Source of the DNA: a bacterium
Lineage (GTDB): Bacteria; Krumholzibacteriota; Krumholzibacteriia; G020349025
DNA: 64,000 nucleotides
NCBI GenBank assembly: GCA_031362565.1
Contig: JANLSU010000121.1
Coordinates: forward strand, 10,072 to 74,071
Direction of reading: 5' to 3'
Each line of letters begins with the position of its first letter. The stretch's first letter is position 1. Under the pieces are notes generated by a model. The model made no database searches. It worked only from the letters and a program-made list of their open reading frames with translations, and was not told where the DNA came from. Of the stretch, positions 1 through 64,000 are shown one piece after another. A program made the position numbers and the translations under genes.

Positions 1-94
1 GTCGGCACGGGGAACACCGTCCATGGGGTTGGGCTGACATTGGCCGTACGCGGGTTCGTGCCCCAAGGTTTCGTCGGGGACCGGACTCGAAGTC

Positions 95-1225
95 TCACGA
101 CAGAAGTTCGTCGCCCCAAAGGCGTCCAAGGAACTCGCGCCAGGGTACGATTTCGATCCCCTCGCGGACGCTGGCGCGGGGTTCCATCGAAACGATGATC
201 GCTGTCCGGGGATGATGCTCGTCCGCAAAGGCGCGAATTCCACGCAGGTCGCCGGGGCGAATGGGGCCGCCCTTCACTTCGATGGCAACTTCGCCGCCGC
301 CCAGCACGAAGTCCACTTCCAGGCCGGACTTGGTGCGCCAAAAATGAATATCGTAGTCGAGGCCGCGGTAGGCGCGATGCGCCTGGATTTCCATCAGAAC
401 GAAGTGCTCGAAGGCGCGGCCGAACTCTTCTCCGCGGGGCTCGGTAAGCGTTCGCTTCGTAATCGCCCCCGCAACACCCACGTCGAACAAGTAGAACTTG
501 CCGGCCTTCGTGATGGTGCTCCGGCCGCCGCGCTTCGTGAACGGGGCGATTGTGCTTCCCAGCAGAGTATCCATGACGATCTGGTAGTACTCCTTGACGG
601 TCTTGGAATCGACGCCGCAGTCGCGGGCGATGTTCGCATAGTTGGTGAGTTCGCCGTGCGAGTATCCCAACGCGTCGAAGAACCGGGAGAATGCCGGGAT
701 ATTGCGCGTCAGGCCCTCGTCGAAGACCTCCTCCTTGAGATAGTCACGCACATAGGCCTGGAGTGACCGGCGGTAGTGAGGATCCAAATAGTGGGCTGGC
801 AGCAAGCCGCGTTGCAGCGCACGCAAGAGATCCAGGTCCGGAATTTCCGGCGAGACCAGCGGATGCATTTCGAATCGCCAGGCCCGGCCGCCGAGCAGAT
901 TCGCCCGCCCGCGTTTCAATTTGCGAGCGCTCGAGCCCGTGAGGATGAACTGAATATGGCGGTTCTCAATGAGCCAGTGCACCTCGTCCAACAGCGCGGG
1001 CGCCTTCTGAACCTCGTCGATGACGAAGGGGTGGGCGCGCACGGCGGCGGGAGCGGCCTCGATTTCCTCGCGCAACCGCGACGGCCGCTTCAGAAGGTCG
1101 AAAAGAAGGTCCGTCTGGAGAAGGTCATAGCGCATGCTCTTGGGAAAGCGCTGCGCGAGAAAAGTCGTCTTCCCGGTCTTGCGGGGCCCCCACAGGAACG
1201 CGGATTTATTTGGACGGTAATTGAA
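95..1225 (-). CDS. AAA+ ATPase (AAA_14 + DUF4143-type C-terminus); 5' end appears damaged or truncated
   Basis: Walker A GPRKTGKT, Walker B VIDEVQ, TGSSAR, C-terminal 'FWRTKSGLEVDF...IEVK' PD-(D/E)xK-like motif. No plausible start codon directly upstream of SAFLWGPRKTGKT; the 537-aa ORF-track N-terminus runs through an IS remnant. Confidence 0.8.
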   Translation of the reverse strand, partial: FNYRPNKSAFLWGPRKTGKTTFLAQRFPKSMRYDLLQTDLLFDLLKRPSRLREEIEAAPAAVRAHPFVIDEVQKAPALLDEVHWLIENRHIQFILTGSSARKLKRGRANLLGGRAWRFEMHPLVSPEIPDLDLLRALQRGLLPAHYLDPHYRRSLQAYVRDYLKEEVFDEGLTRNIPAFSRFFDALGYSHGELTNYANIARDCGVDSKTVKEYYQIVMDTLLGSTIAPFTKRGGRSTITKAGKFYLFDVGVAGAITKRTLTEPRGEEFGRAFEHFVLMEIQAHRAYRGLDYDIHFWRTKSGLEVDFVLGGGEVAIEVKGGPIRPGDLRGIRAFADEHHPRTAIIVSMEPRASVREGIEIVPWREFLGRLWGDELLS

Positions 1226-1317
1226 TCCACTCTGGACGGACAGAAGAGATCGGCGGGGTCGCGCCGGATCGCGGACGCCTTCGCCGCGGAACACGGTGGT
1301 GTTCGTCTCCGACAAGA

Positions 1318-1450
1318 CGCGAAGTTCGGATCCGCAACCACCACTTCGTGGCCCAGCTCCTCCAAGCATCGCGCCACCCACTCGCTCTCCGTCGACGCCT
1401 CGATCACGATGCGAGCCCGCTCCCCCTTGCCAAGCGTCGCGCGAAATCGG
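1318..1450 (-). mobile_element. IS110-family transposase N-terminal remnant
   Basis: In ORF 1090..1614 the segment 'RFRATLGKGERARIVIEASTESEWVARCLEELGHEVVVADPNFA' resembles the IS110 DEDD domain; similarity stops on both sides. Confidence 0.7.
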
Positions 1451-1525
1451 CCGGGCAGTGGCGGAGCGTGCCTCGCGGGAGAGAGTGGAGTATGATAGAT
1501 TGGTTCGCATCGAGAGGAGACGAAA

Positions 1526-2053
1526 ATGCGGTATTTCGGATCGGCTCTTCGGTTTGACGCTACCGTGTTGCTCTGCCTCATCGTCGGCAGCAGCGCTGGA
1601 GCCGGCGCGTCCACGTACGCATTGAATGATGCCAGCCGGTTCAGACAGGGTTGCTTCGAGCTCTGCGCTTGTCCACAGACGGAAGCCGGCGTCGTGGGTT
1701 CCTTCCAACTGGTCCCAGCCGGCTTCGATGGTTCTTTCGAGATGTTCGATGTTTCCGCGGTCGACTGGACAGTGCTGTCGCCGCCGTTCGAGCTCAGCGG
1801 CTCAGGGACCTATCGCATCGACCGCGCCGCCCACCTCCAACGCCTCGAGCTCGACCTGCGCCGGGGCCTTGGCGACGTCGAGCATTTCGACAGCGGTCTC
1901 GTAGTCGCCGACGTCGACTTCCCCGCCGTCCGTGCGCAGGTCGCGATCCACGGTCCGCCAGCGTGCTTCGACACACGCTTCGAGCTGCACGCCTCGCCCC
2001 CCGTGGCGGTCCAAAGCACCACCTGGCCGGCGATCAAGGCCATGTACAAATGA
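1526..2053 (+). CDS. Secreted Cys-containing protein with TW-K-Y C-terminal tail
   Basis: RBS GAGAGGAG, signal-peptide-like N-terminus, CFELCAC, C-terminus VAVQSTTWPAIKAMYK. Confidence 0.75.
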   Translation: MRYFGSALRFDATVLLCLIVGSSAGAGASTYALNDASRFRQGCFELCACPQTEAGVVGSFQLVPAGFDGSFEMFDVSAVDWTVLSPPFELSGSGTYRIDRAAHLQRLELDLRRGLGDVEHFDSGLVVADVDFPAVRAQVAIHGPPACFDTRFELHASPPVAVQSTTWPAIKAMYK

Positions 2054-2111
2054 CAAGCGGCGTCGTCAGTTCACCTCAGGTCGTGATGTAGTGGCCGTGT
2101 GGCTCTGGATG

Positions 2112-2320
2112 CTACACCTGGTTCAATAAGTGGTCTGCCAAGTTCACGATCTCGGTCCCGTGGTCATCCTCGGAGTAGGTGCTGACTAGAATGCTGCGTG
2201 CCCCGGCACAAAGAAACGCCAATCCCAAATCGAGAGAGCCATCTGACGAGGAATCGAACGACAGCCCCCGGCATGCGGCCAGACTTATGAGTCGTGCTTC
2301 AGCCGCCAATGCTACTCGAT
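2112..2320 (-). pseudogene. CHAT-domain C-terminal fragment
   Basis: 'ARLISLAACRG...DGSLDLGLAFLCAGARSILVSTYSEDDHGT' aligns by eye with 'DLAVLSACETG...EGVYALSRGFLAAGAQQVVASLWSVEDEST' of the intact CHAT protein in this window. Confidence 0.6.
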
Positions 2321-2545
2321 CTCCTGCGCGGTGAGTCGGCCGTCGACCGGAGCACCAGCTACATTGCAAGACGGCAACGAGTCGAGGGCTCTCTCCGATG
2401 CGCGGTGACCAATGAGAATATCGGCGCCAGGTAGGGCTCGGGACAGATTTTCAATCTCGTTGGCTTCCCTGCGCAGCGGTGCAAGTTTTCCTATCCCTCA
2501 TATGCCCGCCGGCTGGAGATGCCGCTGCTGCGCCGGCATTCGCAT

Positions 2546-4315
2546 TCAGTACCCCAGCGCTGCACCGCGCGAACGCGGATCGCTGACACCGCGGCGCGTG
2601 CCGTTGGGCAGAATCTCGATGCATTGTGCACTGCTGTAGGGGGTGCGTTCGCGCAACGCGTGGCCCATGGCGGTGAGATTGTTGCGTACGTCGTCGGTGA
2701 AAGCGCCGGGCTCGTAGTAGATCAAGTCCGGCTGCCACTGATGATGGAACCGGGGTGTCGCAACGGCCGTTTCGAGCGTCACCCCGTGATCGCGCACATC
2801 GACGAGAATATTCAGCACCGTCGTGATGATGCGCGGTCCGCCGGGACTGCCGAGCACGAGCCACGGGTGGCCGCCCTTGCGAACAATGGTCGGGCACATC
2901 GACGACAGCGGCCGTTTGCCGGCGGCAATCGCGTTTGCTTCGCCGCCCACCAGGCCGTACATGTTCGGCGTGCCCGGCTTGGCGGTGAAATCGTCCATCT
3001 CGTTGTTGAGAAGAAACCCGGCGCCCGCGACCATGAAGCCGCTGCCGAATTCGTCGTTCAGAGTCGTCGTGAAGCTCGCGATGTTGCCGGCGGCGTCGAC
3101 CACCGAAAGATGCGTCGTGTGATCGGGCTCGGGGGGCGCCGTGCGCAGCGTGTCCCAGGCGGCGTCCGCCGGGACGAGTGCCATGTGACCACCGGGCTCC
3201 CAGGGCCACGGATCGCCAGGCTGGAGTTTGCCGCGCGGCGTCGCATGTTCGGGGTCGATCGATTCAATGAGTTTCTTGATGTACGGCGCCGCAAGCAAAC
3301 CGGTGACCGGCGGGCGAATGAATGCCGGGTCGCCAAGATGCGTATTACGATCTGCGAAGGCGCGCGCCATGGCCTCGGCCGTGAGATGCACGCGGTATGT
3401 CGACCGTGGACCGGTGGCGGAAATCTGCCAGTGCTCCAAGATCGCGAGCATCTCGAGCAGCGTCACACCTCCCGAACTCGGCGGCGGCACGACGATGACC
3501 TCGAGATCACGATAGCGCCCGCGGAGCGGGGTGCGTTCGGTGGCGCGATAGCCGGCCAAGTCGGCGCGTTTGATGGGCCCTTGAACGCGCTCCATCTCCT
3601 TGGCGACGATTTCTGAAATCGCCCCTTCGTAGAACGTCAGCGGACCCGATTGCGCGAGCAGCCGGAGCGTACGCGCCAGATCGCGCTGCTGGAGCTTGTC
3701 ACCAGCGCGCAGCGGCCGGCCGTGTGGTAGAAAAATGTCGGCGCTGGCGGGAAACGCTTTGAGCTTGTCCTTCGACTGGTCGACCGCGGCGGCAAGGTCC
3801 TCGTTCACCGAGAAGCCGTCCTGCGCGTAGCGGATGGCGGGCGCCACGAGACTGCGCCAGGGACGGCGCCCATACTTCGACCAGGCGAGATACAGCCCGG
3901 CCGGAGTGCCCGGCACTCCCGACGCCCACGGTCCGACGCGCGATCGCAACGAATCCGCATTGCCCTTTGCGTCCAGGTACATGTCACGGGATGCTGCCGC
4001 CGGCGCTGTTTCGCGGCAGTCGATCACGGTGCATAGGCTGTCGCTGGCCCGATAGAAGAGCAGGAATCCACCGCCCCCCAAATTGCCCGCTTGGGGATGC
4101 ACGACGGCCAGCGCGAGTGCGGTCGCGACGGCAGCATCGATGGCATTGCCGCCGTTCTTCAGGGTTTCAAGTCCAACGCGGGTCGCGAGCGGCTGTTGAC
4201 TCACGACCATGCCGTGGGCGCCGGTCGCAACTTGGCCGTCGCGATACACGAGCGGCGCCGCCGACACGGAGACGGTTCCGCAAACCAAGGTCGCAAGAGC
4301 AATCATCAGCCGCAC
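2546..4315 (-). CDS. ggt: Gamma-glutamyltransferase (secreted)
   Basis: Signal peptide, GGNAIDAAVA, GLGGG-like GNLGGGGF, DCRETAP, autocleavage/catalytic HTTHLSVVD, LNNEMDDF, KRPLSSMCP, GSPGG. Confidence 0.95.
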   Translation of the reverse strand: MRLMIALATLVCGTVSVSAAPLVYRDGQVATGAHGMVVSQQPLATRVGLETLKNGGNAIDAAVATALALAVVHPQAGNLGGGGFLLFYRASDSLCTVIDCRETAPAAASRDMYLDAKGNADSLRSRVGPWASGVPGTPAGLYLAWSKYGRRPWRSLVAPAIRYAQDGFSVNEDLAAAVDQSKDKLKAFPASADIFLPHGRPLRAGDKLQQRDLARTLRLLAQSGPLTFYEGAISEIVAKEMERVQGPIKRADLAGYRATERTPLRGRYRDLEVIVVPPPSSGGVTLLEMLAILEHWQISATGPRSTYRVHLTAEAMARAFADRNTHLGDPAFIRPPVTGLLAAPYIKKLIESIDPEHATPRGKLQPGDPWPWEPGGHMALVPADAAWDTLRTAPPEPDHTTHLSVVDAAGNIASFTTTLNDEFGSGFMVAGAGFLLNNEMDDFTAKPGTPNMYGLVGGEANAIAAGKRPLSSMCPTIVRKGGHPWLVLGSPGGPRIITTVLNILVDVRDHGVTLETAVATPRFHHQWQPDLIYYEPGAFTDDVRNNLTAMGHALRERTPYSSAQCIEILPNGTRRGVSDPRSRGAALGY

Positions 4316-5061
4316 AGCACAGCTCCACCGTTGACGTTGAGAATCTCGCCGGTAATATGCGCCGCCAAGTCCGAAGCGAGAAAAACGATTGGACCCGCGA
4401 TCTCATCCGGGGTCGCAACACGGCCGCGCGGAATCGCCGCCTCGATTTCGAGCCGCCGCGCCGGCTGCTGCATTTCACGCTCGACCATCTCGGTACCGAC
4501 CCAACCCGGCGCGACCGCGTTGACCCGCACGCGCGGCGCGAGTTCGACCGCCAACGACTTGGTCCACGCCACGAGCGCGCCCTTGCTGGCGGCATAGTGC
4601 GAGTGGTCCGCTTCGCCGCGCTGGGCGGCCGTCGAGGTTACGATCACGATCGCCGCCGATTCGGACTGCTGCAAGAACGGCAAGAGCGCCTGCGTCAGTT
4701 CGAAAACGGCGTCGAGGTTGACGCGCATCGTTTCGCGCCACACTTCGAGGGACATGGATTCGACGCGGCCGGCAGTCCAAATGCCGGCGTTGTGCACGAG
4801 CACGTCGAGACGACCAGTCGCGGCCGCAACAGTGGCCGCAATCCGGGTCGCTGCACCTGCTTCACCCAGGTCGGCTGCCACGAGCCAGGCCCGTCGCCCC
4901 GCCGCGCGCACATCCGCCGCCACCTGATTCGCTTGCGAAGGCGAGGCGCGGTGGTGCACGACCACGTCCGCGCCGGCGCGCGCGAAAGCGCCGGCCGTGG
5001 CGGCGCCGATTCCGCGCGAGGCCCCGGTCACAAGTGCGATGCGTCCCGAAAGATCGATCAC
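4306..5061 (-). CDS. SDR-family oxidoreductase (FabG-like)
   Basis: TGASRGIG, HNAG, YAASK, VNAVAPG; GTG start after GGAGG. Confidence 0.9.
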   Translation of the reverse strand: MIDLSGRIALVTGASRGIGAATAGAFARAGADVVVHHRASPSQANQVAADVRAAGRRAWLVAADLGEAGAATRIAATVAAATGRLDVLVHNAGIWTAGRVESMSLEVWRETMRVNLDAVFELTQALLPFLQQSESAAIVIVTSTAAQRGEADHSHYAASKGALVAWTKSLAVELAPRVRVNAVAPGWVGTEMVEREMQQPARRLEIEAAIPRGRVATPDEIAGPIVFLASDLAAHITGEILNVNGGAVLCG

Positions 5062-5153
5062 AGGTCCTCCGGCGGCCAGTGTATCTTGCGCGCGGGATCC
5101 TGTCCGCCATAATGCGCCTCGAGCCGAGGGTCGGGAATGCGCCTGGAGAAATC

Positions 5154-7184
5154 GTGGACGAGGCGACACCACAAAGTTTGAACCTACCGACGCTTCCGGC
5201 ACCGGATCGCGCGCCGCCGGGCGGTCGCATGGCGCGCTGGTTGTTGCACGGCGGCAATCTCGACTCACCGGCGAGACACGGACACGGGCATCCGTGGTAC
5301 CAAGTGCTCTGGCTGACCGGTGTCGACTATTTTTCGACCCTCGGATACCAGCCGGGCATTGCGCTCTTGGCGGCTGGGGCCTTGTCACCGCTCGCCACGG
5401 TGTTGCTCTTGGTCGTGACACTCTGTGGTGCGCTACCGGTCTACGCGCAAGTGGCGCGGCGATCGTTCGCGGGCCAGGGCTCTATCGCCATGCTGGAAAA
5501 TTTGCTCCCCGGCTGGGGCGGCAAGTTGTTCGTTCTAGCACTCCTCGGATTCGCCACCACCGACTTCGTCATTACCATGACGCTGTCGGCTGCCGACGCG
5601 GCGCAGCACGCCATCGAAAACCCTTTCATGCATCCGTATTTGGGCGATCACCAAATGTGGCTGACGTTGGGATTTCTCGCCGTCTTGGCGCTCGTCTTTC
5701 TCAAGGGTTTCAAGGAAGCGATCGGCGTCGCCGGGTTTCTGACCGTGCCCTATCTCCTGCTGAACGTGGTAGTCATCGGCCGCGGCCTCGTCGAAATTGC
5801 CCACCGGCCTGAACTCTTCGAGGGCTGGCGCAGTGCTCTCACGCTGCGTGGGGACTGGACCATGTTGTTCGCGGCGTCGGCACTCGTGTTTCCGAAGTTG
5901 GCGCTCGGCATGAGCGGGTTCGAGACCGGCGTCGCCGTCATGCCACTCATCTCGGGAGGCGATCGCTTGCCCGGGGGCGCCGCGCACTCCGAGCATGGGT
6001 TGCCGGCAGGTGCCGCCGTCGACCTGCCGCTCGGGCGAATCCAGGCCACGCGCCGGTTGTTGACGACGGCGGCACTCATCATGAGCGTACTGCTCATTGG
6101 CTCGAGCTTCGTCACGACATTGCTGCTCAAGCAGGCGGATGTCGCGGAAGGCGGGCCGGCCGCGGGACGCGCGCTCGCTTATCTCGCGCACACGCTTCTC
6201 GGGCACGGCTTCGGCACGGTGTACGACGTCTCGACGATCGCCATCTTATGGTTCGCCGGCGCCTCCGCCATGGCCGGCATGCTGAACTTGATTCCGCGCT
6301 ATCTGCCGCGCTTCGGCATGGCACCACGCTGGGTCTCCTATGCACGTCCGCTGGTGCTCGTGCTTTTCGCCATCGACGTGATCGTCACCGTGGTCTTTCA
6401 GGCCAACGTCGAGAAGCAGGGTGGCGCCTATGCCACCGGCGTTCTCGTCCTCATGCTGTCGGCCGCTATAGCGGTCACGCTCGCGCTCTGGAACGAGCCG
6501 CCACCGGCAGGCGCGGCTTCACGCCGCCGGGCCCGGATCCTGGCCAGTTACTTCGCGCTGGTCTCCGCCGTCCTGGGCTACACCCTCGTCGACAACGTCA
6601 TCGAACGGCCGGACGGCGTCATCGTCTCGAGCGTGTTCATCTTCATCGTCGTGGTACTGGGTGCCATCAGCCGTTACGTCCGCGCCAGCGAACTCCGGGT
6701 CGAGCACATTACGTTCGCCGACAGCGACTCGAAGGCGTTGTGGCCCAACATCATCGGCAAGAGGGTGCATCTGGTGGCACTCAAGACCGCCGACCGGACC
6801 GCACGCGATCGCAAGCGCGCCGAGATCCAGCAGCATTACCGGGTCGCGGGACCGTTCGCATTCGTGCACGTCAACCTGCTCGACAACCGGAGCGAATTCT
6901 TGGCGCCACTGCAATTGCATGTGCGGCAGAGCGGCCAAGACTACGATGTCGCGATCACCGGCGCGGTTGCCGTGGCGAACAGCCTGGCGTATTTCAGCGA
7001 ACTCGTCGATCCGATCAGCATTTACCTGGGCCTGACGCGCCTCAACCTGATGACCCAGTCGCTACGCTATTTCCTGTTCGGCGAAGGCGAAGTCGGCTTT
7101 TCGGTCTACGCCATCCTCGTCCGGTACTGGGAATGGACCCCCGAGGACGACGTGCGGCCGCTTATCTTCCTGATGAGCGAATGA
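5154..7184 (+). CDS. APC-superfamily amino acid/cation transporter
   Basis: 'WLTGVDYFSTLGYQPGIA', 'LALGMSGFETGV', many hydrophobic helices and a soluble C-terminal domain. Confidence 0.8.
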   Translation: MDEATPQSLNLPTLPAPDRAPPGGRMARWLLHGGNLDSPARHGHGHPWYQVLWLTGVDYFSTLGYQPGIALLAAGALSPLATVLLLVVTLCGALPVYAQVARRSFAGQGSIAMLENLLPGWGGKLFVLALLGFATTDFVITMTLSAADAAQHAIENPFMHPYLGDHQMWLTLGFLAVLALVFLKGFKEAIGVAGFLTVPYLLLNVVVIGRGLVEIAHRPELFEGWRSALTLRGDWTMLFAASALVFPKLALGMSGFETGVAVMPLISGGDRLPGGAAHSEHGLPAGAAVDLPLGRIQATRRLLTTAALIMSVLLIGSSFVTTLLLKQADVAEGGPAAGRALAYLAHTLLGHGFGTVYDVSTIAILWFAGASAMAGMLNLIPRYLPRFGMAPRWVSYARPLVLVLFAIDVIVTVVFQANVEKQGGAYATGVLVLMLSAAIAVTLALWNEPPPAGAASRRRARILASYFALVSAVLGYTLVDNVIERPDGVIVSSVFIFIVVVLGAISRYVRASELRVEHITFADSDSKALWPNIIGKRVHLVALKTADRTARDRKRAEIQQHYRVAGPFAFVHVNLLDNRSEFLAPLQLHVRQSGQDYDVAITGAVAVANSLAYFSELVDPISIYLGLTRLNLMTQSLRYFLFGEGEVGFSVYAILVRYWEWTPEDDVRPLIFLMSE

Positions 7185-7307
7185 GTGTCGTTCGCGCCTG
7201 CCACGTGCCGCGCCCGGCAAGATGACCACACGCGGCGACGGCTTTGACCCGGCGCGCCGTTTGCAGGTAGACTGGTCTTGTCCCGCCGGAACCCGAGGAG
7301 GCTGCCG

Positions 7308-8525
7308 TTGAGTCTGCGCCCGCAGCGCGCCGTGGTTCTGCCCGAGCGCGCCCGACGCATGCCTGCCTCGCCGATCCGCAAGTTGGCACCCTTGTACGAC
7401 CAGGCCAAGGCGCGCGGCCTGCACGTCTACGCGCTCAACATCGGCCAGCCCGATATCTTGACGCCCGTCGAGATGCGCAACGCCTACAAGAATTGGGACC
7501 AGCAAGTGCTGGCGTATGGACACTCGGCGGGGCTTGCCGACTACCGCATTGGGCTGGCGCGCTACTACGCGCGTTTCGAGATCGACGTGCAACCGGAAGA
7601 GATCCTGGTCACGACCGGCGGCTCGGAAGCGATTCTCTTCGCGCTCATGGCCATCTGCGGCCCCGGCGACAACGTCCTCGTCCCCGAACCGTTCTATACG
7701 AACTACGCCGGCTTCGCGGTCATGGCCGGTGCCGAAGTGCGGGCGATTCCATCGCGCGCCGAGGACGGCTTTCATTTGCCGCCGCGGAGCGTCATCGACG
7801 CCATGGTCGATGACCGCACCCGCGCCATCCTGTGGTCGAGCCCCGGCAATCCGACCGGCGCGATCCTGACCCGCCACGAGCTCGAAATGCTGGGCGATGT
7901 CGCGCTCGAGCACGGCCTCTTTCTCTTGGCCGATGAAGTCTATCGCGAGTTCACTTATGACGGCGCGCGTCATACGAGCCTGTTTCACCTCGCTGGGCTC
8001 GATGACCGCGCCGTCATTCTCGACAGCATCTCGAAGCGCTTCAGCGCTTGCGGAGCACGCATCGGTTCGCTCATGACGCGCAACCGCGAGATTTTGGACG
8101 CGTGTTTGCGCTTCGCGCAGGCGCGTCTGTGCCCGCCGACCATCGATCAGTACGCGGCGTTGGCGGCACTCGAAACGCCGCAGAGCTACTTCGACGACGT
8201 GCGCGACGAATACCAGAAGCGCCGGAACGTCCTGGTCGAAGCGCTGGGGAAACTTCCCGGAGTGAAATGCCGCCGGCCCGACGGGGCCTTTTATCTCATG
8301 GCCGAACTGCCGGTGGACGACAGCGAACGCTTCGCGCGCTGGATGCTCGAGGAGTTCGAGTGCGACAAACGCACGGTCATGATGGCACCCGGCCCCGGGT
8401 TCTACATGACGCCTGGCGCCGGCGCGCGCGAAGTACGGCTGGCGTATGTGCTCTGCTGTGAAGACCTCGTCGAGTCCATGCGCGTCCTCGGCCGTGGCCT
8501 CGCGGAATATCCCGGCCGCGTCTAA
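7308..8525 (+). CDS. PLP-dependent aminotransferase class I/II (aspartate aminotransferase-like)
   Basis: LNIGQPD, TTGGSEA, PGNPTG, DEVYREF, SISKRFSACGARIG (PLP Lys). Confidence 0.92.
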   Translation: MSLRPQRAVVLPERARRMPASPIRKLAPLYDQAKARGLHVYALNIGQPDILTPVEMRNAYKNWDQQVLAYGHSAGLADYRIGLARYYARFEIDVQPEEILVTTGGSEAILFALMAICGPGDNVLVPEPFYTNYAGFAVMAGAEVRAIPSRAEDGFHLPPRSVIDAMVDDRTRAILWSSPGNPTGAILTRHELEMLGDVALEHGLFLLADEVYREFTYDGARHTSLFHLAGLDDRAVILDSISKRFSACGARIGSLMTRNREILDACLRFAQARLCPPTIDQYAALAALETPQSYFDDVRDEYQKRRNVLVEALGKLPGVKCRRPDGAFYLMAELPVDDSERFARWMLEEFECDKRTVMMAPGPGFYMTPGAGAREVRLAYVLCCEDLVESMRVLGRGLAEYPGRV

Positions 8526-8526
8526 G

Positions 8527-9750
8527 ATGGCCCGCCTGCATCCGTTCTGCGCCGTGCGTCCAGAGGCCGGGAGCGCCGCGCGCGTTGCCGCGCCGCCCTA
8601 CGACGTCATGACGGCCGATGAGGCCCGCACCCTCGCCCATGACAATCCACTCAGCTTCCTGCGCGTGACGCGCGCCGAACTCGAATTGGCCGCCGGCACG
8701 CCGCCCTACTCTGAAGCGGTGTACGAGCGGGCGCGCACCAACTTCGAAGCGTTGCGCGCTGCCGGGACGTTGCTCCGGGATGCGGAGCCGGCCGTGTACG
8801 TGTACCGGCTGCGCATGGGCGATCACGAGCAGACGGGCGTCGCGGGGTGTTTCTCGGTGGACGAATACGAGCAGGACATCATCAAGAAGCATGAGCGCAC
8901 GCGGCCAGACAAGGAAGACGACCGCACGCGCCACATCGGCGCCCTGCGCGCGCAGACGGGTCCCGTGTTCCTGACCTATCGCGCTGCGGCCGCAATTGAC
9001 GCGCGGGTCGGAGCGATTGCGGCGCAAGCGCCTCTCTACGACTTCGTGGCGCCGGATGGGGTGCGGCATACGCTGTGGCGCGCCGCGGCCGCCGACGGGC
9101 AGGCGCTTTGCACCGAGTTCGCGGCGGTTCCAGCGCTCTACATCGCCGACGGACATCATCGCGCCGCGAGCGCGGCCCGCAATCGCGCCGCCGAGCAGCG
9201 CCTGGCGAAGCCGGCACCAGACGCGAGCCTATTCTTGGCGGTGGCTTTCGCCGACACCCAAGTCCGCATCCTGCCCTACAACCGCGTCGTGAAGGATTTG
9301 GCGGGCCAAAGCGTCGACGAATTTCGGGCGGCGATCACGCGGCTCGCACCACGCGTCGACTTGCGGGCCGGCGGCCCGGTGCCGGCACGGGCCGGCGAGG
9401 TCGCGATGTATCTCGACGGCCGTTGGCACCAGTTGGCGTTCGGCGACATCGACGCCGGCGATCCCGTTCGCAGGCTCGATGCTAGCCTGCTCCAGGACCG
9501 CATCTTGGGTCCGCTGCTCGGGATCGAAGATCCGCGCACCGACACGCGCATCGATTTTGTCGGTGGCATTCGCGGTCCAGAGGACCTTGTGCGCCGCGTC
9601 GAGGCCGGCCAAGCCGCGGTGGCATTCGCGCTGTTTCCGCTCGCGGTCGACGACTTGATACAGGTATCGGATGCCGGCGCCGTATTGCCACCCAAGTCGA
9701 CGTGGTTCGAACCCAAGCTTCGCGACGGGCTCCTCGTGCATGTGTTTTAA
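8527..9750 (+). CDS. DUF1015 family protein
   Basis: APPYDV, IKKHERT, YIADGHHR, C-terminal PPKSTWFEPKLRDGL. Confidence 0.9.
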   Translation: MARLHPFCAVRPEAGSAARVAAPPYDVMTADEARTLAHDNPLSFLRVTRAELELAAGTPPYSEAVYERARTNFEALRAAGTLLRDAEPAVYVYRLRMGDHEQTGVAGCFSVDEYEQDIIKKHERTRPDKEDDRTRHIGALRAQTGPVFLTYRAAAAIDARVGAIAAQAPLYDFVAPDGVRHTLWRAAAADGQALCTEFAAVPALYIADGHHRAASAARNRAAEQRLAKPAPDASLFLAVAFADTQVRILPYNRVVKDLAGQSVDEFRAAITRLAPRVDLRAGGPVPARAGEVAMYLDGRWHQLAFGDIDAGDPVRRLDASLLQDRILGPLLGIEDPRTDTRIDFVGGIRGPEDLVRRVEAGQAAVAFALFPLAVDDLIQVSDAGAVLPPKSTWFEPKLRDGLLVHVF

Positions 9751-9770
9751 AGGCGGTTAGGGGCAAACCC

Positions 9771-10202
9771 GTGAAGAAACGATGGCCGCATGACGGCGTC
9801 TATGCCCGCATCGCGTATTCGCGCCTGCATGGCGTGGGCGTGGGGGCGATCCGCGACATCCCGGCCGGAACACTGGTGTTCCGCGGCGAGAGCGAGCGCG
9901 TCACGTGGGTGTCGCGCGCCGCGGTGCGGCGAATGCCCTCGGCCATCCGGCAATTGTATGAAGACTTCGGCATGGTCTGGGGGGACCGGATCGGTGTGCC
10001 GCCGACCCTGAACATGTTGTCGGTCGGGTGGTACGTGAATCATTCCGACCGCCCGAACGTCGAGGCGGGTGAAGACGGCCGTTTCCGGGCGATGCGCCGG
10101 ATCCGGAAAGGCGAAGAGTTGACCGCCGACTATCGAACCTTCACGGACGAGGGGCTCCCGTTCAAGCCGAAGCGATCCGCACCCGCGCGACCGCGCGCCT
10201 GA
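9771..10202 (+). CDS. SET-domain protein (putative lysine methyltransferase)
   Basis: HGVGVGAIRDIPAG, YVNHSDRPN, RRIRKGEELTADY. Confidence 0.88.
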   Translation: MKKRWPHDGVYARIAYSRLHGVGVGAIRDIPAGTLVFRGESERVTWVSRAAVRRMPSAIRQLYEDFGMVWGDRIGVPPTLNMLSVGWYVNHSDRPNVEAGEDGRFRAMRRIRKGEELTADYRTFTDEGLPFKPKRSAPARPRA

Positions 10203-10343
10203 ACGCCGGTCCTAGGCGGGCGCCGCCGCGGCGGCCGGACCCACTTGCCGGTACACCGCGTTCCGGAGTCCAATGGAGTCCTCATTCCCGATCACCAAGC
10301 CGCTGCCATGCGCGAGCGGACACCCTCGACGGGAGGCCCGGAG

Positions 10344-10760
10344 ATGGCCGCAGCGAAAACCAAACCGACAGCTGTGAGTGTCAGCGCATTCATCAACGCT
10401 GTCCCTGACGAAGAGCGCCGCCGTGACTCGCGGACACTCTTGAAAATGATGAAAAAGGCCACGAAGGCCGAGCCGAAGATGTGGGGCCCGACGATCATCG
10501 GATTCGGGAGCTACCACTACAAGTATGCGAGCGGCCACGAAGGGGACATGTGTATCACGGGCTTCTCGCCACGTAAGGCAGCGTTCTCGATTTACGTCCT
10601 GGGCGACATCGAGGGTCAGGCGGGTCTCCTGAAGAAGCTCGGCAAGCACCAAGCCGGAAAAGCGTGCCTCTATATCAAACGCCTCTCCGACATCGATCTC
10701 GAGGTGCTCGAGGAACTTGTCACACGTTCCGTGAAGTCCGTGAAGGTAAAGTGGAGTTGA
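10344..10760 (+). CDS. DUF1801 (YdhG-like) protein
   Basis: MWGPTIIGFGSYHYKYASGHEGD, GFSPRK, LGKHQAGKACLYIKRLSDID. Confidence 0.88.
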   Translation: MAAAKTKPTAVSVSAFINAVPDEERRRDSRTLLKMMKKATKAEPKMWGPTIIGFGSYHYKYASGHEGDMCITGFSPRKAAFSIYVLGDIEGQAGLLKKLGKHQAGKACLYIKRLSDIDLEVLEELVTRSVKSVKVKWS

Positions 10761-10779
10761 CCCTTCCCGATCGGTTGCC

Positions 10780-11400
10780 ATGCGGCTCTCGATGATCCGG
10801 TTCCGCACGATCGCCGGCCTCGCCGCCATCCTGGGTGGAGCTTTGGCTCTCGGAAATTGCGACTCACCCTCGGGCCCTGTAGCCCCGCGCCCGTTCTTTC
10901 CACTCGCAACCGGAAACTACTGGGTGTACGTCGACAGCTTGTTCGATCATGGCAATGTCGTCCAAGTGCGCGTCGATACCTCGATTGTGACCGGCACTGG
11001 CAGCGCGCTCGGGGGGTTGTGGTGGCAGATCAGGCAACGCACGCCCGGCATGTCGGACGTGGGTTCACAAGTGCAACTGCGCGACGATGGGCTGCATGCG
11101 GTGATGTTTGGATTTCCAGGGCGTTTCTACGAGTCACGCACGCTCTTGGTGCCACGCGACACCGCCTACAGCTATAACTATCTATTCCAAGGCGACATCG
11201 CGGTGTATCGGACGGTGCGCAAACTGCCGGGCCGTGTGACCGTTCCGGCGGGCACGTTCGGGGATTGCGTCGAGTACGAAGATCAATTGGCCACCAATGT
11301 CCTGGCCCAGGGTGTCGGCATCCTGCGGCGCACGACGCCAGTCGACTTCTTCGACTCGACGCGCACGACGTCGACTCTCGTCGATTTCCGGTTGCGCTAG
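10780..11400 (+). CDS. Hypothetical lipoprotein
   Basis: Hydrophobic leader ending LALGNC; 'FFPLATGNYWVY', 'VTVPAGTF', 'LAQGVGI'. Confidence 0.7.
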   Translation: MRLSMIRFRTIAGLAAILGGALALGNCDSPSGPVAPRPFFPLATGNYWVYVDSLFDHGNVVQVRVDTSIVTGTGSALGGLWWQIRQRTPGMSDVGSQVQLRDDGLHAVMFGFPGRFYESRTLLVPRDTAYSYNYLFQGDIAVYRTVRKLPGRVTVPAGTFGDCVEYEDQLATNVLAQGVGILRRTTPVDFFDSTRTTSTLVDFRLR

Positions 11401-12513
11401 TTACGCCAGCCCACGTTGCTGCCGGGCCGCCCGGATCCGCCGCACCGTCGCATCCGCAATGGCAGGCACCGCCGACTCGGGGTACGGGGCGACGCTGCTG
11501 ACGTTGATCTCGCAGAGAACATAGGTGTCCTCCCCCTTCGCGTCCTTCGGGCCCAACAGAAAATCGCAATCCCACAGGATCGGCACGGCCTCGCGGTCGA
11601 TCTCCAGAAGTTGCAGCGCGGCCGGCACCCACTCCTGCTCCAACTGGTGTTTGAGGGCTTGAAACTCCGGCTGCGTCGCGGGGTGGTACAACCGCGGCCC
11701 CGGCTGCGGGGCCGCCGCCGGCGATGCGCCGTCGGGTGCAGGAAATAGCGCATTGATCGCCTGATGCCCAAATCCCGCCACTTCGCGGTCGACGAGATAA
11801 CAGCGAATCATGCCTTCCGGGAGCCGCTCCTGATACTCCTGGTCGATCATGCGCCCGTTGCCGGCAAAGTACGGCGCGCACCGCGCGGCGAATTCGCCCA
11901 AAGTGATTTCTTCTTCGATGCAGTCGCGTTTGGCGTGACGGACACGCAGCATGGTTTCGGCGTTCACCAAAGCAAAGGGACGCGGCGACTCACCACCAGG
12001 AACTCGGTCCGCCGGCAGTTGGACCTTCCACACGCCATTTCCCCCGTTGCCGCGCCACTGTTTCAGGACGCGCGCTTTTCCGGTTGCGAGCCGCGCCGGC
12101 AGCTCGCGGCACATTTGCTCGAGACTGTCATACCGATGCGTGTCGGACCCCCAGCCGACGGCGCGGGTTCGAACCAGGACGTCTTTTGTCCCCAACTTCA
12201 AGATCACATCGGGATGGGTGCTGACGAAGATGCCGGCGGCTGCCACATCGCGGAGCATCGAATCGAGGACGGACCGGTCCCGGCCGTTTTCAATGGGGTT
12301 GCACCACACGAGCACGCCATCGACGCGCAGGAGTTGCTCCCGCACTTCGGCGCAGAATTCGTCGTGATACACGGCCGGCTCGACGTCGAGACCCTTGGCG
12401 CCAAGCGCACGAAACACATCTGCAAACCGGTTGTTGGCCGGTGTTGCGGTTCGCCTTGCCTCGGGATTGCCGGGGTAGAGAATCGCGACTTGGCCGTGAT
12501 TTTCTGGCGCCAT
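11401..12513 (-). CDS. Cj0069-family ATP-grasp protein
   Basis: VSTHPDVILKLGTKDVL, RVLKQWRGNGGNGVWKV, EGMIRCY, LWDCDF, YVLCEINVSSV. Confidence 0.8.
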   Translation of the reverse strand: MAPENHGQVAILYPGNPEARRTATPANNRFADVFRALGAKGLDVEPAVYHDEFCAEVREQLLRVDGVLVWCNPIENGRDRSVLDSMLRDVAAAGIFVSTHPDVILKLGTKDVLVRTRAVGWGSDTHRYDSLEQMCRELPARLATGKARVLKQWRGNGGNGVWKVQLPADRVPGGESPRPFALVNAETMLRVRHAKRDCIEEEITLGEFAARCAPYFAGNGRMIDQEYQERLPEGMIRCYLVDREVAGFGHQAINALFPAPDGASPAAAPQPGPRLYHPATQPEFQALKHQLEQEWVPAALQLLEIDREAVPILWDCDFLLGPKDAKGEDTYVLCEINVSSVAPYPESAVPAIADATVRRIRAARQQRGLA

Positions 12514-12529
12514 GGAATTCGCTAGCCGT

Positions 12530-12793
12530 TCAGAGCAATCGGCGGAGTTTCGCGAAGCCCTTCTTGATCTCGTCGGCGGCGAGCTCGAGCGACGCCCCGA
12601 CTTCGGTGGCCGTCTCTCCGACGACTTTGGCCGCGGGCCGGGTGCGATCTTCGAGCGCGTCCAGCTTCGCCTCGAGCTTGTTCCACTCATCGCGCGTGTC
12701 GGCCTTGGCGAGGGTTATTTTGAGTGCCAATTCCTCGCGCTCGCGCTTGAGGGCCTCGACGGCTGCGTCGATCCGGCTCTTCTCTTCACTCAT
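12530..12793 (-). CDS. Small coiled-coil hypothetical protein
   Basis: AAGGAG RBS; 'LKREREELALKITLAKADTRDEWNKLEAKL...EIKKGF' amphipathic helical pattern. Confidence 0.7.
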   Translation of the reverse strand: MSEEKSRIDAAVEALKREREELALKITLAKADTRDEWNKLEAKLDALEDRTRPAAKVVGETATEVGASLELAADEIKKGFAKLRRLL

Positions 12794-12995
12794 GTTCGCC
12801 ATCTCCTTGCGTGTCGCGGGAGGCGGGGGTTCGCCGGCGGATCCGGCTGGTGGGGGCGCGAAATGACGCCTCATCATAGCACCGCCGGGCCTCGTGTCCG
12901 GATTCGAATCGAGCCGGCAATGGCCTTGAACCGTCGTCGCGACAAGAGGTTCCAGCGCCCGGCCAGACGGCGGCTCGCGACTCCAACGGCCCCTG

Positions 12996-13021
12996 GGAAC
13001 TTCTGGAGATCGACCTGCATT
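12996..13021 (+). promoter_or_regulatory. Putative ECF-sigma promoter GGAAC-N17-CATT upstream of the sigma gene
   Basis: GGAAC ttctggagatcgacctg CATT; same motif and spacing at 14832 and 15199. Confidence 0.6.
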
Positions 13022-13107
13022 GAGTTGGGGTCGGCAGACACGGAGCCGAAAGGCTACCCTGACAATCGACCCGCGGCGCCACTGGCGCCGCCCCACACGG
13101 AGTCCGA

Positions 13108-13710
13108 ATGACTGCGGTGCGCCCAGAGACCCACGACGCCAAGACCTTCGAGGCGTTGCTGCAGCCGGTGCTGCGGGTGGCGTACGGCGTCGCTCTGCGC
13201 CTAGCGCGCAACTCGTCGGACGCCGAGGACCTGGTTCAGGAAGCGGCACTGCTGGCTTTTCGCGCCTTCGCCAGCTTCGAGCTGGGGACAAATTTCAAAG
13301 CTTGGTACATGCGCATTCTGACCAATTGCTATTTCGCCAAGTATCGCCGCGTGAAACGTGGGCCCGAGTTCGTGGATCTGGACGACACTCCGGCGCTGTA
13401 CCTCATGTTCCAGACTGCGGGCGCCGGTTTGCATACACGTGGCGCGGATCCAGCCGGCGCGTTGCTCGAACGAATGGACTCGGAACAGGTCGCTGAAGCG
13501 ATTGCGGCATTGCCCGACGAATACCGCGTCGTTTGCGCCCTCTACTTCGTGGACGACCTGCCGTACCAAGACATCGCGGAGATCGTCGGTGTGCCGCTTG
13601 GAACGGTTCGATCGCGGCTGCATCGCGGGCGGCGCATGCTGCAGAAGGCTCTGTGGCACGTGGCGGAATCGCACGGCATCGTGACAGCGCTCACGGCCGC
13701 AGAAAATTGA
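13108..13710 (+). CDS. ECF RNA polymerase sigma-70 factor (SigR/SigH-like)
   Basis: DAEDLVQE, GTNFKAWYMRILTN, region 4 'YQDIAEIVGVPLGTVRSRLHRGRRML'. Confidence 0.93.
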   Translation: MTAVRPETHDAKTFEALLQPVLRVAYGVALRLARNSSDAEDLVQEAALLAFRAFASFELGTNFKAWYMRILTNCYFAKYRRVKRGPEFVDLDDTPALYLMFQTAGAGLHTRGADPAGALLERMDSEQVAEAIAALPDEYRVVCALYFVDDLPYQDIAEIVGVPLGTVRSRLHRGRRMLQKALWHVAESHGIVTALTAAEN

Positions 13711-13721
13711 GAGGACCTCGA

Positions 13722-13979
13722 ATGACACCCGACCGTTATACATGCGAAGAGGTGCTCCGGCGGCTCGATGATTTCCTCGACCGGGAGCTGGACGGCTCGG
13801 AAGAGAAGCTCGTCCAAGAGCACATCGACACGTGCGCCAATTGCCTGCGTGAGTACGAGTTCGAAAAGACCGTCTTGCAGCAGGTGAAGGCCAAGGTGCG
13901 GCGTTTGAGCGTCCCGGCGGATCTCATGCGACGGATCGCGCGGGCGATCGAAGCGGACTCGGCCGGCACCGACTCGTAA
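13722..13979 (+). CDS. Zinc-binding anti-sigma factor (zf-HC2, RsrA-like)
   Basis: CEEV...HIDTCANC (HxxxCxxC) directly downstream of the sigma gene. Confidence 0.88.
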   Translation: MTPDRYTCEEVLRRLDDFLDRELDGSEEKLVQEHIDTCANCLREYEFEKTVLQQVKAKVRRLSVPADLMRRIARAIEADSAGTDS

Positions 13980-13983
13980 CGCC

Positions 13984-14754
13984 TCAACCCGTTCGCACGC
14001 CGATGCCTTCCAGGAACGCCGCCGGCAAATGCCCCGCCGTCAGAGTGCGCGGATCGATCCAAGAAGCCCCCAGATGCCGCGCCTCCTCGAGTCCCAACGC
14101 CGCACTCAAATTCACGCAGCCCGCGAACACAGTGCGGGAAAGCGTCGTGCGGCGGAACGATGCGCCGTCGACGTCGGCGCTGCTCAAATTCGCACAGGCC
14201 AAATCGGCGTCGTCAAAACAGGCGCCGCGCAGATTCGCGCCGGTGAAATCCACCGCCGTGAGATTGGCGCCGCGGAACTTGGCGCCACTCAAGTTCGCCC
14301 AGCGGAAATTCGTCCCGCCCAGATCCGCCCCGGTCCAGTCGGCTTCGCAGGCGGAAATGCGCTGCGCGTCGGCGTTCTGCCAAACGGAGTCGTGGGCCTC
14401 GACGCGGTCGAAGTTGGCCCACATCGCGCTGGCGCGCGTCAGCTCCGCGCCGCGCAGGTTTGCGCCTTGAAAATTCGACGCGAGAAATTTTGCATCGGCA
14501 CACTGGGCGCCGCTCAGATCGGCGCCCGCGAGATTGCACGCCATGATGAGCGCCGCCCGTAGATCGGCGCCGGCAAGTGCGGCGTCGTGCAGATCGCCGT
14601 CCGAGAGGTCGGCGCCACGCAAATCGCTGCCGGTGAGATCGGTGCTCGCAAGCAACGCACTCATGGCGACAATGCCACGCAGGTCGGCACCGCGGAGCAC
14701 CGTGGTTTCGAGCTCGACGAGCACGGCGTTGTTTGCCTTGTGGCGAATTTCCAC
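13984..14754 (-). CDS. Pentapeptide repeat protein
   Basis: Tandem A(D/N)Lxx repeats; GTG start after GGGGAGGA. Confidence 0.9.
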   Translation of the reverse strand: MEIRHKANNAVLVELETTVLRGADLRGIVAMSALLASTDLTGSDLRGADLSDGDLHDAALAGADLRAALIMACNLAGADLSGAQCADAKFLASNFQGANLRGAELTRASAMWANFDRVEAHDSVWQNADAQRISACEADWTGADLGGTNFRWANLSGAKFRGANLTAVDFTGANLRGACFDDADLACANLSSADVDGASFRRTTLSRTVFAGCVNLSAALGLEEARHLGASWIDPRTLTAGHLPAAFLEGIGVRTG

Positions 14755-14831
14755 GCTGCAGTCCTCCCCATTTTCAGGTGGCGGCGCGATGCCCGGACGG
14801 GACGCACTGCGCCCGTCGATCCGGGGTCCGT

Positions 14832-14857
14832 GGAACTTGCGGCGGCACGGCACCATT
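14832..14857 (+). promoter_or_regulatory. Putative ECF promoter GGAAC-N17-CATT upstream of the second anti-sigma
   Basis: GGAAC ttgcggcggcacggcac CATT. Confidence 0.55.
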
Positions 14858-14946
14858 ATAGACACGCAGGGCGCCGCAGGTCATTCCCCCTTGGAAGGGG
14901 GCACCGCGGCAGGGAAGGAACCGGGGAAGTGCGATCCAAGGACGGC

Positions 14947-15180
14947 ATGAACTGCGAGGCACTGCTCCGCCGCCTGGACGACCATCTGGACAGGGAAACG
15001 GACCCCCAGACCAATCAGTGCATCCGCGCCCACCTCGAGACGTGTATCTTTTGTGCGACCTTGGCTCGAGTCGAATCGGATGTTCTCGGCAGGCTCCGCG
15101 CTGCGCTGGCGGCACCGCCAATGCCGGCTGGATTGGCCGCGCGGATTCACGCCGCGCTCGCCCGCGAACCCGATTCGTGA
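14947..15180 (+). CDS. Second zf-HC2 anti-sigma-like protein
   Basis: MNCEALLRRLDDHLDRE...HLETCIFC; paralogous pattern to 13722..13979. Confidence 0.8.
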   Translation: MNCEALLRRLDDHLDRETDPQTNQCIRAHLETCIFCATLARVESDVLGRLRAALAAPPMPAGLAARIHAALAREPDS

Positions 15181-15198
15181 CGAATACGGCGCGGGGAT

Positions 15199-15224
15199 GG
15201 AACCTTGGGCGCGTCCGGGCCATT
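15199..15224 (+). promoter_or_regulatory. Putative ECF promoter GGAAC-N17-CATT upstream of the glucosidase
   Basis: GGAAC cttgggcgcgtccgggc CATT. Confidence 0.6.
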
Positions 15225-15276
15225 GGCCCCTTGGAGCGCCGCGACTCGCGCCGCCGATACCGAGACGGAGGACGAC

Positions 15277-18069
15277 GTGCAAGGATCCGAAGCGAAGGGC
15301 CCGACCCCGCATACCGGCCGTGGTACCGGTCCCGAATGGACCCGCCTGCAGCAAGACGCGCGGCGCGAACAGAATTGGAAACGCTGGGGCCCCTATTTGT
15401 CGGAACGCCAATGGGGCACCGTGCGCGAGGATTACTCGGCCACCGGTGAAGCCTGGGATTCGTTCCCACACGATCAGGCCCGCAGCCGCGCCTACCGCTG
15501 GGGCGAGGACGGTTTGCTCGGGTTCACCGATCGCGAGTGCCGGCTCTGCTTTTCGATCGCGCTTTGGAACGGCCACGATCCGATTCTGAAAGAACGCTTG
15601 TTCGGCCTCACCGGCTCCGAGGGCAACCACGGCGAGGATGCCAAGGAGTGCTACTACTATCTCGATTCGACGCCGACGCACTCGTACATGAAGGCGCTCT
15701 ACAAATATCCACAGGCCGAATACCCGTACTCGTGGCTCGTGCAAGAAAACAGGACGCGCGGCAAGGACGACGGGGAGTTCGAGTTGCACGACACCGGTGT
15801 TTTTCAGGACGGCCGGTATTTCGATGTCTTTGCGGAATATGCCAAGGCGTCGGCCGACGACATCTTGATTCGCATCACCGTCGCGAACCGTGGCCCCGAA
15901 GCCGCCACCGTGCACCTGCTGCCGACGCTCTGGTTCCGCAACACCTGGGCCTGGGGTCGCACCGGCGAAGGCTATTGGGCGCGGCCGCGACTCGAGCGCC
16001 ATGGTGACAACGAAATCATCGCCGAACACTCGACGCTGGGCCGCTACAAGCTGGCCGTGGGCCCGGGGCCCGATGGCCGCCGGCCGGCGCTGCTCTTTAC
16101 CGAGAACGAAACCAACGGCCAACGCCTCTGGAACGTGCCGAATCCGATGCCCTACGTGAAGGATTCCTTCCACGAATACGTCGTGCAGGGCAACCAGGCT
16201 GCCGTGAACGCCGCGGGTACGGGCACCAAAGCCGCAGCGCACTACGTCTTGGATGTGCCGGCCGGACGCTCCGCCGTCGTGTGTCTGCGTTTGTGCGCTG
16301 ACGGTGTCGTTGCCCCAGCGCCCTTCGGCGCCGAGTTCGACCGGGTGTTCGCGACCCGCCAAGAAGAAGCCGACGAATTCTATGACAGTGTCGTGCAAAG
16401 CGCCGTGACGCCGGAAGAGCGGCGGGTCATGCGCCAGGGCTACGCGGGTCTTCTGTGGTCGAAACAGTTCTTCCACTACGTCGTGAAGGACTGGCTCGAA
16501 GGCGACCCGTCGATGCCGGCGCCGCCGCCCGAGCGCGCCACCGGCCGCAACAGCGAATGGCGGCACCTGCACAACCGCGATGTCATCTCGATGCCGGACA
16601 AGTGGGAGTATCCGTGGTATGCGGCGTGGGATCTCGCATTCCACATGCTGCCGTTCGCGAACGTCGACCCGGACTTCACCAAACAACAACTCGTGCTTTT
16701 CCTGCGCGAGTGGTACATGCACCCGAACGGCCAGATTCCTGCCTACGAGTGGGCGTTCGGCGATGTCAACCCGCCGGTGCATGCCTGGGCCGTGTGGCGT
16801 GCCTACAAGATCACCGGCCCTAAAGGCGGCCGCGACCGGCTCTTCCTAGAGCGCTGCTTCCAGAAACTGCTCATCAACTTCACCTGGTGGGTCAACCGCA
16901 AAGACATCATGGGCAAGAACGTTTTCGGCGGCGGCTTCCTCGGGCTCGACAACATCGGCGTTTTCGACCGCTCGCGGCCGCTGCCGACCGGCGGCCATTT
17001 GGAACAGGCCGACGGCACGGCGTGGATGGCCTTCTACTGCACGACCATGCTGTCGATGGCGCTCGAATTGGCGAGCGAAGACCCGGCCTACGAGGACGTT
17101 GCCTCGAAATTCTTCGAGCATTTCATCGCCATCACCGATGCCATGAACCACCTGGGTGGCGACGGCCTGTGGGATGAAACCGACGGTTTCTACTACGACA
17201 AGCTGCATGTGGACGGCACCCAAATGCCGCTCCGTATTCGCTCGCTCGTCGGCGTTATTCCGCTCTTCGCGGTGGAAATCCTCGAGGAACACACCTTCGC
17301 CAAGTTGCCCGGCTTCCGTAAGCGCATGGATTGGTTCCTGGAGAATCGCAAGGACCTGGCCGAGCATGTCACATACATGCAAAAGGGCCACAACGGCGGC
17401 CACGGCCACCGGCTGCTGGCGATTCCTTCCAAGGAACGGCTGCTGCGCGTGCTGCGTTACGTGCTCGACGAGGCCGAGTTCTTGTCGCCGCACGGCGTGC
17501 GCGGCCTGTCGCGCATCCACAAGGACCATCCGTACACGTGCAATGTGATGGGCGAGAATTACCACGTCGACTACACGCCGGCCGAAGGCAATACGGCGCT
17601 CTTCGGCGGCAACTCGAACTGGCGCGGCCCCATCTGGATGCCGCTCAACTACCTCCTGATCGAGTGCCTCGAACGCTATCACCACTTCTATGGGGATGAA
17701 GTCAAAGTCGAGTTCCCCACCGGTTCGGGCAATCTGCTCAACCTGCAACAGGTGGCGCAGGAACTCGCGAAGCGCATCGCGAGCATCTTTCTGCCGGACG
17801 CGACCGGACGGCGCCCGGTGCACGGCGAAGAGCTGCAATACACCACCGATCCGCATTGGAAGGATCTGGTGCTCTTCTACGAGTACTTCCACGGCGACAA
17901 TGGGCGCGGCGTCGGTGCGAGCCACCAAACCGGCTGGACGGCGCTCGCGGTGCGTCTCATCGAACAAGTCGCGAAGGCGCGCCGCGGCGAATCCACCAAC
18001 CTGACAAATCGCGACTCCTCGGTCGACGGAATCGAGCTGCCGCTACGGAGCGCCAGCCATGCGGTATGA
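15277..18069 (+). CDS. GH63-like (MGH1-like) glucosidase
   Basis: [68 protein letters not shown]. Confidence 0.9.
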
Positions 18070-19423
18070 CGTCATCGTCATCGGCAGCGGCCAAGCAGGT
18101 GTGCCGCTCGCGGCGCGGCTCGCGGAGGCGGGCAAGCGCGTGCTCATCGTCGAGCGCGCCTTGTTGGGTGGCACCTGCGTCAACACCGGATGCACGCCCA
18201 CCAAGACGATGATGGCGAGCGCCCGCACCGCACAGGTCGCGCGGCGTGCCGGCCGGCTCGGCGTCCACACCGGCCCCGTCGTGGTCGACCTGGCGGCGGT
18301 GGTCGATCGCAAGAACCGCATCGTCGAGGAATGGCGCGCCGGCGTGCAGCGCCGGCTCGAGGCGTCCGGCGACCGTTTGCAGTGGAAGCACGGCCAGGCC
18401 CGTTTTGCCGGCCCACACGAGGTCCAGGTGGGTGACGAAACCCACCACGCCGAAACCATCATCATCAATACCGGCGGCCGGCCTGTGCTGCCGCCGCTCG
18501 CGGGGCTCGAGCAAGTCGATTTTCTCGACAACGCCAGCATCATGCAGCTGCGCGACATTCCCAAACATCTCATCGTCCTGGGCGGCGGCTACATCGCCGT
18601 CGAGTTCGGGCAGATGTTCCGCCGCTTCGGCAGTGAGGTGACGATTCTGCAGCGCAGCAAGCACTTGCTGGGCCGCGAGGACGAAGACGTCGCCAAGGCA
18701 CTCGAGGACGCATTCTTAGCCGAAGGCATTCAAATTCGTTTCGGCGCCGAGGCCAAGGCGGTGTGGAAGGATCAGGACGGTCTGCGGGTGGAACTACAGA
18801 ATGGCACGTTAGTGCGCGGTTCCCATTTGTTGGTTGCCGTCGGCCGCGAACCCAACACCAAGGACTTGGGTTGCGACGCCGCGGGAATCGAGCTCGACAA
18901 GCGCGGTGCGATCGTCGCCGACGAACACTATCGCACCATGGCGCCAGGGGTGTACGCCGTGGGCGACGTTCTGGGCGGCGCGCAATTTACCCACAACTCG
19001 TGGGACGATCATCGCCTGCTCTTCGACATCTTGAACGGCCGCGAGCGCCATCGAAGCGGCCGGCTCGTACCCTACAGCGTTTTTACCGATCCGCAACTAG
19101 CGCGGGTCGGCCTGTCGGAAACCGAGGCCAAGGAGAAGGGCATCGCCTACGAAGCCGCCACTATGCCCTTCGCCAACATCGCCCGCGCCATCGAGCTGGA
19201 TGAAACCGCCGGCATTCTCAAGGTGCTCATCGATCCCAAGACCGAGAAGATTCTGGGGGCCGCCATCGTCGGCATCGAGGCCGGCGAACTGATTCATATC
19301 TTCGTCTCACTCATGCAAGCCGGTGCTACGGCCCGTGCCATCGTCGATGCGCAGGCCATTCACCCAACCCTCGCCGAAGGCGTGCAGTCGCTGGTCATGA
19401 GTTTGGACCGCTACAAGCTCTGA
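18059..19423 (+). CDS. Pyridine nucleotide-disulfide oxidoreductase (mercuric reductase-like/RclA-like)
   Basis: [33 protein letters not shown]; no C-terminal Cys-Cys pair. Confidence 0.88.
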
Positions 19424-19516
19424 GGCCCCGGCAGATTGACGGCGGATATCGTTGGCGTTAGGCTCGTAACGTTCCGCCGCAACGATCCACCGGCATTCAC
19501 GACCGAGAGGGCCTCC

Positions 19517-20647
19517 ATGACACGGTCGATGCGAGTGGGCGCCGCGACCCTCGCCGTCCTGGTGACGCTGTTCGGGTTGCACGTGCAGCTCAACCTCGGC
19601 GGCTGGCGGCGCTTCATTGCGCGCCAGCAATCGGCACCGGCAGCACGCGGCGAACTGGTCGTGGGGTTTCTGCCCGTCACCTGTCACCTGACGTGCCCGG
19701 TCACGAGCTGGGTGACTTCACACTCCGCCGGTGGCGCGGTGTTCCGGTCCAAGCGCTACACCGAGTTCGCGACCATCGCCGAGGAGTTCAAGGCGGGAAA
19801 ACTCCAGGCCTCGTTCATCCTGGCACCGCTCGCCATGACGCTCTGCCGCCAAGGGCTGCCGATCAAGATCGTCTATTTGGGCCACCGCGACGGCACGACG
19901 CTCGTCGTGCGTACCGACTCGGACATCCACGACTTTACGGGACTACGCGGCAAGACCATCGCCATCCCGCACCGCTACTCGAACCAACGCATCCTGCTCG
20001 AGCGCGAGCTGGAGAAGCACGGCATGACCGCTGCCGATCTCAACATGGTCGTGTATCCGCCGCCCGAGATGCCCTCGGCGCTGCAGAAGCGCGCCGTTGA
20101 CGCGTACATCGTCGGTGAACCGTTCGCGGCCAAATCGGAGGTCGAGGGCTTCGGGCGCGTCCTCGGGTTTACCAAAGACATGTGGCCCAACTTCATTTCG
20201 TGCGTGTTGGCGGTGAGCGACGACTTGATCAAGAACGACCGGCCGCTGGTTCAGGAGCTGGTGGATGGCATTGCCGCGTCGGGCCGGTGGCTCGATTCGC
20301 CGGGCGAGGACCTGGCTCCTGGAGTGCGGCGTGCGACACCGGACAGCGCGGCAACACCAGGTGTCGCCCAGCTTCCCGACGGCTGGGACGCCACCCATCG
20401 CTCGCAAGCGGCGGCGATTGCGGCGCGACCGGAGTACTATAACCAGAACGCCGATCTCATTCGCTTCGTGCTTTCCAAACCGCCCGACCGGGTGCGCTAT
20501 ACGGGGCTCGGGCCGGCGCGCGCCGACTTCGAAGAGATTCAGCGTTTCGCCGAGAAGCTCGGCTACTTCGCACCCTCCACGCCGGACGACCGGTTCGGCT
20601 TCGAAGATTATTGCGATCCCTCGTTCGCGACGAACGCCAATCCATGA
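19517..20647 (+). CDS. ABC transporter substrate-binding protein (nitrate/sulfonate/bicarbonate, NitT/TauT type)
   Basis: VGFLPVTCHL, LGHRDG, LRGKTIAIP, DAYIVGEPF. Confidence 0.85.
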   Translation: MTRSMRVGAATLAVLVTLFGLHVQLNLGGWRRFIARQQSAPAARGELVVGFLPVTCHLTCPVTSWVTSHSAGGAVFRSKRYTEFATIAEEFKAGKLQASFILAPLAMTLCRQGLPIKIVYLGHRDGTTLVVRTDSDIHDFTGLRGKTIAIPHRYSNQRILLERELEKHGMTAADLNMVVYPPPEMPSALQKRAVDAYIVGEPFAAKSEVEGFGRVLGFTKDMWPNFISCVLAVSDDLIKNDRPLVQELVDGIAASGRWLDSPGEDLAPGVRRATPDSAATPGVAQLPDGWDATHRSQAAAIAARPEYYNQNADLIRFVLSKPPDRVRYTGLGPARADFEEIQRFAEKLGYFAPSTPDDRFGFEDYCDPSFATNANP

Positions 20648-21756
20648 GGGCCCGGACCCGTGCCGTGTTGCCGCTCGTGGGACTCGCCGGGTTCCTGGCG
20701 CTCTGGCAAGCGCTGGTCGTGGTGACGCGGCCGGCGCCGCTTCGCCGTGCAACACTTGCCTTCTCGTCGGCGCGTGCCGATTCGTGTGCGGCGGTCGTGC
20801 TCGGAGCCAAAGGCACGGTCGCCGGCCGGGCCTGGCTCGCGCTCGACCCGGCGCGCATTGCGACCAGTGCCGGCACGCTGCGCCTGTGGCTTGGGGCGCT
20901 TCAACCGACGCTCGCCGCACTACCCCCGAACGCCGATGCTCGCCTCCGGCCGCTGCTCGACGCGGCGCAGCGCGACTTCGGTGGCGGCCTGGAACCGTCG
21001 CTGGTGCCGGTCGCTGGAGTTCCCGACGCCGAGCAAGAAGCCGTGGCGCGCGCCACCCGCCTACAGATGGAGAAACTGCGCCATCCGACCTGGCTGCCGA
21101 GCCCCATCGCGGCGCTCACCGCGCTCGCGACGATGGTACGGAGCGGCGAAATGTTGCGGCACATCATCGCGTCGCTCTTCCGAGTCGGTTGTGGTTTCAC
21201 GCTCGCGGTCGTCTTGGGCGTGCCGTTCGGTCTCGCACTCGGAAGCCTGGCTTGGTTGTCGGCGCTCGCGAATACCGTCATCCAATGCTTGCGGCCGATC
21301 TCGCCGATCGCTTGGTTGCCGGTCGCGACATTGGCGCTCGGCGGCGGTGACCCGGCGGCCGTGTTCCTCATCTTTCTCGCCGCATTCTTTCCGGTCACGG
21401 TGTCGACGGCGGCCGCAACGGCGACCGTCGATCTCAAGTACCGGCGCTCGGCGCTCAACTTCGGCGTGCGTGGCTTCGCGCTGGCGCGCCACGTGATCCT
21501 GCCGGCGACCCTGCCGTCGATCTTGACCGCGCTACGCATCGGGCTCGGAATCGCCTGGGTCGTGGTCGTGGCTGCCGAGATGCTGGGCGTCGAATCGGGT
21601 CTCGGTTTTCTCGTTCTCGATGCGCGTAATCAGTTGCGTTACGACCGCGTCGTGGCGGCGATGATCGTCATCGGCCTCATCGGGCTCGGACTCGACACGG
21701 TCGTGCGCCGTCTCGAACAAGCCGAGCTCGAACGCCGTGGGGTGGTGGCCCGATGA
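20644..21756 (+). CDS. ABC transporter permease (NitT/TauT type) with long N-terminal insertion
   Basis: LPSP, SLFRV, LRPISPIAWLP, VILPATLPSILTALRIG, VAAEM; ATGA coupling. Confidence 0.88.
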   Translation: MRARTRAVLPLVGLAGFLALWQALVVVTRPAPLRRATLAFSSARADSCAAVVLGAKGTVAGRAWLALDPARIATSAGTLRLWLGALQPTLAALPPNADARLRPLLDAAQRDFGGGLEPSLVPVAGVPDAEQEAVARATRLQMEKLRHPTWLPSPIAALTALATMVRSGEMLRHIIASLFRVGCGFTLAVVLGVPFGLALGSLAWLSALANTVIQCLRPISPIAWLPVATLALGGGDPAAVFLIFLAAFFPVTVSTAAATATVDLKYRRSALNFGVRGFALARHVILPATLPSILTALRIGLGIAWVVVVAAEMLGVESGLGFLVLDARNQLRYDRVVAAMIVIGLIGLGLDTVVRRLEQAELERRGVVAR

Positions 21757-22523
21757 CCGGCGCCCAAGCGCGCGTCAAGATCCGCGTCGCGGGTCTCGTC
21801 AAGACGTTCTGGGCCCGCAAGGCGGCGGTTTCGGTTCTGCAAGGCATCGATCTCGAAGTGCGCGAGGGCGAGTTCCTGGCGATCGTTGGGCCATCGGGCT
21901 GCGGCAAGACGACGCTGCTCAACTGCATCGCGGGCTTCGACGCGATCGACGCGGGAAGCATCGAGATCGACGGCGAGTTGGTGCGCGAGCCATCGAGCCG
22001 CCGGGTTTTCGTCTTTCAGGAACCGGGCATCTTCCCGTGGCTCGATGTGCGCGGCAACATCGGTTTTGGCTTGCCGCGCCGGTTGCCGGCCGCTGACCGG
22101 GCGGCAATCGTGGCGCGTTACGTCGACCTGGTGGGATTGCAGGGTTTCGAGGCCGCGTTGCCGAGCGAACTGTCGGGCGGCATGAAGCAACGCGTCGAGT
22201 TCGCGCGCGCGCTCGCCGTCGAACCGGATGTGCTCTTCCTGGACGAACCGTTCGGCGCGCTCGACTCACTGACCCGGCTCGAGATGCGGCGCGAGATCGT
22301 CCGGATCTGGAAGGCGACGGGCAAAACCTGTTTGCTGGTCACCCACGACGTCGAAGAAGCGTGCGAGCTGGCGGACCGGATCGCGGTCATGAGCCGGCGC
22401 CCGGCGACCTTGCGGGAGATCGTCGACAACCCACTCCCGCGCCCGCGCGACCCCGACACCGCGGAGTTCTGCCGGCTCAAGGAACACCTGTTCAGCACCC
22501 TCGGAGTCGAGCGGCGGGTGTGA
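21753..22523 (+). CDS. ABC transporter ATP-binding protein (NitT/TauT type)
   Basis: GPSGCGKT, LSGGMKQR, LDEPFGALD, VTHD. Confidence 0.93.
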   Translation: MTGAQARVKIRVAGLVKTFWARKAAVSVLQGIDLEVREGEFLAIVGPSGCGKTTLLNCIAGFDAIDAGSIEIDGELVREPSSRRVFVFQEPGIFPWLDVRGNIGFGLPRRLPAADRAAIVARYVDLVGLQGFEAALPSELSGGMKQRVEFARALAVEPDVLFLDEPFGALDSLTRLEMRREIVRIWKATGKTCLLVTHDVEEACELADRIAVMSRRPATLREIVDNPLPRPRDPDTAEFCRLKEHLFSTLGVERRV

Positions 22524-22555
22524 CGCGCCGGCGTGGAGTTCAACACGCCGGCGCG
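22524..22555. terminator. GC-rich hairpin between convergent genes
   Basis: CGCGCCGGCGTG-gagttcaa-CACGCCGGCGCG perfect 12-bp inverted repeat; degenerate copy at 23406..23437. Confidence 0.6.
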
Positions 22556-22606
22556 AATTTCGAATCGAGACGCGGGCGCGGCATGCTGCCACGCGCGGCG
22601 CATCGA

Positions 22607-23344
22607 TCAGTGCTGGTACAGATTCTTGACGTTGCCCCAGGTGCTCGATTCAACGCCGACCGATCCGCCGTTCCCCGTCGCCATCCGAATCGTGCCCGTG
22701 GTGCTCCCCGAGCGGCCAGCGAGAACACTTCCCGGTGCGCCGATGAAATCGATGCGGTACGTGATGTCGAAGAAGCTGTCCACGGCCCACTGGTTGCCGG
22801 GGAGCTGGGTCAGCGTCGTGTGACCCGGGCTCGGCATTCCGAATCCGGTCCCTGCGGTGATGCGCAGCAGGTCGAAGTCCGGGTCGCCGGTGATCTGCCC
22901 CTGCAGCCCGAACATGTCGGTGTCGAACGACTGAAGCGGGTTTCCGGGCGTGCGTGGTGCGACGTCGGTCGCGCACTGGGCCGTCATGTTGATGGTGCGA
23001 TGCAGCACGAGAGCGCCCGTGCCGTTCAGAACCAAGGTCAACGCCGAACCGAAGGTCTCGTGCCCGCCGCCCAAGGGTCCACCGGGTGTGTGCGTGATGT
23101 TGAAGAAGCGATCATGCTGGGCTCCGACGGTGATCGTCGTCCCGGGCGGCAAGCCGTCGATCATCTCGTGCAGGTCGGTTGGACTGACGTAGCCGCACGG
23201 ATTCGGCGGTAGATCCACCGTTCCACCGCCATTGTCCGGCACAGTGCAAGGGACAGCGAAAGCGACCAGCGGCAACGCCGTCACGGCGAGTGCCGCCAGA
23301 ATCATCGAGGCGCGTAGTCCTCTGTCAAAGCGCGGTGGATGCAT
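22607..23344 (-). CDS. Secreted protein, paralog 1, TW-K-Y tail
   Basis: Signal peptide, CTVPDNGGGTVDLPP, VDSFFDITYRIDF, C-terminus VGVESSTWGNVKNLYQH. Confidence 0.85.
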   Translation of the reverse strand: MHPPRFDRGLRASMILAALAVTALPLVAFAVPCTVPDNGGGTVDLPPNPCGYVSPTDLHEMIDGLPPGTTITVGAQHDRFFNITHTPGGPLGGGHETFGSALTLVLNGTGALVLHRTINMTAQCATDVAPRTPGNPLQSFDTDMFGLQGQITGDPDFDLLRITAGTGFGMPSPGHTTLTQLPGNQWAVDSFFDITYRIDFIGAPGSVLAGRSGSTTGTIRMATGNGGSVGVESSTWGNVKNLYQH

Positions 23345-23485
23345 GAGACTCTCCGGATGTACGAGGACGTAACGATTCAACCTTCACCTACGGTCCGAAG
23401 CCAGTCGCGCCGGCGTGGAGTTCACCACGCCAGCGTGAGTTTCGATCAAGATGCTGGCGCAGCGGCTGCCACGCGGGCGCATCGA

Positions 23486-24223
23486 TCAGTGCTGGTACAA
23501 ATTCTTGACGTTACCCCAAGTGCTCGGCTCGACGCCGACCGCACCCGGGTCGCCCGCCTGCATGCGAATCGTACCGGTCGTGCTGCCCGAGTGGCCGCCG
23601 AGAACGCTGCCTGGATGACCGACGAAATCGATGCGGTATGTAATGTCGAAGAAACTGTCCACGGCCCAGGTGTTGCCGGGTAGCTGGGTCAGCGTCGTGT
23701 GACCCGGGCTCGGCATCCCGAACCCCGTCCCCGCCGTGATGCGCAGCAGATCGAAGTCCGGGTCGCCGATGATCTGTCCTTGCAGCATGAACATGTCGGT
23801 GTCGAACGACTGAACCGGGGCTCCCGGGGTGCGAGGTGCAACGTGGGTTTCGCACTGCGCCGTCATGAAAATGTTGCGGCTCAGCACCAAGCCATCTGTT
23901 CCGTTCAGTACCAGGGACAACCCGGAACTGAAGTGCTCAAGCTCGCCGCCTAAAGATCCACCAGGGTTGCGCACGACGTTGAAGAAATCCCGATGCTGCG
24001 CACCGACCTGGATCGTCGTGCCGGGCGGCAGTCCGTCGATCATTTCGTGCAGGTCGCTCGGACTCACATAGCCGCAGGGATTGGGCGGCAGATCGACGGT
24101 GCCGCCGCCGTTGTCCGGCACCGTGCACGGTGCAGCATGAGCCAGCATCGGTAATGCCATTAGAGCGAGTGCCGCGAGAACGGTTGCGGCGCGTAGTCCT
24201 CTTTCAAAGCGCAGTTGATGCAT
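23486..24223 (-). CDS. Secreted protein, paralog 2, TW-K-Y tail
   Basis: Same architecture; C-terminus VGVEPSTWGNVKNLYQH. Confidence 0.85.
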   Translation of the reverse strand: MHQLRFERGLRAATVLAALALMALPMLAHAAPCTVPDNGGGTVDLPPNPCGYVSPSDLHEMIDGLPPGTTIQVGAQHRDFFNVVRNPGGSLGGELEHFSSGLSLVLNGTDGLVLSRNIFMTAQCETHVAPRTPGAPVQSFDTDMFMLQGQIIGDPDFDLLRITAGTGFGMPSPGHTTLTQLPGNTWAVDSFFDITYRIDFVGHPGSVLGGHSGSTTGTIRMQAGDPGAVGVEPSTWGNVKNLYQH

Positions 24224-24420
24224 GAGACCCTCCGATGTACGAGGACACGACGATCTCTCGTTCGGTCGAAAGAACCCGCTACAGGGGCTCGCAACCGGTG
24301 TATGGTACCTTGAAGCTCTAAAACCTTCATGCTTACTTTATACTTCCGAATCCAGGGTCGCAACGGCGTTTTTCGGGGTTTGGCCTTGGGGACGCGTCCC
24401 GCAGGGGGGGCCAGTAGGTA

Positions 24421-27126
24421 GTGTTACGACTCCAGGCCCTACCCCGGCTCGCGATCCGGCGCCCGGCGCTCGTCACGACCGTCGCCTGCGTGGCCGTACT
24501 GGCCATGGCGCCCGGCATGCGCCGGCTCGAGTTGCGGACTGACGGCCATTCGCTCGTGCCCCCTGGCGACCCCACGGTCCTGTACGACCGGTCCATGCGC
24601 CAGGAATTCGGCGTCACGGATCCTCTCATCGTCCTGATTCATTCTCACGACCGCGACGGCATCTTCAACGACCGCACGTTGCAGCTCGTGCGCGATTTGA
24701 CCCAGAAGGCGATGCAACTTCCTGGCGTCCACGCCCCGGACGTCCTCAGCCTGGCCACCGAAAAGAGTGACCGTTTCCGGGCTGGATCGCTCGAGCACCG
24801 ATCCTTTCTCGAGCCCTTTCCCGCGACTGCCGCCGAACGCTTCGAGCTGCGGGACGACCTGCGGGCGATTCGCCTCTATCAGGGCACGTTGATTTCCGCC
24901 GACGAATCGGCGACCGCCGTCTTCATCGGCGCGCCGGAAGGCGCGGACCGAACGGCTCTGTGCAATGCAGTCGAAGATCTCTGCGCGCCCTACGACTCGC
25001 CACAGGACGAAGTGCGTGTCCTCGGCGCGCCCGTTGTCGAGTCGCGACTCGGGGCCCACATTTTGGCCGACCTCGGCTTGCCGGCGCGCGCCATTCACGC
25101 CCCGCGCGAACAGTCCGGCGCAGCTCCGCCGGCATCATTCGGCGAACTGCAACGTTTCGTCGGCCAGCACGTCGGTCTCTTGCCGCTCGTACTGGCGATC
25201 ATGGCGTTAGTTTTCCTGGTGAGCTATCGCAGTGCGGTGGCGGTGTTGTTGCCGCTCCTCGAAGTCGGAGCGTGTCTGGTCTTCGTCTTCGGCCTGATGG
25301 GTTGGCTCAACGTTCCCGTGTACCTGACGATGGCAGTAATGCCGGTGATCCTCGTTGCCATGGGCGTCACCGACGAAATTCACGTCTTTGCACACTATGC
25401 AGCGCGGCGCCGGCAACAGCCGGAGGAACCCCGTGCCGCCTCGGTCCGCGCGACTCTCGACGAGATTGGGTCGCCGATCATCAAGACGTCGCTCACCACC
25501 GCGCTCGGTTTCTTTTCGTTTGCGTTGTCACCGCTGCCGCCGCTGCAAGCCTTCGGCATCTTTACCGGGCTCGGCATGGTGTTCTGCATGCTCTGGTCGC
25601 TGACGGTGATCCCGGCGTTGCTCGTGCTGTGGGGGCCGCGGCGGGCTGCCGGGCGCGGTGCCGAGGGCGGGCGTCTCGGCGCGGTGCTTGGACGAGTCGC
25701 GCTCGCGGTCGCACGCCATCACCGCGCGGTGCTCGTGGTGCTGCTCTTGGTGCTCGTGGTCCTGCCGTTCGGAATCCGGCGGCTCGTGGTGCAGGACAGT
25801 TGGATCGGTGCCTTCGCGCCCGAGAGCGAGTTATACCAAACGACCCAAGCCTTCAACGCGCAGTTCTTCGGTACCCACACGTTGTACGTGACGGTCGATA
25901 CCGACTCGTTCGTCGTGCGTGGACAATTGCCCCCCGTCGACGTCGATCACCACACGTTGCTCCTGCCGGCCGGCGTTAGCGTCGATCCGGCGCGCCTCGT
26001 TGGCGCCTGGGTGGATGTGCGGCGTCCGGGCACAACCGGGCTCGAGAATCCGCCGCCGCACGGGCCGCTGCGCTGGAACCGGTGGCAGTCCTGGATCGAA
26101 ACCGCGGCGCGCGACGGCGACCGCATCCGGGTCACCATGCCGCTGCGCTCCGGCTCGCCCAAGTTCTTCATCGATCCGCAGCCGGAGGAAAAGCTCGATT
26201 TCGAGATCCGGTCGCAGCGTTTGGAAACGGCGGCGACACTGCGGGAGATTGCCGGACTCGAAACCTTCATACGCGGACGAGTCGACGACACTGTCGGCGG
26301 CGTCCTCGGTCCGCCCGACTACATCGCAACGACGCAATTCATCGTCAAGAGCCGCGACGAAGCGCAACGCACGATCCCGGACGATCCGGAGCGCATCCGC
26401 TGGCTGTGGAGCCAATACGGTCGAGTCCGCGGCACCGAACGGCTGCGCGAGGTCGTGAACCCGCACTACACGCGCGGCCTGGTCGCGGTGTATCTCAAGA
26501 ATGCCAACTACATCGACACCGAGCGCCTCGTCCAGGCCATCCGGACCTACGAGGCCGAACATTTGCATGCCTCCGGCATCCAGCTCGGGTTCGCCGGCGA
26601 CGTGGGCGTCAGTCAAGGCTTCATCAAGGCGATCGTCACCGGGCAACTGCGTTCACTCTTCGGATCCTTGGCCGGCATCCTGGTGATCACGGTGCTGCTG
26701 TCGCGTTCCTGGCGCTGGGGGGCGATCTGTGTCGTGCCGTGCGCCTTCGCGGTGATCCTGTGCTTCGCGGGCATGGGCTGGATCGGCATCCCACTCGGCG
26801 TGGCGACTTCGATGTTCGCGAGCATGGTGTTGGGCGTCGGGGTCGATTACGCGATTCATTTGACCGATCGTTGCCGCACCGAACTGGCGCGCGGTGCGCG
26901 GCGCGATGCCGCAATCGCAGCCGCCGCGCGCGCCGTCGGCCCGGCGATCGTCGTCGACGCAGTGGCCGTGGCGCTCGGATTCGGGGTGCTCACCTTCAGC
27001 CAGGTGCCCGCCAATGCGCGGCTCGGTTTGATGACCGCCCTCTGCATCGCCGGCGCGCTCGTGCTGACGTTTTCTGCCTTGCCAGCGTTAATGGCGGCGG
27101 CTGTCGGGTCCAGGACCAAGAAGTAG
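24421..27126 (+). CDS. MMPL/RND-family transporter
   Basis: Two repeats of TM + periplasmic domain + TM bundle; GVTDEIH and GVGVDYAIH, TSLTTALGF, ALGFGVL. Confidence 0.88.
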   Translation: MLRLQALPRLAIRRPALVTTVACVAVLAMAPGMRRLELRTDGHSLVPPGDPTVLYDRSMRQEFGVTDPLIVLIHSHDRDGIFNDRTLQLVRDLTQKAMQLPGVHAPDVLSLATEKSDRFRAGSLEHRSFLEPFPATAAERFELRDDLRAIRLYQGTLISADESATAVFIGAPEGADRTALCNAVEDLCAPYDSPQDEVRVLGAPVVESRLGAHILADLGLPARAIHAPREQSGAAPPASFGELQRFVGQHVGLLPLVLAIMALVFLVSYRSAVAVLLPLLEVGACLVFVFGLMGWLNVPVYLTMAVMPVILVAMGVTDEIHVFAHYAARRRQQPEEPRAASVRATLDEIGSPIIKTSLTTALGFFSFALSPLPPLQAFGIFTGLGMVFCMLWSLTVIPALLVLWGPRRAAGRGAEGGRLGAVLGRVALAVARHHRAVLVVLLLVLVVLPFGIRRLVVQDSWIGAFAPESELYQTTQAFNAQFFGTHTLYVTVDTDSFVVRGQLPPVDVDHHTLLLPAGVSVDPARLVGAWVDVRRPGTTGLENPPPHGPLRWNRWQSWIETAARDGDRIRVTMPLRSGSPKFFIDPQPEEKLDFEIRSQRLETAATLREIAGLETFIRGRVDDTVGGVLGPPDYIATTQFIVKSRDEAQRTIPDDPERIRWLWSQYGRVRGTERLREVVNPHYTRGLVAVYLKNANYIDTERLVQAIRTYEAEHLHASGIQLGFAGDVGVSQGFIKAIVTGQLRSLFGSLAGILVITVLLSRSWRWGAICVVPCAFAVILCFAGMGWIGIPLGVATSMFASMVLGVGVDYAIHLTDRCRTELARGARRDAAIAAAARAVGPAIVVDAVAVALGFGVLTFSQVPANARLGLMTALCIAGALVLTFSALPALMAAAVGSRTKK

Positions 27127-27171
27127 GCCCGCGCCGCGGTCACGGGCGGTGGCGCCCGCCTTTTGCCGCGA

Positions 27172-27591
27172 TCACGCGAACGGACGCAGGGCGGCGAGAA
27201 GATCGTCCGGCACCTCGGCCGCGACCATGGCGTTGCCGCTTCGGCGCATGAAGGCGATTTGCTGCTCGCCGCGCGCCACCAACTCTTCGCCGCCGTCGTG
27301 CGACCGCCAGTACTCGAACCGCAGTGTCATGCGATTTTGCGCCAGCGTTCCCAAGCGCATCCGGACATGCACTTGATCGAAGGCTGAAAGCTCTTGCAAG
27401 TAGTCGCACGAACAGCGGGTGGTGACCAGGCAGAGACCCGTTGCGATGTCGTCGAGCACGCTCGGCGCGTGGTCGCGTAAGAACATCTCACGGCAGCGTC
27501 CCTGCCAGCGTACGTGGTTCACGTAGTAGACATTGCCGAGCAGATTGGTTTCCTCGAACCCCACCGTGTGCAGATACTCATACGCCTGCAT
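27172..27591 (-). CDS. tebC: Enediyne hot-dog thioesterase (SgcE10/CalE7/DynE7-like)
   Basis: YEYLHTVGFEETNLLGNVYYVNHVRWQGRCREMFL, ELVARGEQQIA; overlaps the PKSE stop codon. Confidence 0.92.
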   Translation of the reverse strand: MQAYEYLHTVGFEETNLLGNVYYVNHVRWQGRCREMFLRDHAPSVLDDIATGLCLVTTRCSCDYLQELSAFDQVHVRMRLGTLAQNRMTLRFEYWRSHDGGEELVARGEQQIAFMRRSGNAMVAAEVPDDLLAALRPFA

Positions 27592-30500
27592 GGCGCCCCC
27601 CGGCGAATACTGCGAACGCCAGCCGCTCCGCCGCCGGCTGGAGCACCCCGACGAAGGTCGTGATCAACGCATCGCCCGCCGCCAGCATCACCCAGCCGTC
27701 GGTGGTGGTCGAGCGTAGAAGGATTGGCGTTTCGGAGGCAACACCCGCCTTCTTCAGGCATTCGATCACCGTCCAAACCCGCGTCAGCGAATCCGCGAGA
27801 TTCTCGCCCGACTCGCGCGCGACCTGCACGGCGAGTGCGTAGCGTTGCGCGCCGAGCAACCCGTGCCACTCGTCAGAGGGGCGCTCGACAACGGGTTCGA
27901 CGTCGCAGCCGAGCGTCCCCGCACCGGCGACAGCCAGCATCAGCGCTCCCGCGTGTGATACCGAGACCGTGAGATCCGGCTCCGACGGAAGTTCCGGCTT
28001 ACCGTCGGGACGATGTACCACGGAGGAACGCCGCGCCAACGCCACTTCGAAAGCCCGTGCCGGGTCGTCGCTCCCAGCGGCGCCGTCCCGTTGTAGCGCC
28101 ACACCGATGGTAAGACCGGGAACGAGGTCATCGAGCCGGCGCTGCAAGTAGGGTGCGAGCAATGGCGCACTCCACGCCTTCGGTGCCTTCGTTGGCCCCA
28201 CGGCGCGGAGCGTAAGGCCGCTCCAATGCTCGAGCACAGCGCCATCGGGCGTGGTGATTTCGAGATCGTAGATGAACGTGTCACCGTCACGGTGGCGCTC
28301 CCGAGCCCGCACCGCGAACGCCTGGCCGCTGGGCAGCCGGTTGATTTCGAGGCGCTCGATGGCAATCGGCAGCAGGGTGCGATGCGGGATGCAAGCCTGG
28401 AGGGCGTGAATTGCGGCGTCGCGCGCCCCGGGATCGCCGAGCACCAGGGACGCCGGCAGGTAGGTCCCGAACCATGCTGTCGCCCCGTCCGCGGAGATTT
28501 CGGCCAGGCATTCGGTGGCCCGCAACCAACGGTAGCCACTGACGCGACGGAACCGCCCGTCTTGGAACAACACCGAACCATAGAGATCGGCTTCGGGTTC
28601 GAAGGCAAGCCGGCCGTCGACGAGGCTATCGCCCGCGAGCGCAACTCGACTGGGAGTTTCACCCGGGACTGCATTGAACCGGCAGCGGGCACGGAAGTGA
28701 TCGACTTGGAACTGGGTGCGCGACGCGCGCAGGGCCACGTCGACAACACCCGGCTCGCGCACCAGGGCCGCGACGCGGATGGTCTCGGTGCCATCGCGCG
28801 GCACGACGATGGGGCGCGCGAACTCCACGGCTTCGAACACCGGCGGCGTTGTAGCGCCGGTAATCGCCATTGCGGCTTCGGCCATCGCTTCGAGCCCCAG
28901 GACCGCCGGGAAGAGCGGGTCGCCGGCCAGAGTGTGATCCGCGAGATACGGGTCCGAGTCGCGCGACAACTCGACATCCACTACGAGTTCGATGCCGGGG
29001 TACAGCACGCGCGGTTGTTCGAGAAAGCGCCAGAGCGGCAAGCGCGCCGCTTCGAGTTTCAACGTCGCTTGCACGCCGAAGCGACCGGCCACCAGGATCG
29101 ATGGATCCGGAAGGTCCGTGTCGATCAGGCGGCCGAGCCACTGCACGCCAACGTCGACCGGGATCGGCGTGATGCCATCACGCACGAGGGCTTCCAACCG
29201 GCCGAGCCGCTCGCCCATTCCAGCGCCGGACCACACGGACCATTCGATCGTCAAGCAGCGGCACGCGGGGTGGTCCGCCTGAAAACGCCGCACCCAACCT
29301 GCAAGCCACTCGTTCGCGGCCGCGTAGTCGGCTTCGCCGCGCATTCCGGTGCGCGCGATGATCGAACCGAAAGCCACGAACAGTTTGAGCCGCGACGCAT
29401 CGACCGCGGCGGCAAGATTCCGCGCGCCGGCGAGCTTCGGTGCCGCGGTGGCGAGAAAATCCGCCGCGTCGAGCGCACTGAGCGGCCGTGGGATGTTGGT
29501 TCCGGCGCCGTGCAGCACACCGGTCACGGGTCCGAGCGCTGCTTCGATCTCGCCGACCGCATCGCGCAAGCGCTCGGCCGCGGCAACGTCGGCGACGGCG
29601 TAGTGGAACCGCACGCCGCTGGCGCGGAAGCGTTCGAGATTTTGCGCCAGCACCGAATCGGTATCCGGATGGGCGCGACCCACGAGGCCGAGCCGCACGC
29701 TGTACTTCCGGGCGAGCCCCAGCGCGCACTCGGCCGCGATCCCCTTGCCGCCACCGGTCACGAGCAGCACGTCGTCGGGGCCGAGCGCTAAGGGCGCGTG
29801 CAACAACGGCCCTCCAGGAGCGAGGACGGGTTCGCGTCGAATTCCATCGCGGCCATAGGCCACGGCGCGGAAACCTGACGCGGCTTGCGCTTCATCCGCC
29901 ACCCAAGCTGCGACACGAGGATCATCGCGCGGCACGTCGACGATGCAGGTGGCTGTTTCCGGCGATTCGAGATGCAGCGAGCGCGCGAACCCGCCGCCAC
30001 CGCCGTCGCATTGCACGACGACGAAGCACCCGGTCGTGCGACGCGGCCAAAGTGCGCGCGCGGCTTCGAGAAGCAACGTTGCACAGCGCTCGTCGGGTTC
30101 GGGCGGCAGAATCACGATGACACCCTCGCCGCTACTCTTGGCGCCGAGCGCCCGCTCGATCGCACCTGCGAGTGGATCGCCTGGCGACGCGAATACGCTC
30201 CATACGCCATGCGTACTGGCCGGTGCGTTGCCGGGCCCGGGACAATCCAGCCACCGGGTCACGAACGGCCGCACCCATGCATCGACGCCGGCCGGAACCG
30301 CGGGCGCGGCCAAAGCCGTGCCGGTGCCGTGTGTCGCGCTCAACTCTTCGAGCGCCCGCGCCAGTTCACCGACGGTGGCGCCGGCGTACGCAGTAGGATC
30401 AGCGGGTGGCGGCAACCCGAGGCGCGTCGCCGCTTCGACGGCCACCTGACCAACGACGATCGAATTCAGATGCAGATCGCCGAGGAGCCGATGTTGATCG

Positions 30501-33424
30501 CTCACGGATTCGACCGGCAATTCGATCCGTTCGGCGACGAGGCGCCGTACGAGTTCCAACGTCCCGGCGGGCTTGCCCGCCGGTTGCGGTTTCGGTTCCG
30601 GTTTCGCCCCGGCGCGTATGGCGTCGGCTGTCGTGGACGCCCCTTCTTCATCCGGCAGCGGTGCCTGCTCGCACGGATTGGCGAGAAATCGCCGCTGCCG
30701 ATCGAGGTCGAACGGTTTGACGAAGCGCGTCGCGAAAAGCGCCTCGTGCTGCAGTGCGCTTCCGAGTGCCCACGCTGCTCCGGCCGCGTTCAGCAATCCG
30801 ACCAACGATTCACTCGCCGCATCGAGGGCGATGACGGGCGTCGCCGTCTGCCCAGAGGCGAGGGTGCGAAGGGTTTGGCCGGGCCCGACCTCGAGCCACA
30901 GATCCACCTCGGAATCCGCGGCCTGCAACGCGGCGCTGAAACGCACCGGTGCGGTGACTTGGCGCAGCAGAAGTGCGGCGAGATCGGCCGCGGCTTCGAG
31001 TTCCCCGCCGGTCACGGTCGAAAACACCCGCCGCTGGATCGCACCCAAAGGCGCCGCCGCCAAGTGCGCCGCGAGCGCCGGGACGGCTGCTGCGACGAGT
31101 GGCGAGTGGAAGGCACGAGTGACCGGCAGGCGCACCGCAGCGACACCGGCGGCGCGCGCCAGCGCGATGACCGCTTCGACCGCGCTCGCGTCTCCGGCGA
31201 TTACGGTTTGGTTCGGGGCGTTCAACCCCGCAACGACGACATCGCCACCGGCAATCAACCGTTCGGCCGCCGGTGCATCGGTTGCGAGGCTGGCCATTGC
31301 ACCGGGGCTGCCGAGTTCGCCCATCGCGCCGCCGCGCGCCGCCGCCAACCGCACGAGCGCCGGCGCATCGAACGCGCCCGCCCAGTGATATGCCGTCAAC
31401 TCACCGAGACTGTGACCAATTGCGACATCGGCCGCGAGTCCGAGAGCGGCGAGGGTCTGAAGGCCGGAAAGCGACGCGGTCACGATCGCCGGCTGCGCCA
31501 CGGCGGTCTGGTGCGGATCGGCATCGCGCTTGATCACCGTGTTGTCGTAGAGAGCACGCACGGATTCGAAGCGCCGGCGCCACAAACCGCCGTCCAGATG
31601 GGCGGGCGAACCCTGCCCGGTGAACAAATAGCCAAGGCGCGGCGCGCTCTCGCCGGTATCGAAGTACACGCCGCGGCGCACGTCGAGCATCGGCGGCGCG
31701 CCGGCGGCCAACGATGATTCCAGCGCGGCGAGACGCGATTCGAGCCCGTCCGGCGTGCCCGCTACGACGGCGGCCCGGCAGCGCGGCCGCTTTCGCAGCA
31801 GTCGCGCCAGCGCTGCCGCCAAGTCGCCGAGTTCGGCGAATGAGATTCGACTCGCCGCGCGTCGCGTTCGTTCGACGGCCTCGCGCAATAACTCCACGGT
31901 CTCGGCGCCGAAGAGGAACAGCTCGCAATCTTGATAGGTGCTCGCGAGAGCGCGCGCCTCGCCATCGAGATCGCCGCCTCCGGGTGTGCCGGCGCCCTCC
32001 AACGTGAGATGCGTGTCGATGCCCCCGAAGCCCATCGCACTGACCGCAGCCCGCAACGGTTTTCCCGCCGGCCAGGGTTCGGCGTCGCGCAGCACCCGCA
32101 CACAAGCGCCGGTGAGTGACGGATGGGCGTCGAAACAGCCGGTCGTGGGCGGGCGAATCTGGTTGTGGACCGCCAACGTCGCCTTGATCAATCCCGCGAT
32201 GCCGGCGGCGGCTTTGGTGTGGCCGATGTTGGCCTTGACGGAGCCGAGCGCCGCCGGCTCAGCGGCGGGATCGGCTTCGCGCCGCGCCCGCGACAAGACC
32301 TCCAGCTCGACCGCATCGCCGACCGTCGTGCCCGTGCCATGCCCTTCGAAGTAGACGACGCTGTCCGGGCCATAGCCGGCGCGCCGGTAAGCGCGGCGCA
32401 CGGCCAGGAGTTGGCCTTCCACTTCGGGGCGCGTGATGCCGCCGCTGCCATCCGAAGCCACGCCCCAGCCGCGCACGACCGCATACACGCGCAAACCACG
32501 TGCGAGTGCATCGGCGTGCCGCATCAAGACCACGAACCCGCAACCTTCGCCCGGCCAGAAACCGGCCGAGCGCGCGTCATAGACACGCATGAGTTCGGGT
32601 GCGAGGGCGCCAAGGCGGGAGAAGCCCACCAACTCGAACGGATCGAGGCTCAAATCCACACCGCCGGCGAGCGCCACATCGAGGTCGCCGGCGACGAGCG
32701 ACGAGCACGCGGTGGTGACAGCCAAGAGCGAACTGGCGCAGGCGCCGTCCACCGTATAGCCGCCACCCTTCAAGTCGAACTGATTGCAAATGCGCCCGGC
32801 GATGGTGTTCGAGAGTCCACCCGCCAGCGTCTCGTCGCCGACTTCGGGAAACGGCGCCTTGAACGTCACCTCGAGTTCGGACAGAAACTCGTGGCGCTCT
32901 TCGAGTGGCTGGCCGCGTTCACGCAGCGCCGCATCCACCATGCGGCGCACGTAGGGCCAGCGGAGCCGCAGGGTGCTGGCGCGCGAGAACTCGCCGGTGA
33001 GCGAATTGCCGAGAACGACTCCCGTTGATTCGCGCGGTAAGTGCGCCGGATCGGCGAAGCCCGCGTCGACGAATGCCCGCGACGCCACGTCGAGCGCCAG
33101 CCAGTGAGCCGTGTCGGCGGCACGAAATGCTGGACCCGCGATCCGAAAGCGGGCGCGATCAAACTCCCAGCCTTCGATGACTGCCACATAGGGTGTGGAG
33201 ATCGAATCGGTACCGGTGCGATCGCCGGGCGCGTAATCCTCGAACCGCAAACGCTCTGGCGGCACGCGCCGGAAGGCTCGACGCTGCGCCAGCACGTTGC
33301 GCCACAATTCGTCCGGTGAGCGCGCGTCCGGATAGCAGCACGCCATGCCGACGATAGCGATGTCACTCGGGCTCGTCATGGCGTTCGCATCGGAATGCCC
33401 ATTCGTCATGCCGCGCTCGCTCAT
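27578..33424 (-). CDS. pksE: Iterative type I enediyne polyketide synthase, KS-AT-ACP-KR-DH-PPTase
   Basis: KS TVDGACASS, EGHGTGT, IGHTKAAAG; AT GHSLG and RAFHS; ACP DLHLNSIVVGQ; KR TGGGKGI and YAAAN; DH DHTLAGDPLFPAV and DPGARDAAIH; PPTase VSH, GCDVE, WTVIECLKK. This domain order is diagnostic of PKSE. Confidence 0.95.
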   Translation of the reverse strand: MSERGMTNGHSDANAMTSPSDIAIVGMACCYPDARSPDELWRNVLAQRRAFRRVPPERLRFEDYAPGDRTGTDSISTPYVAVIEGWEFDRARFRIAGPAFRAADTAHWLALDVASRAFVDAGFADPAHLPRESTGVVLGNSLTGEFSRASTLRLRWPYVRRMVDAALRERGQPLEERHEFLSELEVTFKAPFPEVGDETLAGGLSNTIAGRICNQFDLKGGGYTVDGACASSLLAVTTACSSLVAGDLDVALAGGVDLSLDPFELVGFSRLGALAPELMRVYDARSAGFWPGEGCGFVVLMRHADALARGLRVYAVVRGWGVASDGSGGITRPEVEGQLLAVRRAYRRAGYGPDSVVYFEGHGTGTTVGDAVELEVLSRARREADPAAEPAALGSVKANIGHTKAAAGIAGLIKATLAVHNQIRPPTTGCFDAHPSLTGACVRVLRDAEPWPAGKPLRAAVSAMGFGGIDTHLTLEGAGTPGGGDLDGEARALASTYQDCELFLFGAETVELLREAVERTRRAASRISFAELGDLAAALARLLRKRPRCRAAVVAGTPDGLESRLAALESSLAAGAPPMLDVRRGVYFDTGESAPRLGYLFTGQGSPAHLDGGLWRRRFESVRALYDNTVIKRDADPHQTAVAQPAIVTASLSGLQTLAALGLAADVAIGHSLGELTAYHWAGAFDAPALVRLAAARGGAMGELGSPGAMASLATDAPAAERLIAGGDVVVAGLNAPNQTVIAGDASAVEAVIALARAAGVAAVRLPVTRAFHSPLVAAAVPALAAHLAAAPLGAIQRRVFSTVTGGELEAAADLAALLLRQVTAPVRFSAALQAADSEVDLWLEVGPGQTLRTLASGQTATPVIALDAASESLVGLLNAAGAAWALGSALQHEALFATRFVKPFDLDRQRRFLANPCEQAPLPDEEGASTTADAIRAGAKPEPKPQPAGKPAGTLELVRRLVAERIELPVESVSDQHRLLGDLHLNSIVVGQVAVEAATRLGLPPPADPTAYAGATVGELARALEELSATHGTGTALAAPAVPAGVDAWVRPFVTRWLDCPGPGNAPASTHGVWSVFASPGDPLAGAIERALGAKSSGEGVIVILPPEPDERCATLLLEAARALWPRRTTGCFVVVQCDGGGGGFARSLHLESPETATCIVDVPRDDPRVAAWVADEAQAASGFRAVAYGRDGIRREPVLAPGGPLLHAPLALGPDDVLLVTGGGKGIAAECALGLARKYSVRLGLVGRAHPDTDSVLAQNLERFRASGVRFHYAVADVAAAERLRDAVGEIEAALGPVTGVLHGAGTNIPRPLSALDAADFLATAAPKLAGARNLAAAVDASRLKLFVAFGSIIARTGMRGEADYAAANEWLAGWVRRFQADHPACRCLTIEWSVWSGAGMGERLGRLEALVRDGITPIPVDVGVQWLGRLIDTDLPDPSILVAGRFGVQATLKLEAARLPLWRFLEQPRVLYPGIELVVDVELSRDSDPYLADHTLAGDPLFPAVLGLEAMAEAAMAITGATTPPVFEAVEFARPIVVPRDGTETIRVAALVREPGVVDVALRASRTQFQVDHFRARCRFNAVPGETPSRVALAGDSLVDGRLAFEPEADLYGSVLFQDGRFRRVSGYRWLRATECLAEISADGATAWFGTYLPASLVLGDPGARDAAIHALQACIPHRTLLPIAIERLEINRLPSGQAFAVRARERHRDGDTFIYDLEITTPDGAVLEHWSGLTLRAVGPTKAPKAWSAPLLAPYLQRRLDDLVPGLTIGVALQRDGAAGSDDPARAFEVALARRSSVVHRPDGKPELPSEPDLTVSVSHAGALMLAVAGAGTLGCDVEPVVERPSDEWHGLLGAQRYALAVQVARESGENLADSLTRVWTVIECLKKAGVASETPILLRSTTTDGWVMLAAGDALITTFVGVLQPAAERLAFAVFAGGRHAGV

Positions 33425-34392
33425 GACTGCACCGCCACTGGCGCGAATCGCATTCGCAGCCGCCCGCGCCACGCCTCGTACGCCGGTTCGCTGCCATCGG
33501 GCGGTAGATCCCGGAAGGCTTCGTCGGTGCATTGCGCCGCCGCTTTGGCGCCCAGACCACACAACGTAAGACACGCCCGTTCGGTGTGCGGCGTCGCGTT
33601 CCCGGCGCGCTCGCGCGCTTGGGCCGCGAACGCCGCGCCCTGGGCCAGGGCCGAGCGATGTTCGCCGGCGGCGCGACGCAAATTCTCCAGCGCTGCGTCA
33701 TCCGCCCCACCCGCGTACGCGGCCGCGAGCCCCACTCCGCTCCACAGGTCGGCGTGCCGCGCGGCATCGAAACGTTCGATCGATGCCGTGACCCCGGCGA
33801 CCCCGGCGCACTCCACGAACCACAGGGCGCGGCCCAGCCCTTGATCCCACGCGCGCCGCTGGTAGCCGGCAACGATGCGCGCCGGCACCACATGCTGCTC
33901 GATGCAGCGCCGGGCACTGAAATACCCATCGTGGAAGCCCCAGCCGTCGAGCACGAGCCAGCGCAACCGCTGGTCCATACGCCGGGTGGCGCGCTCGAAC
34001 GAACGGCCGGCCCGAGCCATCGCCCAGCCGGCGCCGATATGAACCATGTATGCGTGCCGGCTGCCGGCGCCGGCGAGGAACGTCTGCCATCGGTCGCGCC
34101 GCCAGGGCAGCAGCGTATCGAGCAGCAGGAGCGCCATGCCCGCCCCTTCATAGGCGAAGCCGCGCCGCTCGGGCTCGACGGCCTCGAGCCGCGCCACGAG
34201 TTGCTCGCTCGGTCCCGTTTCGAGCCCGGCGTGGTACCCGGCGACGAAGGTCGCGCCGATCGTTTCGAAGCGCTGCCGCGCCACCGGGTCGCCGCCGCGG
34301 AAGCCGCGCCGCTCGAACCGGGTCGCATCGGGGGAAATGCCGAAAAGGATCCGTTGGAGCTTGCCCAAGTGAAGCGACCCTTCGCGCTGCAT
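33421..34392 (-). CDS. unbL: DUF1702 enediyne biosynthesis protein (UnbL/E3-like)
   Basis: RGFAYEGAGM, HAYMVHIGAGWA, LVLDGWGFHDGYF, DQGLGRALWF, DLWSGVGLAAAYAGG; ATGA-coupled to pksE. Confidence 0.88.
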   Translation of the reverse strand: MQREGSLHLGKLQRILFGISPDATRFERRGFRGGDPVARQRFETIGATFVAGYHAGLETGPSEQLVARLEAVEPERRGFAYEGAGMALLLLDTLLPWRRDRWQTFLAGAGSRHAYMVHIGAGWAMARAGRSFERATRRMDQRLRWLVLDGWGFHDGYFSARRCIEQHVVPARIVAGYQRRAWDQGLGRALWFVECAGVAGVTASIERFDAARHADLWSGVGLAAAYAGGADDAALENLRRAAGEHRSALAQGAAFAAQARERAGNATPHTERACLTLCGLGAKAAAQCTDEAFRDLPPDGSEPAYEAWRGRLRMRFAPVAVQS

Positions 34393-34591
34393 GTCAGCCA
34401 CAGATTTCGACGACGGTCCTGGCGAGTCGACCTGGAACGCGGGGCGCCGGAGCGCGAATCCGAGCGGCCTTGGGAGAGCGAAGCCGGGCACGGAATCGAG
34501 CCATCCTCGACACGACGACTATCGCGAGGCGGTGTGTTCCTGTAGAGTTTCTGCCTGTCCGCGAGCCCCGTCAAGCGTCTTGGAGCCCACC

Positions 34592-36583
34592 TTGTCACCC
34601 TTCGTCCGCGTGGCCGTAATGCTACTTGCGCTCACCGCTGGGTCGATCTGGCTGCGCCCGCATGCTTCTGCGGCGCTTGACCCAGGCGTGCGGTTCGAAG
34701 AAATCGCCACCCGGGCGGGATGCAGCCACTTGCACTCCCCGGTCGAGTTGTCACCGCGCTTCGCCAACATCATGCCTTGGCTCGTATCGGTGGGCGCGGC
34801 GGTGGCCGGGGCCGATTTCGACGGCGACGGGCGCACGGATTTTTACTGCACCAACTCCGGGCGCGGCCAGCCGAACGCGCTCTACCGCAACCGCGGCGAT
34901 GGAACCTTCGAGGACGTGGCGGCGCCGGCCGGCGTGGCCTGCGGCAATCCCGAGGGTGGGTGCGTGCACGCCGTCTTCGGCGACATCGACAACGACGGCG
35001 ACGCGGATCTGTTCGTGGCCAAGTGGGGCGAGGCCAATCAGCTCTTCCTGAATCGCGGTGACGGCACCTTCAGCGATGACACGGGGCGTGCCGGTGTCGG
35101 CGGGTGGGGCTATGCGAACGCCGCGACGTTCGTCGATTACGACCGCGATGGATGGCTCGATTTGCTGGTCGGGAACTACTTCGCCGATTCGCTGGCGGAC
35201 GCCAGCACCGGCAAGATGCAGCGTTCGAATTTGTGGGATCCGGTGACGACGCGCGTCATGCACAACACGTTCACTCACGCCGACAACGGCGGACGCACGC
35301 TGCTCTACCACAATCTGGGCAATGGCCACTTCACAGACGTCGCGGTCGAGTGCGGATTGCTTTTCCGCGGCTGGACCCTCGCAGCCGGCGCCGCCGATCT
35401 CAACAACGACGGCTGGCCCGATCTCTACCTTGCGAACGATTTCGGCCCGGACGAGCTGTATCTGAACACCGGCGCCACCGAGAATCCGCCGCGCTTCGAG
35501 CGTGTCGTCGATACGTCGGGGCATCCCGGCATCGGCGATGACTGGTGGAAAGGGATGAACGTCGATTTTGGCGACGTCGACGGCAATGGTTTCCTCGATG
35601 TCTACGTCACCAACATCCTCGCACGCCGCTACAAGACCGACGAAGGCAACATGCTGTGGCTGAACCTCGCCGACCCGAAGGGGGGCCCCGGTGGACGAAG
35701 CTTCTGGAACGCGGCGCGAGCGAGCGGCGCAGACGACGGCGGCTGGGGCTGGGGAGCCAAGTTCCTCGATGCGAACAACGACGGCTTGCTCGACATCTTC
35801 GCGTTGAACGGTTTCGTGAGCGGCGATCCCGAACACACCTATTGGTACGACCTGCAGGAGATGGTGACGCAAACCAAGAATAACGCCGCCGACACCGCCG
35901 ACTGGCCGCCGATGGGAAATCGCGATCTCTCGGGGTACGAACCGAGCCGCTTGTTCGTGCAGCTCGCGGACGGAGAGGACGCGGCACGCGAGGTCGCGGG
36001 TGAGCAGGGCGGCGCGCGGCACGTTCCACACTTCGCCGAAGTTGCCGCCGCAGCCGGCATCACCGATGTGCTGAACGGCAGAGGCGTGGCGGTGAACGAC
36101 TTCGATGCCGACGGGGCACTCGATTTGTTCGTAGCCAACCAGAGCGCACCTTCGTTGCTCTATCACAGTCTCTTGAAGACCGGCGGACCCGGCCGGCATT
36201 GGCTCGGGTTGTCTTTGGCGGGCCGGCCAGACGAACCCAACACGGTCGATGGACGGCGTTTCGCTTCGACGGCGAGCGCCGTGGGAACGCGCGTCGAAGT
36301 GACGGTGGGACCTCGCTGTTTGGTGCAGGAAGTCAGCGGCGGCACGGGCTTCGCTTCGCAGAGCGAGTTGCGGTTGCATTTCGGCCTTGGCACGGTCGAT
36401 CGACCCGAGCGAATGGTTGTGAGGTGGCCAAGCGGGCGAGTGCAGACCTTCGAGGGCCCAGCCGTCGCGGCGTGCGTCGATGGCTATGCGCGCCTGGTCG
36501 AAGGCACTCCACTCGAGCCCGGCCAGGGTGCGAGTGCGGCAGCAAAGGGAATGCCGGCCGCGACGCGGGGAGACACGCCATGA
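34592..36583 (+). CDS. unbV: CRTAC1/ASPIC-UnbV FG-GAP repeat protein (E4-like)
   Basis: Signal peptide, repeated D(F/Y/L)DxDGxxD motifs, ANDFGPD, KGMNVDFGD, GWGWGAKF, C-terminal GGTGFASQSELRLHFGLG...VRWP. Confidence 0.9.
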   Translation: MSPFVRVAVMLLALTAGSIWLRPHASAALDPGVRFEEIATRAGCSHLHSPVELSPRFANIMPWLVSVGAAVAGADFDGDGRTDFYCTNSGRGQPNALYRNRGDGTFEDVAAPAGVACGNPEGGCVHAVFGDIDNDGDADLFVAKWGEANQLFLNRGDGTFSDDTGRAGVGGWGYANAATFVDYDRDGWLDLLVGNYFADSLADASTGKMQRSNLWDPVTTRVMHNTFTHADNGGRTLLYHNLGNGHFTDVAVECGLLFRGWTLAAGAADLNNDGWPDLYLANDFGPDELYLNTGATENPPRFERVVDTSGHPGIGDDWWKGMNVDFGDVDGNGFLDVYVTNILARRYKTDEGNMLWLNLADPKGGPGGRSFWNAARASGADDGGWGWGAKFLDANNDGLLDIFALNGFVSGDPEHTYWYDLQEMVTQTKNNAADTADWPPMGNRDLSGYEPSRLFVQLADGEDAAREVAGEQGGARHVPHFAEVAAAAGITDVLNGRGVAVNDFDADGALDLFVANQSAPSLLYHSLLKTGGPGRHWLGLSLAGRPDEPNTVDGRRFASTASAVGTRVEVTVGPRCLVQEVSGGTGFASQSELRLHFGLGTVDRPERMVVRWPSGRVQTFEGPAVAACVDGYARLVEGTPLEPGQGASAAAKGMPAATRGDTP

Positions 36584-37635
36584 GTGCGAGCGAACCCGCG
36601 GCGGAGCCGGTGCGCCGCGCGCGGCGGCGCAACTTGACGTTGTTCGCCGCCGGTGCGGCGATCTTCGCAGTGATCACCGTGATTGCGGTGCGCCGCGGCG
36701 GCCTCCTCGACCTTCCCGCGGCGCCACCCGGCGTCACCGCCGAAAGCGCCGGGCTCGCGAACCTGAACGAACTCACGACGCGCGGTCGCGCGCTCGAGGC
36801 ACTCGCGAGCGGGCAGCGCTCCGACGGCACGCCTGCCGATTCCGCCCTCGTCCAAACAGCGGCCGGTCTCGCCGCGATCCGGCGCGACGATTCGGAACAT
36901 GGACTGGCGATGATGCGCACCGGCCTCGGTCTCGCGCCGTGTGATCTCGTTCTCGGCAATGGGTACCGCATGGCGGTATTGCAGCTGCGGCGCGCCAATC
37001 TCGCCGGCGCGGCGCGGCGCCAGACGCTCGCCGGGCAGATGCCCGCGTGGCTCGAACACGAACCCATCGCAACGCTCGAGCGGCTCCACGCCGAACACCC
37101 CTGCCGCGAAACAGCCCTGCAACTCGCGCTTGCGTGGGTGGACGAGTTGATCCTTTTCGGTGCGCTCGAGATCAAGGCGCCGGCAAACGTCGAATCGGTG
37201 CACCAGCTGACCGAGTTGCTGCGTCAAGAGCCCATGTATGTGCCGGCGCTCTTCGGCCGTGGACTGAATTACTTGAATCGGCCGGCCCGCCTCTTGTGGC
37301 GCGAAGGCATCAAGACCGCACCCGACGCCGCAAGTCACGACCTGGGCCTATGTGTCGCGATCGGCCGCCGCGTCGGCGGTGCGCCGCCGCAACTCGTCGC
37401 GACACTCGCCCTGGCGCTCGGCGATGCGTTCGCGAAAGAGGGCCACCCCGAGCGCGCACGCTCTTGGTGGCAGATCGCCGGCAATACGTCCCGCGATCCC
37501 GCGCTCACCGATTCGATCCGGCGGCGTTTCGGCTGGCGTGACGACGAAGTGCTCGATCGCCTCGAGACCGAGCTGGCGAGCCGCATGCTCGACCTCGATC
37601 ACCCGCTCTCCGATCTTTCGTTCATGTGGCGCTGA
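36580..37635 (+). CDS. Hypothetical membrane-anchored helical (TPR-like) protein
   Basis: ATGA-coupled to unbV; N-terminal TM segment; 'ALFGRGLNYL' and 'LALGDAFAKEGHPERARSWW' resemble TPR helices. Confidence 0.65.
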   Translation: MSASEPAAEPVRRARRRNLTLFAAGAAIFAVITVIAVRRGGLLDLPAAPPGVTAESAGLANLNELTTRGRALEALASGQRSDGTPADSALVQTAAGLAAIRRDDSEHGLAMMRTGLGLAPCDLVLGNGYRMAVLQLRRANLAGAARRQTLAGQMPAWLEHEPIATLERLHAEHPCRETALQLALAWVDELILFGALEIKAPANVESVHQLTELLRQEPMYVPALFGRGLNYLNRPARLLWREGIKTAPDAASHDLGLCVAIGRRVGGAPPQLVATLALALGDAFAKEGHPERARSWWQIAGNTSRDPALTDSIRRRFGWRDDEVLDRLETELASRMLDLDHPLSDLSFMWR

Positions 37636-37661
37636 GGAGGCACACCCTGCACGAGCGACCA

Positions 37662-38513
37662 GTGAAGATCGTTGTCCCGACCCTGCGCGACCCACGCATC
37701 ATGTTGGCGTTGGCGCTCACGACCTGGACGATCCTCGGGCAGACCATGCTCTACTTCAACCGCGACCTGCTGCAGATCGGCGTCGCGCTCGGTTCGGCGT
37801 GTGTCGTCGATATGCTGCTGGCGTTCGTGTTCCAACGCCAGGTGCTGGTGCCGATCAGCGCCTACATTACCGGCCTATCGCTCGGCATTCTGATCGCGAG
37901 CAATGACTGGCGGGTGTATTTTCTGGCTTCGGCCTGGGGTGTGGCGTCGAAGTACTTCCTCCGCGCCGGCAACCGCCACTTCTTCAACCCATCCAACTTC
38001 GGCATCGTCGCTTCGGTGGTGCTCTTGCGCAACATCGCCACCGTTGCACCCGGCTCACAGTGGGGCGGCGAGTGGCGCGTCGCACTTCTCATCCTGGCAC
38101 TCGGACTGACCATGATGCGACGCGTGAAGCGCCTGCACTTGGTGCTGGCCTGGCTCGGCGGTTATCTCATGATGAGCATGCTCAGGGTCGCACTTGGCCA
38201 AGGTGGGCTCGTGTTCGCGCTCGGTCCCATGACCGGTGCCGAGTTCGCGCTCTTTACTTTTTCGATGCTCCCGGATCCCAAGACCAGTCCGCCGACCTCG
38301 GGTGCCTGCATCGTCTGGGGCCTCTTGATCGCCGTGCTGGACGGCGTGTTGCGTTACTTCGAAATTCGATACTCCATGTTCTACGCGCTCTTCGCCTTCT
38401 GCGCGCTCCTGCCGCTGTTCCGTTTGGCGGCAGCGGCGCGCGGCGCCAACGAGACCGACCCGTGGCGTGTCGCGGTGCGAGTGCTTGGCAAACGGTCCGA
38501 GCCGGCGCGTTGA
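37662..38513 (+). CDS. unbU: UnbU/E5-like membrane protein (RnfD-like fold)
   Basis: Polytopic; RHFFNPSNFGI, PMTGAEFALFTFSMLPDPKTSP; position in the PKSE cassette. Confidence 0.82.
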   Translation: MKIVVPTLRDPRIMLALALTTWTILGQTMLYFNRDLLQIGVALGSACVVDMLLAFVFQRQVLVPISAYITGLSLGILIASNDWRVYFLASAWGVASKYFLRAGNRHFFNPSNFGIVASVVLLRNIATVAPGSQWGGEWRVALLILALGLTMMRRVKRLHLVLAWLGGYLMMSMLRVALGQGGLVFALGPMTGAEFALFTFSMLPDPKTSPPTSGACIVWGLLIAVLDGVLRYFEIRYSMFYALFAFCALLPLFRLAAAARGANETDPWRVAVRVLGKRSEPAR

Positions 38514-38582
38514 AACACCGGCACGCAGATCTCACGTGAGCGCCTTGACACCGGCCGGAGCGCCTGCCAGCCTTGCTGCATC

Positions 38583-39560
38583 ATGCGGATTCCACTCGAC
38601 GCCATTCGTGAAGCGGCCGAACGCACGGCAGCGTACCTGCACCGCACGCCGATGCTCTCATCGCGCAGTTTGGGTGAGCGCGCCGGGGTGCGTCTCGATC
38701 TCAAGTGTGAGAGCTTTCAGAAAACCGGTTCGTTCAAGCCGCGCGGCGCGCTCAACGTGGTGTTGTCGCTGCCGGCGGAGCGGCGGTCGCGCGGTCTCGT
38801 GACGGTGTCGGCCGGCAATCACGCCCAAGCCGTGGCATGGGCGGCGCGCGTCGTGGGCGTGCCGTGCACCGTCGTCATGCCGGCGGATGCACCGCGCTCC
38901 AAGATGGACGCCGTTCGCGGCTACGGCGCGACGATCGTGACCCACGCCGATCGCGCCACGCTTTTCGACCGGCTGCGCGAGGAAGAAGCCCGTAGCGGTG
39001 CGACATTCGTGCATCCGTTCGACGACCCGGTGGGACTCGCGGGCGCCGGCACGGTGGGTCTCGAGATCGTCGCGCAAATGCCCGATGTCGAGTGTGTGGT
39101 GGTGCCGATCGGCGGCGGCGGACTCATGGCCGGCGTCACTTGCGCCATCAAAGCGCTGCTGCCGCAGTGCCGCGTGGTGGGCGTCGAACTCGCGGCCGGA
39201 CCCGGTATGACGCCGGCGCTCGCGGCCGGCAAACCGGTGCCCGTCACCCGGTTGCCAACCCTCGCGGATGGATTGACGCCGCCCTTCGTGGGCACTCTGC
39301 CGTTCGAAGTCGCGCAGCGGGCGCTGGACGATCTCGTACTCGTGACGGAGGAAGAAATCATGGAGGCCATGCGTCTGCTCCTCGTTCGCGCCAAACTTTT
39401 TGTCGAGGGTGCCGGTGCCGCGGCCACGGCGGCCTTGCTGGCCGGCAAGGTACGGGGGCCCGAGGGCGCCAGAGTCGTAGCGATCGTCTCGGGCGGCAAC
39501 GTGGATCCCGAGCGCGCTCTCGCATTGTTTGGGCATGGCGCCAAGGAGGCGGGGGCGTGA
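38583..39560 (+). CDS. PLP-dependent serine/threonine dehydratase-family protein
   Basis: LKCESFQKTGSFKPRGA, SAGNHAQAVA, VHPFDD, PIGGGGL, SGGN. Confidence 0.9.
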   Translation: MRIPLDAIREAAERTAAYLHRTPMLSSRSLGERAGVRLDLKCESFQKTGSFKPRGALNVVLSLPAERRSRGLVTVSAGNHAQAVAWAARVVGVPCTVVMPADAPRSKMDAVRGYGATIVTHADRATLFDRLREEEARSGATFVHPFDDPVGLAGAGTVGLEIVAQMPDVECVVVPIGGGGLMAGVTCAIKALLPQCRVVGVELAAGPGMTPALAAGKPVPVTRLPTLADGLTPPFVGTLPFEVAQRALDDLVLVTEEEIMEAMRLLLVRAKLFVEGAGAAATAALLAGKVRGPEGARVVAIVSGGNVDPERALALFGHGAKEAGA

Positions 39561-40561
39561 AAGTTCTCTTCGTCAACGAGGCGGGCGTCCACGAACTGTT
39601 GACGATGCAAGCCTGCATTCCGCTCATGCACAACACGCTGGTCGCACTCGCGAACGACAACGTCGTGTTGCCGCTCCGCACCAAAGTCCGACTGCCGGAC
39701 GGCTCCGGTATTTTGGGTCTCATGCCCGGGTACCTAGGCGCACCGGAAAGCTTCGGCCTCAAGGTGGTGTCGGTGATGCCCGGCAACCATGGCACGCCCT
39801 ACGACTCACACCAGGGCGTTGTCCTGTTGTTCGGAGTCAAGCACGGCGAGCCTTTGGCGATCCTCGACGCGACAGCGATTACAGCGATCCGCACCGCCGC
39901 GGCGTCGGCTGCGGCGACGCAGGCCCTGGCCCGCCCGGAGGCCGGCGATCTGGCGCTCTTGGGATCGGGCGCTCAGGCGCGGACGCACCTCGCAGCGATG
40001 CAATGCGTGCGCACGCTGCGCCGGGTGCGGGTGTGGAGCCGGAGCCGGGCGAACGCCGAGCGCTTCGCGCGGGAAGAGGGCGAACGCCGCGGGCTTGCGA
40101 TCGAGGTCGCGGCGAGTGCCGCCGAGGCATTGCACGGTGCGGATCTCGTCTGCACGACGACCGCGGCGCGCGAACCGATTCTGCGCGGCGAGTGGCTCGC
40201 GCCGGGCACGCATGTGAACGCCGTCGGCGCCTGCTTCTCGAACAGCCGCGAACTCGATACGGAAGCCGTTCGGCGGGCGCGCTTCTTTACCGATTGTCGC
40301 GAGTCGTGCTTGAACGAATCCGGTGATTTCTTGCTCGCCCGCGCCGAGGGCGCCATCGATGACGCGCATCTCTTAGGTGACCTGGGCGAAGTGTTTCTCG
40401 GCAAAGTTCCGGGGCGCGTGTCGCGCGACGACGTCACGATCTTCGAATCCTTGGGCGTCGCAATCGAGGACCTCGCCGCGGCGCACTTCATTCATCGGCG
40501 CGCGGTCGAGACCGGCGGCGGCACCTGGCTCGAATGGGGCGGCCCGCCGGGCAGCGCATGA
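39557..40561 (+). CDS. Ornithine cyclodeaminase/mu-crystallin family protein (ketimine reductase-like)
   Basis: GLKVVSVMPGN, ITAIRTAAAS, GSGAQA, HVNAVGA, FESLGVAIEDL. Confidence 0.92.
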   Translation: MKVLFVNEAGVHELLTMQACIPLMHNTLVALANDNVVLPLRTKVRLPDGSGILGLMPGYLGAPESFGLKVVSVMPGNHGTPYDSHQGVVLLFGVKHGEPLAILDATAITAIRTAAASAAATQALARPEAGDLALLGSGAQARTHLAAMQCVRTLRRVRVWSRSRANAERFAREEGERRGLAIEVAASAAEALHGADLVCTTTAAREPILRGEWLAPGTHVNAVGACFSNSRELDTEAVRRARFFTDCRESCLNESGDFLLARAEGAIDDAHLLGDLGEVFLGKVPGRVSRDDVTIFESLGVAIEDLAAAHFIHRRAVETGGGTWLEWGGPPGSA

Positions 40562-41568
40562 CGTCCAACACGCCGTACGCGCTTCTGACGCCTTCGCTGG
40601 CGGACATTCAGGCGGCGCGGCAGCGCATCGCGGGTATGGCGTTGCGAACCCCATTGATTCGGCTCGCGCCGCAGGCCGGCGAGCCGGAAATCTGGCTCAA
40701 GCTCGAGACACTGCAGCCCATCGGTTCTTTCAAGATTCGTGGCGCCGCGAGCGCTTTGGGTCTCGTGCCGCGCGCCGACTTGGCGCGCGGCGTGTACACG
40801 GCGAGCGCCGGCAATATGGCGCAGGGTGTCGCGTGGTGGGCGCGCGAAACCGGCGTACCGTGCACGGTCATCGTTCCCGACACCGCACCCGCCGCCAAGC
40901 TCGATGCCATCACGCGCCTCGGCGCGCGGCTCGTGCCGGTGCCATTCGAACGCTGGTGGCAAGTTCTGGTCGAACGCCGCTACGACGGGTTGGAAGGTTA
41001 TTTCGCCCACCCCGTGAGCGACCCGGCGGTTATCGCCGGCAACGCCACCATCGGACTCGAAATCTTGGAAGACTTGCCGCATGTCGCGAGCGTCTACGTG
41101 CCGTTCGGCGGCGGCGGATTGTCGTGCGGTATTGCAGCTGCGCTCCGCGCTTCACGGTCCGGCGCACCGACCTTTGCCTGCGAAGTCGAAACCGCCGCAC
41201 CACTCGTCGCCGCACTCGCGACCGGCGCGCCGTGCGCCATCGACTACCAACCGAGTTTCGTCGACGGAATCGGCGGCCGGAGTGTGCTGCACGAAATGTG
41301 GCCGTTGGCGTCAACGCTTCTCGCCGGCAGTTGTGTCGTCAGCCGCGATGAAATCGCCGCCGCAATTCGCAGCCTCGTCGCGCGCGCCCGCACCGTGGCC
41401 GAAGGCGCTGGAGCCGCTGCGCTCGCCGCCGCGCTTACCGGACGCCCGGCCGCCGGCGCCATGGGCGCCACAGTCACGCGCCCCGATGGCCCCATCGTCT
41501 GTGTCGTCTCCGGCGGCAACTTGGACCCCGCCAAGCTCGCAGCCGTGCTCGAAGGCCGCGTGCCCTGA
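40558..41568 (+). CDS. Second serine/threonine dehydratase-family PLP enzyme
   Basis: LKLETLQPIGSFKIRGA, SAGNMAQGVA, PFGGGGL, VSGGNLD. Confidence 0.9.
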   Translation: MTSNTPYALLTPSLADIQAARQRIAGMALRTPLIRLAPQAGEPEIWLKLETLQPIGSFKIRGAASALGLVPRADLARGVYTASAGNMAQGVAWWARETGVPCTVIVPDTAPAAKLDAITRLGARLVPVPFERWWQVLVERRYDGLEGYFAHPVSDPAVIAGNATIGLEILEDLPHVASVYVPFGGGGLSCGIAAALRASRSGAPTFACEVETAAPLVAALATGAPCAIDYQPSFVDGIGGRSVLHEMWPLASTLLAGSCVVSRDEIAAAIRSLVARARTVAEGAGAAALAAALTGRPAAGAMGATVTRPDGPIVCVVSGGNLDPAKLAAVLEGRVP

Positions 41569-41785
41569 AGCCACCGCCCGCGTCCATCCGTGCCAACATC
41601 CGTGTTTCCACGGAACCGGCCGTCTCTCGACGATCGCGCTGCGAGTTTTCTTGCGTTCCCGAGCACCAGTGGTACTCTGAATGCGCTTCCGGCCATCCCG
41701 TTTTCGCGTCCGGCGCGCCATCCATCCATGGATTGGGCCGGCGTCGCTGACGCATTCGTTTGGTCACAGGAATTGGAGGGTCGAG

Positions 41786-42757
41786 ATGTCGCGATCGGAT
41801 TCGATGCGTTGGTTGGCTCGCCTGGCGGTCTTTTGCGTCGTTGCGCTGGGGAGAGCCGCATTGAGTGACGCAGCACCCCTGGACACGTTCGCACCGGAAA
41901 CCTACAACGTCGATAAGTGCATTCCGCCGGTCTCCAACCTCAGGTACTACAAGAGCGCTCCCGGGCAGGAGCAGCTGCACCGGGCCCACCAGAAGTGGCA
42001 ACAGGTTCTGGCACGGAAACCGAGCCATTGGCGGTTCACGAACTGTGCGCAGCCGTCGCACAAACCCAATTCGCTGGCTTCGGTCCACACCTTCAGCTCC
42101 CAGGTCGACTGCGAGATCTCGATCGACAACGGGGGGAGTTTCTTGCCGATTTCGGCGCCGGCTCTGTGCACTGTTGTCGTGACGTTCAACCACGTGCTGG
42201 GAGACACCGAGTACTACGACAACGAGATGATCCAACTCGATATCACGGGGTTACCGTTCGGGATGCTCGTTCGCGAGTCACCAACCATGGCGTCCATCGG
42301 CGTGACAACCATTCGGCCGTTTTCGACCGGCTACATGATCAGCAGCTTCTTCGACGTCTTCACCGAGCTGAGCATGAACGGTGGCGCCTCGTGGATTCCG
42401 TCGCGCGATGACGTGGGGGTGCCGCTGGCCGGTCATGTCGCACTTACGGGTGCCGACCCGACCGGGGTGGACGCGGAACTCTCCCGTCGCCAGTTCCTCT
42501 ACGTTCCGAACCCACTGCAGCGTGGCGGTCCCATCCGCTACTCGGTCACACACGCGGGTCCGGTGCGGCTCGACGTGTTCGACGTTGGCGGCCGGCTGGT
42601 CGGTTCCCTGGTCGATGCGTCGCTTTCAGCCGGGGAACGGACGCACATCTGGACAGGCAACGATTTCCAAGGCCGCCCCCTCAGCAAGGGGATCTACCTC
42701 TTCCGGATGAAAACCGCGAACGCGACGATGACGGGCAAAGCGGTCTACTCGCACTGA
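41786..42757 (+). CDS. Secreted protein with FlgD-Ig/T9SS-like C-terminal domain
   Basis: Signal peptide; 'YDNEMIQLD...RESPT...ISSFFDVFTELS'; tail VPNPL...VFDVGGRLV...WTG...GIYLFRM. Confidence 0.8.
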   Translation: MSRSDSMRWLARLAVFCVVALGRAALSDAAPLDTFAPETYNVDKCIPPVSNLRYYKSAPGQEQLHRAHQKWQQVLARKPSHWRFTNCAQPSHKPNSLASVHTFSSQVDCEISIDNGGSFLPISAPALCTVVVTFNHVLGDTEYYDNEMIQLDITGLPFGMLVRESPTMASIGVTTIRPFSTGYMISSFFDVFTELSMNGGASWIPSRDDVGVPLAGHVALTGADPTGVDAELSRRQFLYVPNPLQRGGPIRYSVTHAGPVRLDVFDVGGRLVGSLVDASLSAGERTHIWTGNDFQGRPLSKGIYLFRMKTANATMTGKAVYSH

Positions 42758-43048
42758 CATCTGGTGCGGCAAGACCGGCGACGGCGGCGGGGTGGCGTAA
42801 CGAACGAGCGTCTCGGCGTCACGGACTCGTGGCGCCGGGCAGGCCCCGCCGTCCAACGTCGATCAGAACCCTTGATGGTGGTTGCGGCTTGATGAAGGCG
42901 GCGTGGTGTTCGCTGCATGCTCCCGTCGGCCTTGACCCTCGCCCGGTGCATCCGTATACTCCGCCACACAGCCCCCACCGTCGGATCTTCGGATCGGCTC
43001 CGCGCCGTCTTGCCGCGGACGGTCGCCGTTTCGCCCTTGGAGAACATC

Positions 43049-44791
43049 ATGCAAAATCGCAACATCTGGGCTCTGGCCGCACTCCTCGCGGTCGCCGCGG
43101 CAACGACTGCCGTCGCTGGCGATCTCATTGTCGTGGACAAGCTGGACCGCAGATTCCCGACCGGCTACTGTCCATTCGAAACTCGGACATCGAACGGCCA
43201 CTCCACCGCGATGGCGTTTACGCCGGGCGGCCCTGATGTTCATATCACAATGAACTTGCGCGGCTTCAACTCCTTCGGCCAACAGTTTCGCTTCCGGCTG
43301 GACAACATCGCGGTCGTGCGGAGCGACGCGTTTGCGGCACACAGCGGCGTTCCCCCGGTCGGTGGCACTGCCATCCATCCGTTCCACTGGGAGTTTTGCT
43401 ATGAAGGGTTGCAGGACGCGCCGGCATTGTTTTTCGAGGGCCTGCCGCCGGCGGAGTTACCCTTCATCGAAACCTTCGACAGTTCCCCGGGAATTTTCAC
43501 CCTGACGGGCGGCGCGTTTTACTTGTCCGGTGGGGATGGGCTGGATTGCGATAACAATCCCTATCCCAACGGCGGACCGCTGCCGTCTTCCGGGCAATTC
43601 GACGGGGGTGGCGCGCTGGCATTCTTCGCCGGAGGCTCGACCAGCTTCGACGTCACCGGCCTGATCCCCGGCACCGAATACCTGCTGCACGGCTGGTGGT
43701 ATTCGTGTGCGGCGGACACTGCGGCGCTCGAAGTCACGGTGGAAGGCGCACTCCCGGCGCCAACCGGGCGCAGCCTGTTGGCATTGAATGACGTCGGTCA
43801 AACCAGCGGCGTCGATCAGTTGGTCCGGATTCCGGATCCCGTGACCGGCGTCGGCGCCCTCGTGGGCGCGCTCGGTTCACCGTTCGCTGACTGCGAGGCG
43901 CTCGCGGTATTGCCGCGCACCGGCACGGCGGACCGCCTGTTTGCAGTCGACAACGCACAGCTGCTGGAACTCGATCCCGCCACCGGCCATGGAACTGTGA
44001 TCGGCCCGATTGGTTTCGCGGATGTCGACGGCTTGGCCTTTCAGCCCGGCACCGAAACTCTGTATGGCGTCACCTACGGTTCCAACAAGCTCTTGCGCAT
44101 CGACATCACGACCGGACACGGCACCGTGGTCGCGAACAACGTGCTGTCGGGCAAGCGGCTCGACGACATCGCGTTCCATCCGGATGGGCGAGCCTTCATC
44201 TTGACGGGCGGCACACCCCGCGTGACCCGGGTCGATCTTGCCACCGGCGCGCCTTTGCAGCAGTGGCTGCTGACTGGCGCGACAAGCCTCGAATCCCTCG
44301 TTTTCTCGCCGAACGGTTCGACGTTGTACTCAGCCGGCGACAGAGGTACCACCAAGGACCTCGCCGTGATCGACCTCGCGACCAGCACGGTCGCTTTCGT
44401 CGGCACGCAATCGAGCGGATTCAGAGATATCGAGGCGCTGGCGTGGATCAATGACCACACTGCGGCCTTGCTCGCACGCTGGGGCGCGCCGACCGATGTG
44501 GCGCCCGGATCGCCCAGCGCACACCTGCTACAAATCGCGCCCAATCCGTTCAATCCCACCACGCAAGTAGAGTTCGAATTGGTGCGGTCGGGGCGCGTCG
44601 ATCTCTCGGTGCATGACGTCGCCGGGCGCCTCGTCGACCGCCTGTTCGTGGGGCATTTGTCGGCGGGACGGCACACGCGAATCTGGCACGGCACGGGCAT
44701 CGATGGGCGGCCCGTAGCCGCCGGGTTGTACTACTGCACGTTGCGCTGGGACGCGGGACACGACACTCAGACGATGGTGTTGGTGAAGTAG
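43049..44791 (+). CDS. Secreted beta-propeller protein with FlgD-Ig/T9SS-like C-terminal domain
   Basis: Signal peptide, repeated 'LAFxP...LYGV...L.RID..TG' blades, tail APNPFNPTT...HDVAGRLV...AGLYY. Confidence 0.82.
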   Translation: MQNRNIWALAALLAVAAATTAVAGDLIVVDKLDRRFPTGYCPFETRTSNGHSTAMAFTPGGPDVHITMNLRGFNSFGQQFRFRLDNIAVVRSDAFAAHSGVPPVGGTAIHPFHWEFCYEGLQDAPALFFEGLPPAELPFIETFDSSPGIFTLTGGAFYLSGGDGLDCDNNPYPNGGPLPSSGQFDGGGALAFFAGGSTSFDVTGLIPGTEYLLHGWWYSCAADTAALEVTVEGALPAPTGRSLLALNDVGQTSGVDQLVRIPDPVTGVGALVGALGSPFADCEALAVLPRTGTADRLFAVDNAQLLELDPATGHGTVIGPIGFADVDGLAFQPGTETLYGVTYGSNKLLRIDITTGHGTVVANNVLSGKRLDDIAFHPDGRAFILTGGTPRVTRVDLATGAPLQQWLLTGATSLESLVFSPNGSTLYSAGDRGTTKDLAVIDLATSTVAFVGTQSSGFRDIEALAWINDHTAALLARWGAPTDVAPGSPSAHLLQIAPNPFNPTTQVEFELVRSGRVDLSVHDVAGRLVDRLFVGHLSAGRHTRIWHGTGIDGRPVAAGLYYCTLRWDAGHDTQTMVLVK

Positions 44792-44820
44792 CACGTACGG
44801 TGCGGTACGGCAAGCGCCGG

Positions 44821-47800
44821 TCAGTGGCGTGACGTGAGAATGAACGGCGCCCAGAAAAAGGGCGCGCTCCACTCCTTGCGGCTGCGGATGCGGCGCTTGG
44901 CATCGCGCAGCGCGCGGGCGGTTTCCGAGGCATCGGGATGCCGGCCCGAGGCGATGACGCCGCCCAAGAAACCGCCGACGAGAGTCGCAGTCGACTCATC
45001 TTCCACGGACCACAAGCTGGCCACCACCTGCTGGGCGCCTGCCGCCAAGAACCCCCGCGACAGTGCGTACACGCCTTCGCCGGCTACGTAGGTGCCGACA
45101 CCTGTTTCGCAGGCGGACAACACCGCAAGGTCGCAGTCGAGCCGCAAGTCGTAGATCTCGAACAGCTGCAACCAGCCGTCCGCCGCAGTCTCGCGAGTGG
45201 GCTGCGCCGGAGGTGTGAGAACGATCCCCGCCAGCGATTGATCGCGCTTCGGGTCCACGATCCCATGTGTTGCGAGATGCAGATAACGTTTCCCCGGCAA
45301 GGCGCGGCGTACATTCGGCTCGGTGGCGTCCTTGCCCTGCAGGATGGTCATCGGCATGCGGCCGAGAGCGGCGCGTAACACCGCCGTTTCACGTGCAGTC
45401 GCCGGCAACGCCGCAAACGGCCCGTTGGGTGCAAATGCCGGTGCACTCACACTCAAGACTTCGGGCAGCGGGACGGGCGCGGCCGCATTCCCGCCACTGA
45501 CGTCGGGCGCTCGTTCCGCAGTGCCGTTCCCCGGCGCGATCAACGACGCCCCCGAGAGTGCGTAACGAATCACCGGGCCGTCATCGAGCCAGTATCGCGG
45601 CGCCGTCGATGCGTCCTTGGCGGCGACCACGAGTGCCTCGAATGGCAGCTGACACAACGCGCCGTCCGGAACAAGAATCGTCTCCGGCGCCCTCACGAGT
45701 TGATCCCACAACGGTGCCGGGATCAACACCCGCCAAAGGTCGTACAGCGACTGACCCAGGCGCTCCGGCGGGGCAACGCCGTTCTTAGCGCCCACATCCG
45801 CCAACCGGCCGATTCCACGCACCCGCATCAAGCGTGACGCCAACGCGGTTGGATTGCCGCTGCCGAATGCACCGGATCCGGCAACGGCGGTCTCGAGTGC
45901 CGCCGCCGTCAACGGACCCGGCGCTACTCCCCAGGAACGCGCGACATCCGGCGGAATCGCCAGTTCCCACGCTTGTGGCTGTTGCGGCGGTGGCGGAATT
46001 GCGAACGCGTAGCTCGTTTCTGCGCCGATTCGAAAGAGCACGATGCACCCTTGCGCCGGTGCCCGTGCAGCGATGCCAGCGACATGGATTTGCGCGCTCG
46101 ACTCCGCAAGACGCGCCCGCCATGCCGGGCTTGCGCCCAGCAGACTCTCCTGTGCGCGCTCGAGGTCGCGTGCGGCAGTGTCACGCTCGATCTCGATCTG
46201 CGCGATCTGCCGGCGGCGCTCGTCGCCTTTCTGCGCCTGATTCTCCAGCAAACGCGCCAACCGGCGCTGTAGTTCGCCGAGTTGGGTGTGCGCGGCTGCA
46301 ACCTGCGCCTCGAGCGCCGTACGCTCCGCGGCCGGCACGTCCGCCAATACGTCCATTTCCGCGCCTGCAACCCGGTCCAGGAATGCTCGCGCCCGCAATC
46401 GCTCCACGACTTCGATCGCGCGGCCGGTCTCGCCCAAAGACAAGCACCAGCGCACCATGGCATCGGCGTCATGCGAATGACCGGCGAGAAAGCGGACTCG
46501 ACTCGCCTCGGCCGCGCCGCGCTTCGGGCGCAGCACCTCCACCTGATCGAGGGCGATCGCCATGGAACCCACCGCGGCCCGAAGGTCGCCGCGATCCGCC
46601 AGCAGGAAGGCGCGCGTGGCATGCGCTTCGATGCGGGCTTCGGGTTCGGCATGCGTCGCATCCAAGATGTCGCATGCACGCTTCAGGAGTTGGAGTGCCG
46701 GCGCATCGTGCCCGGCGCCGGAGGCATGAAGACAACGCGCCAGACCCGTCAATGTGAGCGCGACATCCGGATGGCTGGGGCCCAAGAGTTCCTCTCGGGT
46801 AGCGAGCGCCTGTTGATACAGCGATTCGGCGGCGGCAAAGTGCGCCTGTTTCGCCATCAGATCAGCCAGATCGTTGGCGGTCTGCGCGGCCAGTGAGGCC
46901 GGGCCTCCGGCACGGTCGAGTACGGCGAGTGCCTCGCGGTACAAGGATTCGGCGCGCTGCGGCGCACCTTGTTCGGCCCCATACACCGCGTTTTGGATGA
47001 GAAACCACACCAAAGCCGGATCATCCTTGCCGCGTGCACGGCGCGCCAGCCGCAGTGCTTCCGCGTATCGCGCCGCGGCTTCCTGGGAACGGTTCTGCAA
47101 GCGATACAGCTCCGCGAGGTTGAGATTGGCAGTGGCGAGAGCTGTGGAATCCGGTCTTGTAGCGTCAGCCCGCAGCCGCAACGACCGATCGAGCAGCGGC
47201 TCCGCGTCCGAATACCGCCCAAGGTCGCGGTAAAGCCCGGCGAGATTGTTCGTGGGCACCGCAAACCACGGGTCGTCGGGCGGAAAAAGATGTGCGCCGA
47301 GCGCGAGCGAGCGCTGCAGACACGATTCCGCGGCGGCATAGCGTGTTTCGATCCGCCGCAGTTCGCTGACATCACCCAGGAGGTTCGCCAAGCGAGTGGA
47401 ATCAGGACTGGGCTGCACATCGACGGCGGCGAGTGCTGCCGCGAAGTGCGTTCCGGCGTCGCGGTACCGGCCGAGCTGCATTTGCAGAACGGCGAACTCA
47501 TGCTGGGTGCGGGCGACTTGCGGATGCCTCGCCCCTAGGGCGTGGAGCCGGACCGCGAGGTCGCGTTCTTTATACGCTGCGGCGCGTTCGTACTCCCCGC
47601 GGTTGATGAAGACATTCGCCAGATTATTGCAACTCTTCGCAACGCTGACGTCCTCCGGGCCGAAACGTGCCTCGCGCAAGTGCAACCCGCGCAGAAACAA
47701 ACCTTCCACGGGCCCCGCCGCTTCGGGGCCGGCGCCGGCCAATTTGGCCGCGAGTTTGTTCAGCGCGTCCACGAGTTGCAACGTGTCGGCTGCGAAGGTG

Positions 47801-47988
47801 CGTTCGTATGCCGCCTGAAGCACCGGTACTTGCCGGACTGCGGTCTGGATTCGGCCGTGCGCCAGCAACGTATCGAACTGCGCGGTGAGCACGCTCACCG
47901 GTGGGCGCGACGGTGCCGCGGCGCCCGGCTTATCGGCCGCAAGAGCCGCTGGCACGAAAATCAACGTCAACAGCGCCGCACACCGCAC
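44821..47988 (-). CDS. TPR-repeat + CHAT (caspase-like) protease, probably secreted
   Basis: Signal-peptide-like N-terminus, kinesin-light-chain-type TPRs (NNLA), catalytic LHLATHG and LSACETG, PFFWAPF. Confidence 0.9.
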   Translation of the reverse strand: MRCAALLTLIFVPAALAADKPGAAAPSRPPVSVLTAQFDTLLAHGRIQTAVRQVPVLQAAYERTFAADTLQLVDALNKLAAKLAGAGPEAAGPVEGLFLRGLHLREARFGPEDVSVAKSCNNLANVFINRGEYERAAAYKERDLAVRLHALGARHPQVARTQHEFAVLQMQLGRYRDAGTHFAAALAAVDVQPSPDSTRLANLLGDVSELRRIETRYAAAESCLQRSLALGAHLFPPDDPWFAVPTNNLAGLYRDLGRYSDAEPLLDRSLRLRADATRPDSTALATANLNLAELYRLQNRSQEAAARYAEALRLARRARGKDDPALVWFLIQNAVYGAEQGAPQRAESLYREALAVLDRAGGPASLAAQTANDLADLMAKQAHFAAAESLYQQALATREELLGPSHPDVALTLTGLARCLHASGAGHDAPALQLLKRACDILDATHAEPEARIEAHATRAFLLADRGDLRAAVGSMAIALDQVEVLRPKRGAAEASRVRFLAGHSHDADAMVRWCLSLGETGRAIEVVERLRARAFLDRVAGAEMDVLADVPAAERTALEAQVAAAHTQLGELQRRLARLLENQAQKGDERRRQIAQIEIERDTAARDLERAQESLLGASPAWRARLAESSAQIHVAGIAARAPAQGCIVLFRIGAETSYAFAIPPPPQQPQAWELAIPPDVARSWGVAPGPLTAAALETAVAGSGAFGSGNPTALASRLMRVRGIGRLADVGAKNGVAPPERLGQSLYDLWRVLIPAPLWDQLVRAPETILVPDGALCQLPFEALVVAAKDASTAPRYWLDDGPVIRYALSGASLIAPGNGTAERAPDVSGGNAAAPVPLPEVLSVSAPAFAPNGPFAALPATARETAVLRAALGRMPMTILQGKDATEPNVRRALPGKRYLHLATHGIVDPKRDQSLAGIVLTPPAQPTRETAADGWLQLFEIYDLRLDCDLAVLSACETGVGTYVAGEGVYALSRGFLAAGAQQVVASLWSVEDESTATLVGGFLGGVIASGRHPDASETARALRDAKRRIRSRKEWSAPFFWAPFILTSRH

Positions 47989-48001
47989 CGCGAGATGCCT
48001 C

Positions 48002-49915
48002 CTAGTGTTGCACCGGATTCTCGAACTCCACCTGCCGGACCCACACGCCTTCGACAACTTCAGCGGTTCGCGGCAACTGCGCCGCAAGGGCGGCGAGCCG
48101 GCCGTTGGAGTTCGGACCGGGGCCCGAATCGCCAACCTCCTGCAGCGATCCAATGCCGCGTAACCGCAGCTTGCTGGCCTGGCTTAGCTGTGCATACTGC
48201 GCCGCGCCGCCGGATTCGGCGCGCGGGAGCGCGAGCAAATCGGCTTCGAATTCCGCAAGCCGTTGGGGGCTGGCCACCACGAGCAGGTGTTCCTTGCCGC
48301 CGGCGCTCGAAACCTCCCAGTCGACGAGCGTACCGCCGGCACGCCGGCCCGGCAGTTGGTGTTTGATGTCCGGTTTGAGTGGGTTCGCCGTCTCGAAACC
48401 GGGTAACGGGAAGAGCAAGTAGCATTCGCCACGCTCGTCCTCGTTTACAACATAGACGTAGACCGGTGCCGAACTCTGGATCTCGAGCGAGAGCCCATCC
48501 CCTGGCGCTACTTGGCCTCCCGGATCGAGCGCGGTGCGCGCGCCGGATCGCCGGCGCATGAAACCGGCCTCGACGCGATACCCGTCCGACACGGCCGGAA
48601 TAGCAGACTGCCTCGGAAGCGCAGTCGCGCGCGGCGGCGTGCGAGCGGTGTCGCTTGCGGGACGTCGCAGTTGCAGAGCGAAAACGCCCGCAACAACCAC
48701 GGCTGCCACCAAGCCGGCGACCAACACGGGACGGCGCCGGGGCAGACGTTCCCCGCTTGCCGGTTCCACAACGCCGGCGGTCGACGCGGCCGGCTGCATT
48801 TCTGCCGGCGCTTCGGCGTTCCCCGCCGCCGGTGCGATCCCGAGGGTGGCACCAAGGGCCCGCTCCATCTGTCCGGCAGACGCGAAGCGATGGGCTGGAT
48901 CGGGCGCCAGCGCTGCCTCCACGACCTGCAGATAGGGTTCCGGAAGATCGGGCCGCACTTCACGCAGCAACGTCACTTGCCCCGCCGCATGCGCACGGCG
49001 GAGTTCGTCAACGGTGGCCGCTTCGACCGGGAATTGCGCCGTGACGAGATAATGCAGCAGCACGCCCAGCGCAAAGAGATCCGACTGCGGAGTGGCTGAT
49101 GCGCCCTGCAAGACTTCGGGCGCCATGTACACCGGAGTGCCGGCGATGTGCGGGCGTGTTCCCGGGTCTGGATTGCGCTCCCATCCGGTGCCGAAATCCA
49201 TCAGCACAATGCGGCCGCCGTCTTCGCGCATCACGTTGCGTGCCTTCACGTCCCGGTGGATGAGGCCGGCGCGGTGCACCGCCGTCAACGCACGACAAAG
49301 TTCTTGGCCAACAAGCGCCGCTTCCCGGGCTCCAAAGGGCCCGTGTTCGCGCACGAATGCGTCGAGCGTGCGGCCGCGCACAAATTCCATCCACAGCCCG
49401 ACGCGGCCGTCATGTTGTTCGGCACCGTACACCTGCACCACGTTGGGATGGCGGATACGCGCCAGATTGCGGGCCTCTTCCAGTGCCGCGCCCGCGCCGG
49501 TGCCAGGCGACGCGGAATCTTCCAGCTGCAAAAGCTTGAGAGCCACTTCCCGGCGTAGCGCCGTGTCCCAGGCGCGGTACACCTCGCCAAAGGCCCCGTT
49601 GCCGACGCGTTCGCAGAGCTCGAGATGACCCCATACCGGCGGCACCGCGGCACCCGGATTGTCGGCGGTGCTGACCGCGGACGTGAGTCCGGCCGTGAGG
49701 GCCGCATCCGAAGCCAGGGCGGCTGTTGATTCCGCTGTCGCTGGAGCGCCGCCGCCCGTGTGCCAAGCGGCAATTTCGCCGACGATGCGCAGTTGCTCGA
49801 GAATGCGGCGTTCGACGGCGGCTGGTGCCGTGTCCTCGAGCGCGCGCCGCCAATCGACCGGATCGCGATCTGAAACTCGCAGCGACAAATGCTGCAATGC
49901 GTCTTCAAACGCCAT
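48002..49915 (-). CDS. Membrane Ser/Thr protein kinase with DUF4384-like C-terminal domain
   Basis: GNGAFGEV, VALK, HRDVKARN, DFG, GTPVYMAPE; TM VLVAGLVAAVVVAGVFAL; 'YVYVVNED...LLFP...GKEHLLVVAS'. Confidence 0.9.
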   Translation of the reverse strand: MAFEDALQHLSLRVSDRDPVDWRRALEDTAPAAVERRILEQLRIVGEIAAWHTGGGAPATAESTAALASDAALTAGLTSAVSTADNPGAAVPPVWGHLELCERVGNGAFGEVYRAWDTALRREVALKLLQLEDSASPGTGAGAALEEARNLARIRHPNVVQVYGAEQHDGRVGLWMEFVRGRTLDAFVREHGPFGAREAALVGQELCRALTAVHRAGLIHRDVKARNVMREDGGRIVLMDFGTGWERNPDPGTRPHIAGTPVYMAPEVLQGASATPQSDLFALGVLLHYLVTAQFPVEAATVDELRRAHAAGQVTLLREVRPDLPEPYLQVVEAALAPDPAHRFASAGQMERALGATLGIAPAAGNAEAPAEMQPAASTAGVVEPASGERLPRRRPVLVAGLVAAVVVAGVFALQLRRPASDTARTPPRATALPRQSAIPAVSDGYRVEAGFMRRRSGARTALDPGGQVAPGDGLSLEIQSSAPVYVYVVNEDERGECYLLFPLPGFETANPLKPDIKHQLPGRRAGGTLVDWEVSSAGGKEHLLVVASPQRLAEFEADLLALPRAESGGAAQYAQLSQASKLRLRGIGSLQEVGDSGPGPNSNGRLAALAAQLPRTAEVVEGVWVRQVEFENPVQH

Positions 49916-50507
49916 CGGCCATCTCCCGCGCAAGCCGGATCAGTGCCCGGCTGACCATCATTCGGGCGGCGTCCGGCGTTCGTTGACCGAGTTCGGCGCC
50001 GATCTCGGCATAACTGCATCCCAGTTCGACACGCGCCACAACGGCGGCTCTTTCTTCGTCGCCGAGACGTTGCAACGCCGATTCGTAGCGCGCCAGCGCT
50101 TGCGCGCCAATCAGGGCTTCGAGAGGCGAAGGGTCACTGGACACGAGAGTCTCTTCATTCCCGTCGTGGCCTGGAATTCGTGCCACGCGGCGGATTTCGT
50201 CGCGAACTCGATTGGCGATCGCTTGCCGCAAGTAAGCCTGCAGGGCGCCCGGGCGCCGCGGCTCAAAACCATCGATGTGCTTCAACGTCCGCAGCAGGGT
50301 TTCCTGCACGAGATCGTCGGTCGCCAGCAGATCGCGGGCGCGCGCCGGCAACCGGCTGTGCGCCCAGCGTCGCAACGGCGCCAAATAGCGCGCGCACAGC
50401 TGGTCGAGCGCCGTTGGATCACCCGCCTGCGCGCGTTGCAACAGCTCGAGCGACGGCGTGTCCGGAATCTCGGGCCTGGGCTGCGAGTCCGGTGCGGGCA
50501 CGTCCAT
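49905..50507 (-). CDS. ECF sigma factor, kinase-associated type
   Basis: LLQRAQAGD, TDDLVQET, NRVRDEIRR, SYAEIG...AARMMVSRAL; overlaps the kinase start. Confidence 0.88.
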   Translation of the reverse strand: MDVPAPDSQPRPEIPDTPSLELLQRAQAGDPTALDQLCARYLAPLRRWAHSRLPARARDLLATDDLVQETLLRTLKHIDGFEPRRPGALQAYLRQAIANRVRDEIRRVARIPGHDGNEETLVSSDPSPLEALIGAQALARYESALQRLGDEERAAVVARVELGCSYAEIGAELGQRTPDAARMMVSRALIRLAREMADGV

Positions 50508-50778
50508 GCGGGCTCCCCGTATCGGAAGGGTCAAGGCCCCCATTCTAGCAGCGATCGGGGTCGCGGGCCGCAAGCAGGGTTGGATTGCCGGAGCGCGCAC
50601 CGTTGCCGCCTCTTTGGAAGAGGCCGGCACGCCGGGCCGGGCCCCCCTTCAAGAGGTACCAACGCTGGGCAGAGTCCGACCGAACATGAAATCGACGCCG
50701 GAGGGGAGATCGAGGTCGCCCTACGGAACGGAGTTGCGGCCGGCGCCGGCGCACCACGACTCCGACGTCATGGATCGA

Positions 50779-51048
50779 TCAGTGCACCGGTTTATGGCTC
50801 GCATCCCACTTCGCCTCGACAAGGACCTTCAGTACGTCGACGGCCAGCCGCCCGATCTTTGCCTTTCCACCGACCGCGTTGCGGAAGACGATGACGCCCA
50901 GCTGCATTTCCCGATCGAAGTACATCATCGCGCTGTATCCCGCAACTCCTCCGCTGTGGCCCACCCACGTGAAGTCACCACGGCGCTGCGCCATGAAGCC
51001 GATGCCGTAGCCGAGACTGACCGCCGCGTTCGCGACGTTTTCGGTCAT
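50779..51048 (-). pseudogene. Serine hydrolase (beta-lactamase-like) C-terminal fragment
   Basis: GYGIGF, VGHSGGVAGYSA, LGVIVFRN present; no SxxK-containing N-terminal part. Confidence 0.7.
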
Positions 51049-51451
51049 TCAGGATTCGTGTCGGACCGCCGGCAATACAGTGATCACGTATTTCTCGGTC
51101 GTGAACCTCAATTCGCCCGTGCCGGTTTGTGACCTGCACTTCCAGCCGGAGAACCCAGTCCCCGGATGCATCATGATCGCGTGCGAAGCGCCGGCCGGTT
51201 GGGGCTGTAGCTTCATTCCGATCACCGGTGGCGTTTCATGGGAAGCGCTGTTCCCCGGCCCGGACTGCATCGTCGCGGGGTCGCGCAAGGGCGGCTTCAG
51301 CTTCACTTTGGATCCGGACTTCTGCTGTTACGTGGTCAGCTTCACGGGCCCGCAGCACGAAATACTCGGCGAACAGGAAGAATGCTTCACCTGCGTGCAC
51401 GTCGGCGTGCAGAACAAGACCTGGAGCGACGTCAAGAAGCTCTACAACTAA
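51011..51451 (+). pseudogene. 5'-truncated Cys-rich secreted protein with TW-K-Y tail
   Basis: C-terminus VGVQNKTWSDVKKLYN; open frame extends upstream only to a TAG at 51008 and has no signal peptide. Confidence 0.55.
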
Positions 51452-51470
51452 TCCAAGCGCCACGCTGCTG

Positions 51471-53873
51471 TCAGGGCGTCGCTTCGGGATTCGCATTGCG
51501 GACGCCCAGCTCGCGCATCCGGTCGCGATAGGGTTGGGCCGCCGGTTCCGATCCGGCTTGGGTCAGGATCTGGTCGAGCTTGTGCAGCAGGCTTGCCGAG
51601 TCCGGGAACAATTTCAGCGCCTCGCTCCACGCCGCGACGGCTTGTTGGGGACGGCCTTCCTTGCGCCAGTAGTCGCCGGCCATTTCGAGCGGCACCGGCG
51701 AGTTGGAATTTGCTCGGATCATGTTGTCAATCAGGCGCGGCAACTCTGCCGCATCCTGTGGCGTGTTGCGGCTGTCCAAAACACGTGCCAGGCCCGACCA
51801 CGCCGACAGCGCATGTGTCGAATCGAAAGCGATGGCGCGCCGGTACGCACTTTCGGCGCCCTTCAGGTCGTTGCGCGCCCGCCGCAGGTCCCCGGCCGTG
51901 GAATACAGATCGGCGCGCGTGCCCAATCCCAAGTTGTAGAGACCGCGGCGCCAATGGTCGGCCAGCGAACCGCCAACATCCGGCGGATCGAGCCGCGCCA
52001 AGAGCGCATCGTCGTAGTACTTGGTGAATTCGTCCCAGCCGGGCCGGTACACGCCGACGACGTGCGACGCCAGAATGGTGTTGTCCTTGATGCGATGCGA
52101 GAACACCAGCCGAAAGAGTGATGCACGTTGCATCCAGTCGGGAAACATCACCGGAAAAATCATCAAAAGGTCGGGACGTAAGTTGCGAATGGCGCCGAGG
52201 GTGCGCAAGTGAGCCGGCGAGAACGTCGGCGCCAAGGCGGGAGTCGCCAAGCCGAAGATGTCCACGACCGGGCGGTGCCCGAAGTATGCAGCGGCACCGA
52301 TGTCACACACCGCGATTTTTTCACCGGCCGGGACGTTGGCGTCGATCCATCGCCCCAGCGTCACATCCATATCCTGAATGTTGCGCACGTTGCGCGCGTA
52401 GCGCGTCGGCAACTCCGCTGTGTGTGCGATGAGCAACCCGAGCGCCACAGCGCCGAGCACCGCAGCCAAGAGTCGTGCGCCCGTGCCGCGCAGCGATCCC
52501 GCCGCAAGCAAGGCCAGCACCGGCACGAGCGCCAGCATGACCCCCAGGCGTTCCACTTGCAGCAGCGGGTGCAACGCGTTCTCGGGGTTGGCTCCCGGCA
52601 CGATCAGCGCCAGCGCGGCCATGAACCCGGCGCCTTCGTGTGGTATCGGGTGTTCGAGGTGCAGGTGCGCGAGAAACACGATCGCCACGAGCGTCCCGCA
52701 GACGATACGCGCCCGGCGCGTTGTGAACGCCGCGAAGGCGGCGCGCCCCTCCGCACGCCACAGGGCCACGAGCCCAATCGACGCGCACACCAGGAAGAGC
52801 GGCAGGATGGCGCCAATGTAGCGGCCGTTGTGAATGGGCGGTGTCGCATGTGGCGCCGCAATACCACGCAAGAGCGGCAACCCCACGAGCACGAGCCCAG
52901 GCGCCCATGCACGCCGTGCACTGCGCGCCACCGCCCACGCGCCGAGCGGCGCCGCCGCCAGCAGCGCCAAGTTCAGACGCGCGAAGAATGCGACGCTGAA
53001 CACACCCCAGATGTACGGATACAAGGTCAATGACACCAGCATCTCGCGGCCATCGAAGCGCGCGAGCGCCCGCAGCAGCCCGGTGTCGTGTGCCTTGGCC
53101 GCCAGCGTCGTCGGGAAAAGCGAACCCGCGTGCGACACGTTGAGAGCGAAATACGGGACCAGCAGCAGCATGCCGGCCGCTGCCGGTAGCAACGCGTTGC
53201 GCCAACCGACACCGGGCGCGGAGCCGCGTGCCGCGAGCCAGCGCTCACCGGCAAGAATCGGCAAGAGAATGAGCGTTTCCGGGCGCGCCGCAACCGCCAA
53301 TGCCGCGAGTGCGCCCCACACGAACCGGCGCCGGCCCACCGGCCAGCGATAGAAGGCATCCAGAGTCGCCGTCACGAGCAATGCCGCGAGCGGCGTTTCC
53401 ATTCCCGAGAGGCCGTGCCAGGCGAGTGGCGCGCAGAGTGCGGTTGCAAGCGCCGCAACAAGGCCCGCGATCTCGTCGCCGGCCAACAGGCGCGCCAGGC
53501 GCGACGCAGCAACGACGCAGCCGAGGAACGACAGGAGCCCTAGGATCTTGGGCACCCACACGCCGGCGCCGAAGGCCGCGTACCCCGCGGCGACGAGCAA
53601 CGTCCAGAGCGGCCCCGATGAGGGCTGCGCCATTTCACCGGGGTTGACGCACCAACCATGACCCTGCACCACGTTGCGGGCAATGGTGGCGTGAATCCAG
53701 GCGTCGTCGAGTGGCAGGCCCCAGTCACCGGTGAGAGCGTGTTCCGAACGCCATGCAAGCATGCAGACGAGCGCCGCGAGAACGAGCGGCACCGCGATCC
53801 CGAGCCCGCGCACCAGGCTATGGTTTCGAGCCGGAGGCCCCGCCAGAGCGTTCAACCGATCGCTCCCGGTCAC
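51471..53873 (-). CDS. Polytopic GT-C-like membrane glycosyltransferase with C-terminal TPRs
   Basis: [27 protein letters not shown]...VDIFGL, C-terminal TPR helices; GTGA-coupled to yebC. Confidence 0.7.
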
Positions 53874-54592
53874 CGCAGATTGTGAAACACTTTCTGCACG
53901 TCGTCGTCCTGTTCGAGCCGGTCGATGAGCTTCAGGACTTCGGTGGCCTGGTCTTCGGGAAGCTCCATGGGGTTCTGGGAGATGTATTCGGACTCGGCCG
54001 AAAGCGGCGTGATCTTGCGATCTTCGAGCGCCTTTTGCAGGTGGCCGAACTGCGTGAACGAGCACCGGATGACAACCTGCGGCTCGCCCTTTTCACTGGT
54101 ACTCTCGCCCATTTCCTCGAGACCGTGATCGATGAGCTCGAGCTCGAGTGCTTCCTGGTCGATACCGGCCGGATTCAATCGGAACACACCCATGCGTTTG
54201 AAGGCAAAACTGACACTGCCGCTCGAAGCGAAGGTGCCGCCGCCCTTGACGAAGTGCGATCGCACGTTGGCGACCGTCCGCGTCGAGTTGTCGGTCGCGC
54301 ACTCCACGAGTACCGCGATCCCGTGCGGTGCATAGCCCTCGTACACGATCTCTTCGTAGTTCGATTCGTCGCGCTGCGACGCGCGCTTGATCGCACCCTC
54401 GATCTTGTCCTTGGGCATGTTCAGAGCGCGGGCGTTTTGGATGACCCGGCGGAGCGCCGAGTTGTTGTCCGGATTCGGCCCGCCCGCCTTGACGGCAATC
54501 GACAGTTCCTTGCCAACTCGCGTGAAGGCCTTGGACATCTTGTCCCAGCGCGCGAACATCGTGGCTTTTCGGGTTTCGAAGATGCGCCCCAT
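53870..54592 (-). CDS. yebC: YebC/PmpR-family protein
   Basis: [51 protein letters not shown]. Confidence 0.95.
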
Positions 54593-54685
54593 GCACGCTC
54601 CTGATGAGTCGAAGGGATCCCTGGCTCGGTCCGTGGCCGCCGGACACTGGAGTTTGCCCCGAGCGCCCGGTGCGAGTAAAGGTGG

Positions 54686-55144
54686 CTACTCTTGGAGGTC
54701 CATGGTCCCCGCGGCCGCCACGGTGGCTTTGAGCCCGGCGATCAGATCGGCCTTTTCGGCGGCGGTCAGGCGCGCCTCCGGGTGGCCGCGCAGATAGGAG
54801 GAGAGCGGCATGTTGCCGCGGCCAATCTGGCGTTCAGCGTTGCTGGCCGGATCGAGCATCGCCAATGACCAGCGCGAGACATTCAGTTTGCTGCGGCCTT
54901 CCTCGACGTGCTGCTGCAGCAGCCATGACACCGGGGCCACGTGGCTGTACCACGGCCAACGCGTGTCGTTGCTGTGACAGTCACCACAGGCGCGAAAGAA
55001 CAGGTCACGCGTGCGGGCTGAATCCCAGGCCGGCTCCGCAGTCACCATGGGATTCACATGCCGGCGACCGTACGGCACGAGTTGCAGCGCGATTCCGAGC
55101 GCCAACACGCCGCCCAGAAGCATCCGAGGTCGAAACTTCGGCAT
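54686..55144 (-). CDS. Haem-binding domain (cytochrome c) protein
   Basis: ACGDCHSNDTRWPWYSHVAPVSW, MPLSSY, HPEARL. Confidence 0.88.
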   Translation of the reverse strand: MPKFRPRMLLGGVLALGIALQLVPYGRRHVNPMVTAEPAWDSARTRDLFFRACGDCHSNDTRWPWYSHVAPVSWLLQQHVEEGRSKLNVSRWSLAMLDPASNAERQIGRGNMPLSSYLRGHPEARLTAAEKADLIAGLKATVAAAGTMDLQE

Positions 55145-55389
55145 CCCACCAACCTTCCTGCCAAGACGTTCACCCGCAGTGTGGCGCTTCACGGCTGCGG
55201 ATTCAATTGTTGGTGTCGAAGCGACACCCGCTCGCAAGAACATTGCGAATTCGTCTGGACTGAATCCCTTGTCCACGCGGTGCGCAAGTGGGCGATTTCA
55301 CCCGCTGCCCTGCGAACGCCGGATCTCTTGTTTGACCGTGCGAAGAATGTCACCTAGCATAGCGGCGGTCACGAGTGAGGAGTTCTGCG

Positions 55390-57156
55390 ATGCGCACAAT
55401 GACGTGGATCGTTGCCGCTCTTGCGATCGTGTCCACGCCATGGCCGGCGGCCGGGTCAACGCCGAACCTTCTACCGGCGGATGCTGCGACAAAACTCGCC
55501 GTGAACGCGCAGTTCACCCGGCCGGTGCTCGCCGGTCGACTGGGACCTGGATCCGGCGAGGACTTTGCGAGTGCGATACCCATCACGTCGCTGCCGTTCA
55601 CCGCTGACGGCAACACTTGCGCCGCCGCCAACAACTACGATCCCGCCTGCGCGTTCGACGAAAACTCCGAAGCCGCGGATCTTGTGTACGTGCTTCACAC
55701 CACGGCCGCCCTGTGTGTCGACATCAGCCTGTGCGGGTCGGGCTTCGACACGGTGCTGCACGTCTATAAGAACGATCCTTCTACCAGCGTGGGCTGCAGC
55801 GACGACGTCTGCACCTTGGATGCGCGGCTCTCGGCGCTGCAACTGGAGGGCGGCAACGATTACTACATTGTCGTCGACGGCTGGGCGAGCCAGTGCGGCG
55901 CGTACCACCTGAGCGTCGCCAACGTGAACCCGACCGTGAGTGGCCGGGTGAGCTATTACGAACCGGCCCTGCCGAACACCAATCGCGTCGCGAACGTCGC
56001 GGTCTGCATCCTTGCCCCGGCGCCGCCGGACGCCTGTGCGCCGCTTTCCGACTTGAACGGGATCTTCAAGGCCACCAACGTCACGCCGGCAGTCTCGACG
56101 CTCGCCGCAAGCCGCACTCCGGCGGCGACGGACCCGGGCACCATCGGCGGCGGCGATGTCAACGTGCTGATTTCCGCGCTAGTCGGCATCCCGCTGACTC
56201 CGGACCAGCAAGTCGCCGCGGACGTGGATGGATCGGGCGGGCCGCCGAATGTGACGGATTTGCAGTGCCTGCGACGCTACGTGGTGTTCGACTTCGCCGC
56301 CTGTCCTTTGTGTGCAACATGGAAGTTCTTCTGCGATCCGCTTGGGGTGAATGCGTCCGCGCCGTGCGCCATCGGCACGATGGGGTGTTCGAATGCCATC
56401 GTCGACTTGAAGGCGATCTTGCTCGCCGATGTCGACGGCAGTTGGCCGAACCGCGCCAAGGCCGCAGCCACGACCGTGGTACCGCTGACGTTTGGCACGG
56501 CCGCCTGGAACGGTGCCGAATGCGTGCTGCCGGTCCTCGCATCCATACACGACACACCGCTGACGAGCGTCGTCTTCAGCCTCGAGTACGACGCGGCAGC
56601 CCTCGAGTTCGAACAGGCGAGCGTGGGCTCGCAAGCCGCAGGCTTCGAACTGACCCTGAATCCCGAACAAGATGGCGTCGTGCATGGCCTGCTGGCGGGC
56701 GGTACGGCGCTCGCCCGGGCGTCAGGAGAAGTGCTCGAGCTGCATTTCCGACTCCGGCAAGGGTCCGATGCCGGAAGCGTCTCGTTCGCGCGCCTCGCAG
56801 TCAACGATCGCGATGCAGAGCAGATGCCGGCGGTGACCGTCTCACACAACGGACAAACGCCGGCCCTGCCGCTCCACTACGGTGTGCGGGCGATCCCGAA
56901 CCCGTTCAACCCGACGACCAGCGTCGAGTACCTGATTCCAGCCGGCGACGGCGTCGTCCCGGTCGCGCTGCGGATCGTCGATCTCGGTGGCCGCGTCGTC
57001 CGCGAACTCCTCCAGGCGCCGCGCGCGCCGGGCCGCTATCGGGCCACGTGGGACGGTACGGACGCGAGCGGCACGCCGGTCGCCTCCGGGGTTTACTTGA
57101 TTCATCTCCGCGCCGGTCGTACGACGACGACTCAGAAGGCCGTACTTCTGCGCTGA
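55390..57156 (+). CDS. Secreted multidomain protein: PPC-like, dockerin-like, cohesin-like, FlgD-Ig/T9SS-like tail
   Basis: Signal peptide; FDTVLHVY...YYIVVDG; AADVDGSGG..VTDLQCLRRYVV; VVFSLEYDAAALEF; PNPFNPTT...TWDGTD...SGVY. Confidence 0.8.
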   Translation: MRTMTWIVAALAIVSTPWPAAGSTPNLLPADAATKLAVNAQFTRPVLAGRLGPGSGEDFASAIPITSLPFTADGNTCAAANNYDPACAFDENSEAADLVYVLHTTAALCVDISLCGSGFDTVLHVYKNDPSTSVGCSDDVCTLDARLSALQLEGGNDYYIVVDGWASQCGAYHLSVANVNPTVSGRVSYYEPALPNTNRVANVAVCILAPAPPDACAPLSDLNGIFKATNVTPAVSTLAASRTPAATDPGTIGGGDVNVLISALVGIPLTPDQQVAADVDGSGGPPNVTDLQCLRRYVVFDFAACPLCATWKFFCDPLGVNASAPCAIGTMGCSNAIVDLKAILLADVDGSWPNRAKAAATTVVPLTFGTAAWNGAECVLPVLASIHDTPLTSVVFSLEYDAAALEFEQASVGSQAAGFELTLNPEQDGVVHGLLAGGTALARASGEVLELHFRLRQGSDAGSVSFARLAVNDRDAEQMPAVTVSHNGQTPALPLHYGVRAIPNPFNPTTSVEYLIPAGDGVVPVALRIVDLGGRVVRELLQAPRAPGRYRATWDGTDASGTPVASGVYLIHLRAGRTTTTQKAVLLR

Positions 57157-57530
57157 CCCGCTCCGATTCCAAACGTTTGCCTGACTCCGTTTCGCCAATC
57201 GGCGGATGCCTGCTGCAATCTCGTGTGGAACTCCGCTGCACCATGGTGGTGCTTCGGCGGGTTGCGACGATTCTCGATCGATCCTCGAAAATGCCGCGTC
57301 CGGCCCCGCGGCGCACCGGATCGAAGGTCAGGACCGTCAGGCGTATTTTCCACGGCAAGCCGGCGACGATCTCCCTGGAAACGTTGTGGGTCGTGGGGTT
57401 ACGGGCGCCGGCGGTGCGCAGTCTGGGAAACGGCATGCCGGGTGCTGTACTCCGAATTCCAAACGGCGACGCCGAGATCAGTCCGCTCGTGCGAGGTCGC
57501 CGGTAGCGCCTCGAAAAGGAATTTGGTGCC

Positions 57531-58730
57531 ATGCGCGTTTCTTCGGCATTACAACACGCCAAACTGCGCGGTCGCGAATGGAGCCTCGCGACAATCACCG
57601 TCGCGTGCATCGCGATCGCATGGATCACCGCATGCGGGCCCATCAGCCCAACCGACAGCAAGTCAGCCGCGGTTCGCGCGGCAGGCCGCGGCGGCGCCCC
57701 GCTCAATCACCAGGGTGATTGCGAAGGCAAGGCCAAGGGCCCGCTGCATTGGGTGTCCGGCCCCCCGGACTCCGAGGGTGAAATCGAACTCGAGAAGGAA
57801 GAGATCGACGACCAAGAGTTCGAAGTCAAAGTCGAGGATCTTCTCCCGGACACGACATATGTCGTCTGCGTGCAGTGCTTGCCGCTCAAGGCAGCCGCGA
57901 AATCGTCACCGGGCGCGGGTACGGCGGCGGTGGGGGCCACGCTCTCGATGCCGCATGTCAGTGGCGCACCTGGAAGCACCGTCACCGTGCCGATTCACGT
58001 CGAGACGACGCACGAGATCACATTCGCGTCATTCGTGGTCGAGTTTCTCACCGACCACGTTCATCTGGTGAGTGCAACCGTCGGCAGCGACGCCTTCGCA
58101 CAGAACTTCACGGATCTGTCGTTCAACAGCACCCTGCCGTTTCCGACCACGACGCCGGGATTGGATGGGCACGTTGCGATTCAGATCTCGAATCCTAACG
58201 GCTTCGGTACAATGTCCGGCAACCATCCATTGGAAGTCGTCCAGCTGCAGTTCGAAGTGCAGAACCGCCCGGGCGAGAGTTCGGCGATCGCGTTCGACGA
58301 CTCCGTGCCGGCCGGTTTGCAGCGCACCTATCTCGAGGTCGTTCCGGGGACCACGCTGGCCGGCACCTCGGCGCTCGCGTTCAACAACGGCAGAATCACG
58401 ATCTTGGGTGGCGCCGACACGTTCGACTGTGGTTGGACGATCCACACCGACTGTCACGGCAAGGGCAAGCTCGAGTTGAAGACCGAACACGGCGATGTCT
58501 TGCCGTGCGGCGTTGCGTCGGTCTGTGAGCTGCAAACCCTAGGCGGTGGGGATCGCTTGGTCGAAGTCCACCTGGGTGATGCGAGCGGCCCCGTCGTGCT
58601 GCGTGGTGTCATGCCACATTTCCGCGACCACGACGATGATCACGACTGCGGCGGCGACGATGACGATCATGATGGCGATGATGGCGATGGCGATGACGAC
58701 GACGACCACGACGGCCATCATCACCACTGA
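57531..58730 (+). CDS. Lipoprotein with cohesin-like domain and Asp/His-rich tail
   Basis: Lipobox-like ITAC; 'GAPGSTVTVPIHV...SFVVEF...VVQLQFEV...FNNGRITI'; tail DHDDDHDCGGDDDDHDGDDGDGDDDDDHDGHHHH. Confidence 0.72.
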   Translation: MRVSSALQHAKLRGREWSLATITVACIAIAWITACGPISPTDSKSAAVRAAGRGGAPLNHQGDCEGKAKGPLHWVSGPPDSEGEIELEKEEIDDQEFEVKVEDLLPDTTYVVCVQCLPLKAAAKSSPGAGTAAVGATLSMPHVSGAPGSTVTVPIHVETTHEITFASFVVEFLTDHVHLVSATVGSDAFAQNFTDLSFNSTLPFPTTTPGLDGHVAIQISNPNGFGTMSGNHPLEVVQLQFEVQNRPGESSAIAFDDSVPAGLQRTYLEVVPGTTLAGTSALAFNNGRITILGGADTFDCGWTIHTDCHGKGKLELKTEHGDVLPCGVASVCELQTLGGGDRLVEVHLGDASGPVVLRGVMPHFRDHDDDHDCGGDDDDHDGDDGDGDDDDDHDGHHHH

Positions 58731-58876
58731 CAAGCGCCTCGATTACACTTCTTCGAGGGTCGCCCGTGAGCGGGCGGCCCTTCGTCGTTCGATCTCAATT
58801 CCTGCGAGAGCGCCGGGGAGGAGGTCCTCGGGAAGCCACGCCGACGGATCGGCACGAGGCCACACCGATCCGTGTT

Positions 58877-60574
58877 TTAGGGGTGGATCAACTTGTCCAA
58901 GTCACGGAACGGTGCCGGCACGAACGCCGGATCGGAAGCTTCGCGAAGTGCGATCTCGATTTGGAACCGCAACACATCGAGGGGCACGGGGTGGCGGTAG
59001 TCCTCGAGCTCGACGCGCAACGCATCGGCAATCGATAAGCTCGACGTGCGCACTTTGCGATACACCTTCACAGCAAGTGCCTCGGCGGCACCCGGGGTGA
59101 GTAACGGCGGCGCGAGCGTTGCCAGTGAACCCTGATCGCCCGGGGGAAGTTCCAGGCCACGCCGCCGCAAGAGCTTGCTGATGAGCGCGGCGCTTTCGGC
59201 GGCGTTTGCCGTCGGCAAGAGCGGCACCTTCACATCGATGCGACCGGGCCGCTTGAGATCGACCTCGATCAGATCCGGCCGGCTGGATGCAAGCACCCAC
59301 ACGACGCGGCCGCGATTGCGCGTGCTGCCCATCTCCTCCGCGATCATCGCGTAAACACGCCCCGACAATCCGCTGTCTCCCGAGCCCGCATCCCGTTTTC
59401 CTAGCGTCTGATCGGCCTCGTCCACGAACACATAGCAGCGGCCGAGCGCCTGAATGAGCCGGAAAATCGTTTCGAGGTTGCCTTCCGTCGAGCCAACCCA
59501 GCGGTCGCGGAAGTTCTTCAGCTTCACGACCGGCACACCGGCTTCGCCCGCCAGACACTCGACCAGGAATGTCTTACCAGTTCCGACCGGACCACAGAAG
59601 AGGTAGCCCTTCGGTAGCGCCTCGAGATCGTTGCGTTTCCATAATTCCAGATCCTGGCGCAGCCACGTCTTCACTGCGTCGAGCCCTTGCAACTCGTCGA
59701 GCGTATGCGTGCTCTCCACGAAATCAATCAACCCGCGGCAGTCCTTCTCGACGAGTTTCTTCTTCAGGTCGGCCAGATCCACGGCTCCGAGCGGCTTGCG
59801 CCCGTACTCCTGTCGTTTGACCAACGACTCGATCGAGGCCAGTGTCGCGCCGCGCAACTGGGCGGCCACGGCGGCGCATTCGTCACCTAACGCTCCCAGC
59901 GCCGCGGGGAATCCCGGCACTGCGATCTGCAGTGAAGATTCGATCTCTTTTTCGGAAGGTAACGGCACCCGGATTTGCGCCGCGCGCGCGCTGCCCGCGA
60001 GCAGCGGATGCAAATCGTTGAGGTTCTCGGCCAACAGGAACGTGACCAAAGGATACTCGGTGAGCAAGGGGTCCGTAGCCCACTCTCGGACCAGCAGCAC
60101 GAGGGCATTTAGTTCTGGATTCGAGCTTCCCGTCCCGGATGGCAGCATGAGGTCGGCGGAGCGCACCGCCAGACCGACATGCAGGCGTTTCTTGCCGAGA
60201 CGGCCCAGGTTGGCGCAATACCGAAAATAGCGCGTGATGAACTCGACCGCGGGACGCGCCATGCGTGGCATCTCCGGCGCTTCCTTGAAGTGCGGCCACT
60301 CGCCGAAGAGATCCCCGCCGCGTTCGACGCGCAAGCCATTGCCCAAGTCGTAGCTCAGCACGACGTCCTGATGTTGCAGGAGCACTTGCAGAAGAAACTC
60401 GTCCAGCGATCCTAGACGTGATCCGGTTGCGAGCGGCAGCACGATGCGGTCTTGCACGTTGCCATGCAGCACGAACTGATTGTACGCACCGCTTTCGTAG
60501 AGAGTAACGAGCTCGGTGGCCCAGGCGGGCAGGTTTGCCTCCCAGGCCGGATTCGGTTTCGGCTCCAAACTCAC
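58877..60574 (-). CDS. Classical-clade AAA+ ATPase with degenerate N-terminal AAA-like domain
   Basis: GPVGTGKT, pore loop WVG, FVDEAD, SSRPD, LKRPGRID. Confidence 0.9.
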   Translation of the reverse strand: MSLEPKPNPAWEANLPAWATELVTLYESGAYNQFVLHGNVQDRIVLPLATGSRLGSLDEFLLQVLLQHQDVVLSYDLGNGLRVERGGDLFGEWPHFKEAPEMPRMARPAVEFITRYFRYCANLGRLGKKRLHVGLAVRSADLMLPSGTGSSNPELNALVLLVREWATDPLLTEYPLVTFLLAENLNDLHPLLAGSARAAQIRVPLPSEKEIESSLQIAVPGFPAALGALGDECAAVAAQLRGATLASIESLVKRQEYGRKPLGAVDLADLKKKLVEKDCRGLIDFVESTHTLDELQGLDAVKTWLRQDLELWKRNDLEALPKGYLFCGPVGTGKTFLVECLAGEAGVPVVKLKNFRDRWVGSTEGNLETIFRLIQALGRCYVFVDEADQTLGKRDAGSGDSGLSGRVYAMIAEEMGSTRNRGRVVWVLASSRPDLIEVDLKRPGRIDVKVPLLPTANAAESAALISKLLRRRGLELPPGDQGSLATLAPPLLTPGAAEALAVKVYRKVRTSSLSIADALRVELEDYRHPVPLDVLRFQIEIALREASDPAFVPAPFRDLDKLIHP

Positions 60575-61425
60575 TCATTCCTCTCGACTGCACGGGGCGG
60601 AGTTTTGGGGGCCGCCGTCTCGCCGCTGTCGCGCGTGGGCGGTTGTGTCGCCGCGGGAGCTGGGTCCGAATCGACGAGAAAATCGGGGGTGCCATCCAGC
60701 AAGTGACTCACGAGCTCGATGCTCGTCGAAATGACCTGTGGCTTACCCTCGATGAGGGCGTTTTCGACCGCGAGGTCGGTCTGAGCTTCAATCCGCAGCA
60801 GGTCGCTGTCGATTTCCTCGAGTGTCTGCTGGCGACGGCTCAGACTGGTCAGTCGTTTCCGCAAAATAGCCAGCGTCGCGGCCTTCGAATCCCGCAAGGA
60901 TCCCGGGCCCTGGTTGGCCGCGAGCTCACGCTCCAGAGCGGCGATTTGGCGTTGGATTTGCGTTTCGATCTGGGCGGATTCGGCGGCCTGCAGGTCCTGA
61001 TCGGCGATCAGCAAGTCCAAGTAGTAGTCCCGCAACTTGTCCAGCGCCGCGAGGTTCCCGTCGACCAAGAACCGCTCGATTTGGCGATCGCTATACAGTT
61101 GTGCGACACGCGCGCACTTCTGGTCCAGGAGCGCATACCGGCGGCGCCTGGGCTCGTCGAGCCGCTTGACCTGCGCGCCGGTCTCGACCTCCTCGATCCG
61201 CGCATCCGCCGCGAGGTCTTGAGCACGCGCGAAATTACGGAACCGTGGGTTGGACAGGAGCGCCACGAGATAGCCCGATTCCAATGCCGCGCCCAGAAAC
61301 CAGAAACCGGGGTTCGCGATTCCCAGCACAGCGAAGCACGCGAGCCCGACCACGTTGACGGGCACATCGCCTAGAAGCGGGGTATCCACCCGGGCAAAAA
61401 GGGCCTGCTTGAGAAGACGCCACAT
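60571..61425 (-). CDS. Hypothetical membrane protein with coiled-coil (PspA-associated)
   Basis: Two N-terminal TM segments followed by a long coiled coil; coupled to the AAA gene. Confidence 0.75.
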   Translation of the reverse strand: MWRLLKQALFARVDTPLLGDVPVNVVGLACFAVLGIANPGFWFLGAALESGYLVALLSNPRFRNFARAQDLAADARIEEVETGAQVKRLDEPRRRRYALLDQKCARVAQLYSDRQIERFLVDGNLAALDKLRDYYLDLLIADQDLQAAESAQIETQIQRQIAALERELAANQGPGSLRDSKAATLAILRKRLTSLSRRQQTLEEIDSDLLRIEAQTDLAVENALIEGKPQVISTSIELVSHLLDGTPDFLVDSDPAPAATQPPTRDSGETAAPKTPPRAVERNE

Positions 61426-61437
61426 GGTTCCTACTGC

Positions 61438-62196
61438 TCACTGGTTTTCTGTCGCCGGACCGAGCTTCCGCGGTGTTTCCTCGGCCGGCTGTGATCCGGG
61501 AGCCGGCGTTCCCGGAGCGAGCGCAATTCCCTCGCGCGCCGCGAACTCCGCCAATGCCTGCGCCGCAAGTGCCTTCTGCTCGCCTTCCTTCACCTCGACC
61601 GAACCCATCTCCATGCTGTCGCGTGCAACGCGTGCCCGGCCCGCTGCCTGCGTGCGTTCTTCCTCGACCATGGTGTGCAATCGGTCGAGAGTGTCGCCGC
61701 TGCCGCCGATCGTGGTAATCATCCCGGACGCCATCTCGGTCAGCTCGGCCATCGCGCGCTTGACCTTGAGATCGTCGATGCTCGATTTCAGAGCTTCGAG
61801 CTTGGCACGCGCCGCTTGCACACTGACATCGCGCGCCTTGACGAGGTCTTTGTAGGTTGTCTCCGCTTGTCCCAACTGGGCGCGATTCTCCTCCAGCTCG
61901 CGCGTCACCGTCTGCAGGCGAAGCGCGTACTGTCCGGCCGAATCCTGGTTTCCGGCGCGCAGATGTGCTGTGGCCTTGGCCCGCAGGTCGCGCTCTTCGG
62001 TTTCGAGCTTGCGGACTTGGGTCATCAACCTCTCGCACAGGCCCGCATGGGTGGCCAAACCTTGGTTATAACGCGCGATCTGCTCGCGCAGGTGCTCCTT
62101 TTCCACATCGAGCAGCGCCTCGGGGTTGCGCTTCTCCATCCCGGAAATGAACAGTCCCATGAACCCCCGGAACAAGTTGGCAAGCCTGCGAAACAT
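61438..62196 (-). CDS. pspA: PspA/IM30 family protein
   Basis: Amphipathic MFRRLANLFRGF, E..NPEALL, long coiled coil, terminal QALAEF helix. Confidence 0.85.
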   Translation of the reverse strand: MFRRLANLFRGFMGLFISGMEKRNPEALLDVEKEHLREQIARYNQGLATHAGLCERLMTQVRKLETEERDLRAKATAHLRAGNQDSAGQYALRLQTVTRELEENRAQLGQAETTYKDLVKARDVSVQAARAKLEALKSSIDDLKVKRAMAELTEMASGMITTIGGSGDTLDRLHTMVEEERTQAAGRARVARDSMEMGSVEVKEGEQKALAAQALAEFAAREGIALAPGTPAPGSQPAEETPRKLGPATENQ

Positions 62197-62223
62197 GATT
62201 CCTCCCTTTTGGGCGCGCAATCC

Positions 62224-63423
62224 TCAGTGTGCGCGCGCACCGTACTGGCGCTGCCAACTCGACAGCAGGTTGGAAACAACCTCGGCGCGCGGCGGCTCGC
62301 ACACCGATTTCACTTCGTTCTGCAGTCCCACGGAAGCATACGTCGTGAAGGGGCTGTTTGGGGTCAACACTGGAACGTTGGGATTTCCCGGCCGGAATCC
62401 GTGCACTAGCGCCTGTTCTTGCACCGGCTGGCTCAGCAGGAACTCGACGAATTCCTCGGCCTGGTGGCGCTGGTCGGAGCTGGTCCAAGGCGTATCGAGG
62501 ACATAGTAGGGATTGTCGTTCCAGATGTTGCGATCCGGGTAGATGACATGCAACTTGCCCCAACGTCCTTCGGCGTTGCGCAGGTTCTCGATCACAACGC
62601 TCTCGTACACGAACAGAGCATCGAAGGACGACGGGCCTTGCAGGATCATCTGGCGCATCATATTGCCGGTACTGTTCGAAAGGCCGGTGACCCCGCCTTC
62701 GATCCCCCCCATCCACTTCTGAAAACCTGGATCGAGAATGTCTTGGAGTTCGAGCCCACGGGTTTTCTTGTGATACTCGTAGGCCATTGCCACCAGCGTC
62801 ATGATGCCGCTATTCGATTGATTGGGATGAGTGTGCCCGAACTTGAAGAGACCCCAATCGCCATGCCCGGCGATTTCCTGCCAGCCGCCCTGCGCCTGTA
62901 GCGCCTTGCCGATCGTGTCGAACGACACGCTGCCGAAACACCGCACGAATGCCTGGTAGCGTTCCTCCCACATGACGAACACCATCGGGGTCAGCGCCAA
63001 CGCTTCCTCGTGTACGATGGGTGTTCCGGGCTGCTTCACCGTCCACTCTTGCAGGAAAATCTCCTTGTAGAGAGCACTCGCCGGGGACCAGACGTTGAGA
63101 CGCTTGTCGCCCGCGATGATCGCCTGCGCCGCCTCCAACGAACCGAGTGGAATCAGGTTGATCTGGACGCGCTTGCCGGCGTTCGTCTGCTGATATTCGT
63201 GGACCGCCCACTCGAGCCAGGCTTTTTTCTCCGTCCCGTAGGCGATGCCGATCTGGCCGCCGCCAGTGGGTGTCGTGGTGCTGTTGCCCGGATCAGCCGC
63301 GGTGGTGTTGCGTCCCGGGAGCTTGCCGGCAACCAGGTACCGGTACGCCAAAAAACCGCAGCCGACAATGACCACGAAGATGACGAGCTTGCCGAACCAC
63401 GTCAGTCTCGGTCCTTCGGCCAT
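62224..63423 (-). CDS. Membrane-anchored extracellular solute-binding protein (vWA-associated type)
   Basis: N-terminal TM, YGTEK, WSPAS, FKFGHTHPNQSNSG, VYES, GFRPGN. Confidence 0.8.
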   Translation of the reverse strand: MAEGPRLTWFGKLVIFVVIVGCGFLAYRYLVAGKLPGRNTTAADPGNSTTTPTGGGQIGIAYGTEKKAWLEWAVHEYQQTNAGKRVQINLIPLGSLEAAQAIIAGDKRLNVWSPASALYKEIFLQEWTVKQPGTPIVHEEALALTPMVFVMWEERYQAFVRCFGSVSFDTIGKALQAQGGWQEIAGHGDWGLFKFGHTHPNQSNSGIMTLVAMAYEYHKKTRGLELQDILDPGFQKWMGGIEGGVTGLSNSTGNMMRQMILQGPSSFDALFVYESVVIENLRNAEGRWGKLHVIYPDRNIWNDNPYYVLDTPWTSSDQRHQAEEFVEFLLSQPVQEQALVHGFRPGNPNVPVLTPNSPFTTYASVGLQNEVKSVCEPPRAEVVSNLLSSWQRQYGARAH

Positions 63424-63459
63424 TGCGGTCTTCTCCGTTCGGTAGGTCGGGCAGGGTCT

Positions 63460-63859
63460 TTAGAAGAACGTCGAGATTTCCTTGAAAACCGCGCGGATGT
63501 CCTCGGGCTTACCGGCATAGTACCGCGCTTGAGTTGCGTCGGCGATGCGCTGTAGAACGCTGCTGTTCGCGTCACTGCCATACCCAATCGTAAAAATACG
63601 GGCGACGGCCGGCTCGCCATGCGACCCGACTCGTTCGAGGAGCGCCTCTAGTTTCAGAGTGCTATTCCGGTCATCACCGTCGCTCAGCACTACGATCGCT
63701 TGGATCCGATCGTCGGCCTTGGCCTGCGCGATCTGGTCGTACGCGGCGCCGACCGCATCGTAGAGGGACGTTCCACCGTCCGCAAAGAGACCCTCGATCT
63801 TCTCGCGCAATGCGGCACGGTCGGTGCCGAGATTCGCGCTCTTCGCGACCCAGCGTAAT
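63460..63859 (-). pseudogene. vWA-domain protein, 3' part; interrupted at ~63860
   Basis: GGTSLYDAV, IVVLSDGDD, IFTIGYG present; the DxSxS MIDAS region is missing and replaced by unrelated sequence. Confidence 0.75.
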
Positions 63860-64000
63860 CCCATCTTATTCACGACAGGTGGCGTATAAAGGCTGACGCC
63901 CCTGCCCTGGACCTGGTAAACACGATGTGTCTTACGCATCGTCTACCTTACCCGGGAGGGGCGTCATGGGTGAAGAACTTACACTGTTCCGGACGGAATT
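63860..64000 (+). mobile_element. Left end of a putative IS1380-family element
   Basis: Starts CCCATCTTATTCAC after an AT-rich site; GC drops; RBS GGGAGGG then ATG at 63966 encoding MGEELTLFRTE, which resembles IS1380 transposase N-termini as I recall them. Only 141 bp are visible. Confidence 0.6.

Follow-up and report, generated by a model that had tools for sequence, protein, structure and literature searches.

A rearranged six-gene enediyne-type PKSE cassette beside a predicted lipid exporter in an uncultured bacterium outside the actinomycetes

Organization of the cassette

The 64,000-nucleotide stretch of DNA analysed here (the window) contains an intact enediyne-type cassette at positions 27172-38513, encoding a thioesterase (TE), a polyketide synthase (PKSE), a DUF1702 protein (E3), an FG-GAP/UnbV protein (E4) and UnbU (E5). 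Its host is an uncultured sediment bacterium and not an actinomycete. Judging by gene content, this is probably a functional PKSE-type ("enediyne") locus belonging to the non-actinomycete branch, rearranged, six genes in size and adjoined by a predicted lipid exporter, with an undecorated linear polyene or polyyne as its likely product. The initial annotation had placed the five named genes correctly, as both the ORF list and Pfam agree, but its count of five overlooked a sixth gene at 36580-37635 on the forward strand, which lies between E4 and E5 and encodes a TPR-like protein (hereafter UNK). No description of such a six-gene variant was found in the literature.

By their coordinates, the six genes are arranged as two translationally coupled operons in divergent orientation, namely E3-PKSE-TE and E4-UNK-E5. 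All cassette ORFs are open, with start/stop overlaps kept, and together with the exporter they make up a compact unit of about 14 kb from which tailoring genes are absent. The contiguous, colinear E3-E4-E5-E-E10 order has no counterpart in the window, where the genes are split into two operons and joined by an inserted sixth. E5 adjoins PKSE in 69 of 87 non-actinomycete loci and in 11 of 12 actinomycete loci, but not in the window; E3 adjoins PKSE in a minority of the non-actinomycete loci (12 of 87), the window among them. The split architecture is repeated on several metagenome contigs. Two of these, L055 and L056, are identical in KS-AT and jointly give the order UNK<-E4 / E3->PKSE->TE->MMPL (MMPL being the exporter), with UNK beside E4 on L056, while UNK stands between E4 and E5 on L026 (E4-UNK-E5-..-PKSE-TE) and on L063 and L074 (E3-PKSE-TE-E4-UNK-E5). 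An AraC regulator is frequent at other loci and an FMN reductase occurs at two; neither is found in the window.

PKSE and thioesterase

The PKSE gene (27578..33409, reverse strand; public gene call P0001) encodes an iterative type I synthase of 1943 aa with the order KS-AT-ACP-KR-DH followed by a C-terminal PPTase-like domain. Pfam recovered KS, AT, PP-binding, KR and DH in this order, and the AT structure of DynE8 (4amn) matched the protein with an E-value of 2.1e-59. Catalytic residues were judged in an alignment of 27 sequences, in which the KS residues C224, H357 and H397, the AT S667, the ACP S983, the KR set (GGGKGIA, S1349, Y1362 and N1366) and the DH motif H1492xxxGxxxxP are invariant and present in the window PKSE. 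The PPTase domain had no Pfam match even at E<=10. Near the C-terminus, however, the invariant motifs GCD1836-x-E1838 and W1879xxxE1883xxxK1887 align to GIDIE and WSMKE of Sfp (1qr0), the best, weak match of a profile search against the PDB (E 0.23), and on these motifs and this match the domain is predicted to be PPTase-like. The domain order and intact motifs claimed in the initial annotation are borne out by Pfam and the alignment from KS to DH, whereas its PPTase, unseen by Pfam, is motif-based.

The enzyme is 40-49% identical to its counterparts in ten named actinomycete loci. Non-actinomycete MAGs contain abundant relatives at 53-68% identity, and hundreds of proteins from MAGs of Acidobacteriota, Planctomycetota, Verrucomicrobiota and Chloroflexota are 53-57% identical to it. 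In a FastTree phylogeny of 110 KS-AT rows, in which actinomycete loci serve as stand-ins and the characterised PKSEs (SgcE, CalE8, DynE8) are not among the rows, the 10 rows from actinomycetes group as a single clade (99) and the window PKSE falls in a separate clade of eight rows (99). It is thus placed inside the PKSE family, as first proposed, and outside the actinomycete sub-clade.

The TE (27172..27591, reverse strand), whose first 14 nt coincide with the end of the PKSE gene, is an E10-type hot-dog thioesterase of the CalE7/DynE7/SgcE10 family (4HBT_2, PF13279, E 1.4e-13). Its structure matches were SgcE10-like 4i4j (E 3.6e-43), CalE7 2w3x (2.7e-42) and DynE7 (1.2e-37), and it is 48-57% identical to the TEs of the ten named actinomycete loci. 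At the position aligned to Tyr29 of CalE7, where 10 of 10 actinomycete TEs carry Tyr, the window TE has His. This Tyr-to-His change is clade-wide, and no description of it was found in the literature.

E3, E4, E5 and the sixth gene

E3 (UnbL, DUF1702; 33421..34491, reverse strand; Pfam E 4.3e-111) lies directly upstream of PKSE with an 11-nt spacer and is 37-62% identical to the E3 of other loci. No hydrophobic, TM-like segment was found in it, and its true start may be further in, since the DUF1702 domain begins at residue 42. E4 (UnbV; 34391..36583, forward strand), divergent from E3, combines FG-GAP beta-propeller repeats (FG-GAP_3, E 5.4e-43) with an ASPIC/UnbV domain (UnbV_ASPIC, 1.1e-19). 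The long ORF is hydrophobic at residues 63-89 and has an alternative Met at 34619, so that the real start is likely near 34619, ahead of the signal-like segment. E4 is 41-68% identical to the E4s of variant loci, against 27-36% to canonical ones. E5 (UnbU; 37626..38513, forward strand) is a polytopic membrane protein of the RnfD/NqrB fold (Pfam NQR2_RnfD_RnfE, 1.1e-8; 35.3 bits against a cut-off of 27.7), 26-36% identical to the E5-position gene of canonical loci, actinomycete ones included.

UNK (351 aa) has one N-terminal membrane helix and a TPR-like domain that is helical throughout; the gene shares 4 nt with the end of E4 and 10 nt with the beginning of E5. It matched no Pfam or NCBIfam family, and a structure search with its AF2 model (pLDDT 90) gave generic TPR fold matches only. 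At the sequence level UNK is a real protein family, with 190 homologs at E<=1e-3, some of them on contigs equal in size to those of PKSE matches, and with 158, 80 and 25 homolog clusters at E<=1e-3, 1e-10 and 1e-30, respectively. The localisation signals of E4, UNK and E5 come from AF2 models and hydropathy.

The neighbouring exporter

The gene at 24421..27126 on the forward strand, convergent with the TE gene across a 45-nt gap, encodes a putative MMPL/RND (HAE3/HpnN-like) inner-membrane lipid exporter (Pfam MMPL, 3.3e-31, 108.9 bits against a cut-off of 20.5, in two stretches; also Patched SSD and Sterol-sensing). Against NCBIfam it scored 215 bits with HAE3 (TIGR00921, cut-off 351.9) and 118 bits with the HpnN-like model, below every cut-off. 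MMPL homologs occur near PKSE in 23 of the 33 non-actinomycete loci that have a TE and at least 5 kb downstream, and in 9 of 17 non-actinomycete clusters after de-replication at 80% KS-AT identity; none was found in the nine named actinomycete loci. The link to PKSE is not universal, as the exporter is missing in 10 of these 33 roomy loci and in 8 of the 17 clusters. We found no description in the literature of this distribution, in which an MMPL exporter accompanies roughly half of the loci outside the actinomycetes and none within them.

Adjoining the MMPL gene are two tandem secreted paralogs (22607..24223, reverse strand; 257 and 245 aa, 80% identical) that end in ...STWGNVKNLYQH and whose membership of the pathway is uncertain. 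On L055 their counterparts adjoin E3-PKSE-TE-MMPL at 66-70% identity. The pairing also recurs in a same-family genome, where an MMPL 49% identical to that of the window adjoins the same kind of secreted protein (57-61% identity). Neither DUF1702 nor PKSE was found in that genome; it is 71% complete, and the contig ends within its MMPL gene.

The exporter bears on where the product goes. One alternative, which we regard as unlikely but as deserving more weight than any other, is that the product is not a secreted antibiotic but stays in the envelope, as a polyene or polyyne lipid or pigment that the MMPL pump brings to the outer membrane and that has a protective role, for example against oxidants or light. 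The pump is of a lipid-handling MMPL/HpnN/sterol-sensing rather than a drug-efflux type, it recurs beside non-actinomycete cassettes, and three of the six proteins are predicted to be membrane or periplasm directed. However, the 51 window ORFs scanned gave no match to an acyltransferase, a LolA-like carrier or a gene for lipid anchoring, and the MMPL-type exporter of aryl-polyene clusters and hopanoid HpnN are only putative analogues of the window MMPL. Polyynes are typically reactive and toxic, properties that suit an antibiotic.

Tailoring genes

A Pfam scan of the 51 window ORFs detected no P450, glycosyltransferase or apoprotein domain in the roughly 25-kb flanks, in agreement with the initial annotation, which had recognised no P450, sugar-pathway or apoprotein gene there. 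Its broader statement that neither tailoring nor resistance genes accompany the cassette holds for tailoring, of which none was found in the flanks or the genome, but not for resistance, where the adjacent MMPL exporter had been overlooked. The genome-wide search for further enediyne genes that it had proposed gave no specific match: P450 had 0 matches in a genome that is 100% complete (the control was positive in 8 of 14 genomes), and of 93 ORFs taken from around PKSE in six actinomycete loci, only the cassette genes matched the cassette contig and 3 generic ORFs matched elsewhere, an absence that rests on Pfam domains and on the flanks of uncharacterised actinomycete loci. The Neocarzinostat (apoprotein) family also had 0 matches genome-wide, but this search was uninformative because its control was silent everywhere.

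Since no cyclisation, oxidation, glycosylation, apoprotein or tailoring genes were found, an undecorated linear polyene or polyyne appears the most likely product, exported rather than matured into a finished 9- or 10-membered enediyne. Such a product had already been suggested in the initial annotation and is still the most economical reading, with no tailoring genes nearby or found genome-wide. A true cyclic 9- or 10-membered enediyne warhead as the product, closed by the cassette proteins or by unrecognised genes, seems to us improbable. The five genes that, to our knowledge, define all enediyne antitumour antibiotics are present and intact, and the exporter could act in self-protection. 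Against this stand the P450-free host genome, the absence from the cassette contig of any homolog of the non-cassette ORFs of the six actinomycete loci, the His of the TE, and the position of the PKSE outside the actinomycete clade, all 11 MIBiG enediyne KS domains lying in an Actinobacteria-associated lineage (PMC10308959).

Host and genomic setting

The host was suspected from the start to lie outside the actinomycetes, and it belongs to a phylum, probably Eisenbacteria, represented by 208 species genomes in the collection. Among the 120 best YebC matches, three have names that give an organism, and one of these is Eiseniibacteriota, at 80% identity. The cassette occurs in only 1 of these 208, and DUF1702 likewise (1 of 125 high-quality genomes); no description of this restricted occurrence was found in the literature. 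The genome is a 133-contig draft with 100% completeness and 1.85% contamination. The cassette contig is typical of it in composition (rank 7 of 75; GC 0.653 against 0.653), while the cassette itself, at a GC of 0.676, ranks among the top 5.3% of the 876 windows of the genome for GC and among the top 6.7% for tetranucleotide distance. No integrase, transposase, tRNA or flanking repeat was detected around it. The OCD-PALP2 neighbours have 54-60% identical orthologs in three same-family genomes, and the flanks contain lineage-typical genes (FlgD_ig tails and a TWGxVKxLY tail). In Logan contigs, the work of a second assembler, the MMPL/TE and E5/PALP1-OCD borders are bridged at an even depth of 11-18; the run concerned may be the source sample. 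The cassette locus is real in the host genome.

We give little credence to the idea that the cassette was acquired horizontally and persists in the host as a silent or decaying passenger, yielding no product. The rarity of DUF1702 in the phylum, the deviating GC and tetranucleotide composition and the missing AraC regulator of several other loci fit such a passenger; however, the ORFs are open, catalytic residues intact and start/stop overlaps kept, the compositional deviation is mild and unaccompanied by mobile-element marks, and the shared architecture and neighbours (46-70% identity) of a second lineage, L055/L056, speak for long-term selection. A misbinned or chimeric contig carrying a cassette foreign to the organism, an idea that the uniqueness of the cassette in its phylum and the fragmented, slightly contaminated draft might invite, is hardly credible given the matching contig composition, the lineage-typical flank genes and the flat-depth contigs across both borders.

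Proposed pathway and its significance

In the favoured reading, that of an exported linear product, the PKSE would use its C-terminal PPTase-like domain to prime its own carrier domain and then iteratively build a conjugated polyene, which the CalE7-type thioesterase would free, as a C15 heptaene in characterised systems. The soluble E3 and a membrane- or periplasm-facing set, comprising the RnfD/NqrB-fold E5, the anchored TPR protein and the exported beta-propeller E4, may then process the polyene towards a polyyne-type product, and the MMPL pump would remove this hydrophobic compound from the inner membrane. Understanding of E3, E4 and E5 is only at its start; the roles given to them here rest on work by Gui et al. 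in 2024, in which cassette products are reported to be intermediates common to all enediynes. PKSE and TE together give pentadecaheptaene, as stated in a passage of PMC9992847.

More speculatively, and with a low probability in our estimate, non-actinomycete "enediyne" cassettes in general could be two-stage, envelope-directed pathways rather than warhead factories, with cytoplasmic PKSE, His-type TE and E3 acting before the E5/TPR/E4 trio and the MMPL pump. In such a pathway the compound freed by the Tyr-to-His thioesterase may differ, for instance by escaping decarboxylation; the membrane and periplasmic trio would finish it and the pump would place it in or beyond the outer membrane. If so, the window would be a minimal natural example of the pathway. 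The cassette is a clean candidate for heterologous expression and for learning what a bare cassette makes in a Gram-negative-type cell, because it is compact and self-contained, has no tailoring genes and comes from a host without P450. What sets the non-actinomycete branch apart can be tested through three features, which are the extra conserved gene for a TPR-like protein, the recurring MMPL exporter and the Tyr-to-His change.

Comparison with known systems

The cassette is not a new kind of system, and the wide occurrence of its relatives is already familiar to specialists. The label "undescribed system" in the initial annotation does not hold: 4627 PKSE matches were found in metagenomes among 8000 candidates scored, and cassettes outside the actinomycetes are in print, with a Herpetosiphon PKSE locus reported in 2011 (PMC3368417), followed by a 2015 review in which 7 of 57 producers are non-actinomycete, with "cassette only" and non-actinomycetales entries (PMC4480864), and by a 2023 KS survey with non-Actinobacterial enediyne KS clades in many phyla (PMC10308959). 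We found no product for any non-actinomycete PKSE cassette in the literature, and none of the literature matches listed mentions Eisenbacteria with such a cassette.

The actinomycete minimal cassette (E3/E4/E5/E/E10, equivalent to UnbL/UnbV/UnbU/PKSE/TEBC, as in the SgcE set of C-1027, CalE8/CalE7 and DynE8/DynE7) shares with the window the five families, the PKSE domain order and the catalytic residues. The window departs from it in its split order, extra TPR-like gene, separate PKSE clade, thioesterase His and non-actinomycete host, and an MMPL exporter stands where actinomycete clusters would have tailoring and resistance genes. The non-actinobacterial loci (Herpetosiphon aurantiacus Haur_00919-00937, PMC3368417; the clades of PMC10308959; the entries of PMC4480864) belong to the same PKSE branch, but most of them keep a colinear E3-E4-E5-PKSE-TE, whereas the window has the minority order and a sixth gene.

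Two of the proteins have relatives in other systems. The window MMPL resembles MMPL/HpnN-type RND exporters (hopanoid HpnN, mycobacterial MmpL) in its three Pfam domains (MMPL, Patched SSD, sterol-sensing), its partial HAE3/HpnN matches and its place beside a lipid-like polyketide pathway, but it stays under every NCBIfam cut-off. The AF2 model of E5 (pLDDT 86) superposes on RnfD/NqrB of Rnf and Na+-NQR, all 15 Foldseek matches at E<=1e-3 being RnfD or NqrB (TM 0.58-0.67), and the Pfam score lies above the cut-off. Unlike these proteins, however, E5 is shorter, has no other Rnf/Nqr subunit nearby and belongs to a set in which [ST]GA[TS], presumably the covalent-FMN threonine motif of RnfD/NqrB, was found in 0 of 35 E5 sequences.

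Cassette genes and their layout

The PKSE cassette is real, intact and ordinary in kind; its host and its six-gene arrangement are unusual. The initial annotation had placed five cassette genes at 27172–38513 of the window (GC ~65%), and open reading frames (ORFs) and Pfam matches confirmed these five and added a sixth gene that it had omitted. On the minus strand lie E3, a DUF1702 protein of 356 aa (33421–34491; Pfam E 4.3e-111), the PKSE of 1943 aa (27578–33409; public gene call P0001), in which Pfam places KS, AT, PP-binding, KR and DH in order, and a hot-dog thioesterase (TE) of 139 aa (27172–27591; ORF and Pfam). The plus strand carries E4, an FG-GAP/UnbV_ASPIC protein (34391–36583; ORF and Pfam), the sixth gene, an ORF of 351 codons without any family in Pfam (36580–37635), and E5, a membrane protein of 295 aa (37626–38513) with a weak but above-cut-off Pfam match to NQR2_RnfD_RnfE. 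The TE start overlaps the PKSE stop by 14 nt and 11 nt separate the end of E3 from PKSE; the start of the sixth gene overlaps the E4 stop by 4 nt, and the E5 start overlaps the sixth-gene stop by 10 nt. The cassette is predicted to consist of two divergent, translationally coupled operons. No cassette protein scored above a model cut-off in an NCBIfam scan, and regulatory scans returned no sigma-70-like promoter and terminator-like sites that were rarer than in shuffles.

Catalytic residues of the PKSE and thioesterase

The window PKSE was aligned with 26 homologs. The KS residues Cys224, His357 and His397, AT Ser667, the carrier-domain Ser983, the glycine-rich motif, Ser1349, Tyr1362 and Asn1366 of the KR, and HxxxGxxxxP of the DH are invariant across this alignment and present in the window PKSE, and the AT region matches the solved AT of DynE8, an actinomycete enediyne PKSE (E 2.1e-59). 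Of the domain order previously read from the sequence, KS-AT-ACP-KR-DH with its catalytic residues therefore stood, and the PPTase stood at the level of motifs only: Pfam found no PPTase domain at the PKSE C-terminus, GCD-x-E and WxxxExxxK are invariant there, and a profile of 34 PKSE C-termini searched against the PDB had Sfp as its best match, weakly (E 0.23), with the motifs aligned to those of Sfp.

The window TE matches CalE7, DynE7 and an SgcE10-like "ACP-polyene thioesterase" (E 1e-37 to 4e-43) and keeps Asn16 and Arg34, which align to Asn19 and Arg37 of CalE7. It has His26 at the position aligned to CalE7 Tyr29, a residue that Kotaka in 2009 reportedly proposed as an aid to decarboxylation. 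Of 64 related loci, 52 have His at this position, 11 Tyr and one Phe, and every one of the 10 actinomycete TEs has Tyr.

Fold and localization of the remaining cassette proteins

The model of the sixth protein (pLDDT 90) has one N-terminal transmembrane helix and an all-helical repeat domain, which in structure comparison resembles generic TPR proteins only. The protein belongs to no Pfam or NCBIfam family. Its 190 homologs at E<=1e-3, of ~340–350 aa, likewise lack a Pfam family except for a few TPR_2 matches and carry the labels Binataceae, Phycisphaerae and Planctomycetes; three of them lie on contigs equal in size to contigs of PKSE matches. Across 1.84 billion representatives, a full HMMER scan gave 158 clusters at E<=1e-3, 80 at 1e-10 and 25 at 1e-30. 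At one related locus, L028, a 1106-aa TPR plus FG-GAP fusion protein (5141–8458, minus strand) is divergent from E3-PKSE-TE; it was rejected as a Rosetta-stone link to the sixth protein, its TPR part being non-homologous (hhalign probability 0.3%).

The E5 model (pLDDT 86) folds like RnfD and NqrB, and all 15 Foldseek matches at E<=1e-3 were those subunits. The covalent-FMN motif, taken as [ST]GA[TS], was present in none of 35 E5 sequences. Hydropathy revealed a signal-like hydrophobic segment in E4 and none in E3.

Related and variant loci

Among 8000 candidates scored, 4627 matched the PKSE; the best non-self matches were 68, 66, 60 and 59% identical, with hundreds more at 53–57%. Many bear the JGI name "enediyne polyketide synthase", and others are labelled as Gemmataceae, Acidobacteriota, Pyrinomonadaceae, Blastocatellia, Verrucomicrobiae and Pirellulales MAGs. 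We compared 20 genome loci and 80 metagenome loci (the best 80 of at least 553 confirmed stretches) by tblastn with the window proteins. The usual colinear order, in which E5 adjoins PKSE, was found at 69 of 87 non-actinomycete or metagenome loci and at 11 of 12 named actinomycete loci; E3 immediately precedes PKSE, the window arrangement, at 12/87 and 1/12, respectively. The sixth gene occurs between E4 and E5 in L026, L063 and L074 and beside E4 in L056. Loci L055 and L056, identical in KS-AT, jointly reproduce the window layout, including the MMPL gene next to the TE and a homolog of the secreted neighbours described below. E4 and E5 are 37–68% identical to those of the window in variant loci versus 26–36% in canonical ones.

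In two of these variants, L063 (20201–21927) and L074 (13596–15249), genes for an AraC regulator and an NADPH-dependent FMN reductase come after E5. The reductase is reminiscent of the flavin reductase in actinomycete clusters; no such gene lies in the window. At L003 (17507–27054; Verrucomicrobiia), a module of thioesterase, AraC regulator and an unknown ~640-aa protein is duplicated after PKSE, and the two copies of the ~640-aa protein, 49% identical, lie one on each side of an MMPL gene.

A FastTree phylogeny was built from 110 KS-AT rows, leaving out L005, L007 and L010 (matches too short), and was rooted with L021, a 30%-identical Acanthopleuribacter PKS on a long outgroup branch. The 10 actinomycete rows formed one clade (support 99, FastTree supports being optimistic). 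The window PKSE grouped apart from it, in a clade of 8 rows (99) together with P0002, P0003/L022, P0004, P0036, L055 and L056, nested in a 98-row non-actinomycete group (93) of a tree without characterised PKSEs.

Host genome and provenance

The host genome (G000) comprises 5.41 Mb in 133 contigs and is 100% complete with 1.85% contamination. Of the 120 best matches to its YebC protein, three bear an organism name, namely Eiseniibacteriota (80% identical), Thermodesulfobacteriota (79%) and Binatia (77%); the phylum is probably Eisenbacteria. DUF1702 was found in a single genome among the phylum's 208, and in a single one among its 125 of high quality. The cassette contig, C14, is typical of the genome in composition (rank 7 of 75); the cassette itself is mildly GC-rich (0.676 vs 0.653 for the genome, top 5.3% of windows). 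No tRNA, integrase or flanking repeat was seen at the cassette. In one run, possibly the source sample, Logan contigs cross both the MMPL/TE border and that from E5 into the PALP1-OCD-PALP2 genes at flat depth. In runs X2 and X3 the stretch is represented by short, low-depth pieces only. The label of the runs is freshwater sediment metagenome. Downstream of E5, OCD and PALP2 (the second of two PALP genes) have 54–60% identical orthologs in three same-family genomes, and this pair was the only conserved synteny there, none being found upstream. In our reading the cassette genuinely belongs to this genome, as an ancient acquisition or as something that a rare lineage has retained. The genome encodes seven UnbV_ASPIC-domain proteins, one of them the cassette E4, and no second copy of E3, E5 or the sixth gene.

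A putative MMPL exporter gene beside the thioesterase

Convergent with TE, with 45 nt between its end and the TE stop, is a gene (24421–27126, plus strand) for an MMPL/RND protein of 901 aa, which Pfam also matches to its Patched-SSD and sterol-sensing families; its nearest NCBIfam models are HAE3 and HpnN, at scores below their cut-offs. Among loci that include a TE and >=5 kb of downstream sequence, an MMPL homolog lies within the locus in 23 of 33 non-actinomycete loci versus 0 of 9 named actinomycete loci; many loci are near-copies, and de-replication at 80% KS-AT identity leaves 9 of 17 non-actinomycete clusters. Across the phylum, the window MMPL was matched (E<=1e-10) in only 57/208 genomes, and all but two matches were <=35% identical. 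Because of these locus counts and this background, the MMPL-PKSE link is strongly enriched, not universal.

Upstream of the MMPL gene, two tandem secreted paralogs, 80% identical, reflect a ~879-nt tandem duplication (22607–24223, minus strand). They end in STWGNVKNLYQH (a TWGxVKxLY tail), and their pairing with the MMPL gene recurs in the same-family genome G006 and in L055. In G006 this pair, 48–61% identical, sits on a 4.6-kb contig broken inside the MMPL gene, and no PKSE or DUF1702 was found in that 71%-complete genome.

Tailoring and neighbouring genes

The earlier observation that no P450, sugar or apoprotein gene lies near the cassette was borne out: a Pfam scan of 51 window ORFs revealed no P450, glycosyltransferase, methyltransferase, apoprotein or other tailoring domain. 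The check for accessory genes was extended to the rest of the 100%-complete, 5.4-Mb genome, where no cytochrome P450 occurs anywhere. The genome was also compared with 93 ORFs that flank PKSE across six actinomycete loci: cassette genes alone matched C14, and only 3 generic ORFs matched elsewhere. The apoprotein family search was uninformative, since its control had no match anywhere.

A coupled PALP–ornithine-cyclodeaminase-like–PALP operon (38583–41568, plus strand) begins 70 nt after E5; PALP1 has no separate counterpart in same-family genomes. All its NCBIfam scores were below cut-offs, those for SbnA/SbnB far below. Because of these scores and because the operon is missing from every related locus, we count it as a neighbour and not as part of the pathway. 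Beyond it lie genes for three secreted proteins, each bearing an FlgD_ig (T9SS-tail-like) domain at its C-terminus (41681–44791 and 55375–57156, plus strand), and a block of ECF sigma factor, Ser/Thr kinase (with DUF4384) and TPR-CHAT protein (44821–50630, minus strand). The first FlgD_ig protein has a part in common with unknown ~640-aa proteins encoded next to PKSE cassettes of other phyla (L003, L046, L053, L066, L089 and L090).

Proposed pathway and comparison with known systems

For the mechanism, what the sequences establish is which parts are present and that they are conserved. Gui et al. in 2024 reportedly described iodinated polyene and polyyne intermediates from the five-gene cassette. 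The polyene would be synthesized and released in the cytoplasm, together with E3, and processed at the membrane, where E5, exported E4 and the sixth (anchored TPR) protein would act. Export of the product, which would be an undecorated linear polyene or polyyne, may then fall to the MMPL pump. In characterised systems, PKSE and its thioesterase yield 1,3,5,7,9,11,13-pentadecaheptaene (PMC9992847).

A literature search on enediynes with MMPL, RND or TPR had no paper naming an enediyne among its top 15, an absence that is not proof; the sixth gene, the exporter statistics and the Tyr-to-His change were likewise not found in the literature searches, and key papers and their supplements may cover them. 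A Herpetosiphon enediyne-type locus was described in 2011 and ascribed to transfer (PMC3368417). A review from 2015 tallied 57 producers, of which 50 belong to the actinomycetales, and drew attention to "cassette only" loci (PMC4480864). In a survey from 2023, 160 of 210 metagenomic enediyne KS domains were tied to phyla outside the Actinobacteria, and all 11 MIBiG enediyne domains fell in an Actinobacteria-associated lineage (PMC10308959). The initial annotation's proposal of an undescribed system is accordingly abandoned: such loci were in print in 2011, 2015 and 2023, and this one is a PKSE cassette of the ordinary kind.
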